Under the pieces are notes generated by a model. The model had not been told where the DNA came from and ran no database searches. It was given only the letters and a program-made list of their open reading frames with translations. Source: Pseudomonadota bacterium (GTDB lineage: Bacteria; UBA10199; 2-02-FULL-44-16; JBDRGF01). Taken from it: a stretch of DNA of 64,000 bases. The DNA is taken from positions 22,119-86,118 of the forward strand of contig JBDRGF010000141.1 of NCBI GenBank assembly GCA_043818055.1, written 5' to 3'. Both the position numbers and the translations under genes were made by a program. Positions within the stretch are counted from its first letter, which is position 1. Every line of letters begins with the position of its first letter. Positions 1-64,000 of this stretch are shown piece by piece.

Positions 1-591
1 GAGGTCGTTGTGCCGGATGATCAGCTTTCTCTGGCGATCGGCAGAAGGGGCCAGAATGTAAGACTGGCAGCCCAACTCACAGGTTGGAACATCGACGTTT
101 ACGCAGAAACCAGGATCGAGGAGATGGCATCGAGGGCAAGAAAGGTGCTCACAAGGGCATTGGAAATAGATGAAGGCTCAGCGATGATATTTTACTCCCA
201 TTCCTTCAGATCCATCGAAGATATTGCAGAGTGTACGTTGGATGAATTTATAAAACTTCCCGGATTGGGTCAGGAACTTCTAAATATTGTCCATCAGAAA
301 TCAAAAGGGCTGATTGCTGAGGGCAAGTCATCCGATAGCTTTTTGCAAGATGTGATCAAGGAGGAGATGGCTGCGAAAGCTTTAGTTGCGGAAGAAGAAT
401 TAAAGCTCGCAGAGAAGGCAAAGGCCGAAAGAGAAGAAGCTGAGAAGGTAGAGGCTCAGGAAGCAGAGGCCGAGAAAGCAAAAGCTGAAAAAGAATCTAA
501 ATCTGAAGAGACTTCGGATGAAAATCTTGAAGAGACCGTTGTGGATGAAGCTGAGCAGACACAAACCGAAGAGACAAAAAATAATGAATAA
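1..591 (+). CDS. nusA: Transcription termination/antitermination factor NusA, C-terminal part (5' end upstream of window)
   Basis: Frame is open from base 1. [33 protein letters not shown] is the NusA KH-domain GxxG region. Acidic Glu/Lys tail follows. The canonical nusA-infB-rbfA order comes next. Confidence 0.85.
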
Positions 592-609
592 TGAATAAGG
601 AATAAAATC

Positions 610-2994
610 ATGACAGAAGAGAAACTCCCTGGAAATGAGACAGAATCAAAAGCGGTAGTCGAGCGTAGGTTGAAACCGACACTCATTAGACGGCGCAAAA
701 AACCGACTCCGCCTGTAGAGGAAACTAAAGAATCGACTCTTTCAGCCGAAGAAGCCGCAGATGAGGCGAGCACAGCTGAACAAGCTCCAGTCTCATCTGA
801 AGAGCAGTCTACAGAAGCTGTCCCGGATGTTAAAGGATCCGAAGAGTCCAAGGCGGATTTCCAAGTCTCAACAGAGGAAAAAAAGGGAGATCAGACTGAG
901 GTAAGACCCAAAAGGATAGGCGTTGTCGGCCATATCGATCTAGTCGCCCCTGAAGTCAAGGGTGAATGGAAGCAGGATGAGAAGGCTCAGTTACCGGTCA
1001 GAAAGGTTGCCAAAAAGAAAAAGAGTAAGGCGGAGCTCGATTACGAAGCTATTCAAAGGGCGGGAGGTCTTAAGAGTTACGCAGAGGTAGTGAAAGATGA
1101 GGTTGTTGGTGCTCCATCAGATGAGACTCTTACGGTTGAGCCTGCTAAAGATCGTGTCTTTCGTCCTACAGTATCAAAAAGAAGAAAGACGACCAGAAGA
1201 GAATTTAAGCAGCCTCAAATTACTCAGAGAAAAGAATCGAAAAGAGTCATACGAATTGAGAGCAAGATCAGTGTTGGCGAATTGTCCCAGCAGCTTGGAA
1301 TCAAGGCGGGTGAGATCATCAATCGCCTGATGGCCCTTGAGATCATGGCTACGATAAATCAGACCATGGACGCAGATGTCGCTGAGATGATAGCTCAGGA
1401 ATATGGATTCAGGGTTGAGAAGACCGGTATTAAGGAAGAGGATGTATTTGCGATTTCCCATGAGGATAAAAAAGAGGAAAATCTTATATCCCGGCCGCCG
1501 GTAGTGACGGTCATGGGTCATGTCGATCACGGCAAGACCTCTATTCTCGATGTAATCAGAAAGACCAAGGTTGCCGAAGGTGAAGCGGGCGGGATAACAC
1601 AGCACATCGGCGCTTATGAGGTGAAGATTAAAAAGGGTTCGATATCCTTTGTCGATACCCCCGGTCACGAAGCCTTCACGAAGATGAGGGCTCGCGGCGC
1701 AAAGGTCACCGATATAGTAGTTTTGGTTGTGGCAGCCGATGATGGTGTCATGCCGCAGACGGTCGAGGCGATAGATCACGCCAAGGCCGCAGGAGTTCCG
1801 ATCATAGTCGCAGTCAATAAGATAGATAAAGCAAACGCACAGCCGGATCGTGTAAAACAACAACTCTCCGAGCACGGTCTAGTTTCCGAGGAGTGGGGAG
1901 GCGAGACGATCTTCGTATTCACATCCGCGGTCAAAAACGAGGGTATCGATAAACTTCTCGAAATGATCATTCTTCAGGCGGAGATCCTCGAACTCAAAGC
2001 AGATCCTACAGTCCGCCCGCGGGGAATTGTGCTTGAAGCTAAGCTTGATAAAGGCAGAGGTCCTGTTGCGACTGTCCTCGTAAAAGAGGGAACTTTGAAA
2101 AAGGGTGATTATTTAGTGTGTGGAGATCACAGCGGAAGGATCAGATCGCTCGGCGATGCTCATGGAAAGAGTTTAGTAAACGCTACTCCATCGATGCCAG
2201 TCGAAATACTTGGGTTATCAGGCGTTCCAAGCGCGGGAGACGAATTTATTGCAGTTGAGGATGAGAAGGATGCCCGCACTATCAGCCATCAGAGACAGGA
2301 TAAGAAGAGAACGGATGAACTGGCAGGCTTATCGGCTAGTTCGCTCGAGCAGCTTCAGCAGATGATTTTGGATGGTGAAATAAAGACACTCAATCTTGTT
2401 GTCAAAGCGGATGTGAGAGGCACCTCTGAAGCGGTCGTAGCATCTGTTGAAAAGATCTCAACTGATAAAGCCAAGGTGAAGGTTATCCATACAGGTGTCG
2501 GCGGCATTTCCGAAAACGATGTTATGCTTGCTGCTGCATCGCAGGCAGTTGTCGTTGGATTCAATGTTTCAGCTGATGGGAAGGCCAGAGAAGCCGCTCA
2601 GCGGAACCATACAGAAATAAGAACATATAAAGTCATATATGAAATGATAGATGACATCAGAAAAGCACTCACAGGTTTGCTCGAACCGACGAGGACAGAG
2701 GTCGTATTGGGCAGAGCTCAGGTGAGGGATGTTTTTAGAATATCCAAGGTCGGTGCCATCGCAGGTTGCATGATCACATCAGGAAAGGTCATCAGAAATG
2801 CCCGCGTCAGATTGCTGAGAGATCAGGCGATAGTTTTCGATGGTGTAATTTCTTCGCTAAAGCGATTTAAGGATGATGCCAAAGAGGTGCTGGAGGGTTA
2901 CGAGTGCGGCATTGGTATTCAGGGATATAACGATATCAAAGTCTCCGATGAGATCGAGGCCTATATAATAGAAGAGAAGAAGGGGGTTCTGTAA
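610..2994 (+). CDS. infB: Translation initiation factor IF-2
   Basis: GTPase motifs [17 protein letters not shown] and NKIDK. Low-complexity basic/acidic N-terminus. SD AAGGAA upstream. Position after nusA. Confidence 0.97.
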
Positions 2995-2999
2995 AAATA

Positions 3000-3080
3000 G
3001 CATGTGGCATTATTTCGTGAGGCGTGGGGGAATTATTTTAGTCTTTTGACCAACGCTTCACGAATTTCATACTACATACG
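3000..3080. repeat. Imperfect palindromic intergenic element of the GCATGTGGCAT / CGTGAAGCG family
   Basis: Left arm is GCATGTGGCATTATTTCGTGAGGCGTG. Right arm is CAACGCTTCACGAATTTCATACTACATACG. The right arm in reverse complement closely matches 11543-11590. Confidence 0.7.
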
Positions 3081-3100
3081 ATTTTTCCGAGTAACTGATT

Positions 3101-3454
3101 ATGTCCAGAAATTTACCATATAAAAGATTTGAAAGGGTAGCCTCCCAGATTTTCGAGGTTATATCAGAGGCCTTTTACACCGAGTTGGGAGGGGCTTCGC
3201 TCATGGACGTTCATATCACACAGGTCAGGGTAACTCCGGATCTAAGAACTGCCAGAGTTTATTTCCACATAATGAATAATAGCGAAGAGAGGTTGAAAGA
3301 GGTCACGAAAGCGATGGAGCTTCTTAAGGGAAGGATGCGAAAGTTAATTGGAAGTGAACTTAATCTCAAATACACTCCAGAAATTAAAATATTTTACGAT
3401 GAAGGTGTAGACGCATCAGAGAGAGTGGATCAATTATTGAGGGGGAACATTTAA
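3101..3454 (+). CDS. rbfA: Ribosome-binding factor A
   Basis: 117 aa. RVASQI..., ITQVRVTPDLRTARVYF and LKYTPEIKIFYDE are typical RbfA features. Follows infB. Confidence 0.9.
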   Translation: MSRNLPYKRFERVASQIFEVISEAFYTELGGASLMDVHITQVRVTPDLRTARVYFHIMNNSEERLKEVTKAMELLKGRMRKLIGSELNLKYTPEIKIFYDEGVDASERVDQLLRGNI

Positions 3455-3455
3455 G

Positions 3456-4409
3456 ATGCAAGTTGAAAAATTTGCTGCGCTCGTCGACGCAGCAAAAAAA
3501 ATTCTTATAGTATTTCATGTCAACCCAGATGGCGACGCGATCGGATCAGCTCTGGCTCTAAAACGCATGTGTGAGAAGAAAAATAAAGAGGTTACTGTAT
3601 ATTGCAAAGATACTGTACCATGGAACCTGAAGTTTTTAAACGGTTCTGAAAAAATCGTCAGCACTTTAGAGGGCGAATTTGATCTCACTATCATTCTAGA
3701 TTGTGGTTCAGCGTCCAGAGTAGGAAATACTTTTGAAGAATTTGAGGGAAAGGGAAAGGTCGTTGTCATCGATCATCATATCGATAACGACCAGAAGGCT
3801 GAGCTCAAGATAATTGATCAGAAGGCTGCTGCTGTCGGTGATCTGCTCTTCAGACTCTTCAATGAACTTGGCTGGAAGATGGATGCAGAAGTTGCCCAGG
3901 CTCTATTTTGCGGCATTGTCACCGATACCGCTTTTTTCAGGTATAGCAACGTTTCTGCTGGTCTGTTCGAACGCACAGCGGAACTTGTGAAGTTGGGTGC
4001 TTCCCCCTGGGAAGTAGCAAAGCATATGGAGGATGAGTATCCTCTCAGCCGCTTTAAGCTTGTGGCTTTGGCTATGAACAGCATGGAGACCTTTTTAGGT
4101 GGAAAATTTTGCAGCATGTTCGTCACTGAAAAAATGTTTAAAGAGGCGGGTGCGACGATGGAGCAGTCCGAGGACTTTTCAGAGATACCGAGGTCTGTGG
4201 AGAATGTGGAAGTTTCCGCGCTTTTCAGGGAGAAATCTAAAAATGTTATCCGTGTTAGCTTAAGGTCAAAGGATTACGTGAACGTATCAGATCTGGCAAA
4301 AAAGTTTGACGGTGGAGGTCACGCGAGGGCTGCGGGTTGTACGATAGAGGATACCATCGACAATGCGAGAAAATTTATTATAGAAGCAGTGAAAGGGAGT
4401 TTTCAGTGA
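3456..4409 (+). CDS. DHH/DHHA1 family phosphoesterase (NrnA-like oligoribonuclease/pAp phosphatase)
   Basis: Motifs HVNPDGDAIGS, VIDHH, GIVTDT and the C-terminal GGGHARAAG. Starts 1 nt after the rbfA stop codon. Confidence 0.85.
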   Translation: MQVEKFAALVDAAKKILIVFHVNPDGDAIGSALALKRMCEKKNKEVTVYCKDTVPWNLKFLNGSEKIVSTLEGEFDLTIILDCGSASRVGNTFEEFEGKGKVVVIDHHIDNDQKAELKIIDQKAAAVGDLLFRLFNELGWKMDAEVAQALFCGIVTDTAFFRYSNVSAGLFERTAELVKLGASPWEVAKHMEDEYPLSRFKLVALAMNSMETFLGGKFCSMFVTEKMFKEAGATMEQSEDFSEIPRSVENVEVSALFREKSKNVIRVSLRSKDYVNVSDLAKKFDGGGHARAAGCTIEDTIDNARKFIIEAVKGSFQ

Positions 4410-4479
4410 ACAGTTTTCAGTTAAGAGCTCGAAATGTAGAGCTTTAAACTGTGAACTATAAACTGTAAACTGTGAACTT
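4399..4479. repeat. Heptamer-periodic imperfect palindrome overlapping the 3' end of the DHH gene
   Basis: Reads AAACTGT GAACTAT AAACTGT AAACTGT GAACTTA from 4446 to 4480. The inverted partner is GTTTTCAGTGAACAGTTTTCAGTT, centred on GAGCTCGAAATGTAGAGCT. Confidence 0.65.
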
Positions 4480-4482
4480 ATT

Positions 4483-5196
4483 ATGGACGGAGTAATTGTA
4501 ATAAATAAACAAATTGGGCCTACCTCACACGACGTTGTGAACAGGGTGAGGGTGCTTTCGGGATCGCTTAAGGTTGGTCATCTGGGTACACTCGATCCGC
4601 TCGCATCCGGTGTCCTGCCTTTAGTGTTGGGAGCAGCGACAAAGCTGGCATCGAGTCTGGCAGGGAGCGAGAAAATTTATGAGTTTACCTGCTGCTTTGG
4701 CGAGGTCAGGACTACCGACGATTCAGAAGGTGAAATAATTTCGAAGAGAGCTGTGCCGCAAAACCTTTTGGAAGAGTTGAGAGAACTTCTTCCAGGTTTT
4801 ATCGGAGTGATTGATCAGAGACCTCCGCTTTATTCGGCTATCAAGATCAAGGGCAGGCCGATGTATAGCTTGGCGCGCAAAGGTAAAAAGGTTGAAGCGC
4901 CCCTGAGACGGGTCACGGTTAACGAACTAAAAATTTTGAAGAGCGATGGAAACAGGGTCAGAATGTCGATCGATTGTTTGAGTGGTACCTATGTCAGGAG
5001 CATATGCAGGGATCTGGGGTTTAAATTGGGATGTGGGGCGTATGCCTCTGATATCTTTAGACTCAAAAGTGGCCGGTTTACTATCGATCAGGCGATCACA
5101 ATGGACATACTGGAGAAGAATCCTTCTCAGATGCATAAACATATTATTGGGTTGGAGGCTTTAAAGAGCAAAGGCGCGTGTAGCATGATCACGTGA
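4483..5196 (+). CDS. truB: tRNA pseudouridine(55) synthase TruB
   Basis: GHLGTLDPLASGVLPL catalytic Asp motif. Conserved rbfA-truB-rpsO-pnp neighbourhood. The last 8 codons and stop lie in a repeat element. Confidence 0.93.
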   Translation: MDGVIVINKQIGPTSHDVVNRVRVLSGSLKVGHLGTLDPLASGVLPLVLGAATKLASSLAGSEKIYEFTCCFGEVRTTDDSEGEIISKRAVPQNLLEELRELLPGFIGVIDQRPPLYSAIKIKGRPMYSLARKGKKVEAPLRRVTVNELKILKSDGNRVRMSIDCLSGTYVRSICRDLGFKLGCGAYASDIFRLKSGRFTIDQAITMDILEKNPSQMHKHIIGLEALKSKGACSMIT

Positions 5197-5306
5197 AGCG
5201 TCCGCCCGTGAAGCGTGAAGCGCAATAATTTTGTCCTTCCCCCTAAACGGGGGAAGGTGGCCAACGGCCGGATGGGGGTGAGGTTTTCACCACATGCTAC
5301 ATGCGC
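5173..5306. repeat. Composite nested intergenic element: GCGCGTGTAGCATG arm, (CGTGAAG)n, GGGGGAAGG double hairpin, CACATGCTACATGCGC arm
   Basis: Outer inverted arms lie at 5173-5190 and 5288-5306. The inner module is CCTTCCCCC-TAAAC-GGGGGAAGG (5235-5257) followed by GGCCAACGGCC and GGATGGGGGTGAG (to 5282). Confidence 0.75.
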
Positions 5307-5358
5307 TTTTAAAAAACACTTTACAGTTAAATATAATTTGTGATAAGGAGCCCGAACT

Positions 5359-5628
5359 ATGAGATTAGCTAAAGAAACAAAACTGGGACTGATCAAAAAG
5401 TATTGCAAACATGAAAAGGACAACGGCTCTGCCGAGGTGCAGGTTTCTCTGCTCACTGAGAGGATAAATTCCCTCACTGATCATTTTCGTGCAAACGAGA
5501 AGGATCATCACAGCCGCCGTGGTTTGTTGCTGATGGTCGGTCGCAGAAGAAAATTGCTTGGATATCTCAAAAAGCACGATTTTGAAGGTTATAAAAAATT
5601 GATTGCTGAGTTGGGAATTCGTAAATAA
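5359..5628 (+). CDS. rpsO: 30S ribosomal protein S15
   Basis: 89 aa. [21 protein letters not shown]...[30 protein letters not shown] upstream. Confidence 0.95.
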
Positions 5629-5836
5629 GCTGGTTTAAGGGATTTGGGCTGATAATTTTAATGAACTGTCGATCAAATGACGGTTCATCCAAATTATCAG
5701 TTGCCCTTCTAATAAAACTAGCCCTTACAATTCTTAATTTAGCGCCAAATTGATGAGTCACAGGTAATCAAAAGTGATTGCTTTGTCCATTGTGCGTTTG
5801 AGCACAGATGCCGACTCTCAATTCAAAGGAGGAAAA

Positions 5837-7945
5837 ATGGTAGAACGTGTAAGTGCTGTAGTGGGTGGTAAAGAGATCATAATCGAGACAGGAAAGATTG
5901 CCAAACAGGCCGGTGGCTCGATCACAATCAGGATGGGAGATACGATAGTTCTGGTCACAGCTACGGCAAAGACGGAGCCATCTGAAAATAGGGCTTTTCT
6001 GCCGCTCTCCGTTGATTATATTGAAAAGACCTTTGCCGCGGGAAAGATTCCCGGCGGATTTTTTAAACGAGAAGGGCGTCCCACTCAGCAGGCGACTTTG
6101 ACGAGCAGATTTATCGATCGTCCGATCAGGCCTCTATTCCCAGAGGGTTATTTCAATGAGACTCAGGTAATTGCAACTGTCTTATCAGCTGATACTGAAC
6201 ATGCGCCGGATATGTTAGCGATGACTGGGGCATCAGCAGCTTTGATGCTCTCACCAGCACCCTTTAAAGGGCCTATCGCAGGAGTTAGAGTAGGAAGAAT
6301 CGATGGTAAATTTGTAGTCAATCCGAGTGAAGAGGCGTTGGAAAAATCCGATATCGATATCATTCTTGCAGGCAGCAAGGATGCCGTCGTCATGGTTGAG
6401 GGTGGAGCTAAGATTGTTCCGGAGAAAGACATATTGGACGCGATTGCCTTCGGACATAAAGAGATGCAGCCACTTATCGATGCTCAAATTGAACTACAGA
6501 AAAAGGCTGGAAAGCCAAAATTGGCGGATCCTGTTTTGGAGGATAATTCTGAAATGGATAAGAAGGTCGGGGATCTGATAGGCAAAGATTTAAAGAAGGC
6601 AGTTACGATTCCGACCAAGCTAGAGAGATATGCCGCAATCGATGCAGTTGCAAAGATGGCTGTTGAAACGTTGGTTACAGCCGATGATGATGCAGATCTT
6701 AAGTATAAGGTGCTAGGTTCCTTTTCAGAATATAAAAAGAAATTGGTCAGAGGAATGATCTTGTCCGATGGTGTTCGTATTGACGGAAGATCTCTTAAAG
6801 ATGTTAGAGATATCACTTCTGAAACATCTTTGTTGCCCAGGGCACACGGTTCTGCGCTTTTTACACGCGGTGAAACCCAAGCCATAGTTACAGCAACTCT
6901 GGGAACTAAAGAGGATCAGCAGATGATCGATGGTTTGAATGGTAAATATGATAAGAAATTCATGCTTCATTATAATTTTCCTCCCTTTTCTGTCGGAGAG
7001 GTGAAATTTATGAGATCTCCAGGGCGTCGCGAGATTGGTCACGGAGCCTTGGCTGAGAGGGCGATAAAGGAAGTTTTGCCAGACACAGAGAAGTTTCCGT
7101 ACACTATAAGGGTGGTCTCCGAGATCATGGAGTCTAACGGTTCATCATCGATGGCGACTGTATGTGGCGCAAGTTTGTCACTTATGGATGCAGGTGTTCC
7201 GTTGAAAGCCCCTGTTGCCGGCATTGCTATGGGATTGATAATGGAGGGCGAAAAATCTGCGGTGCTGACAGATATCCTTGGTGATGAAGATCATTTAGGC
7301 GATATGGATTTTAAGGTTGCGGGTACTTCAGAGGGTATTACTGCAATTCAGATGGATATAAAAATAAAGGGGCTGAGTTACGAGTTGTTATCTGAAGCTT
7401 TAGAGCAGGCTCATGGGGCAAGATTGCATATACTGGAAAAGATGTCTGCTACTCTGGATAAATCCAGAGAAAATTTATCCCAATATGCGCCTAAACTCAC
7501 CAGACTGACTATTCCTGTCGAGAAGATCGGGGACCTTATCGGTCCGGGCGGAAAGAATATCAGGAGCATAATCGAGGTGACTGGTGCCAAGGTGGACATC
7601 AATGATGATGGAACTGTTATAGTCGGAGCTGTTGATCAGAAGTCAGGTGATGCTGCTGTGAAGCTCATCATGAGATACACGCTGGTCCCTCAGGTTGGAA
7701 AATATTATAAGGGTAGAGTTGTTCGTGTAGCTGACTTCGGTGCATTTGTCGAAATATTGCCAAAGACCGACGGACTCGTGCATATCTCTCAGCTACAAAA
7801 TGATAGAACCAACAGAACGACAGATGTCGTGAATGTCGGAGACGAGGTCATAGTCAAGATTCTTGAAATCGACAGAGAGACAGGAAAGATCCGTCTGTCG
7901 AGAAAAGATGCGCTCGGCTACGAAGGCAAACTGGAAAATGAATAA
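5837..7945 (+). CDS. pnp: Polyribonucleotide nucleotidyltransferase (PNPase)
   Basis: Two RNase PH domains plus KH (GPGGKNIRSI) and S1 (GRVVRVADFGAFVEI). ATG at 5837 is preceded by AAGGAGG. The track ORF start at 5774 is an upstream extension. Confidence 0.97.
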   Translation: MVERVSAVVGGKEIIIETGKIAKQAGGSITIRMGDTIVLVTATAKTEPSENRAFLPLSVDYIEKTFAAGKIPGGFFKREGRPTQQATLTSRFIDRPIRPLFPEGYFNETQVIATVLSADTEHAPDMLAMTGASAALMLSPAPFKGPIAGVRVGRIDGKFVVNPSEEALEKSDIDIILAGSKDAVVMVEGGAKIVPEKDILDAIAFGHKEMQPLIDAQIELQKKAGKPKLADPVLEDNSEMDKKVGDLIGKDLKKAVTIPTKLERYAAIDAVAKMAVETLVTADDDADLKYKVLGSFSEYKKKLVRGMILSDGVRIDGRSLKDVRDITSETSLLPRAHGSALFTRGETQAIVTATLGTKEDQQMIDGLNGKYDKKFMLHYNFPPFSVGEVKFMRSPGRREIGHGALAERAIKEVLPDTEKFPYTIRVVSEIMESNGSSSMATVCGASLSLMDAGVPLKAPVAGIAMGLIMEGEKSAVLTDILGDEDHLGDMDFKVAGTSEGITAIQMDIKIKGLSYELLSEALEQAHGARLHILEKMSATLDKSRENLSQYAPKLTRLTIPVEKIGDLIGPGGKNIRSIIEVTGAKVDINDDGTVIVGAVDQKSGDAAVKLIMRYTLVPQVGKYYKGRVVRVADFGAFVEILPKTDGLVHISQLQNDRTNRTTDVVNVGDEVIVKILEIDRETGKIRLSRKDALGYEGKLENE

Positions 7946-7951
7946 ATAAAT

Positions 7952-7983
7952 AGCTGTCAGCTATCAGCTCTCAGTGTTCAGCC
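7952..7983. repeat. Heptamer-periodic repeat AGCTGTC AGCTATC AGCTCTC AGTGTTC AGCC
   Basis: Read directly. Four in-phase degenerate heptamers lie right after the pnp stop. Confidence 0.7.
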
Positions 7984-7991
7984 AAAATGAA

Positions 7992-8017
7992 GGCGGGTTT
8001 CCAACCCGCCCTTTTTT
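7992..8017 (+). terminator. Rho-independent terminator of pnp
   Basis: GGCGGGTT-TCC-AACCCGCC stem-loop followed by C and T6. Confidence 0.8.
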
Positions 8018-8031
8018 GTTCTTTTCTTTGC

Positions 8032-8079
8032 CCTTCCCCCTGAACGGGGGAAGGTGCCCGCAGGGCGGATGGGGGTGAG
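8032..8079 (+). repeat. GGGGGAAGG double-hairpin REP-like element (short form)
   Basis: CCTTCCCCC-TGAAC-GGGGGAAGG, then GCCC-GCA-GGGC, then GGATGGGGGTGAG. Same architecture as 5235-5282 and, inverted, 12392-12439. Confidence 0.8.
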
Positions 8080-8107
8080 CTCTATTTGTTAGAGGAGTGA
8101 GAGAAGT

Positions 8108-8707
8108 CTACAATTCTCCCAACTTGTTGATCAATTTTTCCACCTGCTTTTGTGTTTTGTCGATCGAAGCGCTGTTATCTATTGTATAATCAGCTGAGTC
8201 GATTTTCTGCCCCATCGGAATCTGCGAATCCATAGCTAGTTTGAGAGTCTCTTCATCCCAGGCGAATTTATTTTTGCAACGCTTGAGCTGCTCATCCTTT
8301 TCGCATGTCACCACGATTACAACATCCATAAGATCTTCCCATCCTACTTCAAAGAGCAAAGGGACTTCGATTATCACTGATTTAGCGTTGTGCTTTGTAA
8401 GCTTTGATATTTCAATTTCTATTTCCTCCTTCACCTTCGGATGAAGCAATTTTTCCAAAAACCTTTTTTCTTCCTTGTCGCTGAATATAATTCTGGCAAG
8501 ATTTTCACCGGATATATGATCCTTCTTTCCGAGGATAATACTGCCGAAATGTTCAAAGAGAATCTTCCATGTGTGTGAGTGAGGTTTCATGAGATCATGG
8601 ACGATCTCATCCGCGTTGATGACGGGGAGTCCTAGTTCCTTGAAAAAAGCTGTGACAGTCGATTTGCCCGTTCCAATGTTGCCGGTGATTGCAATTTTCC
8701 TAGCCAT
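8108..8707 (-). CDS. coaE: Dephospho-CoA kinase
   Basis: MARKIAITGNIGTGKST P-loop start. About 200 aa with typical CoaE layout. The track ORF start at 8746 is an upstream extension. Confidence 0.88.
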   Translation of the reverse strand: MARKIAITGNIGTGKSTVTAFFKELGLPVINADEIVHDLMKPHSHTWKILFEHFGSIILGKKDHISGENLARIIFSDKEEKRFLEKLLHPKVKEEIEIEISKLTKHNAKSVIIEVPLLFEVGWEDLMDVVIVVTCEKDEQLKRCKNKFAWDEETLKLAMDSQIPMGQKIDSADYTIDNSASIDKTQKQVEKLINKLGEL

Positions 8708-9146
8708 CGTTTTGCTCCTTATCTTTCTTAAATGCACACAATACATCGACCGCGGCCCTAGTGCCGATCTCTCCCAAACTTACCAGTTTTTCTATTATTT
8801 CGCTCTCTTCAGATTGGCTGCATATGAGAAGCTTTGTCGCAAGAGAAGCTGCTTCTTCCCAGTTCTCGCTGAATTTCGCATGTACCTGCTTTATCTCAGG
8901 CTCCAACAGCTCCTGCTGCTCCATCGTCCATGAGACGATATCGACAAGATCCTCTTTCTTCCAATCGTGCGATGTTAGCTCTTTTGATTTGATTATTTTT
9001 TCGTAGAGTTCTTTATTTTCGGGGGCTAGTTCGATGGCCTTTTTATAATGCTTGATCGCAGCCTGCCATTTTTCTTTGGCGAATGCCTCGTCACCTTTTT
9101 GTTGAAGCGATTTAGCCTTTTTTAAACTATCATCCTTTTTCTTCAT
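8700..9146 (-). CDS. Small TPR-motif protein
   Basis: QQKGDEAFAKEKWQAAIKHYKKAIELAPEN is one clear TPR unit. Overlaps coaE by 8 nt, suggesting an operon. Confidence 0.5.
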   Translation of the reverse strand: MKKKDDSLKKAKSLQQKGDEAFAKEKWQAAIKHYKKAIELAPENKELYEKIIKSKELTSHDWKKEDLVDIVSWTMEQQELLEPEIKQVHAKFSENWEEAASLATKLLICSQSEESEIIEKLVSLGEIGTRAAVDVLCAFKKDKEQNDG

Positions 9147-10506
9147 CGATGATCCTCTGAGCCTCTTTTATTAAAATATCCGGTTCGTTCATCTCAGGAT
9201 TGTCCAGCACCACTTCTACTAGTTTATTCATAATTTGTCCAATAATTGGTCCCTCTTGGATATTTAGTTTCATAAGATCATGGCCATTTATTTTTAAATC
9301 CTTAGCACCAAACGGCGGTTTTTTAGCCAACTCCTCTCGTATTCGTGATCTCAGCTTCTCCACACCCCGCGTGCTCATCGGGTGCTTTCCCCCTCTGTTA
9401 TCGGCAAGTCTAAAGTCGAGCAGGAGAAAGATGTTCTCCTGTCCGACCTTCGAGACGAATCTGCGAATAGCCCGATCGGTGAAGTGTGACTTAGTTTCAA
9501 ACATGTGATTTTCAATGATTGAACAGACGAGCTGTATATCAACATTACACGTGGTTGCTTTGAGGCGCTGTAAAATTCGTTTTGCAAGCCTTGCAGATAC
9601 TATCTGATGGCCAAAGAATACGATCGCTTTAGCTTGTTCATCGTATCGCTTGGTCTTTTTCTTGCCAATGTCGTGCAAGAGTGCTGCAAAGAGGAGGTTT
9701 AAGTTTCCCCTGTTTTCAACCATATCGTCGTTTGCCGCTGCATCTAGTACGCGCATCGTATGGTCATAGACATCCTCTCCCGGCTGTTTATCCTGTTCAA
9801 TATCTTTGAGGGCAGCGACTTCGGGGAAGATAATCTGCAAAAGTCCCGTCTCATACATCGCGTCGATGCCGATGGATGGTTTTTTTGCTCTAAAAAGTTT
9901 TGTAAGCTCAGCTATGATCCTCTCGGAAGAGACGGAATTAATCAACTCTGCATGACTCCTGATCGAATCGAATGTTGCCTCATCAATTTTAAAGTTGAGG
10001 CGCGAAGCGAATTGTATGGCTCTGAGCATACGAAGAGGGTCATCTTCAAATGCCTTGGGAAAGACTTGCCTGATAAGTCTTTTCTCGATATCGGATTTGC
10101 CGTTGAATGGATCGATCAGTAATTCATTTTCCAAATCATAAGCCATAGCGTTTACTGTGAAATCCCTTCTTCCGAGATCATCTTCCACCTTAAGGGTATG
10201 ATCGAAGTCGACTTTGAAATCCTTGTGCCCGACGCCAGTTGAGAATTCCTTGCGGGGGAGGGCGATATCAATCTCCTTATCCGTTTCCTGATGAGGATAG
10301 AACTTGACGACGCCAAACGATTTTCCGACGAGCATGACCTTTCCAAATGGCTTGAGTGTCGATATCAGCGAATCGATAGGGAGGTTGCGAATGAGGTAAT
10401 CGAGATCCTTTCGCTCTCTGCCCATCAATCGGTCCCTGATAGTGCCTCCGACCTCGTAAATTTGAGCGCCATTGGCTATGAGTGCTTTTTGATACGGTTT
10501 CATCAT
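9130..10506 (-). CDS. cca: CCA-adding enzyme / poly(A) polymerase family nucleotidyltransferase with HD domain
   Basis: GGTIRDRLMG...DLDY nucleotidyltransferase head, RRDFTVNAM, and HD motif LLHDIGK. Start chosen at MMKPYQ (10506) to avoid a 32-nt overlap. 10548 remains possible. Confidence 0.82.
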   Translation of the reverse strand: MMKPYQKALIANGAQIYEVGGTIRDRLMGRERKDLDYLIRNLPIDSLISTLKPFGKVMLVGKSFGVVKFYPHQETDKEIDIALPRKEFSTGVGHKDFKVDFDHTLKVEDDLGRRDFTVNAMAYDLENELLIDPFNGKSDIEKRLIRQVFPKAFEDDPLRMLRAIQFASRLNFKIDEATFDSIRSHAELINSVSSERIIAELTKLFRAKKPSIGIDAMYETGLLQIIFPEVAALKDIEQDKQPGEDVYDHTMRVLDAAANDDMVENRGNLNLLFAALLHDIGKKKTKRYDEQAKAIVFFGHQIVSARLAKRILQRLKATTCNVDIQLVCSIIENHMFETKSHFTDRAIRRFVSKVGQENIFLLLDFRLADNRGGKHPMSTRGVEKLRSRIREELAKKPPFGAKDLKINGHDLMKLNIQEGPIIGQIMNKLVEVVLDNPEMNEPDILIKEAQRIIDEEKG

Positions 10507-10516
10507 TAAGAGTATG

Positions 10517-11491
10517 TTAGAGGGAGAGCAGCTGTTGTATGTTGGCATTCAGTCTGGCCTTCATGAGCCAGCTGTTAAGAAATGATGGTCCTTCTTTGGG
10601 TTCGCTTTTCTTCGCCGTGACATCTTTTAGCCTGACCAGATAAATTTTCCCAGCCAGTTCAAACGGTTTTTCAGCGACAGGGTTTTCTTTCGTCAAAGTG
10701 AATATCTCGACGTATTCGTCGAATCCCCCTCTGCCATAAAGGAGTTTGTTTCTCTGTGATATTCCCGCAACCTCGGTTTCTTTCAGTTCAAGGCCATATT
10801 TTTTTGCGACTTTATTCCACTCATTCTCCCCTTTGGTGTTCAGGATACTGTGTGCGATGTTTTTTGCCTCTATTTCATCTGTGATCTTCTTCTCGTCGAG
10901 GAGTCTCTTCGGGTCGATCTCAATTTCCACAAAGGTCCAGGAATTGACCATATCCTCAGGATTATTCAAAAGGGTAGGCTCGGTAAAGAGCTTACTCACT
11001 GTCTGAAGCTTCATGTCATCCCTTCGCAAACTCTCTAAATTAAGGCCATATCGCATCCTGAAATATTCAAGATTTTCCAGATATAATTTCATATTTTCAG
11101 GGTTTTTTGTTCCAATCTCTCCATTTATTATGCTCTCAGTCAGTTCCAGATCGGAAATCTTTATTCCCAGCTGGTTTGCCAGGTTGAGCCTGACTTGACG
11201 ATTGATGAGGGCGTTCAACACGCTCTGCTTGATGTACGGTTCAAACTGCTCGCGGCTTTGTTGATCCTTCATCTCCTTAGAAAACATCTGCCATTGCTGG
11301 CCAAACATGAGCTTGAACAGCCCGATGCTGACATTAGACCCATCCACGCTCACTAAGGTAGCCTGATTGTCATTTTGGGGCGCTCTGCTTATCCTCGACC
11401 AGCCATAGAAGAATACGAACACGAGGACGATGGCACCAAGCATAAACTTGATAAGCCAAGACTTTGAATGTTTTCTCATTATATCTAACAT
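10517..11491 (-). CDS. PpiD/SurA-N-like periplasmic chaperone (membrane anchored)
   Basis: MLDIMRKHSKSWLIKFMLGAIVLVFVFFYGW is the typical PpiD-type anchor and N-terminal domain. No clear parvulin signature seen. Start is ambiguous (11491 or 11479). The longer track ORF runs into a repeat. Confidence 0.55.
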   Translation of the reverse strand: MLDIMRKHSKSWLIKFMLGAIVLVFVFFYGWSRISRAPQNDNQATLVSVDGSNVSIGLFKLMFGQQWQMFSKEMKDQQSREQFEPYIKQSVLNALINRQVRLNLANQLGIKISDLELTESIINGEIGTKNPENMKLYLENLEYFRMRYGLNLESLRRDDMKLQTVSKLFTEPTLLNNPEDMVNSWTFVEIEIDPKRLLDEKKITDEIEAKNIAHSILNTKGENEWNKVAKKYGLELKETEVAGISQRNKLLYGRGGFDEYVEIFTLTKENPVAEKPFELAGKIYLVRLKDVTAKKSEPKEGPSFLNSWLMKARLNANIQQLLSL

Positions 11492-11542
11492 GTCGCGCAA
11501 CTTATAGAAACTTATGGGAGAAATCAACAGGAAAAGCAAAAA

Positions 11543-11640
11543 ACGCATGTAGCATGAAATTCGTGAAGCGTGAAACGTTGGTCGAAAGACTAAAATAATT
11601 TCCTTGCGCTTCACGCTTCATGCAATCATGCCACATGCGC
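11543..11640. repeat. Long imperfect palindrome of the GCGCATGTRGCATG / CGTGAAG family
   Basis: Left arm is ACGCATGTAGCATGAAATTCGTGAAGCGTGAAACG. Right arm is GCGCTTCACGCTTCATGCAATCATGCCACATGCGC. The right arm encodes the last codons and stop of rsmE. Confidence 0.8.
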
Positions 11641-12373
11641 CTTTATTAAGATTTCCCAACTTATATTGACACAACGTAATCGCAGCGATTGCAGCTGTCT
11701 CGACCCTTAGGATCTGTGGGCCTAAGCTTACAGATATCGCGCCCTGAGAGCGAGCCATTTTAACTTCGTCTTGTGCGAATCCTCCCTCGGGTCCGATAAT
11801 TATGAGAGGTTTTGCGGTATCCTTTGTGAATGCGCGATCGAGTGTGTTTTCGGTCTCTCCCTCCCAGAAGATGAATTTTGAGTGATAGCTTCCCAGTTGC
11901 TCGCAGAGGTGATGGAATTCGATCGGGGGATATACGACCGGTTTCAAGGGGAGGCCGGATTGTATGGCTGCAGAGAGTGCGATTGAGTTCCAGCGTTCTA
12001 GCTTTTTAGATGTTGCGCTCTGAGAAAACTTTGGGACAGTTCTTTCGCTCTTAAATGTGACAATCTTAGGCGTACCTAATTCCACTGCCTTTTGTATTAT
12101 CAGCTCTAATTTGTCATGTTTTGTAATAGCGATAGCCAGCGTTGGAAGATTTGATGTGTCGATCGTTGGGCGCTCATCTTCGATCGTTACAGTTAGCTCT
12201 TTTCGCCTTACATCCATTATTCGTGAATTATAAGAGCGACCCTTTCCATCCGAGAGGGCGATCCAGTCGCCTGTTTTCAGACGGAGCACGTTGATGATAT
12301 GGTGTGCCTCTGGCCCTTTGAGAATGATCTCGGTTCCTTCTGAAATATTCTCTCCTATAAAGAATTGTGGCAT
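11618..12373 (-). CDS. rsmE: 16S rRNA (uracil1498-N3)-methyltransferase RsmE
   Basis: MPQFFI...HHIINVLRLKTGD PUA-like N-terminus. C-terminal SPOUT region IIIGPEGGF...LGPQILRVETAAIAA. Confidence 0.88.
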   Translation of the reverse strand: MPQFFIGENISEGTEIILKGPEAHHIINVLRLKTGDWIALSDGKGRSYNSRIMDVRRKELTVTIEDERPTIDTSNLPTLAIAITKHDKLELIIQKAVELGTPKIVTFKSERTVPKFSQSATSKKLERWNSIALSAAIQSGLPLKPVVYPPIEFHHLCEQLGSYHSKFIFWEGETENTLDRAFTKDTAKPLIIIGPEGGFAQDEVKMARSQGAISVSLGPQILRVETAAIAAITLCQYKLGNLNKGACGMIA

Positions 12374-12391
12374 ATATTTATCCTTTCACAA

Positions 12392-12439
12392 CTCACCCCC
12401 ATCCGGCCGCTGGCCACCTTCCCCCGTAAAGGGGGAAGG
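12392..12439 (-). repeat. GGGGGAAGG double-hairpin REP-like element (short form, inverted)
   Basis: CTCACCCCCATCC GGCCGCTGGCC A CCTTCCCCC-GTAAA-GGGGGAAGG. This is the reverse complement of the 5235 and 8032 copies. Confidence 0.8.
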
Positions 12440-12527
12440 GCATAGATGTAGAGATTTTTTTAATGCAATTTTGTTGGGAGTTTATATACTGCGCAGAATA
12501 AATCAAGGAATCAGAATCGGGGGGATT

Positions 12528-13163
12528 ATGGAAAACAGGTGGGAGGGTAAACAGGGAAGCTGGCCGAATCGATTTTATGCCACGTTAAAAAATTCTCTAC
12601 TTCATCCAACGGCGTTTTTTTCAGAGATCGCAAAAGGGGATAACTTTGCGAGCCCGATCCTATATGCTCTTGTGAATTCAGCTATACTTATTTTCGTCTC
12701 TGCGCTCTTCAGCTACGCCGTCAAATTTCACCTCTTGCCGACTGTGGGAATGAAGCTGACCAGCCCAAGCGTTGCCTCAGGTTTTTTTGCAGGCCCCGGG
12801 GCACTTGCTATCGCTATTTTTATCATCCCGTTTGTGGTAGTTGGTTATTTTATAACCGCCGCGCTCTTTCACATGGGTTTATACATAGTGGGAGGGGTAA
12901 AACAGTCATTTATCGCCACATTTCGGGTTGTCTGCTATTCAACGGGAGCCCAGCTCTTTGCTATAATCCCGTTCTTAGGAGGGATCGTCGCAGGTATCTG
13001 GATGCTTGTGCTTCATATGATCGGTTTGAAGATCGTCCATGAAACTGATTTTCTGCGCGCTGCCTTTGCTGTTCTTCTTCCTGTCCTACTATGCTGCGGC
13101 ATACTGATCTTCCTCTTCACAGGCATCCTTGCCGGTGGACTTTTAGCGGCGTTGATTGGGTGA
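12528..13163 (+). CDS. Yip1/DUF1282-like multi-pass membrane protein
   Basis: ATG at 12528 (MENRWEG...). Soluble N-terminus followed by 5 hydrophobic spans. The track ORF start at 12291 translates the REP element (PSPVKGEG) and overlaps rsmE. Confidence 0.5.
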   Translation: MENRWEGKQGSWPNRFYATLKNSLLHPTAFFSEIAKGDNFASPILYALVNSAILIFVSALFSYAVKFHLLPTVGMKLTSPSVASGFFAGPGALAIAIFIIPFVVVGYFITAALFHMGLYIVGGVKQSFIATFRVVCYSTGAQLFAIIPFLGGIVAGIWMLVLHMIGLKIVHETDFLRAAFAVLLPVLLCCGILIFLFTGILAGGLLAALIG

Positions 13164-13176
13164 GGGAAAACTAAAA

Positions 13177-13225
13177 GCGCATGTAGAATAATGTAGTATG
13201 TGGTACACGCTTGGTGTGAATTTCA
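13177..13225. repeat. Solo arm of the GCGCATGTAG family
   Basis: GCGCATGTAGAATAATGTAGTATGTGGTACACGCTTGGTGTGAATTTCA lies directly after the Yip1-like gene. Confidence 0.5.
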
Positions 13226-13330
13226 TTTTTCATTTAGATTATCAGTCTTTCTCCTTTTTTTAAATGGACATTATAACGGTTTACTCTAAGATACCCGATG
13301 TCATGTCACTTAAAGTAAAACGTGCCAATA

Positions 13331-13359
13331 TTGACATTTTACTCTAAGTTAGTTATATT
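13331..13359 (+). promoter_or_regulatory. Sigma70-type promoter of the DUF234 ATPase gene
   Basis: TTGACA (13331-13336), 17-nt spacer, TATATT (13354-13359). SD AGAGGAGG and ATG 13393 lie downstream. Confidence 0.6.
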
Positions 13360-13378
13360 GTTCCATCTTAGAGTAAAA
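13337..13378 (+). promoter_or_regulatory. Perfect 12-bp inverted repeat operator TTTTACTCTAAG-N18-CTTAGAGTAAAA
   Basis: Half-site 1 fills the promoter spacer. Half-site 2 covers the start of the 5' UTR. A third direct copy TTTACTCTAAG lies at 13280-13290. Confidence 0.6.
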
Positions 13379-13392
13379 AGAGAGGAGGTGTT

Positions 13393-14790
13393 ATGTTTGT
13401 TGGGAGGGAGAGGGAATTAGAGCTGCTAAATCAATGTTACAAAGAGAAAAAAGCACATTTTTCTGTAATTTATGGGAGAAGAAGGATAGGTAAAACCGCA
13501 TTAATAGAGAAATATTGTGAAGGTAGGAGGTCATTCAATTATACAGCCCTTAAAACTACCAAATCAAAACAGATAAAAAACTTTCTTTTGGATTTCTCTA
13601 ATTTCGTAAAGGATCCTTTAATTGCATCAGCGCCGTTCAACTCCTGGCGTGAAGTCTTCGATTTAATCCTGAAGTATCTGCCTAAAGGGAAAACAATAAT
13701 TGTTTTAGATGAATTTCAATGGATGTGTAAATCCGATTTGTCTCTTCTTTCTGTTATACAATTTATTTGGGATAAACATTGGCAAAAGGATAGTAATATA
13801 CATCTCATACTATGCGGTTCATCTACAAGTTTCATGCTTGATGAGGTTTTATCTCATAAGAGCCCTCTGTTTGGTCGGAGAACCCAAACAATAGAGTTGG
13901 GTCCGCTTACTCCGATAGAAGCCAAGAAGATGCTTAATGTAAAAAGTAATTATGAAGCTACTGAATATTTAATGTGTGTTGGAGCTATTCCTGGCTATCT
14001 TCTTCTGATAGATAATAATTTTTCCTTTGAACAGAATATTAACCGTTTGGCTTTTTGTAAAAACAGCTATTTTATAGATGAACTCAAATATATTTTGTCG
14101 GATCAATTAAAGCAGCCTACCACTTATTACAAAATCCTACGCTATCTATGCTTAAAGCCTCATTCACATAAAGAATTATCGGAGCTTACTAATATATCGT
14201 CCGGTTCAATGAGTTATTATCTCGATCGTTTAAAAGCACTTCGTATAATAGAAGAATATAGGCCAATATTACTTTCTGATACAGCAAAAACCATTCAATA
14301 TAAAATAACGGATGAATATGTCAGGTTCTATTTTAATTTTATTAAACCTAATTTACAAGTTATAGCCAAAAATAAGGATAAATATATTTTCGATAGAATT
14401 GTGTCAAAAAAATGGGACGCCTTTTGTGGTATAGCTTTTGAAAGGTTTTGCTTTAGAAATATAGAAAGCATTATCGATAAACTGAAGATTGAATCCTTAT
14501 ATACTGGATATGGACCGTATTGGCATAAAAAGAGTGTTCGACACGGTTTTGGAGTGCAAATTGACATGGTTATCGAAAGAAGGGACAAAATGAGCATGAT
14601 AGTTGAGTGTAAGTGGTCACAAGAAAAGATTGGATATAATATATTCACCGAGCTTGATAATAAATGCTCAAAATATCCAAATACTAAGAAACATAAATTG
14701 AGAAAAGTTGCTATTTCATCCTGTGGCGTGACAAATAATTTAATCGATCATCCAGAATTAGATGTAATTACTCTCGATGATTTTTATTAG
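13393..14790 (+). CDS. AAA-type ATPase with wHTH and DUF234-like C-terminal domain
   Basis: FVGRERELELL...IYGRRRIGKTAL Walker A and VLDEFQW Walker B. Central wHTH-like YYKILRYLCLKPHSHKELSELTNISSGSMSYYLDRLKALRIIEE. C-terminal IDMVIE...VECKWS. Low-GC gene. Confidence 0.8.
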   Translation: MFVGRERELELLNQCYKEKKAHFSVIYGRRRIGKTALIEKYCEGRRSFNYTALKTTKSKQIKNFLLDFSNFVKDPLIASAPFNSWREVFDLILKYLPKGKTIIVLDEFQWMCKSDLSLLSVIQFIWDKHWQKDSNIHLILCGSSTSFMLDEVLSHKSPLFGRRTQTIELGPLTPIEAKKMLNVKSNYEATEYLMCVGAIPGYLLLIDNNFSFEQNINRLAFCKNSYFIDELKYILSDQLKQPTTYYKILRYLCLKPHSHKELSELTNISSGSMSYYLDRLKALRIIEEYRPILLSDTAKTIQYKITDEYVRFYFNFIKPNLQVIAKNKDKYIFDRIVSKKWDAFCGIAFERFCFRNIESIIDKLKIESLYTGYGPYWHKKSVRHGFGVQIDMVIERRDKMSMIVECKWSQEKIGYNIFTELDNKCSKYPNTKKHKLRKVAISSCGVTNNLIDHPELDVITLDDFY

Positions 14791-14816
14791 AGATCAATTC
14801 ATGATGCGATTTTGAT

Positions 14817-15581
14817 TCATTTCACTTCAGAAAACCCTTTTAGACGGAGTTCTGCGAGGATTTCGTTTGAATCTTTAGTTAGTCCTAGAAGCGCGTCCTT
14901 GAGTTTATCGGCGTATTTCCAGTTTTGATTCAACAAAAACAACTGAGCAGTGGGAATAGGTTTTGACAGGGTGATCCTTTTGATGTTTTCGCTCCATTTT
15001 GGTTTTAACATCTCGATCGAGTGAACCTCGAATGGTGTGAGGATTGCCGCGCCTTTGGTTTCTCCTGATGCGATCTGTCTTAGTATGCTGAGCATCTTGT
15101 CGGTTGTGATCACTTTCGCTGTGGCTGGAATCTTTATCTCGGGAAAGAGGGTGGCGTTGATAAATTTTCTCTCCAACGGCTCGCTGGTGTAAATCGTGTT
15201 GAGATCTAGTTTTTGGGATCCATAAAGGGCGTAGTTCTCAATGGCCTTTCCGTGTGGCAGCGGGTTGGTCGAAAGAAGTGGTTTTGCCTGTGGCAGCTGA
15301 CTTTTAAATTTCTCCCATGTTGGATAGCTTATGATCGCAACAGGTGGCCGTTTCTTTTTGATGAACGCAATCCCTTCGCTCTCGGTGTTGATATACATCC
15401 CCTCGAGCTTCAATCCCTTGACCGATTCGTTTATCCCCTCGCAGAAAATTTCCAATACAGACTTTGCATCCTCCGTTGAACCAGCACCGCCAGGATACCA
15501 GAATAAAAAGGTATCCGCCTTTGCGATATTCCATGACAGCATGATTATGATAAACGCTATGGCTTTAAAAAATCTGTTCAT
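14817..15581 (-). CDS. Secreted protein of unknown function (signal peptide)
   Basis: N-terminal MNRFFKAIAFIIIMLSWNIAKA signal peptide. A periplasmic binding-protein-like fold is possible but not established. Confidence 0.45.
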   Translation of the reverse strand: MNRFFKAIAFIIIMLSWNIAKADTFLFWYPGGAGSTEDAKSVLEIFCEGINESVKGLKLEGMYINTESEGIAFIKKKRPPVAIISYPTWEKFKSQLPQAKPLLSTNPLPHGKAIENYALYGSQKLDLNTIYTSEPLERKFINATLFPEIKIPATAKVITTDKMLSILRQIASGETKGAAILTPFEVHSIEMLKPKWSENIKRITLSKPIPTAQLFLLNQNWKYADKLKDALLGLTKDSNEILAELRLKGFSEVK

Positions 15582-15598
15582 GAACTCTCTCTTTCATT

Positions 15599-16783
15599 TT
15601 AATCTATTTTCCTGAGTGCATCGGACGGGATATGATTAAACTTTCCGATCATCTCTTTTATTACATCTCCTCCAGTGCGAAAGCCCAGAGCTACAATAGC
15701 TGGTATCAGCAGGAAGGCCAGAAATACAGAGTAGATGATCTGGTGTTTCAATCTGACCGGTCTTGCATTTGCAAGCCATGAGAAGAATTCAGAGACGCTC
15801 TTTGCAGCGAGGATGCAAAGAGGTGGTAGTATCTGGATGAGATGATAGCTCTCTGTAGTGTAAGCGATAAGAACGACGAGGAGGCTAAAACAAAACCAGT
15901 TGATAAGAAAAATCTGCAACAGGTTCTCGCCTGAAAATCTCAAACACTCTCTTATTCCAAAGTACCATATGAAGATTGTAGCGGGAATGAACCATGCCAT
16001 TTCATGCAGAGCGTTTATCACGCGATTGCTAATTAGAAACACCTGTTGATCGAAAATGGTATTGAGAATCAGATGATCCAAATTTCCCCATAGATCGAGG
16101 GCAAAAACCGCTACGAGGCATAGGAGAAAGAGGAGCGCCAAACCGAGTAAAAAATGTATAGTGCATTTCAAGCCGGTTATGAAATGAGAGATCCCCTTAA
16201 CAAGTGGCGTGATGAACAGAGATAATATCGCGATGCTGACTAGATAGATGATGGTATGATATTCAAAGAGGCATGCAATGCCAAATAAAAAGCCGCTCAG
16301 CCAGAGCGATCTTAGTTTAGTATTATGGGCCCATCCTATAAGATAATAAAAGCTCAAAGAGAGTGGCAAAATCATGAGTAGAGTGGAGGATGTAGCTATA
16401 AAATCCGACTTGTACGATGTAGAGAAGAGGGTGAAGAGAACCGCCGCGATGATTCCGACCCTTTCTCCATAGACCCTTTTTGCTATTCCAAAGCAGATGA
16501 GACTCGTCAGTGTTGTCCATAATATGAGAATGCCGTGCAACGCGATCATGTTGTCATGTCCAAATATCTTGAATATGAGAACAAAGAAGAATGAGAGGCC
16601 GATGGGGGTTGAAGCGATGGAGTTGATTGCTGAGAGGCCATTTTCAATAATTCCATTTGCCAAAAGCGAAAGATGAGCCTCCTCAATGTTGATTATAGGT
16701 GTCCAAAGTGTGGAGAACCTTAAGAGTAGATTCAAAAATAATATTCCTATCGCGAGTTTGAAAAATTTGCTATTCCATTTCAT
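15599..16783 (-). CDS. Polytopic membrane protein, GT-C (ArnT/PMT_2-like) glycosyltransferase candidate
   Basis: About 11 hydrophobic spans with an acidic first-loop motif NIEEAH. Divergent from a GtrB/ArnC-type GT2 gene. Confidence 0.45.
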   Translation of the reverse strand: MKWNSKFFKLAIGILFLNLLLRFSTLWTPIINIEEAHLSLLANGIIENGLSAINSIASTPIGLSFFFVLIFKIFGHDNMIALHGILILWTTLTSLICFGIAKRVYGERVGIIAAVLFTLFSTSYKSDFIATSSTLLMILPLSLSFYYLIGWAHNTKLRSLWLSGFLFGIACLFEYHTIIYLVSIAILSLFITPLVKGISHFITGLKCTIHFLLGLALLFLLCLVAVFALDLWGNLDHLILNTIFDQQVFLISNRVINALHEMAWFIPATIFIWYFGIRECLRFSGENLLQIFLINWFCFSLLVVLIAYTTESYHLIQILPPLCILAAKSVSEFFSWLANARPVRLKHQIIYSVFLAFLLIPAIVALGFRTGGDVIKEMIGKFNHIPSDALRKID

Positions 16784-16881
16784 AGACCATAAGGATCGTG
16801 AAAATTCTTCAGGAAGTCAAGCGTATGAATCGACCTCTTAAACTTTGACACTCCATTATCACTGTGATAATCGATTTCGAT

Positions 16882-17853
16882 ATGAAAAACAGGGATAAGG
16901 ATATTTCAATAGTCGTTCCTTTCTACAACGAAGAGGAGAGTCTTAGGCGTTTGTATGACGAACTCAAGGCCTCTTTGTCTCGCACAAAATACAGCTATGA
17001 GATCATCTTCGTCGACGATGGGAGTGCTGACAAAAGTTTTTCTATAATACAGGGTTTGGCCAAAGCGGACCCGAATGTCAAGGCGGTCAAGTTTATGCGC
17101 AACTTCGGTCAGACAGCAGCGATGTCTGCTGGATTTCACCATGCAAACGGCAGGGTCTATGTTGCAATTGATGCCGATAATCAAAACGACCCAGCTGACA
17201 TCCCGGGCCTCATGGCAAAACTTGAGGAGGGTTTCGACGTCGTCTCCGGATGGAGGAAGAATCGCAAGGATAAGTTTATCACAAGGCGACTTCCCTCGAT
17301 ATTGGCGAACCGGCTTCTTTCCAAGGTGACGGGTGTAAAGCTCAATGACTATGGCTGTTCGCTCAAGGTGTACCGGGCCGAGTATATCGATTCTATCTCT
17401 CTTTACGGAGAGATGCATCGCTTCATACCGGCATATGCGCATATGGCAGGGGCAAAGGTTGCGGAAATACCTGTCAATCACAGGGCGAGAACCAAAGGGA
17501 GTTCAAAATACGGACTCTCCCGGATATTCAAGGTTGTCATCGATCTAATCACCGTCAAATTTCTACAGAGTCTCTCAACCAAGCCCGGCTATCTCTTCGG
17601 GGGATTGGGATTCACTCTCTGTGGTTTCGGTGTGTTGTCCGGGATGGAGGTCATACTGGAAAAAATGATCGCCGGCACAAGGGCTCATAATAATCCATTC
17701 TTGCTATTGGCTGTGTTCTTGTTTTTTCTCGGTGTCCAGCTCGTGCTGATGGGTCTTCTTGCCGAACTTCAGGTCCGAACATATCATGAATCGCAGAACA
17801 AACCTACTTATCTTGTGAAGGAAACTTTGAATATCGCTCATACTTCGAAGTGA
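16882..17853 (+). CDS. Family 2 glycosyltransferase, polyprenyl-phosphate sugar synthase type (GtrB/ArnC/DPM1-like)
   Basis: ISIVVPFYNEEESL, FVDDGSADKS, AIDADNQNDP (DxD), and two C-terminal TM helices. ATG at 16882. Confidence 0.85.
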   Translation: MKNRDKDISIVVPFYNEEESLRRLYDELKASLSRTKYSYEIIFVDDGSADKSFSIIQGLAKADPNVKAVKFMRNFGQTAAMSAGFHHANGRVYVAIDADNQNDPADIPGLMAKLEEGFDVVSGWRKNRKDKFITRRLPSILANRLLSKVTGVKLNDYGCSLKVYRAEYIDSISLYGEMHRFIPAYAHMAGAKVAEIPVNHRARTKGSSKYGLSRIFKVVIDLITVKFLQSLSTKPGYLFGGLGFTLCGFGVLSGMEVILEKMIAGTRAHNNPFLLLAVFLFFLGVQLVLMGLLAELQVRTYHESQNKPTYLVKETLNIAHTSK

Positions 17854-17857
17854 TTCA

Positions 17858-18691
17858 TCACGGATCGACAAAGAACCATCTGAATTGTTCTGGTTCAAGT
17901 TGATTGCCGTCTTTTCCTATTATTTGATAGATGTAATTTCTTTTCCAATTGAAATCACATTCAATGCCACACGCTCTAATTGCATTGATCAGAATCTTCA
18001 ACTTTTTTTTGGCCTCTGTAATCTGTTCCTTTGAAAAACCCCACATACTATCCTTGAGCTGATAATAATTTGGACCACATATATATTCCATAACTATGTA
18101 TTCATTTCCGTGACAGAGTATTTCTGGTGTACACTTTTCTATTGGAGTTTGTGCGAAAGCTTTATTTATTTGGGAAAACAGATCAATTTTATTTTTTGGG
18201 TCAAATGGTAGCCTAGGGTTTGCAAAATTAGTAAACAGGGCTTGTGAACCACACATAATAGATTCTCTGATGCCCCCTTTTATTTTTATGATGCTCCATG
18301 GTAACTCGGGTGCTAGGGCTTTTAATCTATAGACAGTGCATTCACTTCCATGATCTATTGTGCCAATGGTTTCATAACTTGCATTTTCAAATTCGAATGA
18401 TTTAAAAGGGTTACTTGGTAATTCTTTCAAATGTTCGGTTCCATGATTGGGATGCCAAAAACGATGGGGATTATTTTGGATCAATTCTTTTGTAATACCT
18501 GTTTCTATGACACCAGGACTCTTTTCTTTTTTTTGAAATAATGTAAGAAAACGTCTAAAAGGAGTTGTTGGTGATGGCAAAATCTTGTGATTGCTTTGAT
18601 GCTGAGCATCAATTTGTTGTGGAACTATCCCCAGATAAAATGATGTTGTGGGATTTAGGAAAATTGGTACTGCGGATGGTTTTATTATCAT
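17858..18691 (-). CDS. Hypothetical protein, possible atypical protein-kinase-like fold
   Basis: GTIDHGSECTVYRL (G-loop-like), SIIKIKGG (VAIK-like Lys), YIVMEYICG (hinge-like) and CDFNWKRNYIY (catalytic-loop-like). Low GC. Convergent with the GT2 gene, 4 nt apart. Confidence 0.4.
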   Translation of the reverse strand: MIIKPSAVPIFLNPTTSFYLGIVPQQIDAQHQSNHKILPSPTTPFRRFLTLFQKKEKSPGVIETGITKELIQNNPHRFWHPNHGTEHLKELPSNPFKSFEFENASYETIGTIDHGSECTVYRLKALAPELPWSIIKIKGGIRESIMCGSQALFTNFANPRLPFDPKNKIDLFSQINKAFAQTPIEKCTPEILCHGNEYIVMEYICGPNYYQLKDSMWGFSKEQITEAKKKLKILINAIRACGIECDFNWKRNYIYQIIGKDGNQLEPEQFRWFFVDP

Positions 18692-18824
18692 TGTTGTATC
18701 TCCAGCAGCATTATCGGTCTAAGCTCAATTTTTGTTGCCTTATTTCTTGTTAAATCTGCTTGCAATAAGCCTCAAACCGCTTTAATAGAATGGTCTTCAA
18801 TTTCAGAGAGTTAGGAGACGATGC

Positions 18825-21257
18825 ATGGATCAAAGAGATTACAATCCAAGTCAGATCGAAACAAAATGGCAGAAAAAATGGGATGAAGAGAAACTTTTTG
18901 CTGTCGAAGAAGGGGATCCCGACAAAAAATATTACATGCTCGAGATGCTTCCGTATCCGTCGGGAAGGCTGCACATGGGGCATGTCAGGAACTATACGAT
19001 AGGCGATGTGGCCGCGCGCTTTCGCATGATGCAAGGGTGGAGCGTTTTGCATCCCATCGGATGGGATGCATTCGGGATGCCTGCTGAGAACGCGGCAATC
19101 GAACGCAAGGTGCATCCGGCGGAATGGACGCATAAGTGCATAGACAACATGCGCAATCAGCTTAAGCGCCTCGGCTATACATACGACTGGCGAAGGGAGT
19201 TTGCGACCTGCGATCCTGATTATTACAAGTGGGAACAGCTCGTATTTCTCAAAATGTACGAAAAGGGGTGGGCATACAAGAAGGAATCTTTGGTCAACTG
19301 GTGCGAGAAGTGTGACACGGTGCTTGCCAATGAGCAGGTCGTCGATGGTAAGTGCTGGCGCTGCGACGCATCTGTCACGATGAAGTCGCTCTCTCAGTGG
19401 TTTTTCAAGACGACCGACTATGCGGAAGAACTTTTAAACGATATCGATGACAAGCTCACGGGCTGGCCGGAGCGCGTCAAGATTATGCAGAGGGAGTGGA
19501 TAGGAAAGAGCAAGGGTGCAGTTGTCGAATTTGAAATTGAAGGCGAATCAGAAAAACTCGAAATTTTCACGACGCGTCCCGACACACTTTATGGCGTCAC
19601 GTTCATGAGCCTCTCATCTGAGCATCCGTTGGCGATGAAGTTAGCGAAGAAATATGGTAAGGAAGCTGAGATGCTTAAATTTGCAGAGCGCACCTCCCAC
19701 ATCGATCATGATAAGCGCATTACTGGTGAATATGAAAAGGAAGGGCTTTTTACAGGTGCATACGCTATCAATCCGGTCGACTCAGAGCGGGTACCGATCT
19801 ATGCGGCAAACTTTGTGTTGATGGCTTACGGCACCGGCGCAGTGATGGCTGTACCTGCGCATGACCAGAGGGATTTCGAATTCGCGAAAAAATATTCACT
19901 GTCCATAAAGGTTGTGATCCATCCAGATGGTGAGAAGCTTGATGCCTCCACCATAGAGGGCGCATTCGAGGGTAGTGGGGTGATGGTCGACTCATCGCAT
20001 TTCAGTGGCCTCAATTCTTTGGAAGGGATAGGTGCAGTCACAAAATATTTAGAGGAGAAGGGGTGGGGGAAATTCAAGACGACATATCGTCTGAGGGACT
20101 GGGGGCTTTCGCGCCAGAGATATTGGGGCGCGCCGATTCCTATCATCTATTGTGATAGATGCGGTGTGGTCGAAGTCCCCGAAGATCAGCTCCCTGTCGC
20201 TTTGCCGAAGGATGTCGAATTTACTGGAGAAGGTGGAAATCCTTTGAATAAAGTAGAATCATTTGTGAATGTAAAGTGTCCGAAGTGTGGTGAAAGCGCA
20301 AAGCGCGAGACCGACACGATGGACACCTTCGTCGAGTCATCGTGGTATCTCTTGCGCTACGCATCGCCACATTATGAAAAGGCGATACTCGATAAGAAGA
20401 AGGCTGCCTACTGGCTACCTGTCGATCAATACGTCGGAGGAATCGAGCACGCGGTTGGCCATCTGATATATTGCAGGTACTATACAAAGATACTGCGCGA
20501 TCTCGGTTATATTGATATCGATGAACCGGTTAAAAATCTGATGACGCAGGGGATGGTCTATAAGGATGGCGCGAAGATGAGCAAGTCGAAGGGGAATGTT
20601 GTCGATCCAGATGATATGATCGATAAGTATGGCGCGGATGTGACACGCCTTTTCATATTGTTTGCAGCCCCTCCGGTGAAGGATCTTGAATGGAGCGACA
20701 AGGGGGTTGAGGGGAGCAGCCGTTTCGTTCAGCGCATCTGGCGCTTCGTCATGGATTGGAAGGAGCTCTCTCCAAAAGTTGCACCAGATTCCGAGATAGA
20801 GAAGATCAAACACAAGACGATCAAAAAGGTGACCGATGACATCGAAGGATTTCATTATAATACTGCTATCTCGGCGCTCATGGAATACACTAATTTTCTT
20901 TATCAAATGAGCGCGGATAAAACTCCGAAGGATGCCATCGAGGTTCTTCTCGCTCTGATATCTCCATTCGCTCCGCATGTCGCTGATGAGCTGTGGAGAT
21001 ATATCGGGAACGAAGGCTATCTGATCAGACATCCGTGGCCGGAATATGATGAGACCAAAGTTGTCGAGGAGAGCATGCTTGTCATCGTGCAGGTGAACGG
21101 AAAGCTCAGGGATAAGCTCACAGTCTCTGTTGATGTCTCGGAGGATGAGATCAAAGAGATGGCGCTTAAGAGCGAGCACGCGAAAAAGTTTATTGAGGGA
21201 AAGCCGCCTAAAAAGGTAATCTACGTGAAAGGAAAGTTGGTCAACATAGTTGTTTGA
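18825..21257 (+). CDS. leuS: Leucyl-tRNA synthetase
   Basis: Class I signatures [11 protein letters not shown] and [10 protein letters not shown]1 editing domain present. 810 aa. Confidence 0.97.
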
Positions 21258-22282
21258 TGACCAACGACGATTCTATGCCTAAGATGGATATTACAGTTTT
21301 GTCGAGAGAGCTGGAGGCGGGGAGGGTTGCTTCAATATATCTTCTAGTAGGTGAAGAGCGCTTTTTAGCCGATCGTTCTATTGAGATGATAAGAGGTAAG
21401 TTGTCGCAATCACAATCTTCCGAACTCTCCAGCCTGTCGCTCACGGGAAAAGAGGTGAAAGCAAATCGCGTAGTAGAAGCGCTGAATTCTATGTCTCTTC
21501 TTGGTGGGACGAATACTGTTATAATCAGAGATGGGGAAAAGGTTTCGTCAAATGTTTTGAACGACCTCATCGAATACATTGAACATCCTAATCCAAATTC
21601 GCTTCTCATCATTCAGGCTGTTAAATTAGATGGAAGAAGCCGTTTCGTGAAGGAGGCTCAAAAGAGCGGAACTGTCATTGAATGTAAACCTCTCTATCAG
21701 AACAAACTTCCTTACTGGGTCAGCATCGAGGCAAAGCGTTTTAAAAAGCGCATCGCTCAGGATGCCTCAGAGTATCTGTCGGAGATCGTCGGCTCCGATC
21801 TTGGGCAGTTGTCGCAATCACTCGAGCGCCTTTCATATTATATTGGTGAGAGGCCCATGATTGAACTGAAGGATGTGGAAGAAGTAATTTCGGAGACCTC
21901 TCAGAAGAGCATCTTTGATCTCACTGATGCGCTGGGGGGGAAGGCTTGGGAGGGGATGCTCAAGCTGCTCAACAATCTTATAGAAAATAATCAGGTACCC
22001 CTCATGATCCTCTCGATGATCGCCAGACACTTTCGTATTTTGGTCAAGGCCAAGGAGCTGACAAAGAGAAGGATAACATCGCAGGAGGCGGCTTCATATC
22101 TCGGCGTACATCCATTTTTTGTCGAACGCTATCTTGGACAGGCAAAGAATTTCACATCACAGGAATTGAAAGATGTCTTTTTCAACCTCTCGCAGGCGGA
22201 CAGAAAACTGAAATCGAGTTCTATCAACGCGCAGAGAGTGCTGGAATATACCTTCAGTAAAATTTGTGGAATGAAAATTTAA
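21257..22282 (+). CDS. holA: DNA polymerase III delta subunit
   Basis: About 340 aa. YLLVGEERFLADRSIE N-terminus with a helical C-terminal half. ATG overlaps the leuS TGA by 1 nt. Confidence 0.75.
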   Translation: MTNDDSMPKMDITVLSRELEAGRVASIYLLVGEERFLADRSIEMIRGKLSQSQSSELSSLSLTGKEVKANRVVEALNSMSLLGGTNTVIIRDGEKVSSNVLNDLIEYIEHPNPNSLLIIQAVKLDGRSRFVKEAQKSGTVIECKPLYQNKLPYWVSIEAKRFKKRIAQDASEYLSEIVGSDLGQLSQSLERLSYYIGERPMIELKDVEEVISETSQKSIFDLTDALGGKAWEGMLKLLNNLIENNQVPLMILSMIARHFRILVKAKELTKRRITSQEAASYLGVHPFFVERYLGQAKNFTSQELKDVFFNLSQADRKLKSSSINAQRVLEYTFSKICGMKI

Positions 22283-22563
22283 GAATTTGCGTTAGCTTTG
22301 TTCGTAGCTAAAGTAAGCCTTGAAATTATTCTGGAAGAGCGCTTCTTGGGAATGATCCCCTTGCTCGCTGCCTTATCTACAGCAGGAATTGTTGTCTTCA
22401 AAGTCTCTGATGATGGGTTTGCCTTCACCTTTTTTATAGCAGTGCGAAGCGCAGATTTCTGATTTCTATTTCTTTCAGTGCGCTTTATCGTCTGTCGTTC
22501 CCTTTTAAATGCCGAAAGATGACGTCCGGGTGCCAATTTCTTTTTTGCAGTATTCGTTGCCAT
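22279..22563 (-). CDS. rpsT: 30S ribosomal protein S20
   Basis: 94 aa, highly basic. SAFKRERQTIKRTERNRNQKSALRTAIKK. Its stop codon overlaps the holA stop (convergent). Confidence 0.93.
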   Translation of the reverse strand: MATNTAKKKLAPGRHLSAFKRERQTIKRTERNRNQKSALRTAIKKVKANPSSETLKTTIPAVDKAASKGIIPKKRSSRIISRLTLATNKANANS

Positions 22564-22970
22564 TTATTTCTCCTCGTTTCTTTAAATGTAAATGGGCTGC
22601 TAACATGAAACTCATTGAACTGTCAAGGGATTTGGGAAATTCCGTAAGCCTGAAATTTTGCTTAATTCTTCAATAGACTCGACACCTCATCTGTAACCAT
22701 TTGAAATATATGGCTAAAAAAACACCTTTTTTTAAGCAACTTTTCTGAATTGGGGACGATAATACACATGTAAAATTCATTATATCTCTTAGTAAGTTGA
22801 GATCTTTAAATTCTAAATCTGGCAAAATTTTGCACTCTTTTGACCAAAAGAGAAGCTGGGGAGCAAGAACCTCAAACCCCACGTGATTGTATTTAGTGCA
22901 GAAAAAAAATATGGGAATCAGATAGTTGCAAAGCCAATTTTTGGTATCCATCTTGCAGAGACTAATAGGC

Positions 22971-23501
22971 ATGAAGATAAAACACATAACAACAGCTTTG
23001 ATTTTGTTAACGATCCTCTGGATCCCGCTTCAGATGTCAGTGAACCTTTCCAAACAGGCACTGATTGCCAAAGAAGAAGCGGAATTGGTTGAGAAGGAGA
23101 TCCAGTTTTTAACGCATATAATAGATGCGGCAGAAGAGTACGATATGGATCCGGCTTTGATAGCTGCCATCATAAGAGCTGAATCTAGTTTTAATCCTAA
23201 TGCTCGTTCGCCAGTAGGCGCGAAGGGTTTGATGCAGATCAATGGTATAACCGCTCGTCATTTAGGTATCACGAATTTGTATGACCCTAAGACAAATATA
23301 CAGGCAGGGACGATGTATCTCAGAGAGTTAAAAGAGAGATTCAATGGTAACCTAAAGCTCACGATTGCAGCATATAATGCTGGCCCAACAGCGGTGAGCA
23401 AGTATAAAAGTATTCCCCCTTACAAAGAGACAAAACAATACGTCAAGAAGGTCTTGGAATACTATCAGGAATTCAGATCCCATTCGCAATTTTCCGGATA
23501 A
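22971..23501 (+). CDS. Lytic transglycosylase (SLT domain) with signal peptide
   Basis: IIRAESSFNPNARSPVGAKGLMQI contains the catalytic Glu-Ser. AYNAGP motif present. ATG at 22971 precedes a signal peptide. Confidence 0.85.
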   Translation: MKIKHITTALILLTILWIPLQMSVNLSKQALIAKEEAELVEKEIQFLTHIIDAAEEYDMDPALIAAIIRAESSFNPNARSPVGAKGLMQINGITARHLGITNLYDPKTNIQAGTMYLRELKERFNGNLKLTIAAYNAGPTAVSKYKSIPPYKETKQYVKKVLEYYQEFRSHSQFSG

Positions 23502-23600
23502 TTTAAACCCTCAATTGCTAACACTATTCAAATCTTGATTAATGATCATAAAATGAGATAGAAGATCATCTGTAACTTACTTACCAAACAAGGGTGCAGA

Positions 23601-25160
23601 TTGAATCTGGAACATCATAAAATAAGCAGGAGGGTGGGTACGGTCAGCTTTTTCACCTTTTTATCCCGTATCATGGGTCTTGTGCGTGATATGGTCATGG
23701 CCTCAGTCTTTGGCGCGACCAACTTTGCAGATGCGTTTTACGTCGCCTTCAGAATTCCAAATTTACTAAGACGATTGACAGCAGAGGGTGCTTTGACGAT
23801 CGCGTTCGTTCCGGTTTTTACGGAATATCTGAAAAAATCCCGTTTGGATGCGCGAGTTGTCGCGTCGGTTGTATTTACATATCTTTCCCTCATTCTTGTC
23901 GCAATCTCGCTTTTAGGAATTCTGTTTGCGCCGATCATCATAAAGGTTATGGCCTATGGGTTCACACATGAACCTCAAAAGTATGAATTAACAGTTTATC
24001 TTACAAGGCTGATGTTTCCGTATGTGATATTAGTCAGCCTCGTCGCATTGGCGATGGGAATTTTAAATTCGATGAAACACTTTGCCGCGCCGGCTGCCGC
24101 CCCTGTAGTTTTAAACCTCGGGATAATCTTTGGGGCGCTTGTTTTGTCGAAACTTTTTAACATTTCGATCATCGGTGCCGCCTTTGGTGTATTGGTAGGA
24201 GGAATGCTGCAGCTCATAATGCAGATTCCTGTTTTGCAAAGAGAGGGGATGTTGCCTAAATTCTCTTTCAAACCTCATCCCGCTATGAAAAGTCTGCTCC
24301 TTTTGATGATCCCCAGCGCACTTGGCGCTGCCGTTTATCAGGTAAATGTGTTGGTGGTGACGTTGCTCGCATCTTTTTTGCCTGAGGGGAGTATCAGCTA
24401 TCTCTGGTTCGGAGATAGATTAGCGGAGTTTCCGCTCGGCATATTCGGGATAGCGATCGCAACAGCTGCTCTTCCGAGCCTCTCCGATCAAGCATCAAAT
24501 CGGGATATGGTATCGTTCAGGGAGACTATAAATTACAGTTTAAGGCTATCTTTTTTGATAACGATTCCTGCTGCTGTAGGACTTTTTATATTAGCACTTC
24601 CTATCGTGAAGCTTCTCTTTCAACGTGGAAAATTCAATGCAGCAACTGCAAGCGCAACAGCCCTAACATTGCAATATTTTGCTCTTAAGATTCCCTTCGT
24701 GAGTGCAGTAAGAAATCTCGTGCCGGGGTTTTTCGCTTTACGCGATGCAAAGACGCCGGTCTATGTTTCAACTGCAGTTGTAGCGTTGAATGCCTTAGTT
24801 GCGTTTATTCTTATGCAGTATTTAAGTTACGCTGGACTGGCCCTTGCGCTGGCTATATCCTCCGCATTCAATTACTTCACTTTGTTCTATCTATTCAGAA
24901 GGAAGGTCGGTCTTCTGGGTGGAAAGAGGCTTATGGTATCGATTATCAAGACTCTTCTTTGCTCTATCGTTATGGCGATTGTTTTGTATATTGGTGACAT
25001 ATGGATAGATATCGGCGCCGAGGTTTCAACTTGGATATTGATGTTCAAACTTCTTTTGACAATTACAATAGGGATTGTAATTTACATTTCCATCATCAGG
25101 CTGGTCAGTCCTAATGAATTTCGGGCGCTGGCCGCCATAGTTCGCAGCAGGAGGAAATAA
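23601..25160 (+). CDS. murJ: Lipid II flippase MurJ
   Basis: TFLSRIMGLVRDMVMASVFGA N-terminal signature. About 14 TM spans, 519 aa. TTG start. Confidence 0.9.
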   Translation: MNLEHHKISRRVGTVSFFTFLSRIMGLVRDMVMASVFGATNFADAFYVAFRIPNLLRRLTAEGALTIAFVPVFTEYLKKSRLDARVVASVVFTYLSLILVAISLLGILFAPIIIKVMAYGFTHEPQKYELTVYLTRLMFPYVILVSLVALAMGILNSMKHFAAPAAAPVVLNLGIIFGALVLSKLFNISIIGAAFGVLVGGMLQLIMQIPVLQREGMLPKFSFKPHPAMKSLLLLMIPSALGAAVYQVNVLVVTLLASFLPEGSISYLWFGDRLAEFPLGIFGIAIATAALPSLSDQASNRDMVSFRETINYSLRLSFLITIPAAVGLFILALPIVKLLFQRGKFNAATASATALTLQYFALKIPFVSAVRNLVPGFFALRDAKTPVYVSTAVVALNALVAFILMQYLSYAGLALALAISSAFNYFTLFYLFRRKVGLLGGKRLMVSIIKTLLCSIVMAIVLYIGDIWIDIGAEVSTWILMFKLLLTITIGIVIYISIIRLVSPNEFRALAAIVRSRRK

Positions 25161-25493
25161 CATATGCCAAAGATATATCAGCCGATCTGTGCATTCAGGA
25201 GAAGGTGTTACCTGACATCCTTCAAATTCAAAGCTATGAGGATGATTCAATATGTTTCAATTAATGTTGATTCGTTAGCATCTGCCAAAAGGGTCTGTGC
25301 GAAACAGTCAAAGGCTTCTCAGGTAAGGCCTGACTGGGCATATAAATGCTCGAGATGGAAACTGGATAAGGGCGCTACTACTATTCACGATCTCTCAGCA
25401 CCAGCGGTAGAATCGAAAACGTCGGCTAAAACTTTTTTTCAAAGATTGTTCGCGAGCCTAGCAAAGGGACTAAGATGTAATGCAAAATAATAT

Positions 25494-25685
25494 CTATTTA
25501 TAACACTTCACAAATCTCTCTACCGATCGGTCGTAGGTCTTTTCTACCTCTGGTGGAAAAAGACAGCCCGGCAGCTCCCCATTTTTCTGGTGATAGGCGA
25601 TGCACTCACAACAGACACCTTTTCTGGAGCATGGTTCATATGTGCATGTGCATGTTGATTTGTTTTTTTGAATGTTACAGTCCAT
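25494..25685 (-). CDS. Small cysteine-rich protein (63 aa from MDCNIQ)
   Basis: 9 Cys in [39 protein letters not shown]. Its start overlaps the mazG 3' end by 11 nt. Confidence 0.55.
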
Positions 25686-26445
25686 TGCTTTTGGCCTCCT
25701 CCCAAAGTTTTTCCCATTCATCCGGCGATAGTTGTTGCAGTTTTTTTGGGCTTTTTTCTTCCATATGTTGAAATCGGTTAGTAAACCTTTCTGTAGCCTT
25801 TCGGAGAGCCCCTTCGGGGTCGATTTTCAGGAACCTGCCGACGTTGGCAAGTGTAAAAAGAAGATCGCCGAATTCATGTTCTATTTTGTCTTTGTTGTTC
25901 TCATCTCTGGCCGCATGTAGTTCGCGCACCTCTTCTTCCACTTTTACTATGATGCCTGTCGCATCACTCCAGTCAAATCCAACCCTGCTCGTCTTTTCTC
26001 CAAGCCTGTACGCCTTGAGAAGGGCAGGGAGGTGTTTTGGGACGCCGCCCACGACCGATTTTTTCCCCTCCTCCTGTTTCAATTCTTCCCAGCGCTCAAG
26101 GACTTCATTGCTTCCGGAAACTTTTGATTCTCCAAATACATGCGGATGGCGATGGATCAACTTGTCGCAAATCCCCTCAATCACATCGTATATATCGAAT
26201 CGCTTTTCCTCGACAGCTATTTGAGCATAGAAGATGATTTGCAAAAGAAGATCGCCCAGCTCCTCCTTGAGAGCTGTGAAATCCTCCTTATCGATAGAAT
26301 CGAGCACTTCGTACGCCTCTTCCAGCGTATGCGGTGCGATATCTTTGTAGGACTGCTCCCTGTCCCAAGGGCAGCCATCAGGGGCTCTCAGGCGCGTCAT
26401 GATTTCTACAAGGCTTTCGAAGTCTCTCTTATTATTTTTTTTCAT
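25675..26445 (-). CDS. mazG: Nucleoside triphosphate pyrophosphohydrolase MazG
   Basis: Tandem MazG domains. [24 protein letters not shown]...ELGDLLLQ, with a second EFGDLLF. Confidence 0.9.
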
Positions 26446-26570
26446 AGGGGGTATCCATAGGTCAGGTGATGGTATTAGTCAAATTTTAGATGGCGAAGTG
26501 GACTATTTTTGAAATATTGCTTTATAATTGCGTTATGATAAGGAAACAGGTCGAAGCTAAAGGTAAATGC

Positions 26571-27878
26571 ATGAAAAATAAAGATGACAGATTAAAAATT
26601 ATACGAATTGCGGGTCTCTCAGCCTTGGGATACTTTTTGATGCTAACTTATTCAATATCCCGGCCGGCGACCGAATCCTTATTCCTGCAGGCTCATACCA
26701 GCAAAGGCTTACCGACAGTCTGGCTTTTGGTTGCACTCTTCATGCTGATCACCGTCTTTTTCTATAATAAATTTGTAGTACGAATGGATCTGGTGCGTCT
26801 TATGGGTTCAGTCTCTTGTGTCAGCGCGCTTATTTTGACTATACTGATCCTTCTCACAAAGATCGATTTTCCGGGTGTCTATTATGCGCTCTATGTCTGG
26901 AAGGATATTTACATAGTTGTTCTGGTGGAAATTTTCTATACATTTGCGAATGCTGTATTTCCCATACATACGGCAAGGTGGAGCTACGGTTTTTTTGGCG
27001 TGATGGGTTCCTTAGGGTCTATGACCGGAAATCTTGCGGTTGGAGTTATAGTGAAACATGTGGGTACAGCTAACGCTCTATGGTTTGTGCCGCCCATGCT
27101 TCTCATTGTTTGGTTCAGCATGATGCCATTTTCACGAAAGGCCGGCGTCGGTAAACCGCTTGATGGAATATTTACTTCAAGCCAACTGAGAAAGACGATA
27201 GAAGTTGTGCGCAAAAGCTCTTATCTTTTTTTAATACTTTTACTCATACCTCTTACGCAGATTGCGATAACCATGATCGATTTTGAATACAACACTGTTT
27301 TACAGAATACATTTGGGGATCTGGATATTCGGACAGGGATAATTGGCAAAGTCTATGCCGTGATCTCATTCGGGACGCTTGCCCTGCATCTGATGACCGG
27401 TCCCATTCTTCGCTTGTTTAGGATTCCTGTGACATTGCTTGCTATACCACTACTCTTAGGAAGCGGAGTAGCTATCTTCGCATTGATTCCGAAGTTTTTT
27501 ACGATGGCCATCGTAAAAGTTGCCAGTAAGTGTTTTGATTATTCGCTCTTCAGGGCAGCAAAGGAGATGCTCTACATCCCCTTGAGCTACGCGGAAAAGA
27601 CGATAGGTAAATCAGTTGTCGATATGTTGACCTACAGGGTTGCCAAGGGGGGGGCATCTTTGTTGTTGATGGGGCTTTTGGCTATCAACGGCGGTTCCCT
27701 GGTAACATGGACTACACTGTTGATAATTCTTGGTTGGGTGATTATCAGCGTTCTGATTACAATAAGATTTAGAAAGAAGGTGAGCAGGGATAAGGAGATC
27801 AGGTCTGAGGAAAAGGTGTCATTCCACGGTGAGGATGAGATTTTGATAGAATCGGATCTGGAAACGCAAAAAGCCTGA
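26571..27878 (+). CDS. TLC (ATP/ADP translocase)-like / MFS-type transporter
   Basis: 12 predicted TM spans. YFLMLTYSISRPATESLF and EIFYTFANAVFPIHTARWSYGFFGVMGSLGSMTGN resemble the TLC-family FW.FAN...A.R.Y...G pattern. ATG at 26571. Confidence 0.45.
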   Translation: MKNKDDRLKIIRIAGLSALGYFLMLTYSISRPATESLFLQAHTSKGLPTVWLLVALFMLITVFFYNKFVVRMDLVRLMGSVSCVSALILTILILLTKIDFPGVYYALYVWKDIYIVVLVEIFYTFANAVFPIHTARWSYGFFGVMGSLGSMTGNLAVGVIVKHVGTANALWFVPPMLLIVWFSMMPFSRKAGVGKPLDGIFTSSQLRKTIEVVRKSSYLFLILLLIPLTQIAITMIDFEYNTVLQNTFGDLDIRTGIIGKVYAVISFGTLALHLMTGPILRLFRIPVTLLAIPLLLGSGVAIFALIPKFFTMAIVKVASKCFDYSLFRAAKEMLYIPLSYAEKTIGKSVVDMLTYRVAKGGASLLLMGLLAINGGSLVTWTTLLIILGWVIISVLITIRFRKKVSRDKEIRSEEKVSFHGEDEILIESDLETQKA

Positions 27879-28082
27879 TCAATCTTTTCTTCCTGTGGCT
27901 TTTGTTATAAGGCCACATACGCAATAGATCGACATGCAGATCATTCCGGTGCAAACCATCAACATTCCATGCAGCCTATAGGGATTAGTGTAGGAGACGA
28001 CTATACCTGCCAGGATCAGAACGATTCCAAAAAGCCATGGAGCCCCGAGATAGATCAATTTATCGTGTTTTGATAAGTTCAT
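27879..28082 (-). CDS. Small two-TM membrane protein
   Basis: 67 aa with two hydrophobic spans. Last gene of the minus-strand cluster 29694 to 27879. Confidence 0.35.
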   Translation of the reverse strand: MNLSKHDKLIYLGAPWLFGIVLILAGIVVSYTNPYRLHGMLMVCTGMICMSIYCVCGLITKATGRKD

Positions 28083-28095
28083 TTTTTCTCCTGAA

Positions 28096-28533
28096 TTAGA
28101 TTTGGACAGTTTCGTTCATAACCTGGTAGCACTTTTCTGAGGATGTAGTGTGTTGCCATATTTTATGTCCGAGTTTTAAGAATCTTTTAAGAATTAATGA
28201 TATAATTTTGCAACAGCAGTAGATGATGATAATTGTGAATAATGCTGATTTCGGCTCTCTTTGAATAGTAGTGGCAATTCTATTGGAATACTTTGCCAAT
28301 TCGCTGGAAAAGATATTGAATATCTGGGTGATTGAAGGATGTTTGATAGCGGATAGAAGTAGATTGTTGAAAAAATAGAAGAGGTCAAATACTCCATCCC
28401 TTGCCTGTAGAAGGAGATTTTCGTTATGGCTTGATGAGAGCAGGGCGATGATTATTCCAAAACGGGAGAGAACAAATTGTACAATAATAAAAGGGACTTT
28501 GATGATATTGATGAATATATTCACGAGTAACAA
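28096..28533 (-). CDS. Hypothetical membrane-associated protein
   Basis: 145 aa, very AT-rich, with hydrophobic N-terminal and C-terminal segments. No motif recognised. Confidence 0.3.
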   Translation of the reverse strand: MLLVNIFINIIKVPFIIVQFVLSRFGIIIALLSSSHNENLLLQARDGVFDLFYFFNNLLLSAIKHPSITQIFNIFSSELAKYSNRIATTIQREPKSALFTIIIIYCCCKIISLILKRFLKLGHKIWQHTTSSEKCYQVMNETVQI

Positions 28534-28547
28534 TTATACAGATTTAC

Positions 28548-29036
28548 TCAGGGATGTCTAATAATTTGGTTGAAATGGATGTGATGAAAAGCGTTTTGAA
28601 AGAGGGTAAGAATATTCTTTCTCACTGCAGTTATGGTTGATGGATGGTGATCGTAGATGTTTGGCAATAGAGGCCAAAAACCTTTTTTTTCTTCGAGCTC
28701 CAGCGGTCCGGCTTCATCAATTAAAAATATCCGGGGAGAGCCGAAATCGATTTTTTTGATTTTATCGAAGATCTTAAAGTCAAACCAGTAATCCCGCCAT
28801 TTTGTTGAGCCATGGAAATGTGTGTTGCGAGTTAACGTCGATTTGAGGATGATTTGTGAATCTTTGATGATGTGGATATCATGCCCACATTTTACTCCCT
28901 CTTCCAATACAGGTGGAGAAATCCAGCCTGCCATTTGAATCCCCTTTTGAGTACAGTCTTTAAATTGTTTAAAGAGAAGAGTGCTCTTTCCTGAATTCAC
29001 ATCACCTGTGATGATGTAGTGGCCGCGTTCAAACAA
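28548..29036 (-). CDS. Small P-loop NTPase (THEP1/DUF2478-like)
   Basis: IITGDVNSGKSTLL Walker A and FLIDEAGPLEL Walker B, comparable to the IDEIG.MEL of THEP1-type NTPases. Confidence 0.55.
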   Translation of the reverse strand: MFERGHYIITGDVNSGKSTLLFKQFKDCTQKGIQMAGWISPPVLEEGVKCGHDIHIIKDSQIILKSTLTRNTHFHGSTKWRDYWFDFKIFDKIKKIDFGSPRIFLIDEAGPLELEEKKGFWPLLPNIYDHHPSTITAVRKNILTLFQNAFHHIHFNQIIRHP

Positions 29037-29694
29037 TGAGACCTCTAATTACTATGGCTGAAAGAGCTAAAATCAGGCTTGCAGTTGATACGGTGGCTAG
29101 ATTGATTCTTTTAAGAGATAGAAAATTTGGAAATCTCACAGTGGAATCCACAATAAGGAAAAAGATGGTTGTGAGAGCAATGGCTATAGGTGTGTTGATA
29201 AAAAGTGCCCTGATCGGATTTTCAAAGTAGATGGTGGAGTTTGGGCCAAAGAGGATGTAGGAGTTCAGGTTAAAGATCGGAATAAATGCTATGAATGTAA
29301 CAAGGGCTAATTTGAATATCTGATTGGGTTTTGGACATCTGTTTTTGAAAATGCCAGCAACCAGAAAAAATGCCAGGCCTTGTGAAAGAATGGCTGAAGC
29401 CGGGTTGATGATTCGATTGCTCAGAAGTGGCATTGAGAAGAGAATGATGTCGAAGAATTTAAACGATGCAGCTATGACGGCAACATATATAAGCTGGTGG
29501 GGTTTTAAGCCATTTCTCATCCCTAAATAGAGCAGGGCAAAGCCGATTGGAGCTAAAATCTGACCGGTTATCGGTGAGTGCATATGGTGAAGTAATCCGC
29601 CTAAACTTGCTTCAAAAAATCCCCAAAGCGATCCAATAAGTATAGCTACTGATATATTTGAATCTTTTGAATCCATATTCCCCTCCCAACTCAA
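29029..29694 (-). CDS. Polytopic membrane protein of unknown function
   Basis: 221 aa with about 6 TM spans. Overlaps the NTPase gene by 8 nt. Confidence 0.45.
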   Translation of the reverse strand: MSWEGNMDSKDSNISVAILIGSLWGFFEASLGGLLHHMHSPITGQILAPIGFALLYLGMRNGLKPHQLIYVAVIAASFKFFDIILFSMPLLSNRIINPASAILSQGLAFFLVAGIFKNRCPKPNQIFKLALVTFIAFIPIFNLNSYILFGPNSTIYFENPIRALFINTPIAIALTTIFFLIVDSTVRFPNFLSLKRINLATVSTASLILALSAIVIRGLIV

Positions 29695-29752
29695 TTACTT
29701 AGTGTTCTATCCATTGAAGACGGCGGAATCAAGAAAATAGTTTTAAACTTCA

Positions 29753-30845
29753 AGACGGAGCTAAAGCTAAGGACGCACTGGTTGTGTCCGAAAAAAATCC
29801 AGACGGAGCCCAAAATCGGACTTGTTGAGTCCGATTTTCGGACACATTTGAATATGTCAGATCTTGTAACATAGTGATTTTTCTAGGTTCCTGTTTTGGC
29901 ATCATTTTTGCTTATGTGATCTGTCATGGCCTACCTTGCTAGACAGGATATCATATTTAACGGCGCCACATTTCATATCACCTGGCAATGCCACAACTTC
30001 GACTTCTTTTTGGAAAGCGATGAAGCAAAAAAGGTCTATTACAATTTGCTGCTAAAATATAAGAAGAAATATGGGGTTACTATCTACTCATACTGCTTAA
30101 TGTCCAACCATCCCCATCTCACGGGATTTACTAAGACTGTTGATGGCCTCTCTGCCTTTATGAGAACTGTCAATTCGATGTTTTCCAGATGGTATAACAG
30201 GACAAATGGAAGAAGGGGGCAGGTTATCATGGATAGGTTTAAATCACCCGTAATTCAAACCGATGAGGTTTTACTCTGCGTTATGACATATGGAGATTTA
30301 AATCCCGTAAGGGCAAATATGGTAACAGACCCGAAGGATCACAAATGGAGTTCATATTGTTATTATGCCTATGGGGAGGCCGATCCTCTCATAACGCCGG
30401 CGCAATCGTATCTCAACCTTGGAAAAAACGATCATGAACGGCGGGAGGAATACAGGAGAATGGTCAGGACAGTAATCGTGGAGGATGGAAAAAATTGGAG
30501 GCGAAAATATTCGAATACATATTGTATAGGAAATCCAGATTGGGTGAAAGCCAGATTCGACAAGCTCAATGATATCAAACGTGCAAAGAGAGATGCATAT
30601 TCGAAGAGGCAGAGGGAATATCTCAATTCTATGTTTATTCCGTAACAAGCCAATAGTACGTACTTGGGAGAAGGCACATCTTAATGTTGAGGTCTATCTG
30701 TTCTCAGTAAAAAGTAAGTGATAATCAAAGAAGCAGTATCAATCGATTTCCAAACTCGTTATATAAGCTAAGAAAAAATCTCTAAAACAAAAAATCGAAC
30801 GTTTTTTATTCCAGATGCATCGTTTAAGTTGTTTTAGCTCCGTCT
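29753..30845 (+). mobile_element. IS200/IS605-like (RayT-type) Y1 transposase unit bounded by 13-bp inverted repeats
   Basis: AGACGGAGCTAAA (29753-29765) versus TTTAGCTCCGTCT (30833-30845). An extra CAGACGGAGC lies at 29799. Nested hairpins GTGTCCGAAAA/TTTTCGGACAC (29784/29835) and AAATCGGACT-TGTTG-AGTCCGATTT (29813-29837). Confidence 0.6.
29926..30645 (+). CDS. REP-associated tyrosine transposase-like protein (Y1 HUH, COG1943 type)
   Basis: FHITWQCHNFDFFL, the YCLMSNHPHL HUH motif, and YGDLNPVRANMV...HKWSSY carrying the catalytic Tyr helix region. Confidence 0.8.
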   Translation: MAYLARQDIIFNGATFHITWQCHNFDFFLESDEAKKVYYNLLLKYKKKYGVTIYSYCLMSNHPHLTGFTKTVDGLSAFMRTVNSMFSRWYNRTNGRRGQVIMDRFKSPVIQTDEVLLCVMTYGDLNPVRANMVTDPKDHKWSSYCYYAYGEADPLITPAQSYLNLGKNDHERREEYRRMVRTVIVEDGKNWRRKYSNTYCIGNPDWVKARFDKLNDIKRAKRDAYSKRQREYLNSMFIP

Positions 30846-30884
30846 GAAAATTAAATTTAAAGGAGTTGTAGCGGGACTCTGTGG

Positions 30885-32063
30885 CTATAATTTTAAATCT
30901 TTTTTTATTCGATCAGCCGCCTTTTGAATCTCAGCCATTGTCGGGACCAAGGCAAAACGCACGAAATTTTTGCCCGGATTAAGTCCGTCAGTCGTTGGAT
31001 TTGATATCCATTCCCCGGGGGTGACGACTATGCCCAAATTTAAAAGCTTTTCGGCGAGTTCAACGCCCGTCATTCCCTTTGGTGCTTTCTGCCACAAGTA
31101 GAAGGTTGCCTCCGTCTGGATTTCGGGGAGGCCGGCATTTTTAAGGGCATTTAGCATTATATTTCTTTTTTCTTTGTAACTCTTGCGCATATTTTCGGCG
31201 TGGATTTCATTATTTAGAGAGAGAGTGGCGACATCCTGAATGAAGAGAGGGGTGCCAGAGTCGATGTTGGTCTTCACCTTTCTGAATCCGCTTATGATTT
31301 TCTTATCTCCGGCGACAAATCCGACCCTGTAACCTGTCATATTGTTTCGTTTGGAGAGCGAGTAAAATGTGATAACTCCCTCTTTTTTGATCTGAAGCTG
31401 ACTTAGCGGTTTTTCATCAAAATAGATGTCAATGTAACAACCTTCATCTGCTGCAATTATGATGTTATATTTTTCAGCCCAATCGCATAGCTTTTTCAAC
31501 CATTCTCTTGTCGCCATCTTTCCCGTTGGAGAGTTTGGATAGTTTGTCCAGATTATCTTCGCGCGATTTGCGATCTCATTTGGAATGCTCTCAAAGTCGA
31601 TCAAATAATTATTTTCCTCGAGAAGAGGGACGAAATAAGGTTCTCCACCGGCAAATCGTGTTCCAGTCGAGTAGGGCGGATATCCCGGAGTAGGGCATAT
31701 GACGATATCGCCCGGATTTATAAATCCCAGCGGAAAATTGAAGACCGCCTCTTTCGCGCCTATCGTCGAACTTATTTCAGTCTCAGGATTGAGATCAACT
31801 CCGAAGTTATTATTCAAGTAAGCGCTAGCAGCCCTTCGAAACTCAATGTCGCCGATATAACTTGGATATCCATGAGTGCTTCTCTTCCTTGCAAATTCGC
31901 TTAAGCTATCGATGACAAAATCAGGAGTCGGACTCTTGGGATCACCGACTCCAAAATCAATCACCTCAACACCCTTTTTTTTGAGTTCGGCAACCTTTTT
32001 ATCCACCTCTGCAAATGGGTAAGCTGAAGTTTTTTGAATCCTATCTGAATATATTATCTCCAT
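30885..32063 (-). CDS. dapL: Class I/II aminotransferase, LL-diaminopimelate aminotransferase type
   Basis: SAYPFAEVDKKVAELKKKGVEVIDFGVGDPKSPTP N-terminus and a YSLSKR PLP-lysine motif. Last gene of the lysC-asd-dapF-lysA operon. Confidence 0.7.
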   Translation of the reverse strand: MEIIYSDRIQKTSAYPFAEVDKKVAELKKKGVEVIDFGVGDPKSPTPDFVIDSLSEFARKRSTHGYPSYIGDIEFRRAASAYLNNNFGVDLNPETEISSTIGAKEAVFNFPLGFINPGDIVICPTPGYPPYSTGTRFAGGEPYFVPLLEENNYLIDFESIPNEIANRAKIIWTNYPNSPTGKMATREWLKKLCDWAEKYNIIIAADEGCYIDIYFDEKPLSQLQIKKEGVITFYSLSKRNNMTGYRVGFVAGDKKIISGFRKVKTNIDSGTPLFIQDVATLSLNNEIHAENMRKSYKEKRNIMLNALKNAGLPEIQTEATFYLWQKAPKGMTGVELAEKLLNLGIVVTPGEWISNPTTDGLNPGKNFVRFALVPTMAEIQKAADRIKKDLKL

Positions 32064-32104
32064 AACATATGCTCCTTAACTTACGCACTCAAGCTCCTAA
32101 GCTC

Positions 32105-33325
32105 CTATACCACAAACCCCAAATTGTTTATCATCTCATCGAATGTCATTCTTCTTTTTATCTGTTTAATACTATCGCCATCCACCATTACTTCACACGC
32201 ATACGGCCTTAAGTTGTAAAGTGAACTCATGGAGTTTGTATATGCCCCGCTGGTGAGAATCGCGAGCAGATCACCCTCTCTTGGTATTGATATCTCAATA
32301 TCCTTTCCCAGCACATCACATGATTCGCAGATGTTGCCGACTATATCGGCTCTTATCTTTTTTTCATCGGGATTTGAGAGATTGATGATGTGATGGTAGG
32401 CGTCGTAAAATGCTGGCCTTATGAGGTGATTGAAGCCGGAATTGACGCCAATAAATGTTTTCGCACCGCTTTTTTTGACGTTAGTTACTTTTACAATGAG
32501 AGCGGTCGATTCAGCCACCAAAAATTTTCCCGGCTCAAATCTTATTTCGATCTCCTTACCATTGAGTTTTGAAAATTCTTCTATGGTACCCTTTATCGAT
32601 TCGTAAAAATCGCTGAGGTTGATAGGGGGGTTATCCGGATGATACCTCACGCCGAACCCTCCACCGAAGTCTAGAAAATCTAAGTTAGAAAATGCCTTTG
32701 CCACGGCTGCTATAATTTTTACAGCTTCGGAAAATGTCTTTGTATTGTAAAAGCCTGATCCGATGTGGCAATGGATTCCCAATACTGTGAGATTGTGTCT
32801 CTTCACCAAGTCCTTTGCATCATCAAAATTCATTCGGTCTATTCCGAATTTTGATTCATCTCCAGCGGTGATGACACCTTTGTTCTCGCCATCTCCAACT
32901 CCCGGATTGATCCGTAGCGAGATGTTAGATCCGCCAAATCGTTCTCCAAATCTTTTTAGTTCCGAGATTGAGCCGATATTGAGTAAAACTCCCTCCTTGT
33001 GAGCGAATTCCATCTCTTCGTCGCTTGAGTTGTTTCCTGTGAAAATGATTTCCGAGCTTGTAAAACCCACCATCTTTGCCATCTCAATCTCCCAAGGGGA
33101 GACGGCATCGATGCCATCCACACCAGCATTCTTCAATGTTTTAACGATAGCAGGGGTGTAGTTAGCCTTGATAGCGTAGAATATTTTGGTTTTCTGCCAC
33201 TTGAAGGCATCTTTAAAAATTTTAACACGGTGGAACAGACTATTTTTGTCTGTTACCAAAACCGGAGTTGAGAATTTGTCGGCAATATTCTTTGCTGTTG
33301 CAAGTGATGGTGTATAGATCTTCAT
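32105..33325 (-). CDS. lysA: Diaminopimelate decarboxylase
   Basis: YAIKAN PLP-Lys motif, HCHIGSG, GGGFG and EPGKFLVAES. 406 aa. Confidence 0.9.
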   Translation of the reverse strand: MKIYTPSLATAKNIADKFSTPVLVTDKNSLFHRVKIFKDAFKWQKTKIFYAIKANYTPAIVKTLKNAGVDGIDAVSPWEIEMAKMVGFTSSEIIFTGNNSSDEEMEFAHKEGVLLNIGSISELKRFGERFGGSNISLRINPGVGDGENKGVITAGDESKFGIDRMNFDDAKDLVKRHNLTVLGIHCHIGSGFYNTKTFSEAVKIIAAVAKAFSNLDFLDFGGGFGVRYHPDNPPINLSDFYESIKGTIEEFSKLNGKEIEIRFEPGKFLVAESTALIVKVTNVKKSGAKTFIGVNSGFNHLIRPAFYDAYHHIINLSNPDEKKIRADIVGNICESCDVLGKDIEISIPREGDLLAILTSGAYTNSMSSLYNLRPYACEVMVDGDSIKQIKRRMTFDEMINNLGFVV

Positions 33326-34149
33326 TATTTTGTCTCGATGCTTTTTAAATCAAGCTTTCCTGAAAATAGGTATTTTGCAGGGCCTGTCATATAAAAATCG
33401 CTATCAGTCCAGTTGAAGATGAGTCTTCCGCCTAAAAGATCGACTTTGACATCATTAAAACGGTTATTATTGGTAAACCGGTAAACCGCGGCTGCGGCCG
33501 CAGCTCCTGTTCCGCACGCCAGCGTTTCACCTGAACCCCTTTCCCAAACCCTCATCCTGATTTCTCCTGCAGCAACCTCTTCATAGAATTCGACATTAGT
33601 CCTCTCTGGAAAGAGCTTTAGATTATTTTCGATCGGCTCTCCATATTTTCGAACGTTAAAATTCTTGATGTCGAGTATTTTGATTACCGCGTGGGGATTG
33701 CCGACGTTGACTCTGTGAAAGGTAAACGATTGTCCGTTCGATTCAATATTTTCATTTGTGGAATTGATTTGAGGTGGGCTGAACAGCTTTGCTCTGATGT
33801 CATCTCCTAAAATTTCCCCAGTGACGATGCCCGCATTTGTTTCGACTGAGATCTTATTTTTTTTCGGATCCAGGGTATTCAACAGTCGCATGACAGATCT
33901 TACACCATTTCCGCAAATTTCCGCCTCGCTGCCATCCATGTTGAATATTCTCATTCTCGCATCAGCCTTTTTGCTTGGAAGAACGAGAATCACACCATCG
34001 CCGCCGATTCCAAATCTCCTGTCTGATATTACGCTGACTTTGGAGATGATCTCAGCCTCTGGCAGCTTTGTCTTTAAGCCTTCAAAATAGACATAGTCAT
34101 TTCCGATGCCTGTCAGTTTGTGAAACTCAATATTCATGTTCATCTTCAT
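33325..34149 (-). CDS. dapF: Diaminopimelate epimerase
   Basis: FHKLTGIGNDYV and the two catalytic Cys contexts MRIFNMDGSEAEICGNG and GETLACGTG. 1-nt overlap with the lysA start (TAATG). Confidence 0.9.
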   Translation of the reverse strand: MKMNMNIEFHKLTGIGNDYVYFEGLKTKLPEAEIISKVSVISDRRFGIGGDGVILVLPSKKADARMRIFNMDGSEAEICGNGVRSVMRLLNTLDPKKNKISVETNAGIVTGEILGDDIRAKLFSPPQINSTNENIESNGQSFTFHRVNVGNPHAVIKILDIKNFNVRKYGEPIENNLKLFPERTNVEFYEEVAAGEIRMRVWERGSGETLACGTGAAAAAAVYRFTNNNRFNDVKVDLLGGRLIFNWTDSDFYMTGPAKYLFSGKLDLKSIETK

Positions 34150-35144
34150 TCCTCCCCCAGAACATATTTTAAAATCTGTACTGCGTTTAGTGCCGAGCCT
34201 TTTAGGATCTGATCTCCCGATATGAAAAAATCGATTCCGAATTTTCCGAATATCAGACTTTGCCTGATCCTTCCAACCTCGACATTGAATTTCTCGCTCG
34301 ATGTTAGGGGCATAGGGTATTTGTCATTATGTGGTTCGTCAATCAGATCGACGCCGACTGCTTTGCTCAAAATGCTTCTGGTCCTGTCGGTATCGATCTC
34401 TTTTTCCGTCTCTATCGTTATGCTCTCAGAGTGCGATCTCAAAACAGGAACTCTGACGCATGTGCAGCTTATTCCCATAGAGTCGTCGTCAAATATCTTC
34501 CTCAGTTCCCATACCACTTTCATCTCCTCCTTCGTGTATCCGTTTTCCTGTAGAACATCTATTCTCGGGATCAGGTTGAAGGGAAGGGGATGAGAGAAGA
34601 TTTCATTTGTCGGTTTTTTGTTCTGAAGATAATCCGTCGTGCCATTTATCAGCTCTGTCATTGCAGTTGTGCCTGCGCCTGAGCTCGCCTGATATGTCGA
34701 GATGATGATCTTTTTTAATTTAAACACCTGATGAAGTGGCCAGAGGACGACGGAGGCAATGGCTGTTGTGCAGTTTGGATTGGCAATGAGCTTAGCTCCG
34801 ATCGCTCTGGAAGCGTTGATCTCAGATATGATAAGGGGGACATCTTTGTCATATCTAAATGCTGATGAACAATCGATGACCCTGCAACCTGCTGTGATTG
34901 CATGTGGCAGATATCTCTTCGATCTATCTGCCCCAGCTGCAAAAAATGCCCAAGTGCATCCATCGAAGCTCTTCTCATCGACGGCTTCGACCTCTTTAGC
35001 GCCATATGGCGTTTCGATTTTTTTTCCAGCTGATCTTGGTGATGCAAGAAGTCTTAACTCGCTGAATTGAACGTCGAGCTCTTTCAGGCAGTTGATGATA
35101 TCGAGGCCGACCGCCCCGGTTGCTCCAAGGATTGCAAGTTTCAT
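34146..35144 (-). CDS. asd: Aspartate-semialdehyde dehydrogenase
   Basis: MKLAILGATGAVG, the NPNCTT active-site Cys, and STYQASSGAG. 4-nt overlap with the dapF start. Confidence 0.92.
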   Translation of the reverse strand: MKLAILGATGAVGLDIINCLKELDVQFSELRLLASPRSAGKKIETPYGAKEVEAVDEKSFDGCTWAFFAAGADRSKRYLPHAITAGCRVIDCSSAFRYDKDVPLIISEINASRAIGAKLIANPNCTTAIASVVLWPLHQVFKLKKIIISTYQASSGAGTTAMTELINGTTDYLQNKKPTNEIFSHPLPFNLIPRIDVLQENGYTKEEMKVVWELRKIFDDDSMGISCTCVRVPVLRSHSESITIETEKEIDTDRTRSILSKAVGVDLIDEPHNDKYPMPLTSSEKFNVEVGRIRQSLIFGKFGIDFFISGDQILKGSALNAVQILKYVLGEE

Positions 35145-36520
35145 TATTTTTCACTTCCTTTAATGATTAATTTATCGTGCAACATTCTTAATGCATCCAA
35201 TGCCTGATGATTGTCAATCATCACGGTAATGTTGTTGGCGGAGGCCCCCATGCTTAAAGTGTAAGATGTGATTTTCTCCTGATGCAAGGTATCAAAAATC
35301 TCCGAAATTAGTTTGTTATCTCTGGCAACTTTCGTTCCAATGACACTGAGCTTGGCTATCTTTTCAAAGACCTCAACCCTTGCGACTTTGGAGAGGGCTT
35401 CATAGAGCCTCTTTGAATAGTCCTGGCTTCTGATCGAAAATGTGAACGACGTTTCGGATGTCGCGCAGACATCGCACGGTACCTGTTGATCGGAGAGCAC
35501 CTCTCCGACCTTTGCGATAAAACCTACACCGCCCAAAATTGCCGGATTTTCAAGGTTGATAAGCGTATTGTTGAGATTGATCACAACCCCTTTGATCCCC
35601 TCGCTCTTCTCGGCAGAGATCACGGTTCCCTTAAATTCTGGATTGAAGGTGTTGAGAACGTGAACCGGTATGTTTTTTCTGATGGCCGCGATAATCGATT
35701 TTGGATGAACTACCTTCGCCCCTCCGAATGCCATCTCGGATGCGACGTGTATGTCTAGCGTTGGCCATGAGAATGCCTTGTCGACAATTCTTGGATCGGC
35801 TGACATGATGCCATCCGCATCGGTCCATATATCTATAGCGTTTGCATCGAGGCTCAAAGCGGTGATGGCAGCCGTGTAATCGCTCCCGCCGATGCCTAGC
35901 AGTGTGACATCTCCGTGAGTATCCTTTCCGATGAATCCGGTTATCACAGGCGTTATATTCTTCGCGAGAAGGGGTTTGATCGTGTTCCTGAAAGCTATCC
36001 TTGTGGCTGCAAAGTTAACATTTGCTTCGAGGTATTGACTGTCGGTTCGTACGAGCTTTTTAGCGCTGATTCGTTTGCAGGGGATGTGAATCTCTTCGAG
36101 GGCGTAGCACATAAGAAAGCTAGATAGCCTCTCGCCGTACGAGAGAATCAATGCGTATGTCTTATCTGATACATCCCCGACAAGGCTTGTTCCATGGAGA
36201 ATTGCTCTCAGCTTTTCAAATCTCGGGTTGAAATCCTCTCGCCAGAGCTCTCTAGCGCGCATTGGGACGAGCTCATCGACTATCTTTTTGTACTTCTCTT
36301 CTATCTCATTTAGCTTCGCGCTGACAAGCCTCGGCTTTTGATTTTTGGCGAACTCCACTATCTCTATCAGCTGTCGTGTTACACCCCCGACAGCTGATAC
36401 GACTACAACGATCTGATGCTCATCCAGCCCATTTCTGACGATCCCAGCACACCTTTTTATACACTGGGCAGACCCCATTGATGTGCCGCCGAATTTTATA
36501 GTCCTTTTGAGTGTGGTCAT
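35144..36520 (-). CDS. lysC: Aspartate kinase
   Basis: IKFGGTSMG and VVVVSAVGGVT, with C-terminal ACT repeats. ATG 36520 has SD AAGGAAATAAGG. 1-nt overlap with the asd start. Confidence 0.9.
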   Translation of the reverse strand: MTTLKRTIKFGGTSMGSAQCIKRCAGIVRNGLDEHQIVVVVSAVGGVTRQLIEIVEFAKNQKPRLVSAKLNEIEEKYKKIVDELVPMRARELWREDFNPRFEKLRAILHGTSLVGDVSDKTYALILSYGERLSSFLMCYALEEIHIPCKRISAKKLVRTDSQYLEANVNFAATRIAFRNTIKPLLAKNITPVITGFIGKDTHGDVTLLGIGGSDYTAAITALSLDANAIDIWTDADGIMSADPRIVDKAFSWPTLDIHVASEMAFGGAKVVHPKSIIAAIRKNIPVHVLNTFNPEFKGTVISAEKSEGIKGVVINLNNTLINLENPAILGGVGFIAKVGEVLSDQQVPCDVCATSETSFTFSIRSQDYSKRLYEALSKVARVEVFEKIAKLSVIGTKVARDNKLISEIFDTLHQEKITSYTLSMGASANNITVMIDNHQALDALRMLHDKLIIKGSEK

Positions 36521-36733
36521 CCTTATTTCCTTAATTTTAGATAAAAAACAGTTTGTGCAATTACAGGTTAAATGAATATTAGTCAATTGTTTTTTAATTT
36601 GGATGAAATGAGAGAATAGTTTTAACGTTAGATGTAACTATATGAAAATAAAAGGCTTGTTACTCTGTAATCTTAAAAGAATGCGTTTTTCTGAAATCAA
36701 AATATCAATCTGAAATTCTTATTTAGAAAAAAG

Positions 36734-37033
36734 CTATATCATTCTGATCAACCACCCTAATATGATAAAATGGGCTGCGAGTGGGATTTTGAAGAGGGTC
36801 CAATATAGTATGGTGTAAACTGTGGTCCCGATCGTGATTGAATTGAGCCATATCTCGACGTTGATCTTGAAAAGGGTGGAGAAGGTTATGGCGATCGTTA
36901 TGTCATAAAATGAGCGTGTCTTTAAAAAGATGACTAGCTCTGCAATGATAAGAAAACCACCCAGTATCAAAAGTGTGGTTCCAAACCATTCAATTGTGGA
37001 CTTTTTTGTTGGTGAGGACTGGTACATGAACAC
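36734..37033 (-). CDS. Small three-TM membrane protein
   Basis: 99 aa with three hydrophobic spans in an AT-rich spacer region. Weak support. Confidence 0.35.
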   Translation of the reverse strand: MFMYQSSPTKKSTIEWFGTTLLILGGFLIIAELVIFLKTRSFYDITIAITFSTLFKINVEIWLNSITIGTTVYTILYWTLFKIPLAAHFIILGWLIRMI

Positions 37034-37132
37034 ATTTTACTCTTTTTTTTACTCTATGTCCAACAGGATTTATGAATTCAGCCTGTTCTTTGACTGATTT
37101 TTTGTAGGCAACTTTTTTGATTAGAAGTCGAT

Positions 37133-37138
37133 TATAAT
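37133..37138 (+). promoter_or_regulatory. Candidate -10 box (TATAAT) upstream of the 752-aa PRT-module gene
   Basis: Perfect TATAAT 27 nt upstream of ATG 37165. No good -35 seen. Confidence 0.3.
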
Positions 37139-37164
37139 AGTATAGAACAACTACGAGGTGATAT

Positions 37165-39423
37165 ATGACTTTCAAAGCTCCAAGTTTACTACCTGTGTCA
37201 ATGAGTTCAAGAACTATGGATCTATTCCATCCAAAAGCCATCTCTTATCCCAGGGGTGAAATGACAACAGAAGACACGTGTGTGTATTCTAACAGTTACA
37301 ATGCTGCGAGTGCGCCTGAATCGATAAGATCAGGTCAGCCTTCGATCTTTCAAAAAGGCGTGTTAACAATATCTGAGTACTTAGAAAATAAACATGTAAC
37401 AAATATAGCAAAGCTTGTAGGACTTACGATTTTCTACCATCTTCTTTCCGAAACCAGTTTGGGAAATCTAGACGCATTTGGATTGAGCACAGCTGTACTC
37501 ATGGGAACATCGCGAAGAAAAAAAACTAAAATACAAAGAATCTGTGAAGAGGTGCGACATGCATATGCCGAAGGTGATTTTGATAGATTTCACACTCTAC
37601 TTTTCGAGAACTATAGAGAAGATTTCAATTTTGTGGAAGGGCTGAGTCTTTGTGATTTAGAACCTAGAGTAGGTCTTGATTCACTGGAGGAGATTAATCG
37701 AGGAAGGTTAGTTGGGAGTAGAGATCGCACAGGTGAGTTTGGATTTGTCCTGGGAATCAATGAAGAAATTAAGCAACATTACAATTCCACAAGTTATATT
37801 TATGCAGCTTTATTAAGTGAGAGGCTCTCAGCTCATGCCGCTCTCTTTATAACACTGCTCTCTCTAAAGCTCGGCGATTTTGTCTTGATTTCTTTGGCGC
37901 TCAACCAGCCTCGGCTCTATGAGCTTGAGCCAAGGATTCTGGATAGACTCGCTTTCATGTTTCCAGACAATTCATATAGATCAAAATTTTTCAGGAAGTT
38001 GAACAATATCACAGGTTACATATTTTGTCTTGAAGATGATGAGTATCGCGATGGGGATGGTGAATGTTTTTTTACAGATACGATTAGCGCGCAGCTTTCA
38101 CGGGCATGGATACAATCGAAGGGAATAGATTCTACAAGGGTAACGTGTTTAACTAAAAGTGGCGCTGAGATTTTGCTCTCAGAATTTGCAGGATTCTATG
38201 ACGCTGTGATTGCGATAGCACATCAGGGGGTACGTCACGCTGGAATGTTAGCTTACGCTGGCGTGCCGATATTTCCGATCAGAATCCATCACCATAATAA
38301 TGAGGGCTTTTTTAAATCGCTATCAGGAAGCTCTCTGCAAGAACTTTACGGCAAAAAAATTCTTATTGTTGAGGATGATATTGTTAGTGGAAATTCACTG
38401 CAACTTCTCGCCGATCACTTTGGCCTCGATTTTATTTCACAGGCGGATCTGTTGCTGACAAATTCTATGCTATACAGTCGCATGGCGCCTCAAATTCTCA
38501 ACTTTAGAGGGATGATCTTTTTGCAGCAAGTTCTGCAATTTTGGGATACAAGATCCTATATAGAAATGTTCCGCAAATTTGCCCTACGCCAGAAGGCATA
38601 TCTTCAAGTTGCTGAAGAAGGAGGTAGTCTATCTCAAAGGCAATCAGCAGTAGAGGAACGGGTTAAAAAAATGCTGGATGACAAGGGCAACCAGAGGATG
38701 GTGAGTTGGTCGAGAAGAAGGAGTATGAAACGAGCCCTTTATCACAATATCTTTCAAATTTTGCGTCAGCCCTTGGAGTATGGATATGCTTGTGACAATG
38801 CTCATGATGCTTTTGATATTTTGGAAAGACACATTAACGAAATTGAGGAACTTTTGAATGATCACACTCAGAAAACCATGATTGAACTTCGAAACAAGAT
38901 CGATGAAGTTGTAAAAATGATGACATCTGATGTGGAACATGAACTCACAAAGTTGATTCCAAAAGACATCGATGAAAGTGCCAGAGATCTGCAAGCAAAG
39001 ATGGCTGCCATAATGGGTCGGCTTAAGGCATTCCAGGCATTGCCTGAAATTGGCAGTTATGTGAGCGAATTTCGGCTTAACATGTTTCGAAGTCTGATCC
39101 GATATCGACTGGAAAAAATTATGGAGCTTCAGCTAGACAGAAATCACGTTTTAAAAGCAGTCAGTGCGACAATGGGCTATATATCAGGAATTTTTGATTA
39201 TCTTGAGACGAGATATGATAATATCACAACCCCATTTATGGATTTTTCCAGGGCTGAGGCGATACGATCGCTCAACTACTTCATGGACGAGGTTATTGAA
39301 ATGGCACCCTTGCTATTGACTCGAGAGTTGGCATCGTCCCTCTTCAGCGAGAAGACAGAGGACTACTACAAACGCTATTTTGTGGGGGGGGTGACGGTAT
39401 CGCTCTATGCACGCACAGCATAG
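37165..39423 (+). CDS. Large orphan protein with a central type-I phosphoribosyltransferase module and helical extensions
   Basis: SD GAGGTGA. PRT core FYDAVIAIAHQGVRHAGMLAYAGVPIFPIRI ... GKKILIVEDDIVSGNSLQLL (nt ~38185-38460). No other motif recognised in the ~340 aa N-terminal and ~300 aa C-terminal parts. Confidence 0.7.
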   Translation: MTFKAPSLLPVSMSSRTMDLFHPKAISYPRGEMTTEDTCVYSNSYNAASAPESIRSGQPSIFQKGVLTISEYLENKHVTNIAKLVGLTIFYHLLSETSLGNLDAFGLSTAVLMGTSRRKKTKIQRICEEVRHAYAEGDFDRFHTLLFENYREDFNFVEGLSLCDLEPRVGLDSLEEINRGRLVGSRDRTGEFGFVLGINEEIKQHYNSTSYIYAALLSERLSAHAALFITLLSLKLGDFVLISLALNQPRLYELEPRILDRLAFMFPDNSYRSKFFRKLNNITGYIFCLEDDEYRDGDGECFFTDTISAQLSRAWIQSKGIDSTRVTCLTKSGAEILLSEFAGFYDAVIAIAHQGVRHAGMLAYAGVPIFPIRIHHHNNEGFFKSLSGSSLQELYGKKILIVEDDIVSGNSLQLLADHFGLDFISQADLLLTNSMLYSRMAPQILNFRGMIFLQQVLQFWDTRSYIEMFRKFALRQKAYLQVAEEGGSLSQRQSAVEERVKKMLDDKGNQRMVSWSRRRSMKRALYHNIFQILRQPLEYGYACDNAHDAFDILERHINEIEELLNDHTQKTMIELRNKIDEVVKMMTSDVEHELTKLIPKDIDESARDLQAKMAAIMGRLKAFQALPEIGSYVSEFRLNMFRSLIRYRLEKIMELQLDRNHVLKAVSATMGYISGIFDYLETRYDNITTPFMDFSRAEAIRSLNYFMDEVIEMAPLLLTRELASSLFSEKTEDYYKRYFVGGVTVSLYARTA
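39384..39391 (+). repeat. G8 homopolymer at the junction of the two PRT-module ORFs
   Basis: tgtGGGGGGGGtgac read directly. The frame of the downstream ORF is already open from 39300. Confidence 0.9.
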
Positions 39424-39449
39424 TAGATACGCTCAACCTTGCAAAGCAT

Positions 39450-39863
39450 GTGATCGATCATGGTGATTTTGATATGGTGCTCGTCATCGGCCCTGAGGGT
39501 GGAAAATATGCAGCACCATTTGAAATGCTCAGATTGCCTGTGACTCAGATTCACATCGACGATTTTGACAAGGGACGTCCTTACAAGGTCATCGGAAACT
39601 TAGAGGAACTGCGCGGAAGACGGATTTTGCTTTTGGAGGATGATGTTCATAGCGGTTCAACATTGAATCGTACCTTAAGCCTCGTTCTTCCATTTGAACC
39701 AGAAGCACTTGATCTATTTCTTGGCAATCCTATCCATTACCAAAACTTGGAAAATGTTCCAAAGGTCATACGTAATATATATACTAATCTGTCCTACCCG
39801 AAGTCATCTGAAGAGGAACACGCAATCTATGAATGGTTTTTGAAACTCGCTGGTGCTGTATAA
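39450..39863 (+). CDS. Second phosphoribosyltransferase module (stand-alone from GTG 39450, or 3' part of a frameshifted fusion)
   Basis: FDMVLVIGPEGGKYAAPFEMLRLPVTQIHI ... GRRILLLEDDVHSGSTLNRTL. There is no ATG/GTG/TTG in frame between 39300 and 39450. Confidence 0.6.
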   Translation: MIDHGDFDMVLVIGPEGGKYAAPFEMLRLPVTQIHIDDFDKGRPYKVIGNLEELRGRRILLLEDDVHSGSTLNRTLSLVLPFEPEALDLFLGNPIHYQNLENVPKVIRNIYTNLSYPKSSEEEHAIYEWFLKLAGAV

Positions 39864-39902
39864 TACATCTTCCGCCGTCACCGAGGTTTTTTAACAATTT
39901 TT

Positions 39903-41063
39903 TCAAATCACCCGTGTTTTAATCACGCCTTCAATAGCTTCGATCCTGGAGATGGTTGAATCGTCGATCGGACCATCAATATCTATTATGTTATACGCTG
40001 TCTCGCTTTTGCTCTTATTGAGCATCTCCTGAATGTTGAGTTTACTAGCTGCGAGCACTGCTGTGAATTGTCCCACCATGTTTGGGACATTTTTGTTGAT
40101 GATAGTGAGTCTCGTATCAGTTTGTCTTCCGAGTTGGCAGTTGGGAAGGTTGACGGAGTTAGATATATTTCCATTTTCAAGAAAGTTGGCTACCTGTGAC
40201 GCTATCATCATCGCGCAGTTTTCTTCAGCTTCGGGTGTAGATGCGCCAAGATGAGGAAAGCATATCGTGTTTTTAGCTGAGATAAAATCGGCACTCGCAA
40301 AGTCTGTCACATATGTGCTGATATGGTCAGCTTCAAGTGCCTTTAATAGGGCTTTCTCATCGACTACACCCCCTCTTGAAAGGTTGATAAGGCGCGCGCC
40401 CTTTTTCATCATGGAGATTCTATTCTCATTCATAAACCCCTTTGTTTTTTCTGTCTCAGGGATATGAAGTGTGATGTAGTCTGAGGTCTTGATCAACTCG
40501 TCTAATGACGCGGCCTTTTTTACCTCGCGCGAGAGATTCCATGCCGAATCGACTGAAATGAATGGATCGAAACCGGATACATCCATGCCCAGGGATGTGG
40601 CGCTGTTTGAGACCATCACGCCGATCTGTCCCAGACCGATGACTCCCAATTTTTTTCCGAGAATTTCCGGACCTGTAAATGTGCTCTTATTCTTTTCGAT
40701 ATTTTTCGATATATCTGTAGCGTTCTTAAGTCCACCGACAAAATTGATTCCCTCGATCACCCTTCTTGAGGAGAGGAGGAGGGCGAGAATTGTGAGTTCC
40801 TTCACTGCGTTTGCATTGGCGCCCGGGGTGTTAAGGACGACGATACCTTTTTCAGTGCATTTTTCGATAGGAATGTTGTTCACTCCCGCACCCGCTCTGC
40901 CAACAACTTTAAGCGACGCAGGCAATTCCATCTCATGCATTTTGAAGCTTCTTAAAAGGATTGCATCGGGTGACGTTTCATCATCGGATATGTTATATAG
41001 CTTGGAAGAAAAGGTCTTTAAACCCTCTGACGATATTTTGTTGAGAATTTTAATCTTGTGCAT
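39903..41063 (-). CDS. serA: D-3-phosphoglycerate dehydrogenase
   Basis: GVIGLGQIGVMV NAD-binding motif, RLINLSRGGVVDE and FPHLGAST, plus a C-terminal ACT-like domain. ATG 41063 has SD AAAGGAAAA. Confidence 0.9.
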   Translation of the reverse strand: MHKIKILNKISSEGLKTFSSKLYNISDDETSPDAILLRSFKMHEMELPASLKVVGRAGAGVNNIPIEKCTEKGIVVLNTPGANANAVKELTILALLLSSRRVIEGINFVGGLKNATDISKNIEKNKSTFTGPEILGKKLGVIGLGQIGVMVSNSATSLGMDVSGFDPFISVDSAWNLSREVKKAASLDELIKTSDYITLHIPETEKTKGFMNENRISMMKKGARLINLSRGGVVDEKALLKALEADHISTYVTDFASADFISAKNTICFPHLGASTPEAEENCAMMIASQVANFLENGNISNSVNLPNCQLGRQTDTRLTIINKNVPNMVGQFTAVLAASKLNIQEMLNKSKSETAYNIIDIDGPIDDSTISRIEAIEGVIKTRVI

Positions 41064-41076
41064 CGTTTTTTCCTTT

Positions 41077-41904
41077 CTATTGTTCAAACCACTCGGCTGG
41101 GTCGAGTCTATAGAACTCTTTTAGCTCTTCGTAAAGTTTTGGATGTATCTTTTTCATCAGTATAGCCTTCTCAAAAAATGTCTCAGTCGCTACTGCGAAG
41201 AATTCTGCAGGATTGGTGGCACCGTAAAAATCCATGATATCTTTTTCATGGTGCATCATAGCGGAGCGAAGGTGTTGGTATTCTTCAGTTAGCACATGTG
41301 CCCACATAGCGTAGCTTGAACGTTTTTCTAGTAGCGGTGCTCCATTAGCCTGGCCGCTCTCCTGATCTAGTTGGTGCGCGAATTCGTGGAGGACGACGTT
41401 GTGTCCCCCTTTGAAATCCATAGTGCACTGTTTGACATGATCCCAAGCGAGCACTACCGTTCCACGATCCCACGATTCTCCCAAACGGGCGCTCGGCTCT
41501 GTTATGTATGTGATGCCGATCTGAACCCTTTGCTCAGCGACGTAAGCGCTTGGATAGACGAGTATCGAAGAGAGAAGAGGGAAGTAGGTGATCTTATCTC
41601 TGTTCAAAAGGAGTATGCAGGCTTGTGCTGCGATTGTGACCTTTATTTCATCGGTGATCTTGAGTCCACCGCATCCTTCAAAGTACTTTTCTGCGAGGAA
41701 TACCTGCATATGTCTATGGAGTTGCTTTTTTAGGTCGTCAGGCAAAAATTTATAGAGTGCGACATTTCGCTCTATGATCTCAACCCAATCGTGTGACAGT
41801 TCCTTTTGCAACAAAATCTTTCGCCTGTGATTTCTCCACTCGAGTTTGATTATCCAGAGCAGGAAAAACAGAATCCATATTGATATGAAAAGAAATATTC
41901 CCAT
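41077..41904 (-). CDS. MtfA-like zinc metallopeptidase (M90) with N-terminal TM helix
   Basis: HEFAHQLD zinc motif with the typical downstream NPAEFFAVATETFFE. Confidence 0.8.
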   Translation of the reverse strand: MGIFLFISIWILFFLLWIIKLEWRNHRRKILLQKELSHDWVEIIERNVALYKFLPDDLKKQLHRHMQVFLAEKYFEGCGGLKITDEIKVTIAAQACILLLNRDKITYFPLLSSILVYPSAYVAEQRVQIGITYITEPSARLGESWDRGTVVLAWDHVKQCTMDFKGGHNVVLHEFAHQLDQESGQANGAPLLEKRSSYAMWAHVLTEEYQHLRSAMMHHEKDIMDFYGATNPAEFFAVATETFFEKAILMKKIHPKLYEELKEFYRLDPAEWFEQ

Positions 41905-41958
41905 ATAGTTTCAGTCTTATAGCAGAGTTGGGTTTGAATTCAAAGGGCAAATGAAAAA

Positions 41959-42000
41959 GAGGCAAGAGGTCAGAAGCAAGAAGTCAGAGGGTAGAAATAT
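41959..42000. repeat. Heptamer-periodic repeat GAGGCAA GAGGTCA GAAGCAA GAAGTCA GAGGGTA GAAATAT
   Basis: Read directly. Shares the words GAAGCAA/GAAGTCA (as reverse complements) with 59882-59926. Confidence 0.7.
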
Positions 42001-42032
42001 GTCGGTTCATTCACCGATCCGGAAGCAAAATA

Positions 42033-42060
42033 AAAAAGACGCCGAAAGGCGCCTTTTTTA
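42033..42060 (-). terminator. Short hairpin flanked by A6/T6 downstream of the tRNA (bidirectional terminator-like)
   Basis: AAAAAAGACGCC-GAAA-GGCGCCTTTTTT. The stem is only 4-5 bp. Confidence 0.5.
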
Positions 42061-42063
42061 TTT

Positions 42064-42140
<77 letters not shown>

Positions 42141-42264
42141 TCATTTATTTAATTTTCAGTCCCCGCAGCTATTACACAATGCTGTCTTCTCAAATGGGAT
42201 TCACCTCTTACTGGATTATATATATGTTGTCAAATGCTAATCCCTAGAGGTGTGTGTGAGTTTT

Positions 42265-42330
42265 TGTAGGGGCGGGTTTCAAACCCGCCCGCGTTACTAT
42301 TTTAGGGCAGGTTTGAAACCTGCCCCTACA
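42265..42330 (-). repeat. Two tandem GC hairpins (terminator-like) downstream of the aminopeptidase gene
   Basis: TGTAGGGGCGGGTTTCAAACCCGCCC and AGGGCAGGTTTGAAACCTGCCCCTACA. Same stem family as the pnp terminator. Confidence 0.6.
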
Positions 42331-42339
42331 AATAAAACT

Positions 42340-43449
42340 CTACGGATTCAACGCTTGCAAATATTCGAGGACAAACAATCCATCCTTCCTGATCAAAACA
42401 TCGTCAAACCATATCTCGCCGCCGCCAAGGTCTGTGGTCTGTCTTAGGACGATATCCCAGTGAATTTCGGAGTTGTTGCCGTTGAAGGCCATGTCATATG
42501 CCTTTCCCACTGCGAAGTGAATCGATCCGGCGATCTTTTCGTCGAAGAGGGTGTCCATCATCGGGACATTGACCTTGGGGTTCACGCCTATCGCAAATTC
42601 TCCAACGTATCTCGATCCTTCATCTCTATCGAGTATGCTTTTAAGCTTCTTTGCGTCGCCTGTCTCACAGCTCTCTTCAACAATTTTTCCATCTTTAAAT
42701 GTGAATTTTATACCGTCGAAGAGCTGTCCCTCTCTCACACTCGGCGTGTTGAATGAGATCGTTCCGTTTAAGGATTCCTTCACTGGAGCCGTGAATATTT
42801 CGCCATCGGGGATGTTTAGTTTTCCATCGCATTTGATAACAGGGATATCCTTGATCGAGAAGCTCAATTCTGTGCCGGGGCTCTTGATGCGTACCTTGTC
42901 GGTTTTTTTCATGAGTTCGAAAAGCGGGTCCATAGCCTTCGACATCTTTGAGTAGTCGATGAGGCAGCAGTCGAAGTAGAAATCCTCAAACTCGTGTGTG
43001 GACATCTTTGCAGACTGCGCGAAAGTTGGGTTTGGATAACGCATGACGACCCATCTGGTTTTGACGGAGCGGCATTCGCCATGTACCTTCTTCATTACAG
43101 TCGAAGAGAGGATCTTCATCTTTTCCGACGGGACATCTGCCATCTCGAGAACATTTTCCGAAGCGCGAATGCCGATATAACAATTCATCTGTTGCATCCT
43201 CGACAGTTGAAATTCTGCCTCAGCCTCAAACTGCTCTTTGGTGGCGTTCATAAGCTGAGCCCTGTTGAGCATGTCGTCGTGTAGAAGATAGAAGGGGAGG
43301 GCGCCATTTTTGTAGCATTCCTCTATGATAGCTTCGATTAAGGGGTAAGATCTAACGCCAGAGGCCTCTATCAGCACTTTATCGCCTGTTTTCGCTTCTA
43401 TTGAATAGTTGACGATGTTTTTCGCTAAGTTTCTGATTCTTTGATCCAT
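42340..43449 (-). CDS. M29 family aminopeptidase (AmpS/PepS-like)
   Basis: MDQRIRNLAKNIVNYSIEAKTGDKVLI start and the IHWDIV region near the C-terminus. About 370 aa. ATG 43449 has SD AGGAGGA. Confidence 0.82.
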   Translation of the reverse strand: MDQRIRNLAKNIVNYSIEAKTGDKVLIEASGVRSYPLIEAIIEECYKNGALPFYLLHDDMLNRAQLMNATKEQFEAEAEFQLSRMQQMNCYIGIRASENVLEMADVPSEKMKILSSTVMKKVHGECRSVKTRWVVMRYPNPTFAQSAKMSTHEFEDFYFDCCLIDYSKMSKAMDPLFELMKKTDKVRIKSPGTELSFSIKDIPVIKCDGKLNIPDGEIFTAPVKESLNGTISFNTPSVREGQLFDGIKFTFKDGKIVEESCETGDAKKLKSILDRDEGSRYVGEFAIGVNPKVNVPMMDTLFDEKIAGSIHFAVGKAYDMAFNGNNSEIHWDIVLRQTTDLGGGEIWFDDVLIRKDGLFVLEYLQALNP

Positions 43450-43527
43450 TACATCCTCCTGCCTGTTTGTTGATAACACTGCATATTAGCCCATATGATA
43501 TCGGTTAGGGTTTTACAAGCTACAAAT

Positions 43528-44151
43528 TTATCGATCCCGCCTCAGAAAGAGATAAAGGATTGGAAGGGATAGATATACTGTAGTTCCCCACCTCGGATGG
43601 ATGAACGAGAGTAGTATTGCAGCAACGGAAATTACCGGAATGACAAGGCTGTTTTGCCTGTTTATCTTTACGATTATCGGATCGAGCTCTTTGTCTATCA
43701 GCCGGTTGTTGCGTGAAGCGTATTCCCAGTGATAGAAAAAGATCATTCCCACTATTAGCATGTTTCCTTCAAATATCAAAACTGCAGGAAGGAAGTCTCC
43801 ATAATCTCCCACAAGCGATGTGGTGAAAGGTATCAGGCAGATAAATAACAATGCGACAATGTTGATATAAAGAAGCCCTCTGTCTGATTTGTGAATAAAG
43901 TTGAAATGCTGATGGTGTGCTATCCAGAACGCAGAGAGGAGAAAGAAACTCTCCACGTAGTGGAGAAATTCAGGGAATAAATTGAAGAGCACATCATTCA
44001 ATGCTTCGATATTAGGCCCATCTTTGGGCACGTCGATTTCAAAGCTCAAAACGAGGATTGTCATGGCGATCGCAAATACACCATCTGTGAGGGCCTCTAT
44101 TCTTGAGGTCTTTAGTTCAAGCTTTAGCATTTGCAGTCTGGGTATTTTCAT
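43528..44151 (-). CDS. TMEM175/DUF1211 family potassium-channel-like membrane protein
   Basis: SRIEALTDGVFAIAMTILVL signature first helix. 6 TM spans, 207 aa. Confidence 0.8.
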   Translation of the reverse strand: MKIPRLQMLKLELKTSRIEALTDGVFAIAMTILVLSFEIDVPKDGPNIEALNDVLFNLFPEFLHYVESFFLLSAFWIAHHQHFNFIHKSDRGLLYINIVALLFICLIPFTTSLVGDYGDFLPAVLIFEGNMLIVGMIFFYHWEYASRNNRLIDKELDPIIVKINRQNSLVIPVISVAAILLSFIHPRWGTTVYLSLPILYLFLRRDR

Positions 44152-44389
44152 ACTAACTCCTGATCTGTTTGGATTTACTTAAACGTTTTGTCAGTTAATT
44201 TCAATGCCCACAATTGGTTAATACCAAAAATAAGCGGATAAAACAAATTGATTCGAGGGAAGCTATTTCCCACCTTTGAAGTGAAAATGATGCCCCGCCA
44301 CCCCATATAAATAATTTTCTTGTATTTATATTTTTTTAAGGTTATACAGCTCGAAACTTTTTTAAACCATTCCTTGGAAGGGGGATAAA

Positions 44390-44608
44390 ATGAATAAGAA
44401 GATCAAAAGAATGTTGGCATGTTTGGGTGTTGCTGTACTCTTCATCGGTGCATCGTTTATGAGCGGTTGCAAAAAGGCTGATGATGCTGCAGCTACAGAG
44501 ACCATGACTCAGGAGCAGACAGCTCCTGCTACTGAGGCTCCAGCTGCAGAAAGTGAAGCACCTTCAACACAGGAGACAACTACTGAAGGGACAGGAAGCG
44601 GCAATTAG
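44390..44608 (+). CDS. Small lipoprotein with low-complexity Ala/Thr/Glu tail
   Basis: Signal peptide with lipobox FMSGC. SD GGGGGATAA upstream. A terminator follows. Confidence 0.6.
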   Translation: MNKKIKRMLACLGVAVLFIGASFMSGCKKADDAAATETMTQEQTAPATEAPAAESEAPSTQETTTEGTGSGN

Positions 44609-44631
44609 TAGTTGAATTTTTAGAGAAGATT

Positions 44632-44661
44632 AAAAACCCAGGCTTTAAGCCTGGGTTTTTT
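44632..44661. terminator. Bidirectional rho-independent terminator
   Basis: AAAAACCCAGGC-TTTAA-GCCTGGGTTTTTT. Confidence 0.8.
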
Positions 44662-44736
44662 ATATGTAGGGAAAGCCATACTAATATTTTTATGAATTTA
44701 TGTTTATTCACTATTATCAGGTGTGTTACTGAAGAC

Positions 44737-46566
44737 CTATTCCGGATTTGCAAAGGCGCGATCCCATTCATCATCATTAGGTATATTACTGAAAACTGTT
44801 TCGAAACTGTTAAAGGTGTGCATCCATTCATCTTTTATCCAGGTAAGTTTTTCAAACGTGTTTCTCCGTCTTGCCTTTGAGGGTATTCTTCTAATTAGCA
44901 TAGATAGATCTGCTGACAATATTTCTCTTTCATCATAGGAAAATATAAGATTTTTGATTGTTCTAAAAACAATAGACGCATAAGATGCCCGATTATCTCT
45001 AATTGAAGAGATGAGAGTGGCTCTCATTAAATATAATGAAGATTTTAACATCTCTTCCAAAGTCTCTATTATAATGAATGTGTTGATTTTAGGGAAGATT
45101 TTATTGTTATCATTATTCAAAGGCTTCTTACGAGCCAGGTGAGCTCTTAAAGTCAGATCTATAAAGGTGGATAAAAGTTCTAGCTGTGCAATTAGTGAAT
45201 TGCCATCATCTCCGTTTAATTGTTTTAAAATTACTGATTCAATATCAGACTCAACATCTGATAGCTCATTAAGAAAATTATACATATGAGTCTTATAATC
45301 AAGAATTGCCACATACATCAGATGGAGTTGAAAAGTTGAATCCAACAAGATATTTCTTTTGTCCTTAGGCATATTGTTATAGATGTTATAAAGTTGTTTG
45401 ATAAATTTGCTTACATTATCTAAGTCATTTCTTTGATAAGCAAGGTAAGCTCTCAACGTCGGCAGCATAATCCTCTCAAAAGAAGAAATGCTATTGGATT
45501 CTTTTGGTTTTTTATTTTTTGTTTTTTTTGATCTGCTTTTTGGTGATTCTTTCGATCTGATGAATAGAATGGCTTCATTGATAAACGGTATAGCCAATGG
45601 GCTGAGCAATCCTCCATAGAATATCATTTCTGGAAAATTTAATAAGTCCTCTGTTGTTGTGGGGGAACCTCTTTTTAAAATTTGCGTAACCTTTAAAGCA
45701 GAGAACTGTTGAACAGAAAAAATATTTTCCATTGACCGATCAAATGTCTGGGTGGCTTTTGGATGCATCGATGGCCGTTCCATTTCATTAAGGTTAAGTA
45801 AAGCTTCATTGCACAAATTCTGGATAAGAGTGTGATCTGCAAAATTCAAAGCTTCAAAATTAATGTTTTCGAGAAGACTTTTGCATAAGATTGCCAGAAG
45901 TCCTATAGCTTCTATAGAGTGGGTATTTCTATGAGAGAGCTGCTGAAAGAGGATAGTTGTATATCCTAAACAATCCTGTAACTCCTGGTCTGTAAGAGAT
46001 GGTAATTGTAATCGGGGAATAAATATTTCTTCTAAGATATATAAGTTCAATCTATCACTTCTTTCTCTTGGATTTTTGTCGTAAATATTTGCAACCTCTT
46101 TAACTACTTTCTCCGTTGAGAAATCTCCAAGTTTAGATACATAATTAAGTGCGAGTCTTGCAGTCTCAAACTCTTCTGCGGCGAGTAATAGATCAAAGAG
46201 TTCACGGGTAGGTGTTTGTCTATACACTCTTCTATCCATTTCTCTATTAGGATTCAGCTTAGTAGTATAAAGCTTTTCAAGCGCTTCAATAAATTGATCT
46301 GACAATGGAGTTGTGGAAACAGGGGGTTTTAAAAATCTACTATCACGATAAGGAGCTCTGGCATTCTGCAACAGAAGTGGGGTGTATCTAAGTATGGCGG
46401 CGGATGCTGCTACCTGTAAATCATTTGATGGGGGCTGCGGTTTAAGAGTTGGTGAGGGTATGTTGGGGTCGGTATTTTGTCCTGGTAAAATTAATTCGTG
46501 TTTTTGTAAAGTAGCAAGTAGTTGGTTGGAAGCCTTTATATAATTGTTCTGAATAGTTTTTGACAT
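44737..46566 (-). CDS. Orphan 609-aa predicted all-helical protein with Pro-rich N-terminus
   Basis: Long uninterrupted ORF, 3 nt downstream of the 637-aa ORF. Internal basic patch SKESPKSRSKKTKNKKPKESN. No motif, signal peptide or TM recognised. Confidence 0.6.
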   Translation of the reverse strand: MSKTIQNNYIKASNQLLATLQKHELILPGQNTDPNIPSPTLKPQPPSNDLQVAASAAILRYTPLLLQNARAPYRDSRFLKPPVSTTPLSDQFIEALEKLYTTKLNPNREMDRRVYRQTPTRELFDLLLAAEEFETARLALNYVSKLGDFSTEKVVKEVANIYDKNPRERSDRLNLYILEEIFIPRLQLPSLTDQELQDCLGYTTILFQQLSHRNTHSIEAIGLLAILCKSLLENINFEALNFADHTLIQNLCNEALLNLNEMERPSMHPKATQTFDRSMENIFSVQQFSALKVTQILKRGSPTTTEDLLNFPEMIFYGGLLSPLAIPFINEAILFIRSKESPKSRSKKTKNKKPKESNSISSFERIMLPTLRAYLAYQRNDLDNVSKFIKQLYNIYNNMPKDKRNILLDSTFQLHLMYVAILDYKTHMYNFLNELSDVESDIESVILKQLNGDDGNSLIAQLELLSTFIDLTLRAHLARKKPLNNDNNKIFPKINTFIIIETLEEMLKSSLYLMRATLISSIRDNRASYASIVFRTIKNLIFSYDEREILSADLSMLIRRIPSKARRRNTFEKLTWIKDEWMHTFNSFETVFSNIPNDDEWDRAFANPE

Positions 46567-46569
46567 GGA

Positions 46570-48471
46570 TTATTTCCCCGGTGCTGTTGTTGGAATGGGT
46601 TGATGTTTTTGTAAATTCTCCCAAACTATTTGCATCTGTTTATGAATTGTTTCTAAGTCATGTTTGATGGTTGAAAGTGCATGCTGAAAAGTGTCAGGTC
46701 TTTTCCCGCGATCATTTCTTTGTATGGGCGGAGTACTGGTCAGCGCTGTGTTAGTATTATCCCGATCTATTACTTCAGGGAGGATCTGTTCGGAGGGCGG
46801 GGGATTAAGCATGATCTCTTCCAGAATCGTCTGGCTTTGTGTTGATAATTCCAATTCTTCAAGCAAAGCCATTCTATAATCCTGTTCAGGAAATGCTGAT
46901 GATGAGGAAAGAAAGATTCTTAGGTTGTGAGTTATGAATCTAAGTGATTCGAAGATGGTGCCAAAAAGCATTGTAAATTGAAAAGGGAAACCGACAGGGT
47001 TTTTTGCCGACCTCTTCTGCTCATCAAGCAAAGGAACGATTGAGAGGGACTTTATTCCTTCAGCAAATGAAATTATAGCGTGCGCCATAAGCAGGATGTC
47101 TTGCGTAAAACTCTTTTTATCAGCAGTGAAGGATGCAAGACAGTTTGCTACAAAGCTTAAGGAAATCAGAAGGTTCAAAGGGTTGTCTTTGTCAATTGAA
47201 TGTTGTAGCTGTTCGTAATAATTATCAGGAAAATCAATTGATAAAGAATAGCGAGCCGCTTCTGATAGCAGATAACCTAAAAGCAGAAGATCATTTGTTT
47301 TAATCGATGCATTCTTTATGGACAAAATTGAGCTAAGGGTTGAATTCAATTCTTTCAAGAAAGGTTCAAGAGTTTTGAGTTTATGTTCATCAGGCTCTAA
47401 TCTGTTGATCTCTTCCTGACTCCTCTTGAGTTTATGGAAATATAAGAGTGCGCGTGTCAAAAAGAAAAGAAATTTTCCTGTTTCTGAGATGTTTTGTGTC
47501 AATTTATCAAGTGCTTTGATGTAGAAATTGACCATTGTAAAAAAAGCTGAATTGTTGTGCCAATTGACAAATGATTTTTTTGAAAGCTCAAAAATACGGG
47601 TGATTATTTTTTCCGCGTCGTTATCTTCAAGCATACAGATCTGATCGAGAGTGATCTTAGCTGATTCGTGGAATAATCTTTCAAATTTTTTCGTTTGATT
47701 TAGAAAATTCTCATTTGGTTCTTTTTCCTTAGTTTTCAGGGATCTTGCGATTTCATTTGTATTATTCAAGATTTGTGAAAGAAAACCAAGATATCCTGCC
47801 TCTGAGAGATGTTGTTGCTCAAGGGCGCCAGGTCCATCGAAAAATCTTTCTGAGTGATAGTGTTCGCGAACTGCATCATGTTGTTTTAATAGAATTTTCA
47901 GACGCATTTTTGGGCTTTGAGGGTAGATCGATGAAATTCCCTGATTAAACCAATCAAGCGCCTGAATGCGCAATCGAGTAAATGAGTCCGGTTCAAAACT
48001 TTCGAGTACAGCTTGCGCAATATTCCAGTTGCTTACCTGTGCAGCTCTTCCGAAATCTTTTTTTAATGCTTCTAATTGCTCTGGTTCGGATAATATTATA
48101 TATGAAGATGTTATTTCCCTTTGCATAAACCTTCCGAGGGCACTGTCAACATGTGAACAGAGAGCCATCATGAACAACTCCCTATCCCTCCCGGCCATAA
48201 ATGCTTCTTGTATTGGTTGAACATAGGAATTTGGGATTAAGGATGGTGGATCGTTTTCTCTCCTCGATACTATTGTATCATCAGGTGTGAAATGACTTAG
48301 CAGAGGATGTTTTAGCGTTGGTTCGTTTGTTGCCAATATAGTTTCCGGATGGGATTGAACAAATTGCGATGGGGGTGCCAGCTTGGGTTCCTGAGTTATT
48401 GTCTGTTGAGCATTGGGAGTAGGTGGAATTCCAATAGCAGTTGTTATTATGGGACTCTTTGGTCCTGTCAT
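46570..48471 (-). CDS. Orphan ~633-aa predicted all-helical protein with Pro-rich N- and C-termini
   Basis: ATG 48471 is preceded by GGGGGAAACC. ATG 48483 is an alternative. No recognisable motif. Confidence 0.6.
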   Translation of the reverse strand: MTGPKSPIITTAIGIPPTPNAQQTITQEPKLAPPSQFVQSHPETILATNEPTLKHPLLSHFTPDDTIVSRRENDPPSLIPNSYVQPIQEAFMAGRDRELFMMALCSHVDSALGRFMQREITSSYIILSEPEQLEALKKDFGRAAQVSNWNIAQAVLESFEPDSFTRLRIQALDWFNQGISSIYPQSPKMRLKILLKQHDAVREHYHSERFFDGPGALEQQHLSEAGYLGFLSQILNNTNEIARSLKTKEKEPNENFLNQTKKFERLFHESAKITLDQICMLEDNDAEKIITRIFELSKKSFVNWHNNSAFFTMVNFYIKALDKLTQNISETGKFLFFLTRALLYFHKLKRSQEEINRLEPDEHKLKTLEPFLKELNSTLSSILSIKNASIKTNDLLLLGYLLSEAARYSLSIDFPDNYYEQLQHSIDKDNPLNLLISLSFVANCLASFTADKKSFTQDILLMAHAIISFAEGIKSLSIVPLLDEQKRSAKNPVGFPFQFTMLFGTIFESLRFITHNLRIFLSSSSAFPEQDYRMALLEELELSTQSQTILEEIMLNPPPSEQILPEVIDRDNTNTALTSTPPIQRNDRGKRPDTFQHALSTIKHDLETIHKQMQIVWENLQKHQPIPTTAPGK

Positions 48472-48700
48472 GGTTTCCCCCATTTTGAGAACTTAATTTG
48501 AAAAACGAATCAATTGAAAAATGAGAATGGCTCAGATTTATCCAATAAGCGATTTAAACTATATTTCTTATATTGAGATATTTTGCAAGAAGAAAAGTTT
48601 TTATCATGACTTTACATTTATGTTTTTTTTGTGCATATATCTGTTATCAAATTTTGGCGAATTCGTTGTAATACCATTCCCAAATAGTTTTTCTGATAAT

Positions 48701-48754
48701 TAACAATAACAATAACAATAACCAATTAACAATAACCAATTAACAATAACCAAT
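48701..48754 (+). repeat. Tandem repeat (TAACAA)x2 + (TAACAATAACCAAT)x3 in the 5' UTR of the 481-aa gene
   Basis: Perfect 14-mers at 48713, 48727 and 48741. The repeat ends 14 nt before ATG 48769 (SD GGGGGA at 48759-48764). Confidence 0.9.
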
Positions 48755-48768
48755 TAATAGGGGGATCT

Positions 48769-50214
48769 ATGCAATCTTTAGGGTTAACTACTAATCACTT
48801 ATCATTTATGGGGGCGGTGGTTTTGCATAACCCCAAATTGGTTCAGTTTTATGGTGGGGCGGCACCTGAGGCCATAGAGAGACTCTCAGAAAGTTTGCAG
48901 GGAGGGCAATATCCCGAACAATTGCGTTCTTTGGCAGGAGAATATCAAAGAAGATTTATTTCAGGTGCATTTTCATTAGGACTTACAAGGTTTAAGGATC
49001 CTAAATCATCAGTGCCATCCGATGATCCTGAGATGTTTAGGGAAAAATTATTAGAACTCTCAAATTCATCTGATCCGACGCGTATAAGAGCGGCATTGCA
49101 AGAGGGTTTTGAACCGACTGTCGAGAAAATCGAAATTGCAGTTGATCTTCTTTTGAATGAGCTGGGAAGAGTGTTTAATCCATCTGATGAGCGTGAAGTT
49201 TTAATGACTTATCTGAGTAAAATTGAAGAACATGCTGCTATTCATAGCGATGATGATAGAGCGATTATGTTGATGTGGAGAATTAAAGAGTTGATCGATC
49301 AGATATCTGAAAAACAGCTCTCTAAGGTTTTACAAAACATTGTAAGTTTAATGATTGAAAAATATAGATTTCCTGATGCTGCAGCTCAGGCGATATTAGA
49401 GCGTGTGAATAGAATTTTTCCCGATGCAGATCATTATGCTGCAGGAATTATGTTGGATGAAATTCTCAAGCTAGATGGTTTTACTCCCTCAGTCGTTATT
49501 CCTACATCAAGGGTGTTGGATAATATTGGCGAAGGAGAGCGGGCTTTGAATGCAATTAACAGAGTTCGTAATGAACCTATGACACCGCTTGAAAAATTAT
49601 TGCAAAGAGTTGTCGAGGCCTCTATCGGTTTGAAAAACAAAAATGGAGCATTGATTGAAAAGGCGAGAAAGGGTCTGCTGCATGAACTCAAGCTTTCCAG
49701 TCGATCGTTGCTTGGTGATCGTGGTGACATGCTGGATAAAGATGAGTCTGGATACGATCATGCTAAATCAACTCATTTTGCAGAGAATGAGAAATCAGAA
49801 GGGCGTATGTTATGGTATGAAGGTGCTATGTTGGTGGCTGAATGTTATAAGGCAATTTGGGCTGATAAATTATCCCGCGCGTTTAGCATGATGTTATCAA
49901 GAAATCACGCTACTTCTTTGACTGCAGAAGATCTGGAAGAATATTTATATCAGGAGGTGAGAGAGGTTGGTGTAGAGGTTTTTGCATTGCTTGTACATGC
50001 CGATCAATATTTGCGTGGATGGATTTTAGAACAGGCCGAGGATGATAAATCTGTTTTATATAATTGGCAGCAGAGGATGAGGGAAAATATCAACACCTGG
50101 ATGAATGAGGAGGGGAAGGCATATCCCAAACTAATTGATGATGTCCTGCAAAATGTTAGCGTTTTACATACAAAGGGAGATCAGCTTCCGAATATTTTTT
50201 CTCTCATGCAATAA
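48769..50214 (+). CDS. Orphan 481-aa predicted helical protein
   Basis: Long ORF with SD GGGGGATCT-ATG. No motif recognised. Its 3' end overlaps the convergent ade gene by 11 nt. Confidence 0.6.
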   Translation: MQSLGLTTNHLSFMGAVVLHNPKLVQFYGGAAPEAIERLSESLQGGQYPEQLRSLAGEYQRRFISGAFSLGLTRFKDPKSSVPSDDPEMFREKLLELSNSSDPTRIRAALQEGFEPTVEKIEIAVDLLLNELGRVFNPSDEREVLMTYLSKIEEHAAIHSDDDRAIMLMWRIKELIDQISEKQLSKVLQNIVSLMIEKYRFPDAAAQAILERVNRIFPDADHYAAGIMLDEILKLDGFTPSVVIPTSRVLDNIGEGERALNAINRVRNEPMTPLEKLLQRVVEASIGLKNKNGALIEKARKGLLHELKLSSRSLLGDRGDMLDKDESGYDHAKSTHFAENEKSEGRMLWYEGAMLVAECYKAIWADKLSRAFSMMLSRNHATSLTAEDLEEYLYQEVREVGVEVFALLVHADQYLRGWILEQAEDDKSVLYNWQQRMRENINTWMNEEGKAYPKLIDDVLQNVSVLHTKGDQLPNIFSLMQ

Positions 50215-51916
50215 ACAGATCGACAAACTTTTGTCTCACGACATCTACAAGCCCTCTGTCGGTGAGTTTTATCTCTGGTATGACAGCCAGCGCAAGAAAA
50301 GATAGCGTCTGAAATGGATCCTCGAGCCTTGAGCCCAGTTTTGAAGCAGCTTTCAAAAGCCTTTTCTTATATTCCATGACATCCTTTATGGGCATGTCTG
50401 TCATGAGTCCGGCGATGGGAAGGGGGAGGACTTCCAGAACCTTTCCATTCATCACAGCGGCAAAGCCCCCGTTAGCCTCTTCAAGAGCCCTTGCAGCCTC
50501 AAGCATATCGCCATCGTTCATCCCAACGACGATCAGGTTGTGCGAGTCGTGCGCCACTGTAGATGCTAGCGCGCCTCTTTTTAGTCCAAAGCCTTTGACG
50601 AATCCCAAGCCGACGTTGCCGGTCGCATGATGCCTTTCAATGACTGCGAGTTTTGCCAGATCCATTTTTGAATTCACTTCAGCATATCCATCGACTATCC
50701 TAGCAGGTTGAACTATCTCTTTTGTGACGATCTGATGTGGCACCAGCTCGATCACGCGAATATTCTTAGATTCTGCTTTTATTTTAAAACTCTTATCGGC
50801 CAACTCGCCGATGTTGACATTCCTTCGGAAGTGAGTCCTGATTTTCGGTTTGATCTCAACGACCATCTTTCCATCTTTTGCGACGATCTTACCATTTTTA
50901 AATACCATTTTGATTTTGAAGTTGTGAAAGTTATCGAAGACTACCAGATCGGCTTTATGTCCGACTGCGATCGCCCCCTGTTTTTCTTCAAACCTGAAAT
51001 ACTCCGCCGTGTTTAAAGTCGCCATCTGAATTGCAGTGAGAGGGCTGAGCCCGAATCTGATCGCTTTTTTTATTACATAATTGATGTGCCCTTCGTTTAT
51101 GAGATCTTTCGGAACACGGTCGTCTGTGCAGAACATGCAGCGATGCGCGTTGCTCTTGTTGACCACGGGCAAGAGATCCTTCAAGTTTCTCTCGCACGTC
51201 CCTTCGCGCACCATGAGGTGCAGCCCCGCCGCAAGTTTTGCAGCCGCCTCTTTTGCAGTTGTCGATTCGTGATCTGAGCGGATGTTGGCCATTAAGTAAG
51301 CATTGAGTTCGATCTTGGTGAGTCCGGGCGCGTGGCCATCGATCGTATGACCCTTCGCCTTTTTTATCTTTCTCATCAGCTCGCGATTTCGGTGGATGAC
51401 GCCGGGATAGTTCATGACCTCCGCCAACCCCAACACCCTCGGATGTTTCCAGAACTGTGCGAGATCGTCCGCGGTTATTTTTGCGCCCGATGTTTCGAGA
51501 TTCGTAGATGGCACGCAGCTTGGTATCATGAAATAGACATCGAGAGGAAGACCCTCGGTTATGTTGAGCATATATCGGATGCCCTTTACTCCAAGGACAT
51601 TGGCGATCTCGTGCGGATCGACGATTACAGATGTCGTCCCGAGAGGTACAACGGTCTTTGCAAATTCAACAGGAGAGATCATCGTCGATTCGAGGTGCAT
51701 GTGGGCGTCAAAAAATCCAGAGGAGACGTATGCCCCTCTGACATCGATGGTCTTTCGGGATTTATATTTTCCCACACCTAAGATTACGCCATCGATGATG
51801 CCGATATCACCGTGAATAATTCTTCCCGACGTCACAGAGACGATATTCGCATTTTTTATCACAAGATCGGCCGGAATCTCTCCAGCAGCCGCTGCAATTC
51901 TTTTTTCAAGGCTCAT
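50204..51916 (-). CDS. ade: Adenine deaminase
   Basis: 570 aa. IKNANIVSV...GDIGIIDGVI, the FFDAHMHLES metal site, and TDGHAPG. Confidence 0.9.
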   Translation of the reverse strand: MSLEKRIAAAAGEIPADLVIKNANIVSVTSGRIIHGDIGIIDGVILGVGKYKSRKTIDVRGAYVSSGFFDAHMHLESTMISPVEFAKTVVPLGTTSVIVDPHEIANVLGVKGIRYMLNITEGLPLDVYFMIPSCVPSTNLETSGAKITADDLAQFWKHPRVLGLAEVMNYPGVIHRNRELMRKIKKAKGHTIDGHAPGLTKIELNAYLMANIRSDHESTTAKEAAAKLAAGLHLMVREGTCERNLKDLLPVVNKSNAHRCMFCTDDRVPKDLINEGHINYVIKKAIRFGLSPLTAIQMATLNTAEYFRFEEKQGAIAVGHKADLVVFDNFHNFKIKMVFKNGKIVAKDGKMVVEIKPKIRTHFRRNVNIGELADKSFKIKAESKNIRVIELVPHQIVTKEIVQPARIVDGYAEVNSKMDLAKLAVIERHHATGNVGLGFVKGFGLKRGALASTVAHDSHNLIVVGMNDGDMLEAARALEEANGGFAAVMNGKVLEVLPLPIAGLMTDMPIKDVMEYKKRLLKAASKLGSRLEDPFQTLSFLALAVIPEIKLTDRGLVDVVRQKFVDLFIA

Positions 51917-51933
51917 AAGTTACTCCGTAGTAA

Positions 51934-52035
51934 TAGCGGATAGTTTTTAGCGTTTAGCGTAGAGCGTAGAGCGTATAGAAAAAAACTAAACGCTATCCGC
52001 TCTACGCTATAAAAATCCGCTCTACGCTATAAAAA
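51934..52035. repeat. Heptamer-periodic imperfect palindrome plus a perfect 20-bp tandem duplication
   Basis: TAGCGGA TAGTTTT TAGCGTT TAGCGTA GAGCGTA GAGCGTA TAG, then the inverted words CTAAACGCTATCCGCTCTACGCTAT. TCCGCTCTACGCTATAAAAA occurs twice (51996-52015 and 52016-52035). The second copy contains the permease stop codon. Confidence 0.8.
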
Positions 52036-53346
52036 AACATATCTTGCTACGAACAAAATTCCCAACACATAAACCAGCCAGCTCACCTTTTTTCCTTTTC
52101 CAGCGCAGAGCATTAGGATCGGGTAGCTGATGAAGCCTATCGCGATGCCATCGGCTATGGAAAATGTAAATGGAATTGCTATTATTGTCAGAAATGCAGG
52201 GATCGCCTCCACGAGGTTATCCCATGCTATATCCCTTATTCCCGCCATCATCATCGCACCGACCATGATGAGCGCCGGAGCAGTCACTGGGTGGATCATG
52301 GATCCATTTGAAAGCTGAATCGGTCTTGCGATCATCTCGACGATGGGAAAGAAGAAGAGGGCGAGTAAAAATAAAATTCCAATGGTGATCGCGGTGAGCC
52401 CCGTCCGACCCCCTGATTTTATGCCTGTGATGCTCTCTATATATGAAGTTACTGTCGAAGTGCCGAGGAGCGCCCCAGCAACCGTTCCGACGGCATCCGA
52501 GAAGAGTGCCTGCGATGCCCTTGGTAGTTTATCATTTTTTATAAGCCCCGCTTGCGATGTCACGCCGATGAGCGTGCCGATCGTGTCGAACATGTCCATG
52601 TAGAGTAGCGTAAGAATCGGTACGATGTACTCGAATTTTAGCACGCCTAATATATCCAATTTGAAAAGGGTAGGTTTGATCGATGGGGGAAGGCTAAAGA
52701 TTCCCTGGTATTTCAAAATTCCGGTCGCGATGCCGATGATGGCCGTTGCGATGATGCCGATGATGATGAATCCCCTGACCTTTCTGACAGCTAAAATTCC
52801 GATGATAAGAAGCCCCGCGATCGCGAGCATGACCGGCGGTTCTGAAAAATTACCTTTAGCGACTATTCCGCCGGCACTTTTCACAACAATGCCGGCTTCG
52901 ATTAGCCCGATGAATGAGATGAAAATGCCGATGCCGACGGCGATCGCAACTTTCAGACAATGAGGGATGGCGTTGATCACCATCTCGCGAATCTTCAGAA
53001 GACTCAATAATATAAATACAGTTCCTGAGATGAAAACCATCCCAAGGGCTTTATCCCAGCCGATGCCGAACCCCAAAACTATCGAGTAGAGGAAAAAGAA
53101 ATTCTCTCCCATCCCGGGTGCGAGTCCGATGGGGTAGTTGGCCAAAAGACCCATGAGTATAGTAGCGATGGCGGAGGCAATGCAGGTAGCGACCATCACC
53201 GAGCCGGGATCCATGCCGGCCTGCGTCAGAACCTGCACCTGAACGAAGATGATGTAGGCCATGGTGAGAAAGGTAGTAAACCCGGCCAGGATTTCAGTGC
53301 GAATATTTGTAGAATGCTCCGAGAGTTTAAAAAATTTCTCTAACAT
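52027..53346 (-). CDS. NCS2 family purine permease (AzgA/PbuG-like adenine/guanine/hypoxanthine)
   Basis: MLEKFFKLSEHSTNIRTEILAGFTTFLTMAYIIFV is the characteristic N-terminus. Polytopic. The track ORF extension to 53460 translates a REP element. Confidence 0.88.
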   Translation of the reverse strand: MLEKFFKLSEHSTNIRTEILAGFTTFLTMAYIIFVQVQVLTQAGMDPGSVMVATCIASAIATILMGLLANYPIGLAPGMGENFFFLYSIVLGFGIGWDKALGMVFISGTVFILLSLLKIREMVINAIPHCLKVAIAVGIGIFISFIGLIEAGIVVKSAGGIVAKGNFSEPPVMLAIAGLLIIGILAVRKVRGFIIIGIIATAIIGIATGILKYQGIFSLPPSIKPTLFKLDILGVLKFEYIVPILTLLYMDMFDTIGTLIGVTSQAGLIKNDKLPRASQALFSDAVGTVAGALLGTSTVTSYIESITGIKSGGRTGLTAITIGILFLLALFFFPIVEMIARPIQLSNGSMIHPVTAPALIMVGAMMMAGIRDIAWDNLVEAIPAFLTIIAIPFTFSIADGIAIGFISYPILMLCAGKGKKVSWLVYVLGILFVARYVFL

Positions 53347-53424
53347 ATTCCCCCCTGAATTAATGAGGCAGATCATACACAATTTTTGCATATATATCAA
53401 AGTGAATAAAAGGTTTTCCGCTAT

Positions 53425-53547
53425 GCCCTTCCCCCTTTTGACGGGGGAAGGTGGCCTCAATGATTTTTCCGCTTTGCTCTGCCCCCTTGACGGGGGAAGA
53501 TGCCCTTGCCATGTCGCATGATATGGCGCAGGGCAGAAGGGGGTGAG
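53425..53547 (+). repeat. Long (double) form of the GGGGGAAGG REP-like element
   Basis: CCTTCCCCC-N7-GGGGGAAGG (53427-53451) and CCCCC-TTGAC-GGGGG (53482-53496), then GCCCTTGCCATGTCGCATGATATGGCGCAGGGC and AGAAGGGGGTGAG. An inverted copy lies at 59198-59320. Confidence 0.85.
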
Positions 53548-53625
53548 TTCCTTTGGCCGTAAAAGCTCTAATCAACATTGATAAAGCATTTCTTCTATGA
53601 TAAAGCTGTGTATTTGGAGGATTAT

Positions 53626-54120
53626 ATGGATCAATTCATGCGAGCGGCTATCGATGAGGCGAGAAGAGGGCTAGATGAGGGTGGTATCCCGATAGGATCT
53701 GTCCTGATGCGCGATGAAAAGGTTATCGGACGAGGTCACAACAGAAGGGTCCAAAACTCTGATCCAATGGAACACGCCGAGATAAATTGCCTGAGAAACG
53801 CGGGGAGAATAGGCTCATATGAGGGGTCGGTTTTATATTCAACACTGATGCCCTGTTTTCTGTGTGCGGGTGCCGTGGTACAATTTGGAATCAAAAAGGT
53901 AATAGCAGGTGAAAACGAGACCTTCAATGGCGCAAAGGAATTTATGGAATCGCACGGTGTCGAGGTGATCGATCTCAATCTCGATGAATGCAAAGGGCTT
54001 ATGAAGGAATTCATCCAAAAAAATCCCGACCTCTGGAATGAAGATATCGGGAAACTCAAAAAAAATAATAAATTCAGATGTTGGCTGATAAATCTCTTTC
54101 ACAAATTATTCAGGCGGTAG
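53626..54120 (+). CDS. CMP/dCMP-type zinc deaminase, FCY1-like (cytosine deaminase candidate)
   Basis: GGIPIGSVL...GRGHNRR...HAEINCL (HAE zinc/catalytic motif) and PCFLCAG (PCxxC). ATG 53626 has SD TGGAGGA. Confidence 0.75.
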   Translation: MDQFMRAAIDEARRGLDEGGIPIGSVLMRDEKVIGRGHNRRVQNSDPMEHAEINCLRNAGRIGSYEGSVLYSTLMPCFLCAGAVVQFGIKKVIAGENETFNGAKEFMESHGVEVIDLNLDECKGLMKEFIQKNPDLWNEDIGKLKKNNKFRCWLINLFHKLFRR

Positions 54121-54211
54121 AGAATACCCCTCAAAAAGCCTCGACGAGAGCTGACGCGGCGTCGAATGGTCGCAAAATGCTGTAAAATAAGTCTTTTAGG
54201 CGACTATTCCC

Positions 54212-54240
54212 TTGACATTCTTGTTGATAGTGATTTTAAT
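54212..54240 (+). promoter_or_regulatory. Candidate sigma70 promoter of the three-gene kinase operon
   Basis: TTGACA (54212-54217), 17-nt spacer, TTTAAT (54235-54240). ATG lies 49 nt downstream. Confidence 0.45.
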
Positions 54241-54288
54241 AGAACTTAAGTTTAACTCTTTTAAGGTTCGTTCAATCCAGAGGAAAAA

Positions 54289-55626
54289 ATGGGAATTGAA
54301 AATAGCAAACATCGTTTGAGTGTCGGTTTTCTTGCCAATCCAATCATGTTTGGTGATTCTGAGTTCGAAGGAGTGTATCAGTTTCGCTTTGGCCCGAAGA
54401 AATTCAGGATGGGGGCCGGGCTGTCTGTTCAATGGTCTCCTTTAAAAGGATCGCGATCTAAGGTCGACATTTCAACTGCGACATCGAGTGAGGCTGAGAG
54501 GGCTGGCATATCGGGATTTGTCTATGAGAAGAGCAATCGTATATCTGCTTTGTTGAATTTCAGCGGGACATGGTATTTTTATAAAGGCAGGCATGGACAG
54601 GTGGGAGTTGGAGGAAAGCTGGGTGCGGGTATTTCAAACAGCTATGGAGATCTGATAATCCAGGCTGCTCAGAGCGGGCTCAGTTCAAACATCTCCGAAT
54701 TATCATTGCCAACCGACGGATCGATGATATGGGCGATGGTGCTTAGAGGAGGGTTATTTTCCGAATATGTTTTCCCGAGATCATTTATGGCCCTTTATAT
54801 CAAAGCTTCAGCCGAGGCACCAATCTCAATTCAAAGCAACATTGCAAAACCGTTTACGCTTTTATTTCAAGTAGGTGGTGGCATTGTAGTCTATCTTGAT
54901 AAGATAGTAAAAAAAGCCGGTAAGAATGGACATAGAATACCGCAATTCATGCCAACGACAAATGGCACAGCATCAAAACCGACGACACAATCACTTTCAA
55001 ATGAATCATTTCAAAAACTTCACAAAGCCTTTCTTGCTGAGAACCAGTTGGCATTCAGGGCCGCTATTGCAGCTAAACAGGCAAAAACTGATCTAAAGAG
55101 AGATTCAATATTGGAAGCTAAAAGACTTCTTGCTGAAACAGACAATGCTACGAAAAAAAGAAAGAAATTAGAAAAACAATATCCTCGTCTATCAAATGGA
55201 CAGAGAAAACAATTGTACAAATTAGTAGCGACTGTGCCCATACAAAAGATGAACACTAAAAATGATATTAATCAAGCTGAACAAACTTTGCGCTCAAGGC
55301 TTCAGGCTAGAAAGAGAGTTTTAATTGCAAAAAAGAGTGTTCGTAAAGGTGCGTTATCATCAGCTGAGAGGGGTTTGTCTGAAGCAAGATCAGCCTTGAG
55401 GGTTGCGACAACTGGTGATGAGGTTCTGAAACACGAAGGTATGAAAAAAGTTGCGAGGGCAGCAAAATCATTGAAATCAAGTATTCAAACGCTGATTACA
55501 AAGATTAAGGCAAATAATAAATCTCTTAGCGAACTGAGAAAATTGAAAAGTGAAGCTGATTCTCTGTATATCACTGCAAAAAGACTTCACGCAAAATCAA
55601 AAAGAATCAAACGAGATATGCTATGA
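54289..55626 (+). CDS. Orphan protein: Gly-rich beta-strand-patterned N-domain (~210 aa) plus highly basic coiled-coil C-domain
   Basis: SD GAGGAAAAA. The N-terminus has alternating hydrophobic patterns and G-rich turns (GQVGVGGKLGAGISNSYG) with no signal peptide. The C-terminus is K/R/A/L-rich and heptad-like. Confidence 0.6.
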   Translation: MGIENSKHRLSVGFLANPIMFGDSEFEGVYQFRFGPKKFRMGAGLSVQWSPLKGSRSKVDISTATSSEAERAGISGFVYEKSNRISALLNFSGTWYFYKGRHGQVGVGGKLGAGISNSYGDLIIQAAQSGLSSNISELSLPTDGSMIWAMVLRGGLFSEYVFPRSFMALYIKASAEAPISIQSNIAKPFTLLFQVGGGIVVYLDKIVKKAGKNGHRIPQFMPTTNGTASKPTTQSLSNESFQKLHKAFLAENQLAFRAAIAAKQAKTDLKRDSILEAKRLLAETDNATKKRKKLEKQYPRLSNGQRKQLYKLVATVPIQKMNTKNDINQAEQTLRSRLQARKRVLIAKKSVRKGALSSAERGLSEARSALRVATTGDEVLKHEGMKKVARAAKSLKSSIQTLITKIKANNKSLSELRKLKSEADSLYITAKRLHAKSKRIKRDML

Positions 55627-56423
55627 CGACATCCTGTGATAAATTTATTAAACCAAAGAATATCGATTCCTCCAGAAGTGCTTATGAGTGGTGGTTGAAA
55701 CGAAGTTTAAATATCGAGACACCAGTTGCAGATGTAGGTAGTAACGGGTTGAATATCTCCATTTTTCAGGATGCAACACTGTTAACACGTTTTAAGAGAA
55801 AAATTTCAAAAAATCCTCTACTTCTCAGACATTTTAATCAGAAGGTGCTGGGGTTCGTCAACGATTTCAGAAATGATCTCAACAAAGATGGTAATAAAAA
55901 TATTATAACTAAAAGCGAAGTCAGTGCTTTGGCTAAGGATATAAAGTCCCAAAATGCAGGCGATGTTATCGTCGATCTCTCAGCGGTGATATATCTCATT
56001 AAAAATATCAATAGGATTGATTCACGACGGCTTCAAAAAGCCAGCACGATGCGTGAGGCCTATCTCGCTTTTCATTACTCCGGAAAAAAGTTGGTGCCCG
56101 ATTCGGTTTCGCGGCAAAGTTACAACCCGAAAATGATTGGTTGCTTTCTTGGTATGACGAAGTCCAACCCCAAATTAACACGTAACTGGAGGAGGGTTGA
56201 GAGATGTGTCCTTAACGGAACAGAACGCGCCTCCTTCCATGCACTTTTCAAAGCGCTGCAGCCTAAAATTAAAAAACCTCCTGTAATCAAACAAATCAAA
56301 AAAACATTACCAAAAACCAAGACGAAAAAGGTGAGTTGGGGTAGGAGATCGTTTGGTCTTGTATTAGCATTTTTAGCACTACCATTAGCAATCCCCCTAA
56401 TCATTTACAAGTTGTTTAAATAA
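55623..56423 (+). CDS. Orphan tail-anchored protein (single C-terminal TM helix)
   Basis: ATGA start/stop overlap with the upstream gene. C-terminal FGLVLAFLALPLAIPLIIY follows the basic stretch KKTLPKTKTKK. Confidence 0.55.
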   Translation: MTTSCDKFIKPKNIDSSRSAYEWWLKRSLNIETPVADVGSNGLNISIFQDATLLTRFKRKISKNPLLLRHFNQKVLGFVNDFRNDLNKDGNKNIITKSEVSALAKDIKSQNAGDVIVDLSAVIYLIKNINRIDSRRLQKASTMREAYLAFHYSGKKLVPDSVSRQSYNPKMIGCFLGMTKSNPKLTRNWRRVERCVLNGTERASFHALFKALQPKIKKPPVIKQIKKTLPKTKTKKVSWGRRSFGLVLAFLALPLAIPLIIYKLFK

Positions 56424-56432
56424 AAGATTATT

Positions 56433-58262
56433 ATGAGACCGATAATTAAAACATCGACGAATTTTCAACACTCATTTTCTCCGACTAAGACTCGAGATAT
56501 TCCCTCTGTCATTCCCGCGGAGGCCTCAAGTCATGCGACGGGGCAATCGGAAATCCGGTATCCTATAGTTCGGTCGACGACAACGTTGGATCCTTATCTA
56601 CATAGTGATGACAAACTTGGGGTTTTTCGTGTTCAGTATGCCGAATCGAACACTTCAGTCCAAAGTAGCGCCTATGCAACACTCCTCTCAGGTGCTATGT
56701 TATTTGGACAAACGAGCACTGATAAATTTTGGGACTTGATGGAGGATCCCGGCTTTTGGGTTTACTGTGGCGTAGGCATAATTATCGAGTTAGCTGTTGC
56801 TGGTTATATTATAGCCAAAAGAAGAACAAAGAAAGCTGAAGCAGCAAAACCTTTGGAAGAGGGACCAGAACCACAGACTCTAGAGGATATCAATTCTGAT
56901 GGCCCTCATATTCCAGTAGTTGTACTCCCAAAAAACGTTCTTGATGAAGCATCAACAGGGCTTCACCGTGAGACTGGCTTAGCAATTCAAGGTATTGCAC
57001 CGGAAGATTATCCTGAGGAACAAACCTTTCAAACATATTCATTATCTGCAGCTATGGGACAGCCTTCTTCTATACCTCCTTCTGAATATGTTGTAGAAGA
57101 ACATACACTTGAAGGAGTTGCTCTTGCAGACGTTGCTGCTCCTGTAATGGATGATGGTCTCACAGTTCAGGGTGTTGTGAGCCCATTCGCTGAGGGAAAT
57201 ATAGAATGTCCAAGTTGTCAGACTGCTAATACTCCCGATAACAAATTTTGTTCAAAGTGCGAGTTTCCTCTTCGACTTTTGGATGGCAAATATCGCCTCG
57301 TAGAAAAAATAGGCGAAGGTGGAATGAGCGAGATATACAGGGCAGAGCATACTGAGTTTAAAAGAAATCTTGCACAAGCAGCCAATGGAGGCGCTCGCTC
57401 TGTATTGGGGGAGGGAGCCTATACTCGTGTCATCAAGGTTATGAAGTTAGATTCTATGGACACAAGTGCGGCAAAGATGTCACGGGCAAAAATTGTTGAG
57501 GATTCATTTAGAAGCGAAGTTGCAACATTGAGTGCTCTTTCATCGAAGAGCCCTCATATCGTTCAGATACACGATGTTGGCTCGAGCTGGATTGGGCTCT
57601 ACTATGTCATGGAGTATCTACAGGGCGAGACCCTTTTTAATTTTGTTGATGCTCAAGGCAATGTTGTTTCTCTTCTTAGAGAAGGAAGGTTTCAGGAAGT
57701 ATTGGAACGAGTCGATCTTATAGCGCATATTTTGGAACAGATTTGTGATGCTCTCGCTGTCTGTCATAAGTTCAATGTGGCACATCGGGATCTTAAACTT
57801 GAGAATATCATGCTCCTCAAAAATGAACGGGATGATCATTTTGTTAAAGTAATAGATTTTGGCATAGCAGCAATTTTATCTCAAAAGGATGGAAATAAAC
57901 AATCTCCCATAGCATCAGGTACACCTGAGTATATGCCGATGGAACAATTGGGTGGAGAACCGGTTGTTCAATCCGATATTTATGCCCTTGGGGTTATTGT
58001 ATATCATCTTTTAACGGGTGGTTATCCAATCCCCAACGCAAGCGAGTTAGTAAAGAACCAACAAATTCTCTCATTGCTGACCGATCTTGCAAAGGAGCAT
58101 CAAAAGCCAGTTACAGAGTATGATGTGCGTTTTGAGCCCTTTATGGAATTGTTGAAAACGGCTTTTAAGACGAATTATACAGATAGACATCGAAATGTGG
58201 CTGAATTTATGTATGCGCTGAAGAGCGCCGTAGAGCGCTTTAAAGAGTCTTTGAAAAAATAG
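56433..58262 (+). CDS. Hanks-type Ser/Thr protein kinase with N-terminal region, TM helix and zinc ribbon preceding the kinase domain
   Basis: TM FWVYCGVGIIIELAVAGYIIA. Zinc ribbon CPSCQTANTPDNKFCSKCEFPL (57207-57260). Kinase motifs IGEGGMSEIY, VIKVMK, HRDLKLENIML, DFGIA and GTPEYMPME. Confidence 0.85.
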   Translation: MRPIIKTSTNFQHSFSPTKTRDIPSVIPAEASSHATGQSEIRYPIVRSTTTLDPYLHSDDKLGVFRVQYAESNTSVQSSAYATLLSGAMLFGQTSTDKFWDLMEDPGFWVYCGVGIIIELAVAGYIIAKRRTKKAEAAKPLEEGPEPQTLEDINSDGPHIPVVVLPKNVLDEASTGLHRETGLAIQGIAPEDYPEEQTFQTYSLSAAMGQPSSIPPSEYVVEEHTLEGVALADVAAPVMDDGLTVQGVVSPFAEGNIECPSCQTANTPDNKFCSKCEFPLRLLDGKYRLVEKIGEGGMSEIYRAEHTEFKRNLAQAANGGARSVLGEGAYTRVIKVMKLDSMDTSAAKMSRAKIVEDSFRSEVATLSALSSKSPHIVQIHDVGSSWIGLYYVMEYLQGETLFNFVDAQGNVVSLLREGRFQEVLERVDLIAHILEQICDALAVCHKFNVAHRDLKLENIMLLKNERDDHFVKVIDFGIAAILSQKDGNKQSPIASGTPEYMPMEQLGGEPVVQSDIYALGVIVYHLLTGGYPIPNASELVKNQQILSLLTDLAKEHQKPVTEYDVRFEPFMELLKTAFKTNYTDRHRNVAEFMYALKSAVERFKESLKK

Positions 58263-58336
58263 TATTTATTATTCTGAATCGCTGTTTTTTCCAGATCTCA
58301 ATTGATTTATTCCAGAAATAATTTTAATAAAGTCTG

Positions 58337-59137
58337 ATGAATTATCTCATCGATTACCACATCCACACAAGACTATCCAACGATTCAAATGCCGATCCGT
58401 TTGAAGTCTGCGAGGCTGCTGTCAAGGCTGGTTTAAACGAGATCGCTCTCACAGATCACTGCGAGTTCGGACCTAAATACCCCGGATTTGCCGATCACAA
58501 AGAATGTCAGAAAATATTGGAAGCATGCCGCTCTAAGTTTGGAGATAAATTGACGATCAGGGCCGGCATTGAGACAGGCGATGTTCATCTTTTCATGGAT
58601 AAGGTGAAGGATATCCTGAATGCCTTCGATTACGACTTCGTCATCGGCTCTGCACACTATGGATTTGGGCTGAAGCCTGCTTGGGAAAAGGAGTTCTTTG
58701 ATGTCGGAAGGAGAGAGGCCTTCGAGGGGTATTTCAAACAGGTGGATGTGCTGGCCAAGGTCGGCGATTTCGATATCTTAGGACATATCGATCTAATCAA
58801 ACGGGATGCCTTCAAACATGGCGTAGAATACGACGGCCCCAAACCTTACGAGCATATTATCCGCTCAATTTTAAAGAGCATAATAGAGCGGGGTAAGGGG
58901 CTAGAGATAAATACTTCTCCCCTGAGGCGCGGGCTTCAAGAGCCCTGTCCGGATCAGGAGATTTTAAAGTGGTATCATGAAATGGGAGGAAGCATCATAA
59001 CATTCGGATCAGATGCCCACAAACCGGCGGATGTCGGCGCCGACATTCGAAAGATGATGAGGCTCGCAAAATCGATCGGCTTCAAAACATTCGCAACATT
59101 TGAACGAAGGAAGTTAAAGCTGATTAAAATTTTCTGA
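58337..59137 (+). CDS. PHP-domain phosphatase, HisJ/histidinol-phosphatase family
   Basis: IDYHIHT N-terminal metal motif, LTDH, GSAHY, GHIDL and FGSDAH. Confidence 0.75.
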   Translation: MNYLIDYHIHTRLSNDSNADPFEVCEAAVKAGLNEIALTDHCEFGPKYPGFADHKECQKILEACRSKFGDKLTIRAGIETGDVHLFMDKVKDILNAFDYDFVIGSAHYGFGLKPAWEKEFFDVGRREAFEGYFKQVDVLAKVGDFDILGHIDLIKRDAFKHGVEYDGPKPYEHIIRSILKSIIERGKGLEINTSPLRRGLQEPCPDQEILKWYHEMGGSIITFGSDAHKPADVGADIRKMMRLAKSIGFKTFATFERRKLKLIKIF

Positions 59138-59148
59138 AAAGAAAAAAA

Positions 59149-59346
59149 GCGCATGTGGCATGTAGTTAAAATTAAACCCCCAGCCGGCTAAAAGCAATCA
59201 CCCCCTTCTGCCCTGCGCCATGTCATGCGACATGGCAAGGGCATCTTCCCCCGTCAAGGGGGCAGAGCACAAAGGAAAAGTCATTGGAGCCACCTTCCCC
59301 CTGCAAGCATGGGGAAGGGCGAATTACATGCCACATGCTACATGCG
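59149..59346. repeat. Composite nested element: GCGCATGTGGCATGTAG arm, long GGGGGAAGG module (inverted), TACATGCCACATGCTACATGCG arm
   Basis: The inner module 59198-59320 is the reverse complement of 53425-53547. By manual alignment, 72 nt carry a single mismatch and the rest is diverged. Confidence 0.85.
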
Positions 59347-59359
59347 ATTCTGGTTTTTC

Positions 59360-59755
59360 TCACGCTATCGCATTCAGAGCCTTTTCGATCTCCTTCGTTG
59401 CGATGACGATCCATGTCACACCTTCGTTGCCAGTCGTGGCGTAGCAGTAATCGACATTTACATTCGCATTTGCAAGATCGGCGGCTGCTCTGTTTAAGGA
59501 ACCAACCTCATTTTCTGTCTCAACTACTACCACATCTGAGATCGAAGCTTTAAACCCGGCCTTTTCAAGCGCCTCCAATGCCTTCGCGTTGTTGTCGGTG
59601 AGAATCATGAAGTGACCTTCTTTTTTTATGCCGTAGGCACAACATGCGTGCAGGTTGACGCCGGCCTCTGCAAGAGGGGATGTGATTTGTGCAAGCATCC
59701 CGGGTTGATTTTTCGTCTCAATATGCAACTCCGTCGATTTAAATACGCGTGTCAT
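59360..59755 (-). CDS. ACT-domain protein
   Basis: 131 aa. LHIETKNQPGMLAQITSPLAEAGVNL is an ACT beta-alpha-beta signature, and a second half-repeat is present. SD AAAGGAGAA. Confidence 0.65.
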   Translation of the reverse strand: MTRVFKSTELHIETKNQPGMLAQITSPLAEAGVNLHACCAYGIKKEGHFMILTDNNAKALEALEKAGFKASISDVVVVETENEVGSLNRAAADLANANVNVDYCYATTGNEGVTWIVIATKEIEKALNAIA

Positions 59756-59804
59756 AGGTTCTCCTTTCGATTTTAGGGAACAAAAATATCATCTGGTGTG
59801 ATAA

Positions 59805-59926
59805 AAGGCAAGGAACAAGGGACAAGTTGCCAGTAGCCAGGGTCAAGGAGCAGACTAAAATTCTTCTCTCTGGCCTCTTTTTTCTTGCTTCTGACTTCTT
59901 GCTTCTTGCTTCTTGTCCCCTGACCC
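59805..59926. repeat. Heptamer-periodic imperfect inverted repeat
   Basis: Left arm is AAGGCAA GGAACAA GGGACAA GTTGCCA GTAGCCA GGGTCAA GGAGCAG. Right arm is TTCTTGC TTCTGAC TTCTTGC TTCTTGC TTCTTGT CCCCTGA CCC. Confidence 0.75.
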
Positions 59927-59943
59927 TATAGATTACCCCAGCC

Positions 59944-62900
59944 ATGACTGAAAAATTTTTTCTAGGCATCGACCTCGGCTCGGTCTCTGTCAAACTCGCT
60001 ATCTGGAGCGATGAAGAGGGTTTGATTTACTCCTCATACGATCGCGTTGCGGGGGATGCCCAGCTTCGTCTTCAGGAGAGTTTAGATAGAGCTATTCAGC
60101 AGTTTCCCACACTCGAATTCAACTCGGTTGTAGCTACAGGTAGTGGCAGGGGGTTTGTTGGAGAGGCTTTGGGCGTTGGCACCGTCAACGAGATAACCGC
60201 TCAGGCGATGGCTGTTAGGAAACTTTACCCGGCAATACGTTCTGTTATCGAGATCGGTGGGCAGGATTCGAAACTCATTATCTTGTCCGATTCGACCGAG
60301 AAGGGTGTTCTCGATTTTCAGATGAATGAGCTGTGCGCCGCTGGCACAGGAGCTTTCCTCGATCGTCAGGCAGCACGGCTCGGTCTCAATATCTCAGAAT
60401 TTTCTCATCTCTCATTACAGTCGGAGCATCCTGTAACGATAGCCGGCAGATGTGCAGTATTTGCCAAATCGGATATGACCCATCATCAGCAGGAGGGAAG
60501 GGCTCTCTCCGATATTATCGCGGGATTGAACGATGCGCTGGCCAGAAGCTATCTCTCGAACGTGGTTCGCGGCAGAACATTGATGAAGCCTGTATCTTTT
60601 CAGGGGGGCGTTGCTGCCAATTTGGGACTGATCAAGAGCTTTAAACGGATATTGAATCTGAACGATGACGAGATAGTTGTGCCGAAGGAATATAGAGTTA
60701 TGGGCGCGACAGGTTGTGCCATATATTCCATAGAAAATTCAGATTCAAAAAAAGTTACATTGAAAGAGCTGATCGATCGCCTTAAGAACTATAGATCACA
60801 ACTTCTAAATAAAAAATCGCAGATCGAATCGAAGCAATTGGCAGAGGTGTCAGGCTCAGCTTTGGAACCCGATTTTAACAGGATGAAGGTTAGGGGTAGA
60901 TCTCTCGGCATCGATATAGGATCTGTCTCTGTGAAAATCATTTTGATAGACGAAAATGGAGTTGTGTTCGACGATTATCGCTATTCAAACGGCAAGCCCC
61001 TCGAAGTCTTGTCAGAGATGCTTTCACAGGCCGATCTAAATGATGTTCAAACTGTCGGCGTGACCGGAAGCGGAAGAAATCTGGTGGGAAAACTTGTCGG
61101 CGCCGATGTAATAAAAAACGAGATCACCGCTCAATCTCATGCTGTCATAACTCTATTTCCCGGGATCGATTCGATAATAGAGATCGGCGGTCAGGATGCA
61201 AAATTTATTCGAATTGAAAACGCCGCTGTTAGCGATTTTGTCATGAATCGCATCTGTGCCGCGGGCACAGGGGCTTTTTTGCAGGAGCAGGCCTCTCGTC
61301 TTCATATCGATTTGAATGAGGAGTTTTCAACGCGGGCATTCAACAGCCGCTCGCAATCAGATCTGGGTTCGAGATGTACTGTTTTCATGGAATCGGATCT
61401 CGTCTCCCATCAACAGCAGGGGGATTCGATAGATGATCTATGTGCCGGGCTCGCCTTCAGCATCGTCGATAATTATCTCGAGAAGGTGGTTGCGAGGAGT
61501 CGTTTCGGCTCTAAAATCATCTTCATAGGTGGTGTGGCAAGAAATCTCTCTGTCGTCAGCGCCTTTGAGAGTGAGCTGAATCTCAAAATCAGGACGTCAC
61601 GCATAGGTCATCTGACAGCTGCAATAGGTGTGGCGATTTTAGCTGCTGATAGCGCGGATATAGTCTCCATAAAAGTAGATCGCTATCTTGATCTCAAACA
61701 TCGTTTTCGAAATCTGGAATACTTTTTCTGTGAGGATTGCGACAACCGCTGCCGGATTATCCGTGTCAATGATGAGGGTGGCGCTACATTCGGCGGACGA
61801 TGCGGAAGATGGGATGAATCCAGGATAAAAATATCAAAACCTGAAAGTGAAAAAGACTCTTTAATCAGGAGGCGCAGTGCTTTGTTGGAGAGTTTTGCCA
61901 ATAATGTGGACTCCGTTTCGAGGAAGAGGGTTGGAATACCGAATGCTCTGCTCTATTTCGATAATTTTCCAGCCTGGGCAACTTTTTTTAATGAGATCGG
62001 GCTCAATGTGGTAGTCTCTCCTCCCACAAGTGAGGACATTTTAGCGGCCGGACAGGAGCATCTTGTGGTTGAGCCGTGTCTTCCAATGAAGGCGTATGTT
62101 GCGCATCTCGTCTGGCTCGATAAAAATGAGAAGCTCGACTATCTCTTCGTCCCATCCATAGTTGTATTAGGGAGGGACAAAAAGGGTCGCGAGACTCATC
62201 ATTGCCCATATATTCAATCGGCATATCAATTTGTTCGACCGGTTGTCAAAACACCCATTCTGAATCCAAAGATAAATTGGAGATGGCACCCTGAGGATGA
62301 GAAGAGGGAGATGATTAAACTCGGCATGAGCCTGGGTGCAAGCAAATCCCAATCCGAATCGGCGTGGGAAAGGGCATCCCAGGCGCTTCAAAAATTCAAG
62401 GATGAGTTGAGGAATGTCGGCGCAACTACCCTTAAACAAATGGGAAGTAATGAAAGAGTCTTTTTGCTCCTCGGTAAGGACTATAATTTGAACGACGCGA
62501 AGCTCAATTCCAATGTGGTGGATATATTGGAAAGGTGCGGAGAACGGGTTATAACGCAGGATATGCTGGTTGATGATGAGGCCAATTACGATAATGCCTA
62601 TCGTACAATGAATTGGACGCATGGTAAGGAGATGTTGAATGCCGCAACTATAGCTTCAAAGGATGACCGTATCATGCCGGTTTTGATAAGTAATTTTGGA
62701 TGTGGCCCCGATTCATTTACACTCAGATATCTACAGGAGATCTTATCAGGCCGCCCCTTTTTGTATCTTGAAGTCGATGAGCATGCCTCAAGCGTTGGGA
62801 TGGAGACAAGGATAGAGGCCTTTTTGGATAGCCTAAAATCGAATGTGCCTTCTGCACAAATAGGACCGACTACTTTTATACCACCAATGGGTATAAAAAG

Positions 62901-64000
62901 AGTGATTATGACTAACTTCTCATTGCATGGATACGCCTTTGCTGCCTCTCTCAGTATGATGGGTTTCGAGTCGATTCTTGCGCCGCTCCCCGATGAGGAG
63001 TCATATAATCTCGCTTCGAACTATCTGACAGGGGGAGAGTGCCATCCATTTGCACTGATGCTCGGTGATTTTCTAAAGATAGTCAGGTCGGGTAAAATTG
63101 ACATGACAGATACGTGTTACCTCGTGCCTGAGCCGAATTCATGTAGAATGGGACAGTTCGGCACCTACATGCGTATGATTGCGAGGGAGGCGGGAATAAA
63201 GGTTCCAATTTTTACAAGAATCGAGGATCTGGCAGAATCCGGAGGGCTAAATTCAAAGACAGCTCATATGCAGTCTATTATGCTTTTTTGGGAGATGATG
63301 AGGAGCTGCGATTTTCTCTCACAAAAATATTATGAGACCAGGGCGTATGAGAGAAATGGGGGCGATACAGATAAGGCTCTCAAGGATGTTCATGATATTT
63401 TGGAGGAATCGATAAAGAGTGGGAAGCCCAAGGCCGGGATAACCAGAGCCTTGAAGAGGTTTGAATCTGTAGAATCGGATAGATCGAGGCAACTCATTTC
63501 AATTGGTATCACAGGTGATTACTATACTCGTGTTTGCGATTTTGCGAATTCTAATATCTTTAAGGATCTGGAACGAATGGGTGGAAAGGTGATGTTGCCC
63601 TCCACCATGACCGATTTTGTGAAGTACGATATCTCCTGCAGGGTGCGTCAGGCCTTCTACCTGAAGAAAGCCAGGGCTTTACTTCAAAATCTGGCGATCA
63701 AGGGAGTAGTTAGATATAAGGAGATCATGGCTTTCAGGGCGTTTGAAGGGCACCTCGATTATGATGTACCCATGTCACCAGATAAATACTCCAAAAGAAG
63801 TGAAGAATTTATCTCTTCAAAGATGCATTGCGATCTCGTAGGGGCGACTGCAGCTATACTGGAGCAGATAGACAACGGCGCTAAGGGAATTCTGAACCTG
63901 ATCACTTTCCAATGTACATACGGCACTATTATAGAGGCGATTCTGAAAAATATGGATAAAGCATATCCAGATATTCCAAAGTTAACGCTCATCTTCGAAG
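59944..64000 (+). CDS. Fused double BcrAD/BadFG-type ATPase (activase) + DUF2229-like + 2-hydroxyacyl-CoA dehydratase-like protein, 3' end beyond window
   Basis: I translated frame 1 from ATG 59944 to base 64000 and met no stop. It shows two actin-fold ATPase repeats (GIDLGSVSVK...EIGGQDSK...MNELCAAGTGAFL and GIDIGSVSVK...EIGGQDAK...MNRICAAGTGAFL). A Cys cluster CEDCDNRCRI...GGRCGRWD follows. A dehydratase-like C-terminal part then follows (FGCGPDSF...EVDEHA). Confidence 0.85.
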   Translation, partial: MTEKFFLGIDLGSVSVKLAIWSDEEGLIYSSYDRVAGDAQLRLQESLDRAIQQFPTLEFNSVVATGSGRGFVGEALGVGTVNEITAQAMAVRKLYPAIRSVIEIGGQDSKLIILSDSTEKGVLDFQMNELCAAGTGAFLDRQAARLGLNISEFSHLSLQSEHPVTIAGRCAVFAKSDMTHHQQEGRALSDIIAGLNDALARSYLSNVVRGRTLMKPVSFQGGVAANLGLIKSFKRILNLNDDEIVVPKEYRVMGATGCAIYSIENSDSKKVTLKELIDRLKNYRSQLLNKKSQIESKQLAEVSGSALEPDFNRMKVRGRSLGIDIGSVSVKIILIDENGVVFDDYRYSNGKPLEVLSEMLSQADLNDVQTVGVTGSGRNLVGKLVGADVIKNEITAQSHAVITLFPGIDSIIEIGGQDAKFIRIENAAVSDFVMNRICAAGTGAFLQEQASRLHIDLNEEFSTRAFNSRSQSDLGSRCTVFMESDLVSHQQQGDSIDDLCAGLAFSIVDNYLEKVVARSRFGSKIIFIGGVARNLSVVSAFESELNLKIRTSRIGHLTAAIGVAILAADSADIVSIKVDRYLDLKHRFRNLEYFFCEDCDNRCRIIRVNDEGGATFGGRCGRWDESRIKISKPESEKDSLIRRRSALLESFANNVDSVSRKRVGIPNALLYFDNFPAWATFFNEIGLNVVVSPPTSEDILAAGQEHLVVEPCLPMKAYVAHLVWLDKNEKLDYLFVPSIVVLGRDKKGRETHHCPYIQSAYQFVRPVVKTPILNPKINWRWHPEDEKREMIKLGMSLGASKSQSESAWERASQALQKFKDELRNVGATTLKQMGSNERVFLLLGKDYNLNDAKLNSNVVDILERCGERVITQDMLVDDEANYDNAYRTMNWTHGKEMLNAATIASKDDRIMPVLISNFGCGPDSFTLRYLQEILSGRPFLYLEVDEHASSVGMETRIEAFLDSLKSNVPSAQIGPTTFIPPMGIKRVIMTNFSLHGYAFAASLSMMGFESILAPLPDEESYNLASNYLTGGECHPFALMLGDFLKIVRSGKIDMTDTCYLVPEPNSCRMGQFGTYMRMIAREAGIKVPIFTRIEDLAESGGLNSKTAHMQSIMLFWEMMRSCDFLSQKYYETRAYERNGGDTDKALKDVHDILEESIKSGKPKAGITRALKRFESVESDRSRQLISIGITGDYYTRVCDFANSNIFKDLERMGGKVMLPSTMTDFVKYDISCRVRQAFYLKKARALLQNLAIKGVVRYKEIMAFRAFEGHLDYDVPMSPDKYSKRSEEFISSKMHCDLVGATAAILEQIDNGAKGILNLITFQCTYGTIIEAILKNMDKAYPDIPKLTLIFE

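Follow-up and report, generated by a model that had tools for sequence, protein, structure and literature searches.

The region 37165-39863 of the window, the 64,000-nucleotide stretch of DNA analyzed here, very probably represents one gene encoding an 899-aa protein with two phosphoribosyltransferase (PRT) domains, PRT-A and PRT-B, in the layout given in Table 1. Judged from its sequence, the product is most likely PRT-like, a pseudo-heterodimer within a single chain, and binds PRPP or nucleotides. The protein family is uncharacterized and very rare, and its novelty is an architectural one within the known PRT superfamily. Taken together, a single gene, a rare double-PRT family and the mechanism proposed below form the explanation that we consider rather probable.

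Table 1. Features of the probable double-PRT gene (positions in the window; residues of the joined 899-aa protein).
Feature	Position	Strand	Remarks
Shine-Dalgarno-like GAGGTGA	37155..37161	+	3 nt 5' of ATG 37165; direct sequence reading
Whole reconstructed gene	37165..39863	+	899 aa when G run = G9 or upon -1 slip
ORF1 as assembled	37165..39423	+	752 aa
N-terminal helical region, residues about 101-332	37465..38160	+	AF2 helices H103-H326
PRT-A domain, residues about 333-459	38161..38541	+	XGPRT-like / archaeal GpT-like
PRT-A PRPP-binding loop GKKILIVEDDIVSGNSL	38350..38400	+	acidic pair ED; Val at catalytic-Asp position
Helical linker, residues about 460-740	38542..39383	+	AF2 helices H462-H738
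Window-specific linker insertion, about 125 aa	38860..39234 (approximate)	+	coiled-coil-like, low confidence; unmatched in homolog alignment
G8 homopolymer, frameshift point	39384..39391	+	zero frame G_GGG_GGG, formal -1 slippery heptamer
PRT-B domain, residues 753-899	39420..39860	+	Hpt-like; AF2 pLDDT 84-96
ORF2 as listed	39450..39863	+	GTG start, 137 aa
PRT-B PRPP-binding loop GRRILLLEDDVHSGSTL	39615..39665	+	His at catalytic-Asp position

The initial annotation had described a tandem locus of two genes. Contrary to this description, ORF1 and ORF2 join as one frame at a run of eight G residues (G8), and addition of one G to this run resulted in 899 codons with the sole stop at the terminus. 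The final 10 codons of ORF1 (VTVSLYARTA) thereby become an out-of-frame tail. The good Shine-Dalgarno (SD) sequence claimed for ORF1 is present in front of its ATG. The gene caller of the source placed the start of ORF1 at Met33 (P0001, 720 aa) and also split the two ORFs, ORF2 being listed as P0022; the true start of ORF1 is uncertain, since residues 1-116 are predicted to be disordered in the AlphaFold model. The frame of ORF2 is open from about position 39300, some 50 codons ahead of its GTG, and overlaps with the last part of ORF1, both frames being simultaneously open only from about 39300 to 39423. Upstream of the GTG no ATG, GTG or TTG was found within the open frame, and inspection of the sequence revealed no SD-like sequence before it. 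This GTG corresponds to residue 763 of the joined protein and is located inside the first helix of PRT-B (residues 753-766 in the AF2 model). The start assigned to ORF2 is probably an artefact of the frameshift.

The homologs P0002 (749 aa) and P0003 (540 aa) each consist of one polypeptide, which could be aligned with the joined protein on both sides of the junction. In these alignments, ORF1 was matched up to EKTEDYYKRY and the frame of ORF2 from SIVDTLNLAKHVI on; the homology of P0003 with ORF1 extends to ...EKTEDYYKRYFVG and thereafter continues in the other frame. The change of frame occurs between about 39384 and 39410. Every complete homolog carries both modules in one polypeptide, and the pairing of the modules is conserved in other genomes solely as a domain fusion, not as two separate genes. 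A two-gene tandem locus was rejected because the homologs are single-chain proteins, the ORF2 frame is open upstream of the GTG and the G8 run lies at the split.

The assignment of both modules to the PRTs proved to be real, as Pfam analysis of the joined protein, family profiles and Foldseek agree. With PF00156 (gathering cut-off 26.3 bits) the joined protein reached 40.8 bits over two stretches, which places it in the superfamily; ORF1 and ORF2 taken singly scored 21.8 and 22.4 bits, just under the cut-off. PF00156 was matched by 14 of the 16 members of the family described below. Comparison of family profiles with solved structures identified E. coli Hpt (1g9s) for PRT-B (E 6.6e-9) and Sulfolobus GpT-2 (4z1o) for PRT-A (E 9.3e-8), the latter followed by 5vog and 1vdm. 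For the models of the window protein and of P0003, Foldseek reported a probability of 1.0 to many solved PRTs, with target-normalised TM scores of up to 0.59. The PRPP motif, composed of a hydrophobic strand, two acidic residues and [ST]-G-x-[ST], is present as ILIVEDDIVSGNS in PRT-A and as ILLLEDDVHSGST in PRT-B. The motifs quoted in the initial annotation were all recovered (FYDAVIAIAHQG... and GKKILIVEDDIVSGNSL in ORF1, FDMVLVIGPEGG... and GRRILLLEDDVHSGSTL in ORF2), and the paralogy of the modules that it had proposed is reflected by 29% identity over 106 aa (E 6e-9).

In the joined protein, Pfam detected PF00156 alone and no other domain. No NCBIfam model came near its cut-off, the best one being HGPRTase with 23 bits versus 150, and none of the PDB and BFVD chains matched beyond one PRT domain in a comparable arrangement. 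An architecture unlike that of any characterized PRT enzyme had been claimed before, and all of these comparisons were indeed without a counterpart. A full-text literature search with phrases for tandem or double PRT domains retrieved no paper.

The flanking regions, previously described as helical, are helical in the AlphaFold model. The N-terminal helical region, with pLDDT values of 50-85 from residue about 120, had no match in Pfam or PDB; it varies between lineages and could be aligned only in the closest subfamily and weakly to P0002, P0004, and P0011. PRT-A was modelled with a beta-alpha-beta topology and pLDDT values of 78-85. The first part of the linker (residues 460-560) is conserved in the subfamily and reached pLDDT values of 85-91 for residues 470-560, followed by a segment with values below 55 (residues 585-692). 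The distance from the PRT-A loop to the GPEG motif is 375 aa in the window protein versus 219-255 aa in 11 other two-domain members.

Whereas the locus had been regarded as an orphan, an exhaustive search of 1.84 billion representatives yielded 16 clusters (50% identity) at E ≤ 1e-3, that is, 15 distant homolog clusters besides the window's own. All of them are metagenomic and comprise 1-3 members each. Both domains are present in one chain in 12 of the 16 family sequences, the joined protein of the window included, and the layout of the family consists of variable N-terminal helices, PRT-A, a helical linker of about 230 aa and PRT-B. The model of P0003 (pLDDT 86, pTM 0.82) shows the linker and both domains as parts of one defined body. 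Linker homology between the two subfamilies was not detectable (hhalign probability 0.6%). P0004 and P0011 carry PRT-A only, and PRT-B is thus not indispensable in every relative.

The two domains differ in their conservation. PRT-B has 18 invariant columns, among them GPEG, R64, EDD, G90, and T92, all of which are kept in the window protein, and is marked by the signature of an invariant GPEG, a loop Arg and EDD-x-x-[ST]G-x-T; PRT-A has only four invariant columns. The PRT-A loop reads D-K-D (L-D-K-D) in seven of ten sequences of the larger subfamily and D-D-D or E-N-D in the other three, and it is degenerate in P0004 and P0011. Loss of PRPP-loop residues in homologs, named in the initial annotation as a finding that would speak against its reading, was seen in part for PRT-A but for none of the 12 PRT-B sequences.

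An Asp residue right before [ST]-G, the mark of 6-oxopurine PRTs, is missing in both domains. In PRT-A, this position is occupied by Val or Ile in nearly all members and by Met, Lys or Ser in three, and in PRT-B by H, C, Q or R in 12 of 12. The Asp (human Asp137) serves as general acid/base and is strictly conserved in HG(X)PRTs, and studies of TcHGPRT indicate that any residue forming a hydrogen bond with purine N7 suffices at this position (PMC10357585). The residue found there in PRT-B is capable of hydrogen bonding in every copy. With the curated 6-oxopurine models (TIGR01203, cut-off 150, and the xanthine PRT models), the window protein obtained 23 bits and all members remained far below. 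According to the alignment, the base-binding Lys is also lacking in PRT-B, where LYLG is aligned with LLDK of E. coli Hpt, and so is the GYG-x-D hood, as the alignment stops before FVVGYGIDY with no counterpart in PRT-B.

With respect to the origin of the frameshift, it is quite possible, if somewhat short of probable, that it is genuine, having arisen through an inactivating mutation of very recent date or marking a slipped-strand phase-variable (contingency) gene in its OFF state, in which only the 752-aa PRT-A protein is made. Homopolymers as long as G8 are classic slipped-strand sites, and their rarity in the window with its GC content of 43% (two G8 runs observed in 64 kb versus 0.41 expected) fits this explanation. 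Moreover, PRT-A-only relatives exist in nature, namely P0004 (514 aa) and P0011 (531 aa), whose following genes begin too near to leave space for PRT-B. As a counterargument, the downstream PRT-B is perfectly preserved, so that an inactivation, if any, would be recent. A further counterargument is that the equivalent position in the homologs has no Gly run (P0002 ...RHLKKTDVERN..., P0003 ...KYLAALTSAEKGD...), which means that the tract is no general property of the family. Being frameshifted, the copy in the window could be non-functional.

It is also possible, in our estimate, that a G9 run was under-called as G8 during sequencing or assembly and that the organism makes the intact 899-aa protein. 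The break falls exactly in the sole homopolymer of the ORF overlap, the 158 codons behind it are free of stops and keep all 18 family-invariant residues, and the out-of-frame tail of ORF1 is short. However, the second G8 run of the window (27647) is in frame within the TLC transporter gene and no further split genes were noticed, so the assembly does not generally miscall such runs, and exact-protein look-ups and exact-DNA scans of metagenome contigs gave no match that could have served as a second assembly for comparison. Programmed recoding on G8 by -1 ribosomal frameshifting or transcriptional slippage, leading to a fixed ratio of the 752-aa and 899-aa products, appears distinctly unlikely. 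The sequence GTG GGG GGG GTG in the frame of ORF1 conforms to the X_XXY_YYZ pattern of slippery heptamers, a -1 slip would give exactly the product that homology supports, and a hairpin is possible a few bases 3' of G8, but the fold in this region, as a candidate stimulatory structure, is no better than that of shuffled sequences (z -1.59; 12 of 200 shuffles equal), and the site is conserved in none of the homologs, all of which are plain uninterrupted ORFs.

For the 899-aa protein we propose a mechanism that, as a whole, is tentative. Two type-I PRT folds would form a pseudo-heterodimer within one chain, with PRT-B as the putative working site. PRT-B may bind Mg-PRPP or another 5-phosphoribosyl ligand via the E-D-D acidic cluster, the [ST]G-x-T phosphate loop, the GPEG loop and the invariant Arg of the flexible loop, and would probably move the phosphoribosyl group onto a nitrogen nucleophile. 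As PRT-B has neither the base-binding Lys nor the C-terminal hood motif, the acceptor would be recognized in a manner unlike hypoxanthine or guanine. PRT-A, which is hydrophobic at the catalytic-Asp position and whose acidic pair is degraded in many members, might be a structural or allosteric partner that stands in for the second subunit found in ordinary PRT dimers. The gene would be a stand-alone one, and its presumably cytoplasmic product could have a role in nucleotide/PRPP economy or sensing outside any multi-gene system. A far-reaching version appears unlikely: the proteins would form a new class with one conserved active domain, which uses a non-purine or otherwise new acceptor or is a dedicated PRPP/(p)ppGpp sensor, and a regulatory pseudo-domain, and in an uncultivated, possibly host-dependent bacterium the output of the catalytic C-terminal domain would be switched by poly-G length change or slippage.

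Given that PRT-B is devoid of the Asp, the Lys and the GYG-x-D hood, it may bind its ligand without catalysis. The protein could then be a pseudoenzyme, a non-catalytic sensor in which PRPP, a purine nucleotide or (p)ppGpp is only bound, by one PRT fold or by both, and the signal passes via the helical regions to a partner, as in PurR and PyrR; we regard this as somewhat doubtful. It would agree with the loss of the catalytic Asp from both domains and of the base-binding hood motifs, with the presence of 5vog, a small PRT solved with bound ppGpp, among the closest sequence and fold matches of PRT-A, with the occurrence of the B. subtilis Pur repressor and PyrR among the matches, and with the long variable helical regions, which would fit protein-protein contacts. 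On the other hand, a DNA-binding, RNA-binding or other output domain was detected in none of the members, no conserved partner gene is located nearby, and PRT-B has retained every Mg-PRPP ligand as well as the flexible-loop Arg, which is beyond the usual need of mere binding.

The initial annotation placed the locus between the lysine operon and serA, and its direct neighbors are lysC (35144-36586, minus strand) and serA (39903-41087, minus strand). The statement that it is next to no nucleotide-metabolism genes is valid for these immediate neighbors but not for the wider surroundings, since MazG, a TLC ATP/ADP transporter, an NTPase, adenine deaminase, a xanthine/uracil permease and a CMP/dCMP-type deaminase are encoded within 10-15 kb. 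No neighbor is shared across seven genomic contexts of the family. PADLOC gave 0 matches for the window protein and one marginal match to ShosT (E 1.3e-3) among the 16 family members; the null result and the lack of a shared neighbor lend no support to the defence role considered earlier.

It is very unlikely that a host-dependent bacterium secretes the protein as an effector by which the PRPP or nucleotide pools of the host are depleted or rewired. The TLC ATP/ADP transporter-like protein and the many large ORFs without known family in the window, the LRR, Arf-like, KilA-N and eukaryote-type kinase proteins on homolog contigs, the predicted disorder of residues 1-116 and the lineage-variable N-terminal region are in line with such a function, but this support is wholly circumstantial, no secretion signal, chaperone gene or secretion-system neighborhood was identified, and the host contigs, with 32-60% GC, resemble those of an ordinary free-living metabolism (gcv, POR, nrdD, hisG). 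A defence or signalling system in which two distinct genes act together and supply PRTase effectors, comparable to a retron PRTase or ShosT of Shosta, is highly improbable, and its two-gene architecture is considered already refuted. The two ORFs exist as listed, the gene caller separates them as well and one family member showed the marginal ShosT match, but the homologs are single polypeptides, ORF2 has neither a first helix of its own nor an SD sequence, PADLOC found nothing for the window protein, and neither a reverse transcriptase nor a ShosA-like gene nor any other recurrent neighbor is present in the seven contexts.

If the reading as a single double-PRT gene is correct, a spurious "two-gene system" drops off the candidate list and a defined family of 16 clusters emerges, in which two purine-PRT-like folds are fused via a long helical scaffold, without a solved or described counterpart. 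The family would be a natural test of how a PRT dimer can become a single, asymmetric chain in which one site is conserved and the other decays, and it may conceal a new reaction that depends on PRPP, or else a PRPP/alarmone sensor. For annotation, the 137-aa "PRT" should be merged with the 752-aa protein or flagged as part of a frameshifted gene.

Among known systems, the defence PRTases (retron-associated PRTases and ShosT of Shosta) resemble the double-PRT protein in harboring a PRT domain within an unusual, non-housekeeping protein, but the window protein differs from them by having neither a PADLOC match nor partner genes nor an island-like context. PurR of B. subtilis and PyrR, which were among the weaker sequence and fold matches, have likewise retained the PRT fold for binding of PRPP or nucleotides with reduced or absent catalysis; in contrast to them, the double-PRT protein has two PRT folds per chain and no identified winged-helix or RNA-binding surface, and its gene is not linked in an operon with pur or pyr genes. 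PRPP synthetase (Prs) is the established example of a chain with two PRT-like domains. It shares the presence of two type-I PRT-like folds per polypeptide, and Foldseek aligned both in sequence order to several Prs chains. However, two-domain superpositions gave an rmsd of 19-20 Å and TM scores of 0.16-0.32, so the domain arrangement differs and the Prs packing is not reproduced, and the domains are not packed directly but separated by about 230 aa or more of linker. The NCBIfam model ribP_PPkin (TIGR01251) matched weakly in only four of 16 members (best E 8e-6), and the Prs signature is thus absent.

Hpt (E. coli 1g9s, TIGR01203) differs from PRT-B in being a 180-aa protein rather than the terminal domain of a 540-899-aa chain, in its invariant Asp (H, C, Q or R in PRT-B), in its base-binding Lys (Gly of LYLG in PRT-B) and in the FVVGYG-x-D hood, which PRT-B lacks. 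Both share the type-I PRT fold, the PRPP loop consisting of a hydrophobic strand, ED and ...[ST]G-x-T with identical spacing, and an Arg-containing flexible loop followed by a ...NVP... strand. The best profile and fold matches of PRT-A were the XGPRT-type PRTs, namely E. coli Gpt (1a95/4jit), Sulfolobus GpT-2 (4z1o), and the proteins of P. horikoshii (1vdm) and N. gonorrhoeae (5vog, with ppGpp). Unlike these, PRT-A is embedded between two long helical regions, its catalytic Asp is replaced and Lys takes the place of its second acidic residue in seven of ten sequences of the larger subfamily, but it has the A-[RK]-[GQ]-G-L PPi loop, the strand order and the PRPP loop in common with them.

The locus was initially annotated as a tandem of two genes, each with a phosphoribosyltransferase (PRT) module. 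ORF1, ORF2, the GAGGTGA site and the quoted peptide motifs were all found in the sequence as described, and the two modules, designated PRT-A (N-terminal) and PRT-B (C-terminal), are indeed paralogous, with 29% identity over 106 residues (E 6e-9). The two-gene organization had to be abandoned, because one extra residue in a run of G residues joins the frames and the homologues are single polypeptides: the two ORFs are parts of a single gene, interrupted by a frameshift, that belongs to a very rare double-PRT family. Translation upstream of ORF2 showed that its frame is open from about 39300, i.e., some 50 codons ahead of the GTG, without a further start codon in this stretch, and that it overlaps with the last part of ORF1. 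A run of eight G residues (G8, 39384-39391) sits in the overlap; the 64-kb window contains two such runs compared to 0.41 expected. Insertion of one G fuses the frames into a single ORF of 899 codons. In the closest two-domain homologues, the metagenomic proteins P0002 (749 aa) and P0003 (540 aa) with 30% and 36% identity to the window protein, respectively, both PRT modules are present on one polypeptide. When aligned with the joined protein, P0002 and P0003 follow the ORF1 frame as far as ...LFSEKTEDYYKRYFVG and match the ORF2 frame from ...SIVDTLNLAKHVIDHGDFDMVLVIGPEGG, including 10 residues upstream of the ORF2 GTG. The frame change must fall between about 39384 and 39410, where G8 is the sole homopolymer, and the last ten codons of ORF1 (VTVSLYARTA) represent an out-of-frame tail. 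The ORF2 start corresponds to residue 763 of the joined protein and falls within the opening helix of PRT-B (residues 753-766), which AlphaFold models with a pLDDT of about 90. The separate ORFs scored 21.8 and 22.4 bits with PF00156, just short of the Pfam cut-off of 26.3, and gave nothing useful with NCBIfam and PADLOC; the joined protein reached 40.8 bits with two stretches, above the Pfam cut-off. A tandem duplication of a unit composed of helical arm and PRT was rejected for lack of evidence, as BLASTP revealed no similarity between the N-terminal arm and the linker.

Positions of the double-PRT locus and of neighbouring genes in the window
Feature	Position	Strand	Remark
MazG-type NTP pyrophosphohydrolase	25675-26445	-	
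TLC ATP/ADP transporter-like protein	26490-27878	+	PF03219, 56 bits, C-terminal half only
NTPase	28548-29036	-	
dapL	30885-32063	-	name from reading of translation
lysA	32105-33325	-	name from reading of translation
dapF	33325-34149	-	name from reading of translation
asd	34146-35144	-	name from reading of translation
lysC	35144-36586	-	Pfam support
GAGGTGA	37155-37161		three bases before ATG of ORF1
ORF1	37165-39423	+	752 aa
PRPP-type loop of PRT-A	38350-38400		GKKILIVEDDIVSGNSL
ORF2	39450-39863	+	GTG start, 137 aa
PRPP-type loop of PRT-B	39615-39665		GRRILLLEDDVHSGSTL
serA	39903-41087		Pfam support
adenine deaminase	50204-51916	-	
xanthine/uracil-family permease	52027-53460	-	
CMP/dCMP-type (TadA-like) deaminase	53578-54120	+	

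With respect to the cause of the frame break, a real mutation, either recent or phase-variable, is a serious candidate, to which we give slightly less than even chances. An assembly error at the G8 run might also explain the break, but this is somewhat doubtful: the other G8 run (27647-27654) lies within the TLC transporter gene without breaking its frame (AKGGAS), showing that such runs are not always miscalled, and no other split genes were noticed, so G8 runs do not pose a general problem for the assembly. A second assembly of the window lineage, from which the length of the G run could be read, was not found by exact-protein look-ups with SerA and the source-called products of the ORF1 side (P0001, 720 aa) and the ORF2 side (P0022), nor with two exact 24-26-mers in metagenome contigs. 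Programmed recoding appears improbable, although the ORF1-frame run GTG GGG GGG GTG forms a formal X_XXY_YYZ slippery site and a -1 slip would yield exactly the product that homology supports: the RNA fold downstream was not better than that of shuffled sequences (z -1.59), and both the Gly run and the frame break are absent from the homologues at the equivalent position. An old pseudogene is excluded, since the 158 codons downstream of the break are free of stops and all 18 family-invariant PRT-B positions are retained in them.

An exhaustive HMMER search of 1.84 billion representatives identified 15 other clusters at E<=1e-3, holding one to three sequences each. All relatives came from this search; a word-indexed protein search with ORF1, a 16-sequence alignment and extended PRT-B returned the window's own products only, i.e., the word index misses the double-PRT family. 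Scans of the GTDB species genomes with ORF1, a family alignment and a PRT-B alignment revealed no relative (the patterns were generic), and the family therefore seems to be missing from the species representatives or to occur there only very rarely. Likewise, no double-PRT relative was found in viral contigs, and literature searches with phrases for tandem or double PRT domains retrieved no paper, a broader search nothing relevant. The members, with lengths of 433-894 aa, are all metagenomic (ENA, JGI, Logan and one NCBI MAG contig) and reside on contigs with GC contents from 32% to 60%; the sole source name among them is an automatic "hypoxanthine phosphoribosyltransferase".

The common layout is a variable N-terminal region followed by PRT-A, a helical linker and the C-terminal PRT-B. 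In eleven members, 219-255 aa separate the PRT-A loop from the GPEG motif, compared to 375 aa in the window protein. An insertion of about 125 aa, specific to this lineage and modelled with low confidence, is therefore present in the linker of the window protein. Two subfamilies can be distinguished, one comprising the window protein, P0002-P0005 and P0011, and the other the remaining members, which have common motifs such as EIHAHNRK and IPESDFGG-RTL; no linker homology was detectable between them (hhalign probability 0.6%). P0004 and P0011 contain PRT-A alone, with degenerate loops (VLENDVKTEVT and VLTDDVSEGKK, respectively), and the next gene begins too close to leave space for PRT-B. P0004 (contig L059, 1435-2979) begins with MKIKKKNLFVIILLFCLTYHS..., which, unlike the start of other members, has the appearance of a signal peptide or of the leader of a lipoprotein. 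Since the model of P0003 is confident overall (pLDDT 86.2, pTM 0.82), its two domains and linker are predicted to form one defined body. The model of the window protein is weaker (pLDDT 65.8, pTM 0.45), with the first 116 residues disordered and the inserted linker segment poorly defined.

The immediate neighbours of the double-PRT gene are the minus-strand lysine-pathway cluster and serA. To this extent the initial description of a gene next to no nucleotide-metabolism genes was correct; it does not extend to the surrounding 10-15 kb, where nucleotide-related genes are located. A nucleotide-handling cluster (25675-29036) lies about 8-11 kb upstream and a purine/pyrimidine salvage group (50204-54120) 10-14 kb downstream. 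The TLC transporter may be a sign of host dependence combined with nucleotide scavenging; the nearby nucleotide genes as a group suggest a scavenging lifestyle, but are not specific to the double-PRT gene. No neighbour is common to the seven contexts inspected (window, L059, L061, L062, L063, L144/L145 and L146), and the double-PRT gene is stand-alone. Nor did these contexts show any sign of a defence island or partner gene. PADLOC gave no more than one marginal ShosT match among 16 members, and the earlier speculation on a defence role is unsupported. PRPP-using or nucleotide-acting neighbours do occur, with hisG adjoining P0017, nrdD/nrdR two genes upstream of P0019 and miaA/folD adjoining P0004, and the window gene and the distant family member P0007 (on L061) each have a lysine-pathway cluster nearby; these were too inconsistent to count as a conserved neighbourhood. 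Within a few kb, L061 carries dapF-dapA-dapB-aminotransferase (198-3842) and the window dapL-lysA-dapF-asd-lysC (30885-36586), with only 32% identity between the aminotransferases. As other family members lack such genes, their presence near these two is probably a coincidence.

Further genes were noted in the window. An IS200-like Y1 (REP-associated-type) tyrosine transposase homologue (29926-30645; PF01797, 32 bits) adjoins the lysine-pathway cluster, and an ATPase_2 plus DUF234 ("archaeal ATPase") protein (13393-14790) is located amid a bacterial-looking context. Five sizeable ORFs lack any Pfam family (609, 637 and 481 aa in 44737-50214; 445 and 266 aa in 54289-56423), and the lineage seems rich in unknown proteins. 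The gene at 56433-58262 encodes a eukaryote-type Ser/Thr protein kinase domain (residues 323-585) after a 320-aa N-terminal region without known family; a Pkinase gene is also present near the family member on L061. LeuRS (18825-21257) and the DapL-type aminotransferase are at most 56% and 64% identical, respectively, to any GTDB species-genome match, with the best matches distributed among CPR, DPANN, Thermodesulfobacteriota, Bacillota and further groups. The organism may represent a deep or poorly sampled lineage.

The joined protein belongs to the type-I PRT superfamily. A PRT-A profile matched small XGPRT-type enzymes, namely Sulfolobus GpT-2 (4z1o, E 9.3e-8), the ppGpp-bound Neisseria protein 5vog and P. 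horikoshii 1vdm. A PRT-B profile matched E. coli Hpt (1g9s, E 6.6e-9), the alignment spanning the Arg-containing flexible loop, the PRPP loop and the subsequent NVP strand. A Pfam domain besides PF00156 is absent from every member, and all are far under the cut-offs of the NCBIfam enzyme models. An identity as 6-oxopurine PRT, PRPP synthetase or defence PRTase was rejected, as the defining tests failed. All PRT-B copies share GPEG, the Arg of the loop, E-D-D and, in the phosphate loop, G and T. Invariant columns number only four in PRT-A, whose acidic pair is D-K in seven members and D-D or E-N in three others. A loss of PRPP-loop residues in homologues, considered in the initial annotation, thus applies in part to PRT-A and not to PRT-B. 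The Asp directly before [ST]G is described as the general acid/base and as strictly conserved in HG(X)PRTs (PMC10357585). Nearly every PRT-A copy carries Val or Ile in its place, and PRT-B carries H, C, Q or R. Since in TcHGPRT any residue hydrogen-bonding purine N7 can serve at this position (PMC10357585), PRT-B is plausibly active and PRT-A probably not, judging from these residues.

In the mechanistic reading that we favour, though tentatively, the single chain would fold as a pseudo-heterodimer, in which PRT-B would provide a conserved site binding PRPP or a nucleotide, probably catalytic, and PRT-A, in decay, would serve as a structural or allosteric partner. A purely ligand-sensing pseudoenzyme, itself rather unlikely, would be nearly as likely as the pseudo-heterodimer.

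Foldseek searches against PDB and BFVD gave no match for the helical parts among the top matches, and single PRT domains only, apart from PRPP synthetases. In the latter both domains were aligned, but with an rmsd of 19-20 A, and therefore the arrangement differs from that of PRPP synthetase. PRT-B lacks equivalents of the base-binding Lys and the GYG-x-D hood found in Hpt, and its LYLG aligns with LLDK of Hpt; any acceptor of PRT-B would therefore be recognised differently than in Hpt. The architecture is a new variant within the type-I PRT superfamily.

What the first reader, a model, noticed from the sequence alone, without database searches (positions are those of the whole stretch)
54212..58262. 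Three-gene coupled operon: signal-less beta-rich/basic coiled-coil protein, tail-anchored protein, and a reversed-topology zinc-ribbon Ser/Thr kinase
Seen:
- A TTGACA-N17-TTTAAT promoter candidate is followed by three ORFs. ORF 1 and ORF 2 overlap through ATGA, and 9 nt separate ORF 2 from ORF 3.
- Protein 1 (445 aa) has about 210 aa of alternating, Gly-turn-rich sequence typical of beta-sheet or barrel proteins, but no signal peptide. About 230 aa of very basic heptad-like sequence follow.
- Protein 2 (266 aa) has a single TM at its extreme C-terminus after a poly-Lys patch.
- Protein 3 (609 aa) has about 100 N-terminal residues, then a TM helix, an acidic/Pro linker and a CxxC-N13-CxxC zinc ribbon. 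A complete Hanks kinase follows (G-loop, VIKVMK, HRDLKLEN, DFG, GTPEYMPME).

Established:
- Classical bacterial PknB-type kinases place the kinase N-terminal to the TM helix, with the sensor outside.

Inference:
- Here the order is inverted, giving a short extracytoplasmic N-terminus and a cytoplasmic ribbon plus kinase.
- Both partners look membrane-associated and have no motifs I can name.
- The trio could be a membrane-proximal signalling or effector module not matching described systems.
Basis: partly seen in the sequence, partly recalled or inferred. Interest (0 to 1): 0.7.

Follow-up and report, generated by a model that had tools for sequence, protein, structure and literature searches.

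The report
Orphan three-gene membrane kinase operon
A real three-gene operon, found in only two environmental DNA fragments, pairs a membrane-anchored protein kinase built in the unusual anchor-first order with two strongly basic partner proteins that resemble nothing known. It looks like a lineage-specific signalling module, but its function is still open.

Summary
Three translationally coupled ORFs (54289-58262, + strand) encode:
- P1 (445 aa): a beta-type N-half and a polybasic helical C-half, with no canonical signal peptide.
- P2 (266 aa): tail-anchored and polybasic.
- P3 (609 aa): N-tail, one TM, acidic linker, CxxC-N10-CxxC zinc ribbon, then a complete Hanks kinase.

P1 and P2 have no match in Pfam, NCBIfam, PADLOC, PHROGs or PDB. 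Across billions of proteins, P1's only relative is one 30%-identical protein. That protein lies on a second metagenomic contig from the same sample, which carries the same three genes in the same order and still coupled (P2' 45%, P3' 32% identical).

The ribbon+kinase module is common in Myxococcota-like bacteria, but there the TM follows the kinase. The anchor-first order is rare but already described: 1 of 42 bacterial STK families, and 5 of the 80 nearest kinases here.

The most likely reading is a complex at the cytoplasmic face of the inner membrane. The two basic partners would dock on the kinase's acidic linker or on anionic lipid, and act as its dedicated substrates or regulators. Function is unproven. 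Defence, envelope-spanning and effector readings are weaker. This is a new variant of a known kind, of moderate interest.

The parts
54212..54240 (+). Promoter-like candidate: TTGACA, 17-nt spacer, TTTAAT
   Evidence: Read directly. The -35 is perfect. The -10 lacks the conserved A at position 2 and is not listed by the scanner. Site density in the region is at chance level.
54279..54284 (+). Shine-Dalgarno-like AGAGGA, 4 nt upstream of the P1 ATG
54289..55626 (+). P1 gene (445 aa, pI 10.4), an orphan two-domain protein
   Evidence: ORF. It matches only itself in the 5.8-billion-protein search and has one remote homolog, P0123, in the exhaustive HMMER search (E 2.8e-15). There is no Pfam, NCBIfam, PADLOC, PHROGs or PDB match.
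54289..54903 (+). P1 N-half (aa 1-205): Gly-rich, beta-amphipathic, no canonical signal peptide
   Evidence: Beta periodicity z 2.5 (2.8 in P1'). N-terminal hydrophobic maximum 1.63, in the cytoplasmic range. AF2 could not model it (pLDDT about 30). The N-terminus is conserved in P1'.
55000..55620 (+). P1 C-half (aa 238-444): polybasic long helices
   Evidence: AF2 helices at pLDDT 70-93. Net charge +38 for aa 206-445, and +44 in P1'. Alpha periodicity z 2.3 and 4.3. Foldseek against PDB finds only generic helical bundles, with E no better than 0.08.
55623..56423 (+). P2 gene (266 aa, pI 10.4), a tail-anchored orphan protein. Its start overlaps the P1 stop (ATGA).
   Evidence: It is 45% identical to P2' on L083 (E 2e-65). 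No family or PDB match.
56262..56348 (+). P2 polybasic juxtamembrane patch (aa 214-242)
   Evidence: Sequence. The Lys/Arg-rich character is kept in P2'.
56352..56408 (+). P2 C-terminal tail-anchor helix (aa 244-262)
   Evidence: KD maximum 2.48. AF2 helix 242-265 at pLDDT 69-88. P2' also has a hydrophobic C-terminus.
56433..58262 (+). P3 gene (609 aa): N-terminally anchored zinc-ribbon Hanks-type Ser/Thr kinase
56433..56753 (+). P3 N-tail (aa 1-107), predicted extracytoplasmic. Only the juxtamembrane ~30 aa are conserved.
   Evidence: It has no hydrophobic signal-like segment. Conservation with P3' is limited to about aa 60-107. The location is inferred from the positive-inside rule.
56754..56816 (+). 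P3 single TM helix (aa 108-128), followed by KRRTKK
   Evidence: KD maximum 2.08. W109, C112, V114, G124, R130, R131 and K133 are invariant in P3'.
56835..57197 (+). P3 acidic, Pro-rich linker (aa 135-255)
   Evidence: Net charge -19, pI 4.1. The P3' linker is -9, pI 4.3.
57201..57278 (+). P3 zinc ribbon CPSC-N10-CSKC plus the FPL motif (aa 257-282)
   Evidence: Weak Pfam hits to DZR, Zn_ribbon_3 and Zn_Ribbon_1. The four Cys and F-P-L are invariant across 8 ribbon-kinases.
57285..58232 (+). P3 Hanks kinase catalytic domain (aa 285-600)
   Evidence: Pkinase PF00069, E 2.4e-39. K335, E362, HRDLK-N (451-458), DFG (475-477), TPEYMPME, D515 and R585 are conserved in P3'. The closest solved structure is StkP (E 1.8e-21).

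Best explanation
This is a lineage-restricted, translationally coupled three-gene signalling module that works at the cytoplasmic face of the inner membrane.

P3 is a catalytically competent Hanks-type Ser/Thr kinase. Its zinc-ribbon+kinase unit belongs to a subfamily common in Myxococcota-like bacteria. Here that unit has been re-anchored by an N-terminal TM helix in place of the usual C-terminal one. This leaves a ~107-aa N-tail outside the membrane, and an acidic linker, the ribbon and the kinase inside.

P2 is tail-anchored in the same membrane, with a 240-aa polybasic domain facing the cytoplasm. P1 is a cytoplasmic two-domain protein with a beta-rich N-half and a polybasic helical C-half.

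Inferred mechanism: the two strongly basic partners are held at the membrane by anionic lipid and/or by the kinase's acidic juxtamembrane linker. They act as the kinase's dedicated substrates and/or regulators. This would resemble the way coiled-coil adaptors such as GpsB and DivIVA serve PASTA kinases, or the way GlnX and GlnH serve PknG. Phosphorylation would lower their positive charge and could release or reorganise them.

Shown: the gene structure, the coupling, conservation of the trio as a unit, the domain order, intact catalytic residues, and the conserved charge pattern.

Inferred: the topology, formation of a complex, the substrate relationship, and the biological output, which is unknown.
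For: - Coupled ORFs.
- A second locus, L083/L084, has the same order: P1' (E 3e-31), P2' (45% identity, E 2e-65) and P3' (32% identity over N-tail, TM, linker, ribbon and kinase, E 7e-72). It keeps coupling through an 8-nt gap and an ATGA overlap, but has a different upstream gene.
- The kinase is above the Pfam cutoff and its catalytic residues are invariant.
- The TM has an acidic N-flank and a KRRTKK C-flank.
- The tail anchor is conserved.
- The charge pattern is conserved in both trios: P1 C-half +38/+44, P2 +29/+27, P3 linker -19/-9.
- The ribbon+kinase subfamily normally has a C-terminal TM.
- The window is ordinary diderm chromosome: SurA-like chaperone, SLT, MurJ, a lysine pathway and translation genes.
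Against: - There is no direct evidence that the three proteins interact or that P1 or P2 is phosphorylated.
- No PP2C phosphatase or FHA protein lies in the 64-kb window.
- The P1 N-half and P2 could not be modelled (pLDDT about 30 and 45), so their folds and any enzymatic activity are unknown.
- Only two loci exist, both from one sample. They could be paralogs within one genome, which would weaken the comparative argument.
- The promoter and the operon boundaries are not established. No terminator lies between P3 and the downstream PHP gene.
Confidence: 0.5

Rival explanations
1. Envelope-spanning sensor. P1 would be an outer-membrane beta-barrel with a cryptic or weak export signal and a periplasmic helical domain, an OmpA-like layout. 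That domain would contact the periplasmic N-tail of the kinase, so the trio would relay an outer-membrane or periplasmic signal to the cytoplasmic kinase.
For: - The P1 N-half is Gly-rich with significant beta-amphipathic periodicity in both homologs.
- The last predicted strand ends in an aromatic motif (GIVVYL / GIIFYI), and a conserved GDSE follows a mildly hydrophobic stretch at aa 10-22.
- P3 has a ~107-aa predicted periplasmic N-tail whose juxtamembrane part is conserved.
Against: - P1's N-terminal hydrophobicity (1.63 and 1.72) falls among cytoplasmic proteins, far below the window's real signal peptides (2.5-2.95).
- That N-terminal stretch alternates like a beta-strand rather than forming a uniform h-region.
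- No outer-membrane-protein Pfam model matches, even at E <= 10, and no PDB barrel matches.
- A +38 helical domain fits a cytoplasmic or lipid-binding role and complements the cytoplasmic acidic linker of P3.
Confidence: 0.12
2. Anti-phage defence or abortive-infection module. The kinase would sense infection, and P1/P2 would act as membrane-directed effectors.
For: - The kinase matches PADLOC mad6 and PD-T4-6 models (E 9e-49 and 8e-45).
- The trio has lower GC (39-43%) than its flanking metabolic genes (47-48%), sits in a different context in the second locus, and is extremely patchy.
- It is bracketed by 122-nt REP-like inverted repeats.
Against: - The PADLOC kinase models match Hanks domains generically. 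The curated NCBIfam cutoffs are missed by a wide margin: MAD6 119 against 460, and PglW 62 against 990.
- P1 and P2 hit nothing in PADLOC or PHROGs.
- The neighbours are purine/pyrimidine salvage and HisJ-type PHP genes, not a defence island.
- No relatives exist in viral contigs, phage records or plasmids.
- The repeats belong to a dispersed family found elsewhere in the window.
Confidence: 0.15
3. Secreted effector set of a host-associated bacterium. This would comprise a eukaryote-like kinase and two orphan proteins delivered into a eukaryotic host.
For: - The proteins are orphans and one carries a Hanks kinase.
- P1 starts MGIENSK, which resembles the eukaryotic N-myristoylation pattern MGxxxS.
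- A TLC-like nucleotide transporter ORF and several other large orphan ORFs lie in the window.
Against: - The myristoylation-like start is not conserved, since P1' starts MEIKNKH.
- P2 and P3 carry membrane anchors typical of the cell's own membrane.
- The kinase's nearest relatives are ordinary Myxococcota-type membrane STKs.
- The window encodes full lysine biosynthesis and housekeeping functions, unlike a reduced symbiont.
- The TLC match is partial.
Confidence: 0.05

Closest known systems
Zinc-ribbon + Hanks kinase subfamily of Myxococcota/Bdellovibrionota-like bacteria (for example P0005, P0006, P0007, P0008, P0011, P0018; loci L085-L164)
   Same: A CxxC-N10-14-CxxC ribbon with an invariant F-P-L motif sits immediately before the G-[KR]-Y-R-L start of the kinase. 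Shared kinase motifs include YYVMEYL and HFVKVIDFG. Identity is 34-42% over the ribbon+kinase region.
   Different: In these relatives the ribbon is at the extreme N-terminus, and the TM, where present, lies C-terminal to the kinase after a long linker. P3 and P3' instead carry a ~250-aa N-terminal extension (N-tail, TM, acidic linker) and end right after the kinase. None of the relatives has a P1- or P2-like neighbour, by sequence or by feature.
CCM1 family of bacterial STKs (Atlas of the Bacterial Serine-Threonine Kinases, bioRxiv 10.1101/2025.01.12.632604)
   Same: [quoted passage not shown]
   Different: CCM1 is described from Chloroflexota, Cyanobacteria and others, with FHA or PQQ-DH variants. 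No zinc ribbon or partner genes are described. Membership could not be tested because no model of the family was available.
PASTA kinases (PknB/StkP/PrkC) with the coiled-coil membrane adaptors GpsB and DivIVA/Wag31
   Same: A membrane-anchored Hanks kinase whose activity and substrates involve small, basic, coiled-coil, membrane-associated cytoplasmic proteins. This rests on my own knowledge of those systems. StkP is the closest solved kinase domain.
   Different: P3 has no PASTA repeats and the TM is on the opposite side of the kinase. P1 and P2 have no DivIVA/GpsB domain. The NCBIfam PASTA-kinase cutoff is not met (142 against 450).
PknG and its glnX-glnH-pknG operon in Actinobacteria (PMC8546545 was listed but not read; the operon description is from my own knowledge)
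   Same: A three-gene operon with the kinase last. A Cys4 metal-binding (rubredoxin-like) module directly precedes the kinase domain. The two upstream genes encode membrane or envelope partners that feed the kinase.
   Different: PknG is soluble and has a TPR domain. GlnH is a lipoprotein solute-binding protein and GlnX is a 4-TM protein. None of these domains is present here. The similarity is in layout only.
Kinase-based defence genes (PD-T4-6, MADS Mad6, BREX PglW)
   Same: Their Hanks kinase domains match P3. Some PD-T4-6 profiles also cover the ribbon region from aa 256-260.
   Different: The curated cutoffs for Mad6 and PglW are missed by a wide margin. No accompanying defence genes are present. 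P1 and P2 are absent from PADLOC.

Membership tests
Hanks-type (eukaryote-like) Ser/Thr protein kinase, Pfam PF00069 | Pkinase profile above the gathering score | tested here: met
   135.7 bits against a cutoff of 31.7, E 2.4e-39
Hanks-type (eukaryote-like) Ser/Thr protein kinase, Pfam PF00069 | Catalytic residues: G-loop, VAIK Lys, alphaC Glu, HRDxKxxN, DFG, APE-like Glu, subdomain IX Asp and XI Arg | tested here: met
   GEGGMS, K335, E362, H451-R-D-L-K-x-x-N458, D475-F-G...MPME504, D515 and R585 are all invariant in P3'.
PASTA kinase (Stk1/PknB family, NF033483) | Kinase, then TM, then extracellular PASTA repeats, with the curated score met | tested here: not met
   142.4 bits against a cutoff of 450. 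There is no PASTA domain and the TM precedes the kinase.
Defence kinases MADS Mad6 (NF047741) and BREX PglW (NF033442) | Curated whole-protein score | tested here: not met
   119 against 460, and 62.3 against 990
PD-T4-6 single-gene defence kinase (PADLOC) | Match to the PD-T4-6 profiles in a defence context | tested here: inconclusive
   The profiles match (E down to 8e-45), but they have no curated cutoff and match Hanks domains in general. The context is metabolic genes.
Reversed-order bacterial STKs (CCM1 of the bSTK atlas) | [quoted passage not shown] | tested here: met
   TM at 108-128 and kinase at 285-600. This tests only the architecture.
Reversed-order bacterial STKs (CCM1 of the bSTK atlas) | Sequence membership in the CCM1 clade | not testable with these tools
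   No CCM1 model or sequences were on hand. The nearest relatives found are Myxococcota-type kinases.
Tail-anchored membrane protein (P2) | A single TM within about 30 residues of the C-terminus, and no N-terminal signal or TM | tested here: met
   The only hydrophobic segment is 244-262 of 266. The N-terminal maximum KD is 0.57. The feature is conserved in P2'.
Outer-membrane beta-barrel (OMP_b-brl/OmpA-like) for the P1 N-half | A cleavable Sec signal peptide | tested here: not met
   The heuristic N-terminal hydrophobic maximum is 1.63 (1.72 in P1'), against 2.5-2.95 for the exported and anchored proteins of the window. SignalP was not available.
Outer-membrane beta-barrel (OMP_b-brl/OmpA-like) for the P1 N-half | Match to an OMP barrel profile or a solved barrel | tested here: not met
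   No Pfam family at E <= 10 for either homolog's N-half. No PDB barrel by phmmer or profile search.
PknG-type kinase | Rubredoxin-like Cys4 module before the kinase, plus a C-terminal TPR domain, in a soluble protein | tested here: not met
   A Cys4 ribbon is present, but there is no TPR and nothing follows the kinase, and the protein is membrane-anchored. Sequence relatedness to PknG itself was not tested.

The most novel reading that the evidence does not exclude
P1 is a new kind of Sec-independent, beta-rich membrane-active protein whose polybasic helical tail is controlled by phosphorylation. The N-terminally anchored kinase and the tail-anchored P2 would gate its insertion or assembly from the cytoplasmic side. 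That would make a kinase-switched pore, lysis or membrane-remodelling device with no described counterpart.
Probability: 0.1. Interest if true: 0.8.

Novelty: new variant of a known kind. Interest (0 to 1): 0.42.

Why it matters
Most bacterial Hanks kinases have no known dedicated partners, and their substrates are hard to identify. This operon hard-wires one kinase to two co-translated proteins, conserves that set as a unit, and carries a conserved charge complementarity. That offers a compact, testable kinase-substrate or kinase-adaptor system.

It also documents a natural re-anchoring of a common ribbon+kinase cassette from a C-terminal to an N-terminal TM. This bears on how bacterial receptor-kinase topologies evolve.

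P1 and P2 define two new protein families. The value is limited because only two loci are known, both from one uncultured-community sample, and no fold or function could be assigned.

Tried and rejected
Sequence searches for P1 and P2:
- Word-indexed search of 5.8 billion proteins: each matched only itself.
- Exhaustive HMMER search of 1.84 billion representatives for P1: one remote homolog.
- Pfam, NCBIfam, PADLOC and PHROGs, including sub-domains at E <= 10: nothing.
- PDB by sequence and by 2-sequence profiles: nothing.

Structure:
- AF2 on P1 modelled only the helical half.
- Foldseek against PDB gave generic helical bundles, best E 0.08.
- AF2 on P2 was poor (pLDDT 45), so no fold search was run on it.

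Locus scans with the P1 and P2 alignments:
- Genomes: none.
- Metagenomes: only the L083 contig again.
- Viral contigs: none.
- Phage and plasmid records: none.

Partner search near 84 related kinases, by tblastn and by sequence-independent features: none.

Taxonomy:
- PNPase has at most 57% identity to mixed phyla.
- LeuRS, IF-2 and P3 are singleton 90%-identity clusters from one NCBI record; PNPase as read here was not in the collection.
- The REP-like hairpin core turned out to be cross-phylum and not diagnostic.
- The organism remains unplaced.

Rejected ideas:
- A mobile cassette defined by the flanking 122-nt inverted repeats, because they belong to a dispersed family.
- A non-coding gap at 59.8-64 kb, which is in fact one long ORF running off the window.
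- The upstream 268-aa gene next to P0011 as a P2 analog, because it is a Cys-rich secreted protein with no similarity.

Full report
**1. What is in the sequence**

- P1: 54289-55626, 445 aa.
- P2: 55623-56423, 266 aa.
- P3: 56433-58262, 609 aa.

P1 and P2 overlap through ATGA. Nine nt without an obvious Shine-Dalgarno sequence separate P2 from P3.

Upstream there is TTGACA (54212), a 17-nt spacer, TTTAAT, and an AGAGGA ribosome-binding site. The -10 hexamer lacks the conserved A at position 2. The consensus scanner therefore does not list it, and it finds promoter-like sites at chance density (9 against 10.6 +/- 3.6). It finds no terminator between P3 and the next gene. The promoter and the operon ends are therefore only candidates.

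The window is ordinary bacterial chromosome. It carries:
- IF-2, PNPase, LeuRS, TruB, the DNA polymerase III delta subunit and a tRNA-Met;
- MurJ, SLT and a SurA-like chaperone;
- an aspartokinase/asd/dapF/lysA cluster.

The trio sits between purine/pyrimidine salvage genes (adenine deaminase, an NCS2-type permease, a cytidine/TadA-like deaminase) and a HisJ-family PHP phosphatase. Its GC content (39-43%) is lower than that of these neighbours (47-48%), but similar to other orphan ORFs in the window.

**2. The three proteins**

*P3* is a bona fide Hanks kinase. Pkinase scores 135.7 bits against a cutoff of 31.7, and every catalytic motif is intact. It has a single hydrophobic helix at aa 108-128. 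The N-flank of the helix is acidic and the C-flank is KRRTKK. By the positive-inside rule, and because a kinase needs ATP, this places the N-tail (aa 1-107) outside and the rest inside.

A Pro-rich acidic linker follows (aa 135-255, net charge -19), then the ribbon C259-x2-C262-x10-C273-x2-C276. The motif F278-P279-L280 comes next and leads straight into the kinase. Nothing follows the kinase domain.

*P2* has one hydrophobic segment (aa 244-262) four residues from its end. A Lys-rich patch precedes it. The remaining 240 aa have net charge +29.

*P1* has two halves:
- The N-half is Gly-rich with significant beta-type amphipathic periodicity.
- The C-half has net charge +38 and alpha-type periodicity. 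AF2 models it as long helices at pLDDT 70-93, while the N-half stays unmodelled.

P1 cannot be extended upstream, because the ORF begins at the first start codon after an in-frame stop. Its N-terminal hydrophobic maximum (1.63) sits among the window's cytoplasmic proteins. It is well below the window's real signal peptides and anchors (2.5-2.95).

**3. Are P1 and P2 known?**

They are not. P1 and P2 returned nothing from:
- Pfam, NCBIfam, PADLOC and PHROGs, including sub-domains at E <= 10;
- PDB by sequence or by profile;
- Foldseek on the confident helical half of P1, where the best E was 0.08 and the hits were generic bundles.

The P2 model was too poor to search with. In the 5.8-billion-protein index, each protein matched only itself.

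**4. The decisive comparative result**

An exhaustive HMMER search of 1.84 billion representatives found one relative of P1. This is P0123, 457 aa, E 2.8e-15, aligned end to end.

Its 4.26-kb contig is L083, which is the same as L084 and JGI Ga0180007_10028922. It comes from the same ENA sample as an exact copy of part of this window. The contig carries the same three genes in the same order:
- P1': 26-30% identical to P1.
- P2': 266 aa, 45% identical, E 2e-65, with the tail anchor retained.
- P3': 32% identical, E 7e-72, with the same succession of N-tail, TM, acidic linker, ribbon and kinase. It is cut off by the contig end.

Coupling is kept but redistributed. An 8-nt gap separates P1' from P2', and P2' overlaps P3' through ATGA. 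The upstream gene differs: it is a beta-propeller-repeat fragment rather than the deaminase.

The charge pattern is conserved in both trios:
- P1 C-half: +38 and +44.
- P2: +29 and +27.
- P3 linker: -19 and -9.

One caveat remains. The two loci may be paralogs within one genome or orthologs in two related organisms, and this cannot be decided from the data.

No further copies were found in any collection searched:
- 185,579 species genomes, scanned with the P2 and P1 alignments;
- JGI metagenomes, where only the same contig came back;
- IMG/VR viral contigs;
- phage and plasmid records.

**5. Where the kinase comes from**

The best relatives of P3 share only the ribbon+kinase part, at 39% identity or less. 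Six of them (P0005, P0006, P0007, P0008, P0011, P0018) begin with the same CxxC...CxxC-FPL-x4-G[KR]YRL unit. In these the four Cys and the FPL motif are invariant.

Where these relatives have a TM, it lies C-terminal to the kinase, which is the classical topology. Genomic relatives are overwhelmingly Myxococcota, with some Bdellovibrio.

A heuristic survey of the 80 nearest genomic kinases gave these counts:

| Feature | Number of 80 |
|---|---|
| TMs only C-terminal to the kinase | 60 |
| TMs only N-terminal (all multi-span) | 5 |
| No TM | 15 |
| Zinc ribbon present | 12 |
| N-terminal TM combined with the ribbon | 0 |

The top hit, P0004, has TM segments before each of its two kinase domains.

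The bSTK atlas states that a TM C-terminal to the kinase is the commonest architecture, seen in 25 families. It finds the N-terminal arrangement in only 1 of 42 families, CCM1 (bioRxiv 10.1101/2025.01.12.632604).

P3 is therefore a common cassette that has been re-anchored at the other end. That is unusual, but it is not a new principle.

None of 84 related kinase loci has a P1- or P2-like neighbour. This holds by tblastn and by a feature search for tail-anchored basic proteins or proteins with a basic C-half, where only the L083 positive control scored on both.

**6. Mechanism**

The best-supported picture is a complex at the cytoplasmic face of the inner membrane.

P3 would be anchored N-out/C-in, and P2 tail-anchored beside it. 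P1 would be recruited through its polybasic helices to anionic lipid and/or to the acidic linker of P3. P1 and P2 would serve as dedicated substrates or regulators. Phosphorylation would neutralise positive charge and so change membrane or linker binding. The conserved juxtamembrane and TM residues of P3, and the conserved tail anchor of P2, would allow helix-helix contact.

All of these steps are inference. Only the anatomy and its conservation are shown.

The weaker alternatives are set out in the Rival explanations section with their evidence. They are:
- an envelope-spanning arrangement with P1 as an outer-membrane barrel;
- a kinase-triggered defence or abortive-infection module;
- a secreted effector set.

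**7. Comparison, novelty and score**

By function, the module resembles membrane Hanks kinases that work with small coiled-coil membrane adaptors (PASTA kinases with GpsB/DivIVA). By layout, it resembles the glnX-glnH-pknG operon, which has a Cys4 module before the kinase and two envelope partners upstream.

It is a member of neither. The PASTA-kinase, Mad6 and PglW curated cutoffs are not met, and none of the accessory domains is present.

P3 is a new architectural variant of a known kinase subfamily. P1 and P2 are new families of unknown fold.

Interest is moderate. The module is real, conserved and experimentally tractable. Against that, it is known from two loci in one sample, its organism is unplaced, and no function can yet be assigned.

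Noticed in passing
window 5230-5282, 8027-8079, 12392-12446 (-), 53427-53559, 59185-59306 (-); transposase ORF 29926-30645 (+): This is a dispersed ~55-nt hairpin repeat with the core CCTTCCCCCT-N2-4-ACGGGGGAAGGTG followed by GGATGGGGGTGAG. There are 4 exact core matches in the window against 0 expected by chance. An IS200/Y1-type (RAYT-like) transposase ORF in the same window could mobilise it. The exact core also occurs in at least 106 stretches of genomes from many phyla: a Phycisphaerae MAG with many copies, Brevundimonas, Oscillospiraceae, Dehalococcoidia and Betaproteobacteria. Identity to the Phycisphaerae copies is 84-88% over 50-63 nt.
   Followed up: partly
window 53438-53559 and 59185-59306: Two 122-nt copies of that repeat (89% complementary) lie as inverted repeats. 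They bracket a 5.6-kb co-directional block of deaminase, trio and PHP phosphatase. This is probably two REPIN-like intergenic elements rather than the ends of a cassette, but inversion or mobility of the block was not tested.
   Followed up: partly
window 37165-39423 (+), 44737-46566 (-), 46570-48483 (-), 48769-50214 (+): These are four further large ORFs (481-752 aa) with no significant Pfam or NCBIfam family. They have low GC, with 35-40% measured for three of them; the 752-aa ORF was not computed. They lie just upstream of the trio region. They are not paralogs of P1, P2 or P3.
   Followed up: partly
window 26490-27878 (+): This is a 462-aa ORF with a partial match to the TLC ATP/ADP transporter family (PF03219, E 3.3e-15, C-terminal half only). 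It may hint at nucleotide scavenging. The rest of the window looks like a biosynthetically competent free-living diderm.
   Followed up: no
window 54289-54309 (P1 aa 1-7): P1 begins MGIENSK, which fits the eukaryotic N-myristoylation pattern MGxxxS. The homolog begins MEIKNKH, so the Gly2 is not conserved and the match is probably chance.
   Followed up: yes
window 59932-64000 (+): This stretch looks ORF-free in the ORF list. It is in fact one open frame of at least 1356 codons that runs off the window end, starting ...MTEKFFLGIDLGSVSVKLA. It has no Rfam match. This is an artefact of the listing, not a non-coding region.
   Followed up: yes
window 58337-59137 (+): A PHP-domain HisJ-family phosphatase gene starts 74 nt after P3, with no terminator in between. 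It is probably metabolic. Because some PHP proteins are protein phosphatases, co-transcription with the kinase would be worth checking. The second locus ends before this position, so conservation is unknown.
   Followed up: no
L271 (ena:ERZ27247931:k141_187536), L272: Two of the closest ribbon-kinases, P0018 and P0008, come from a sample with a nearby accession number (ERZ27247931). L271 also carries an M29 peptidase 50% identical to the window's (42340-43479). This suggests that related, equally unsampled organisms live in similar samples.
   Followed up: partly
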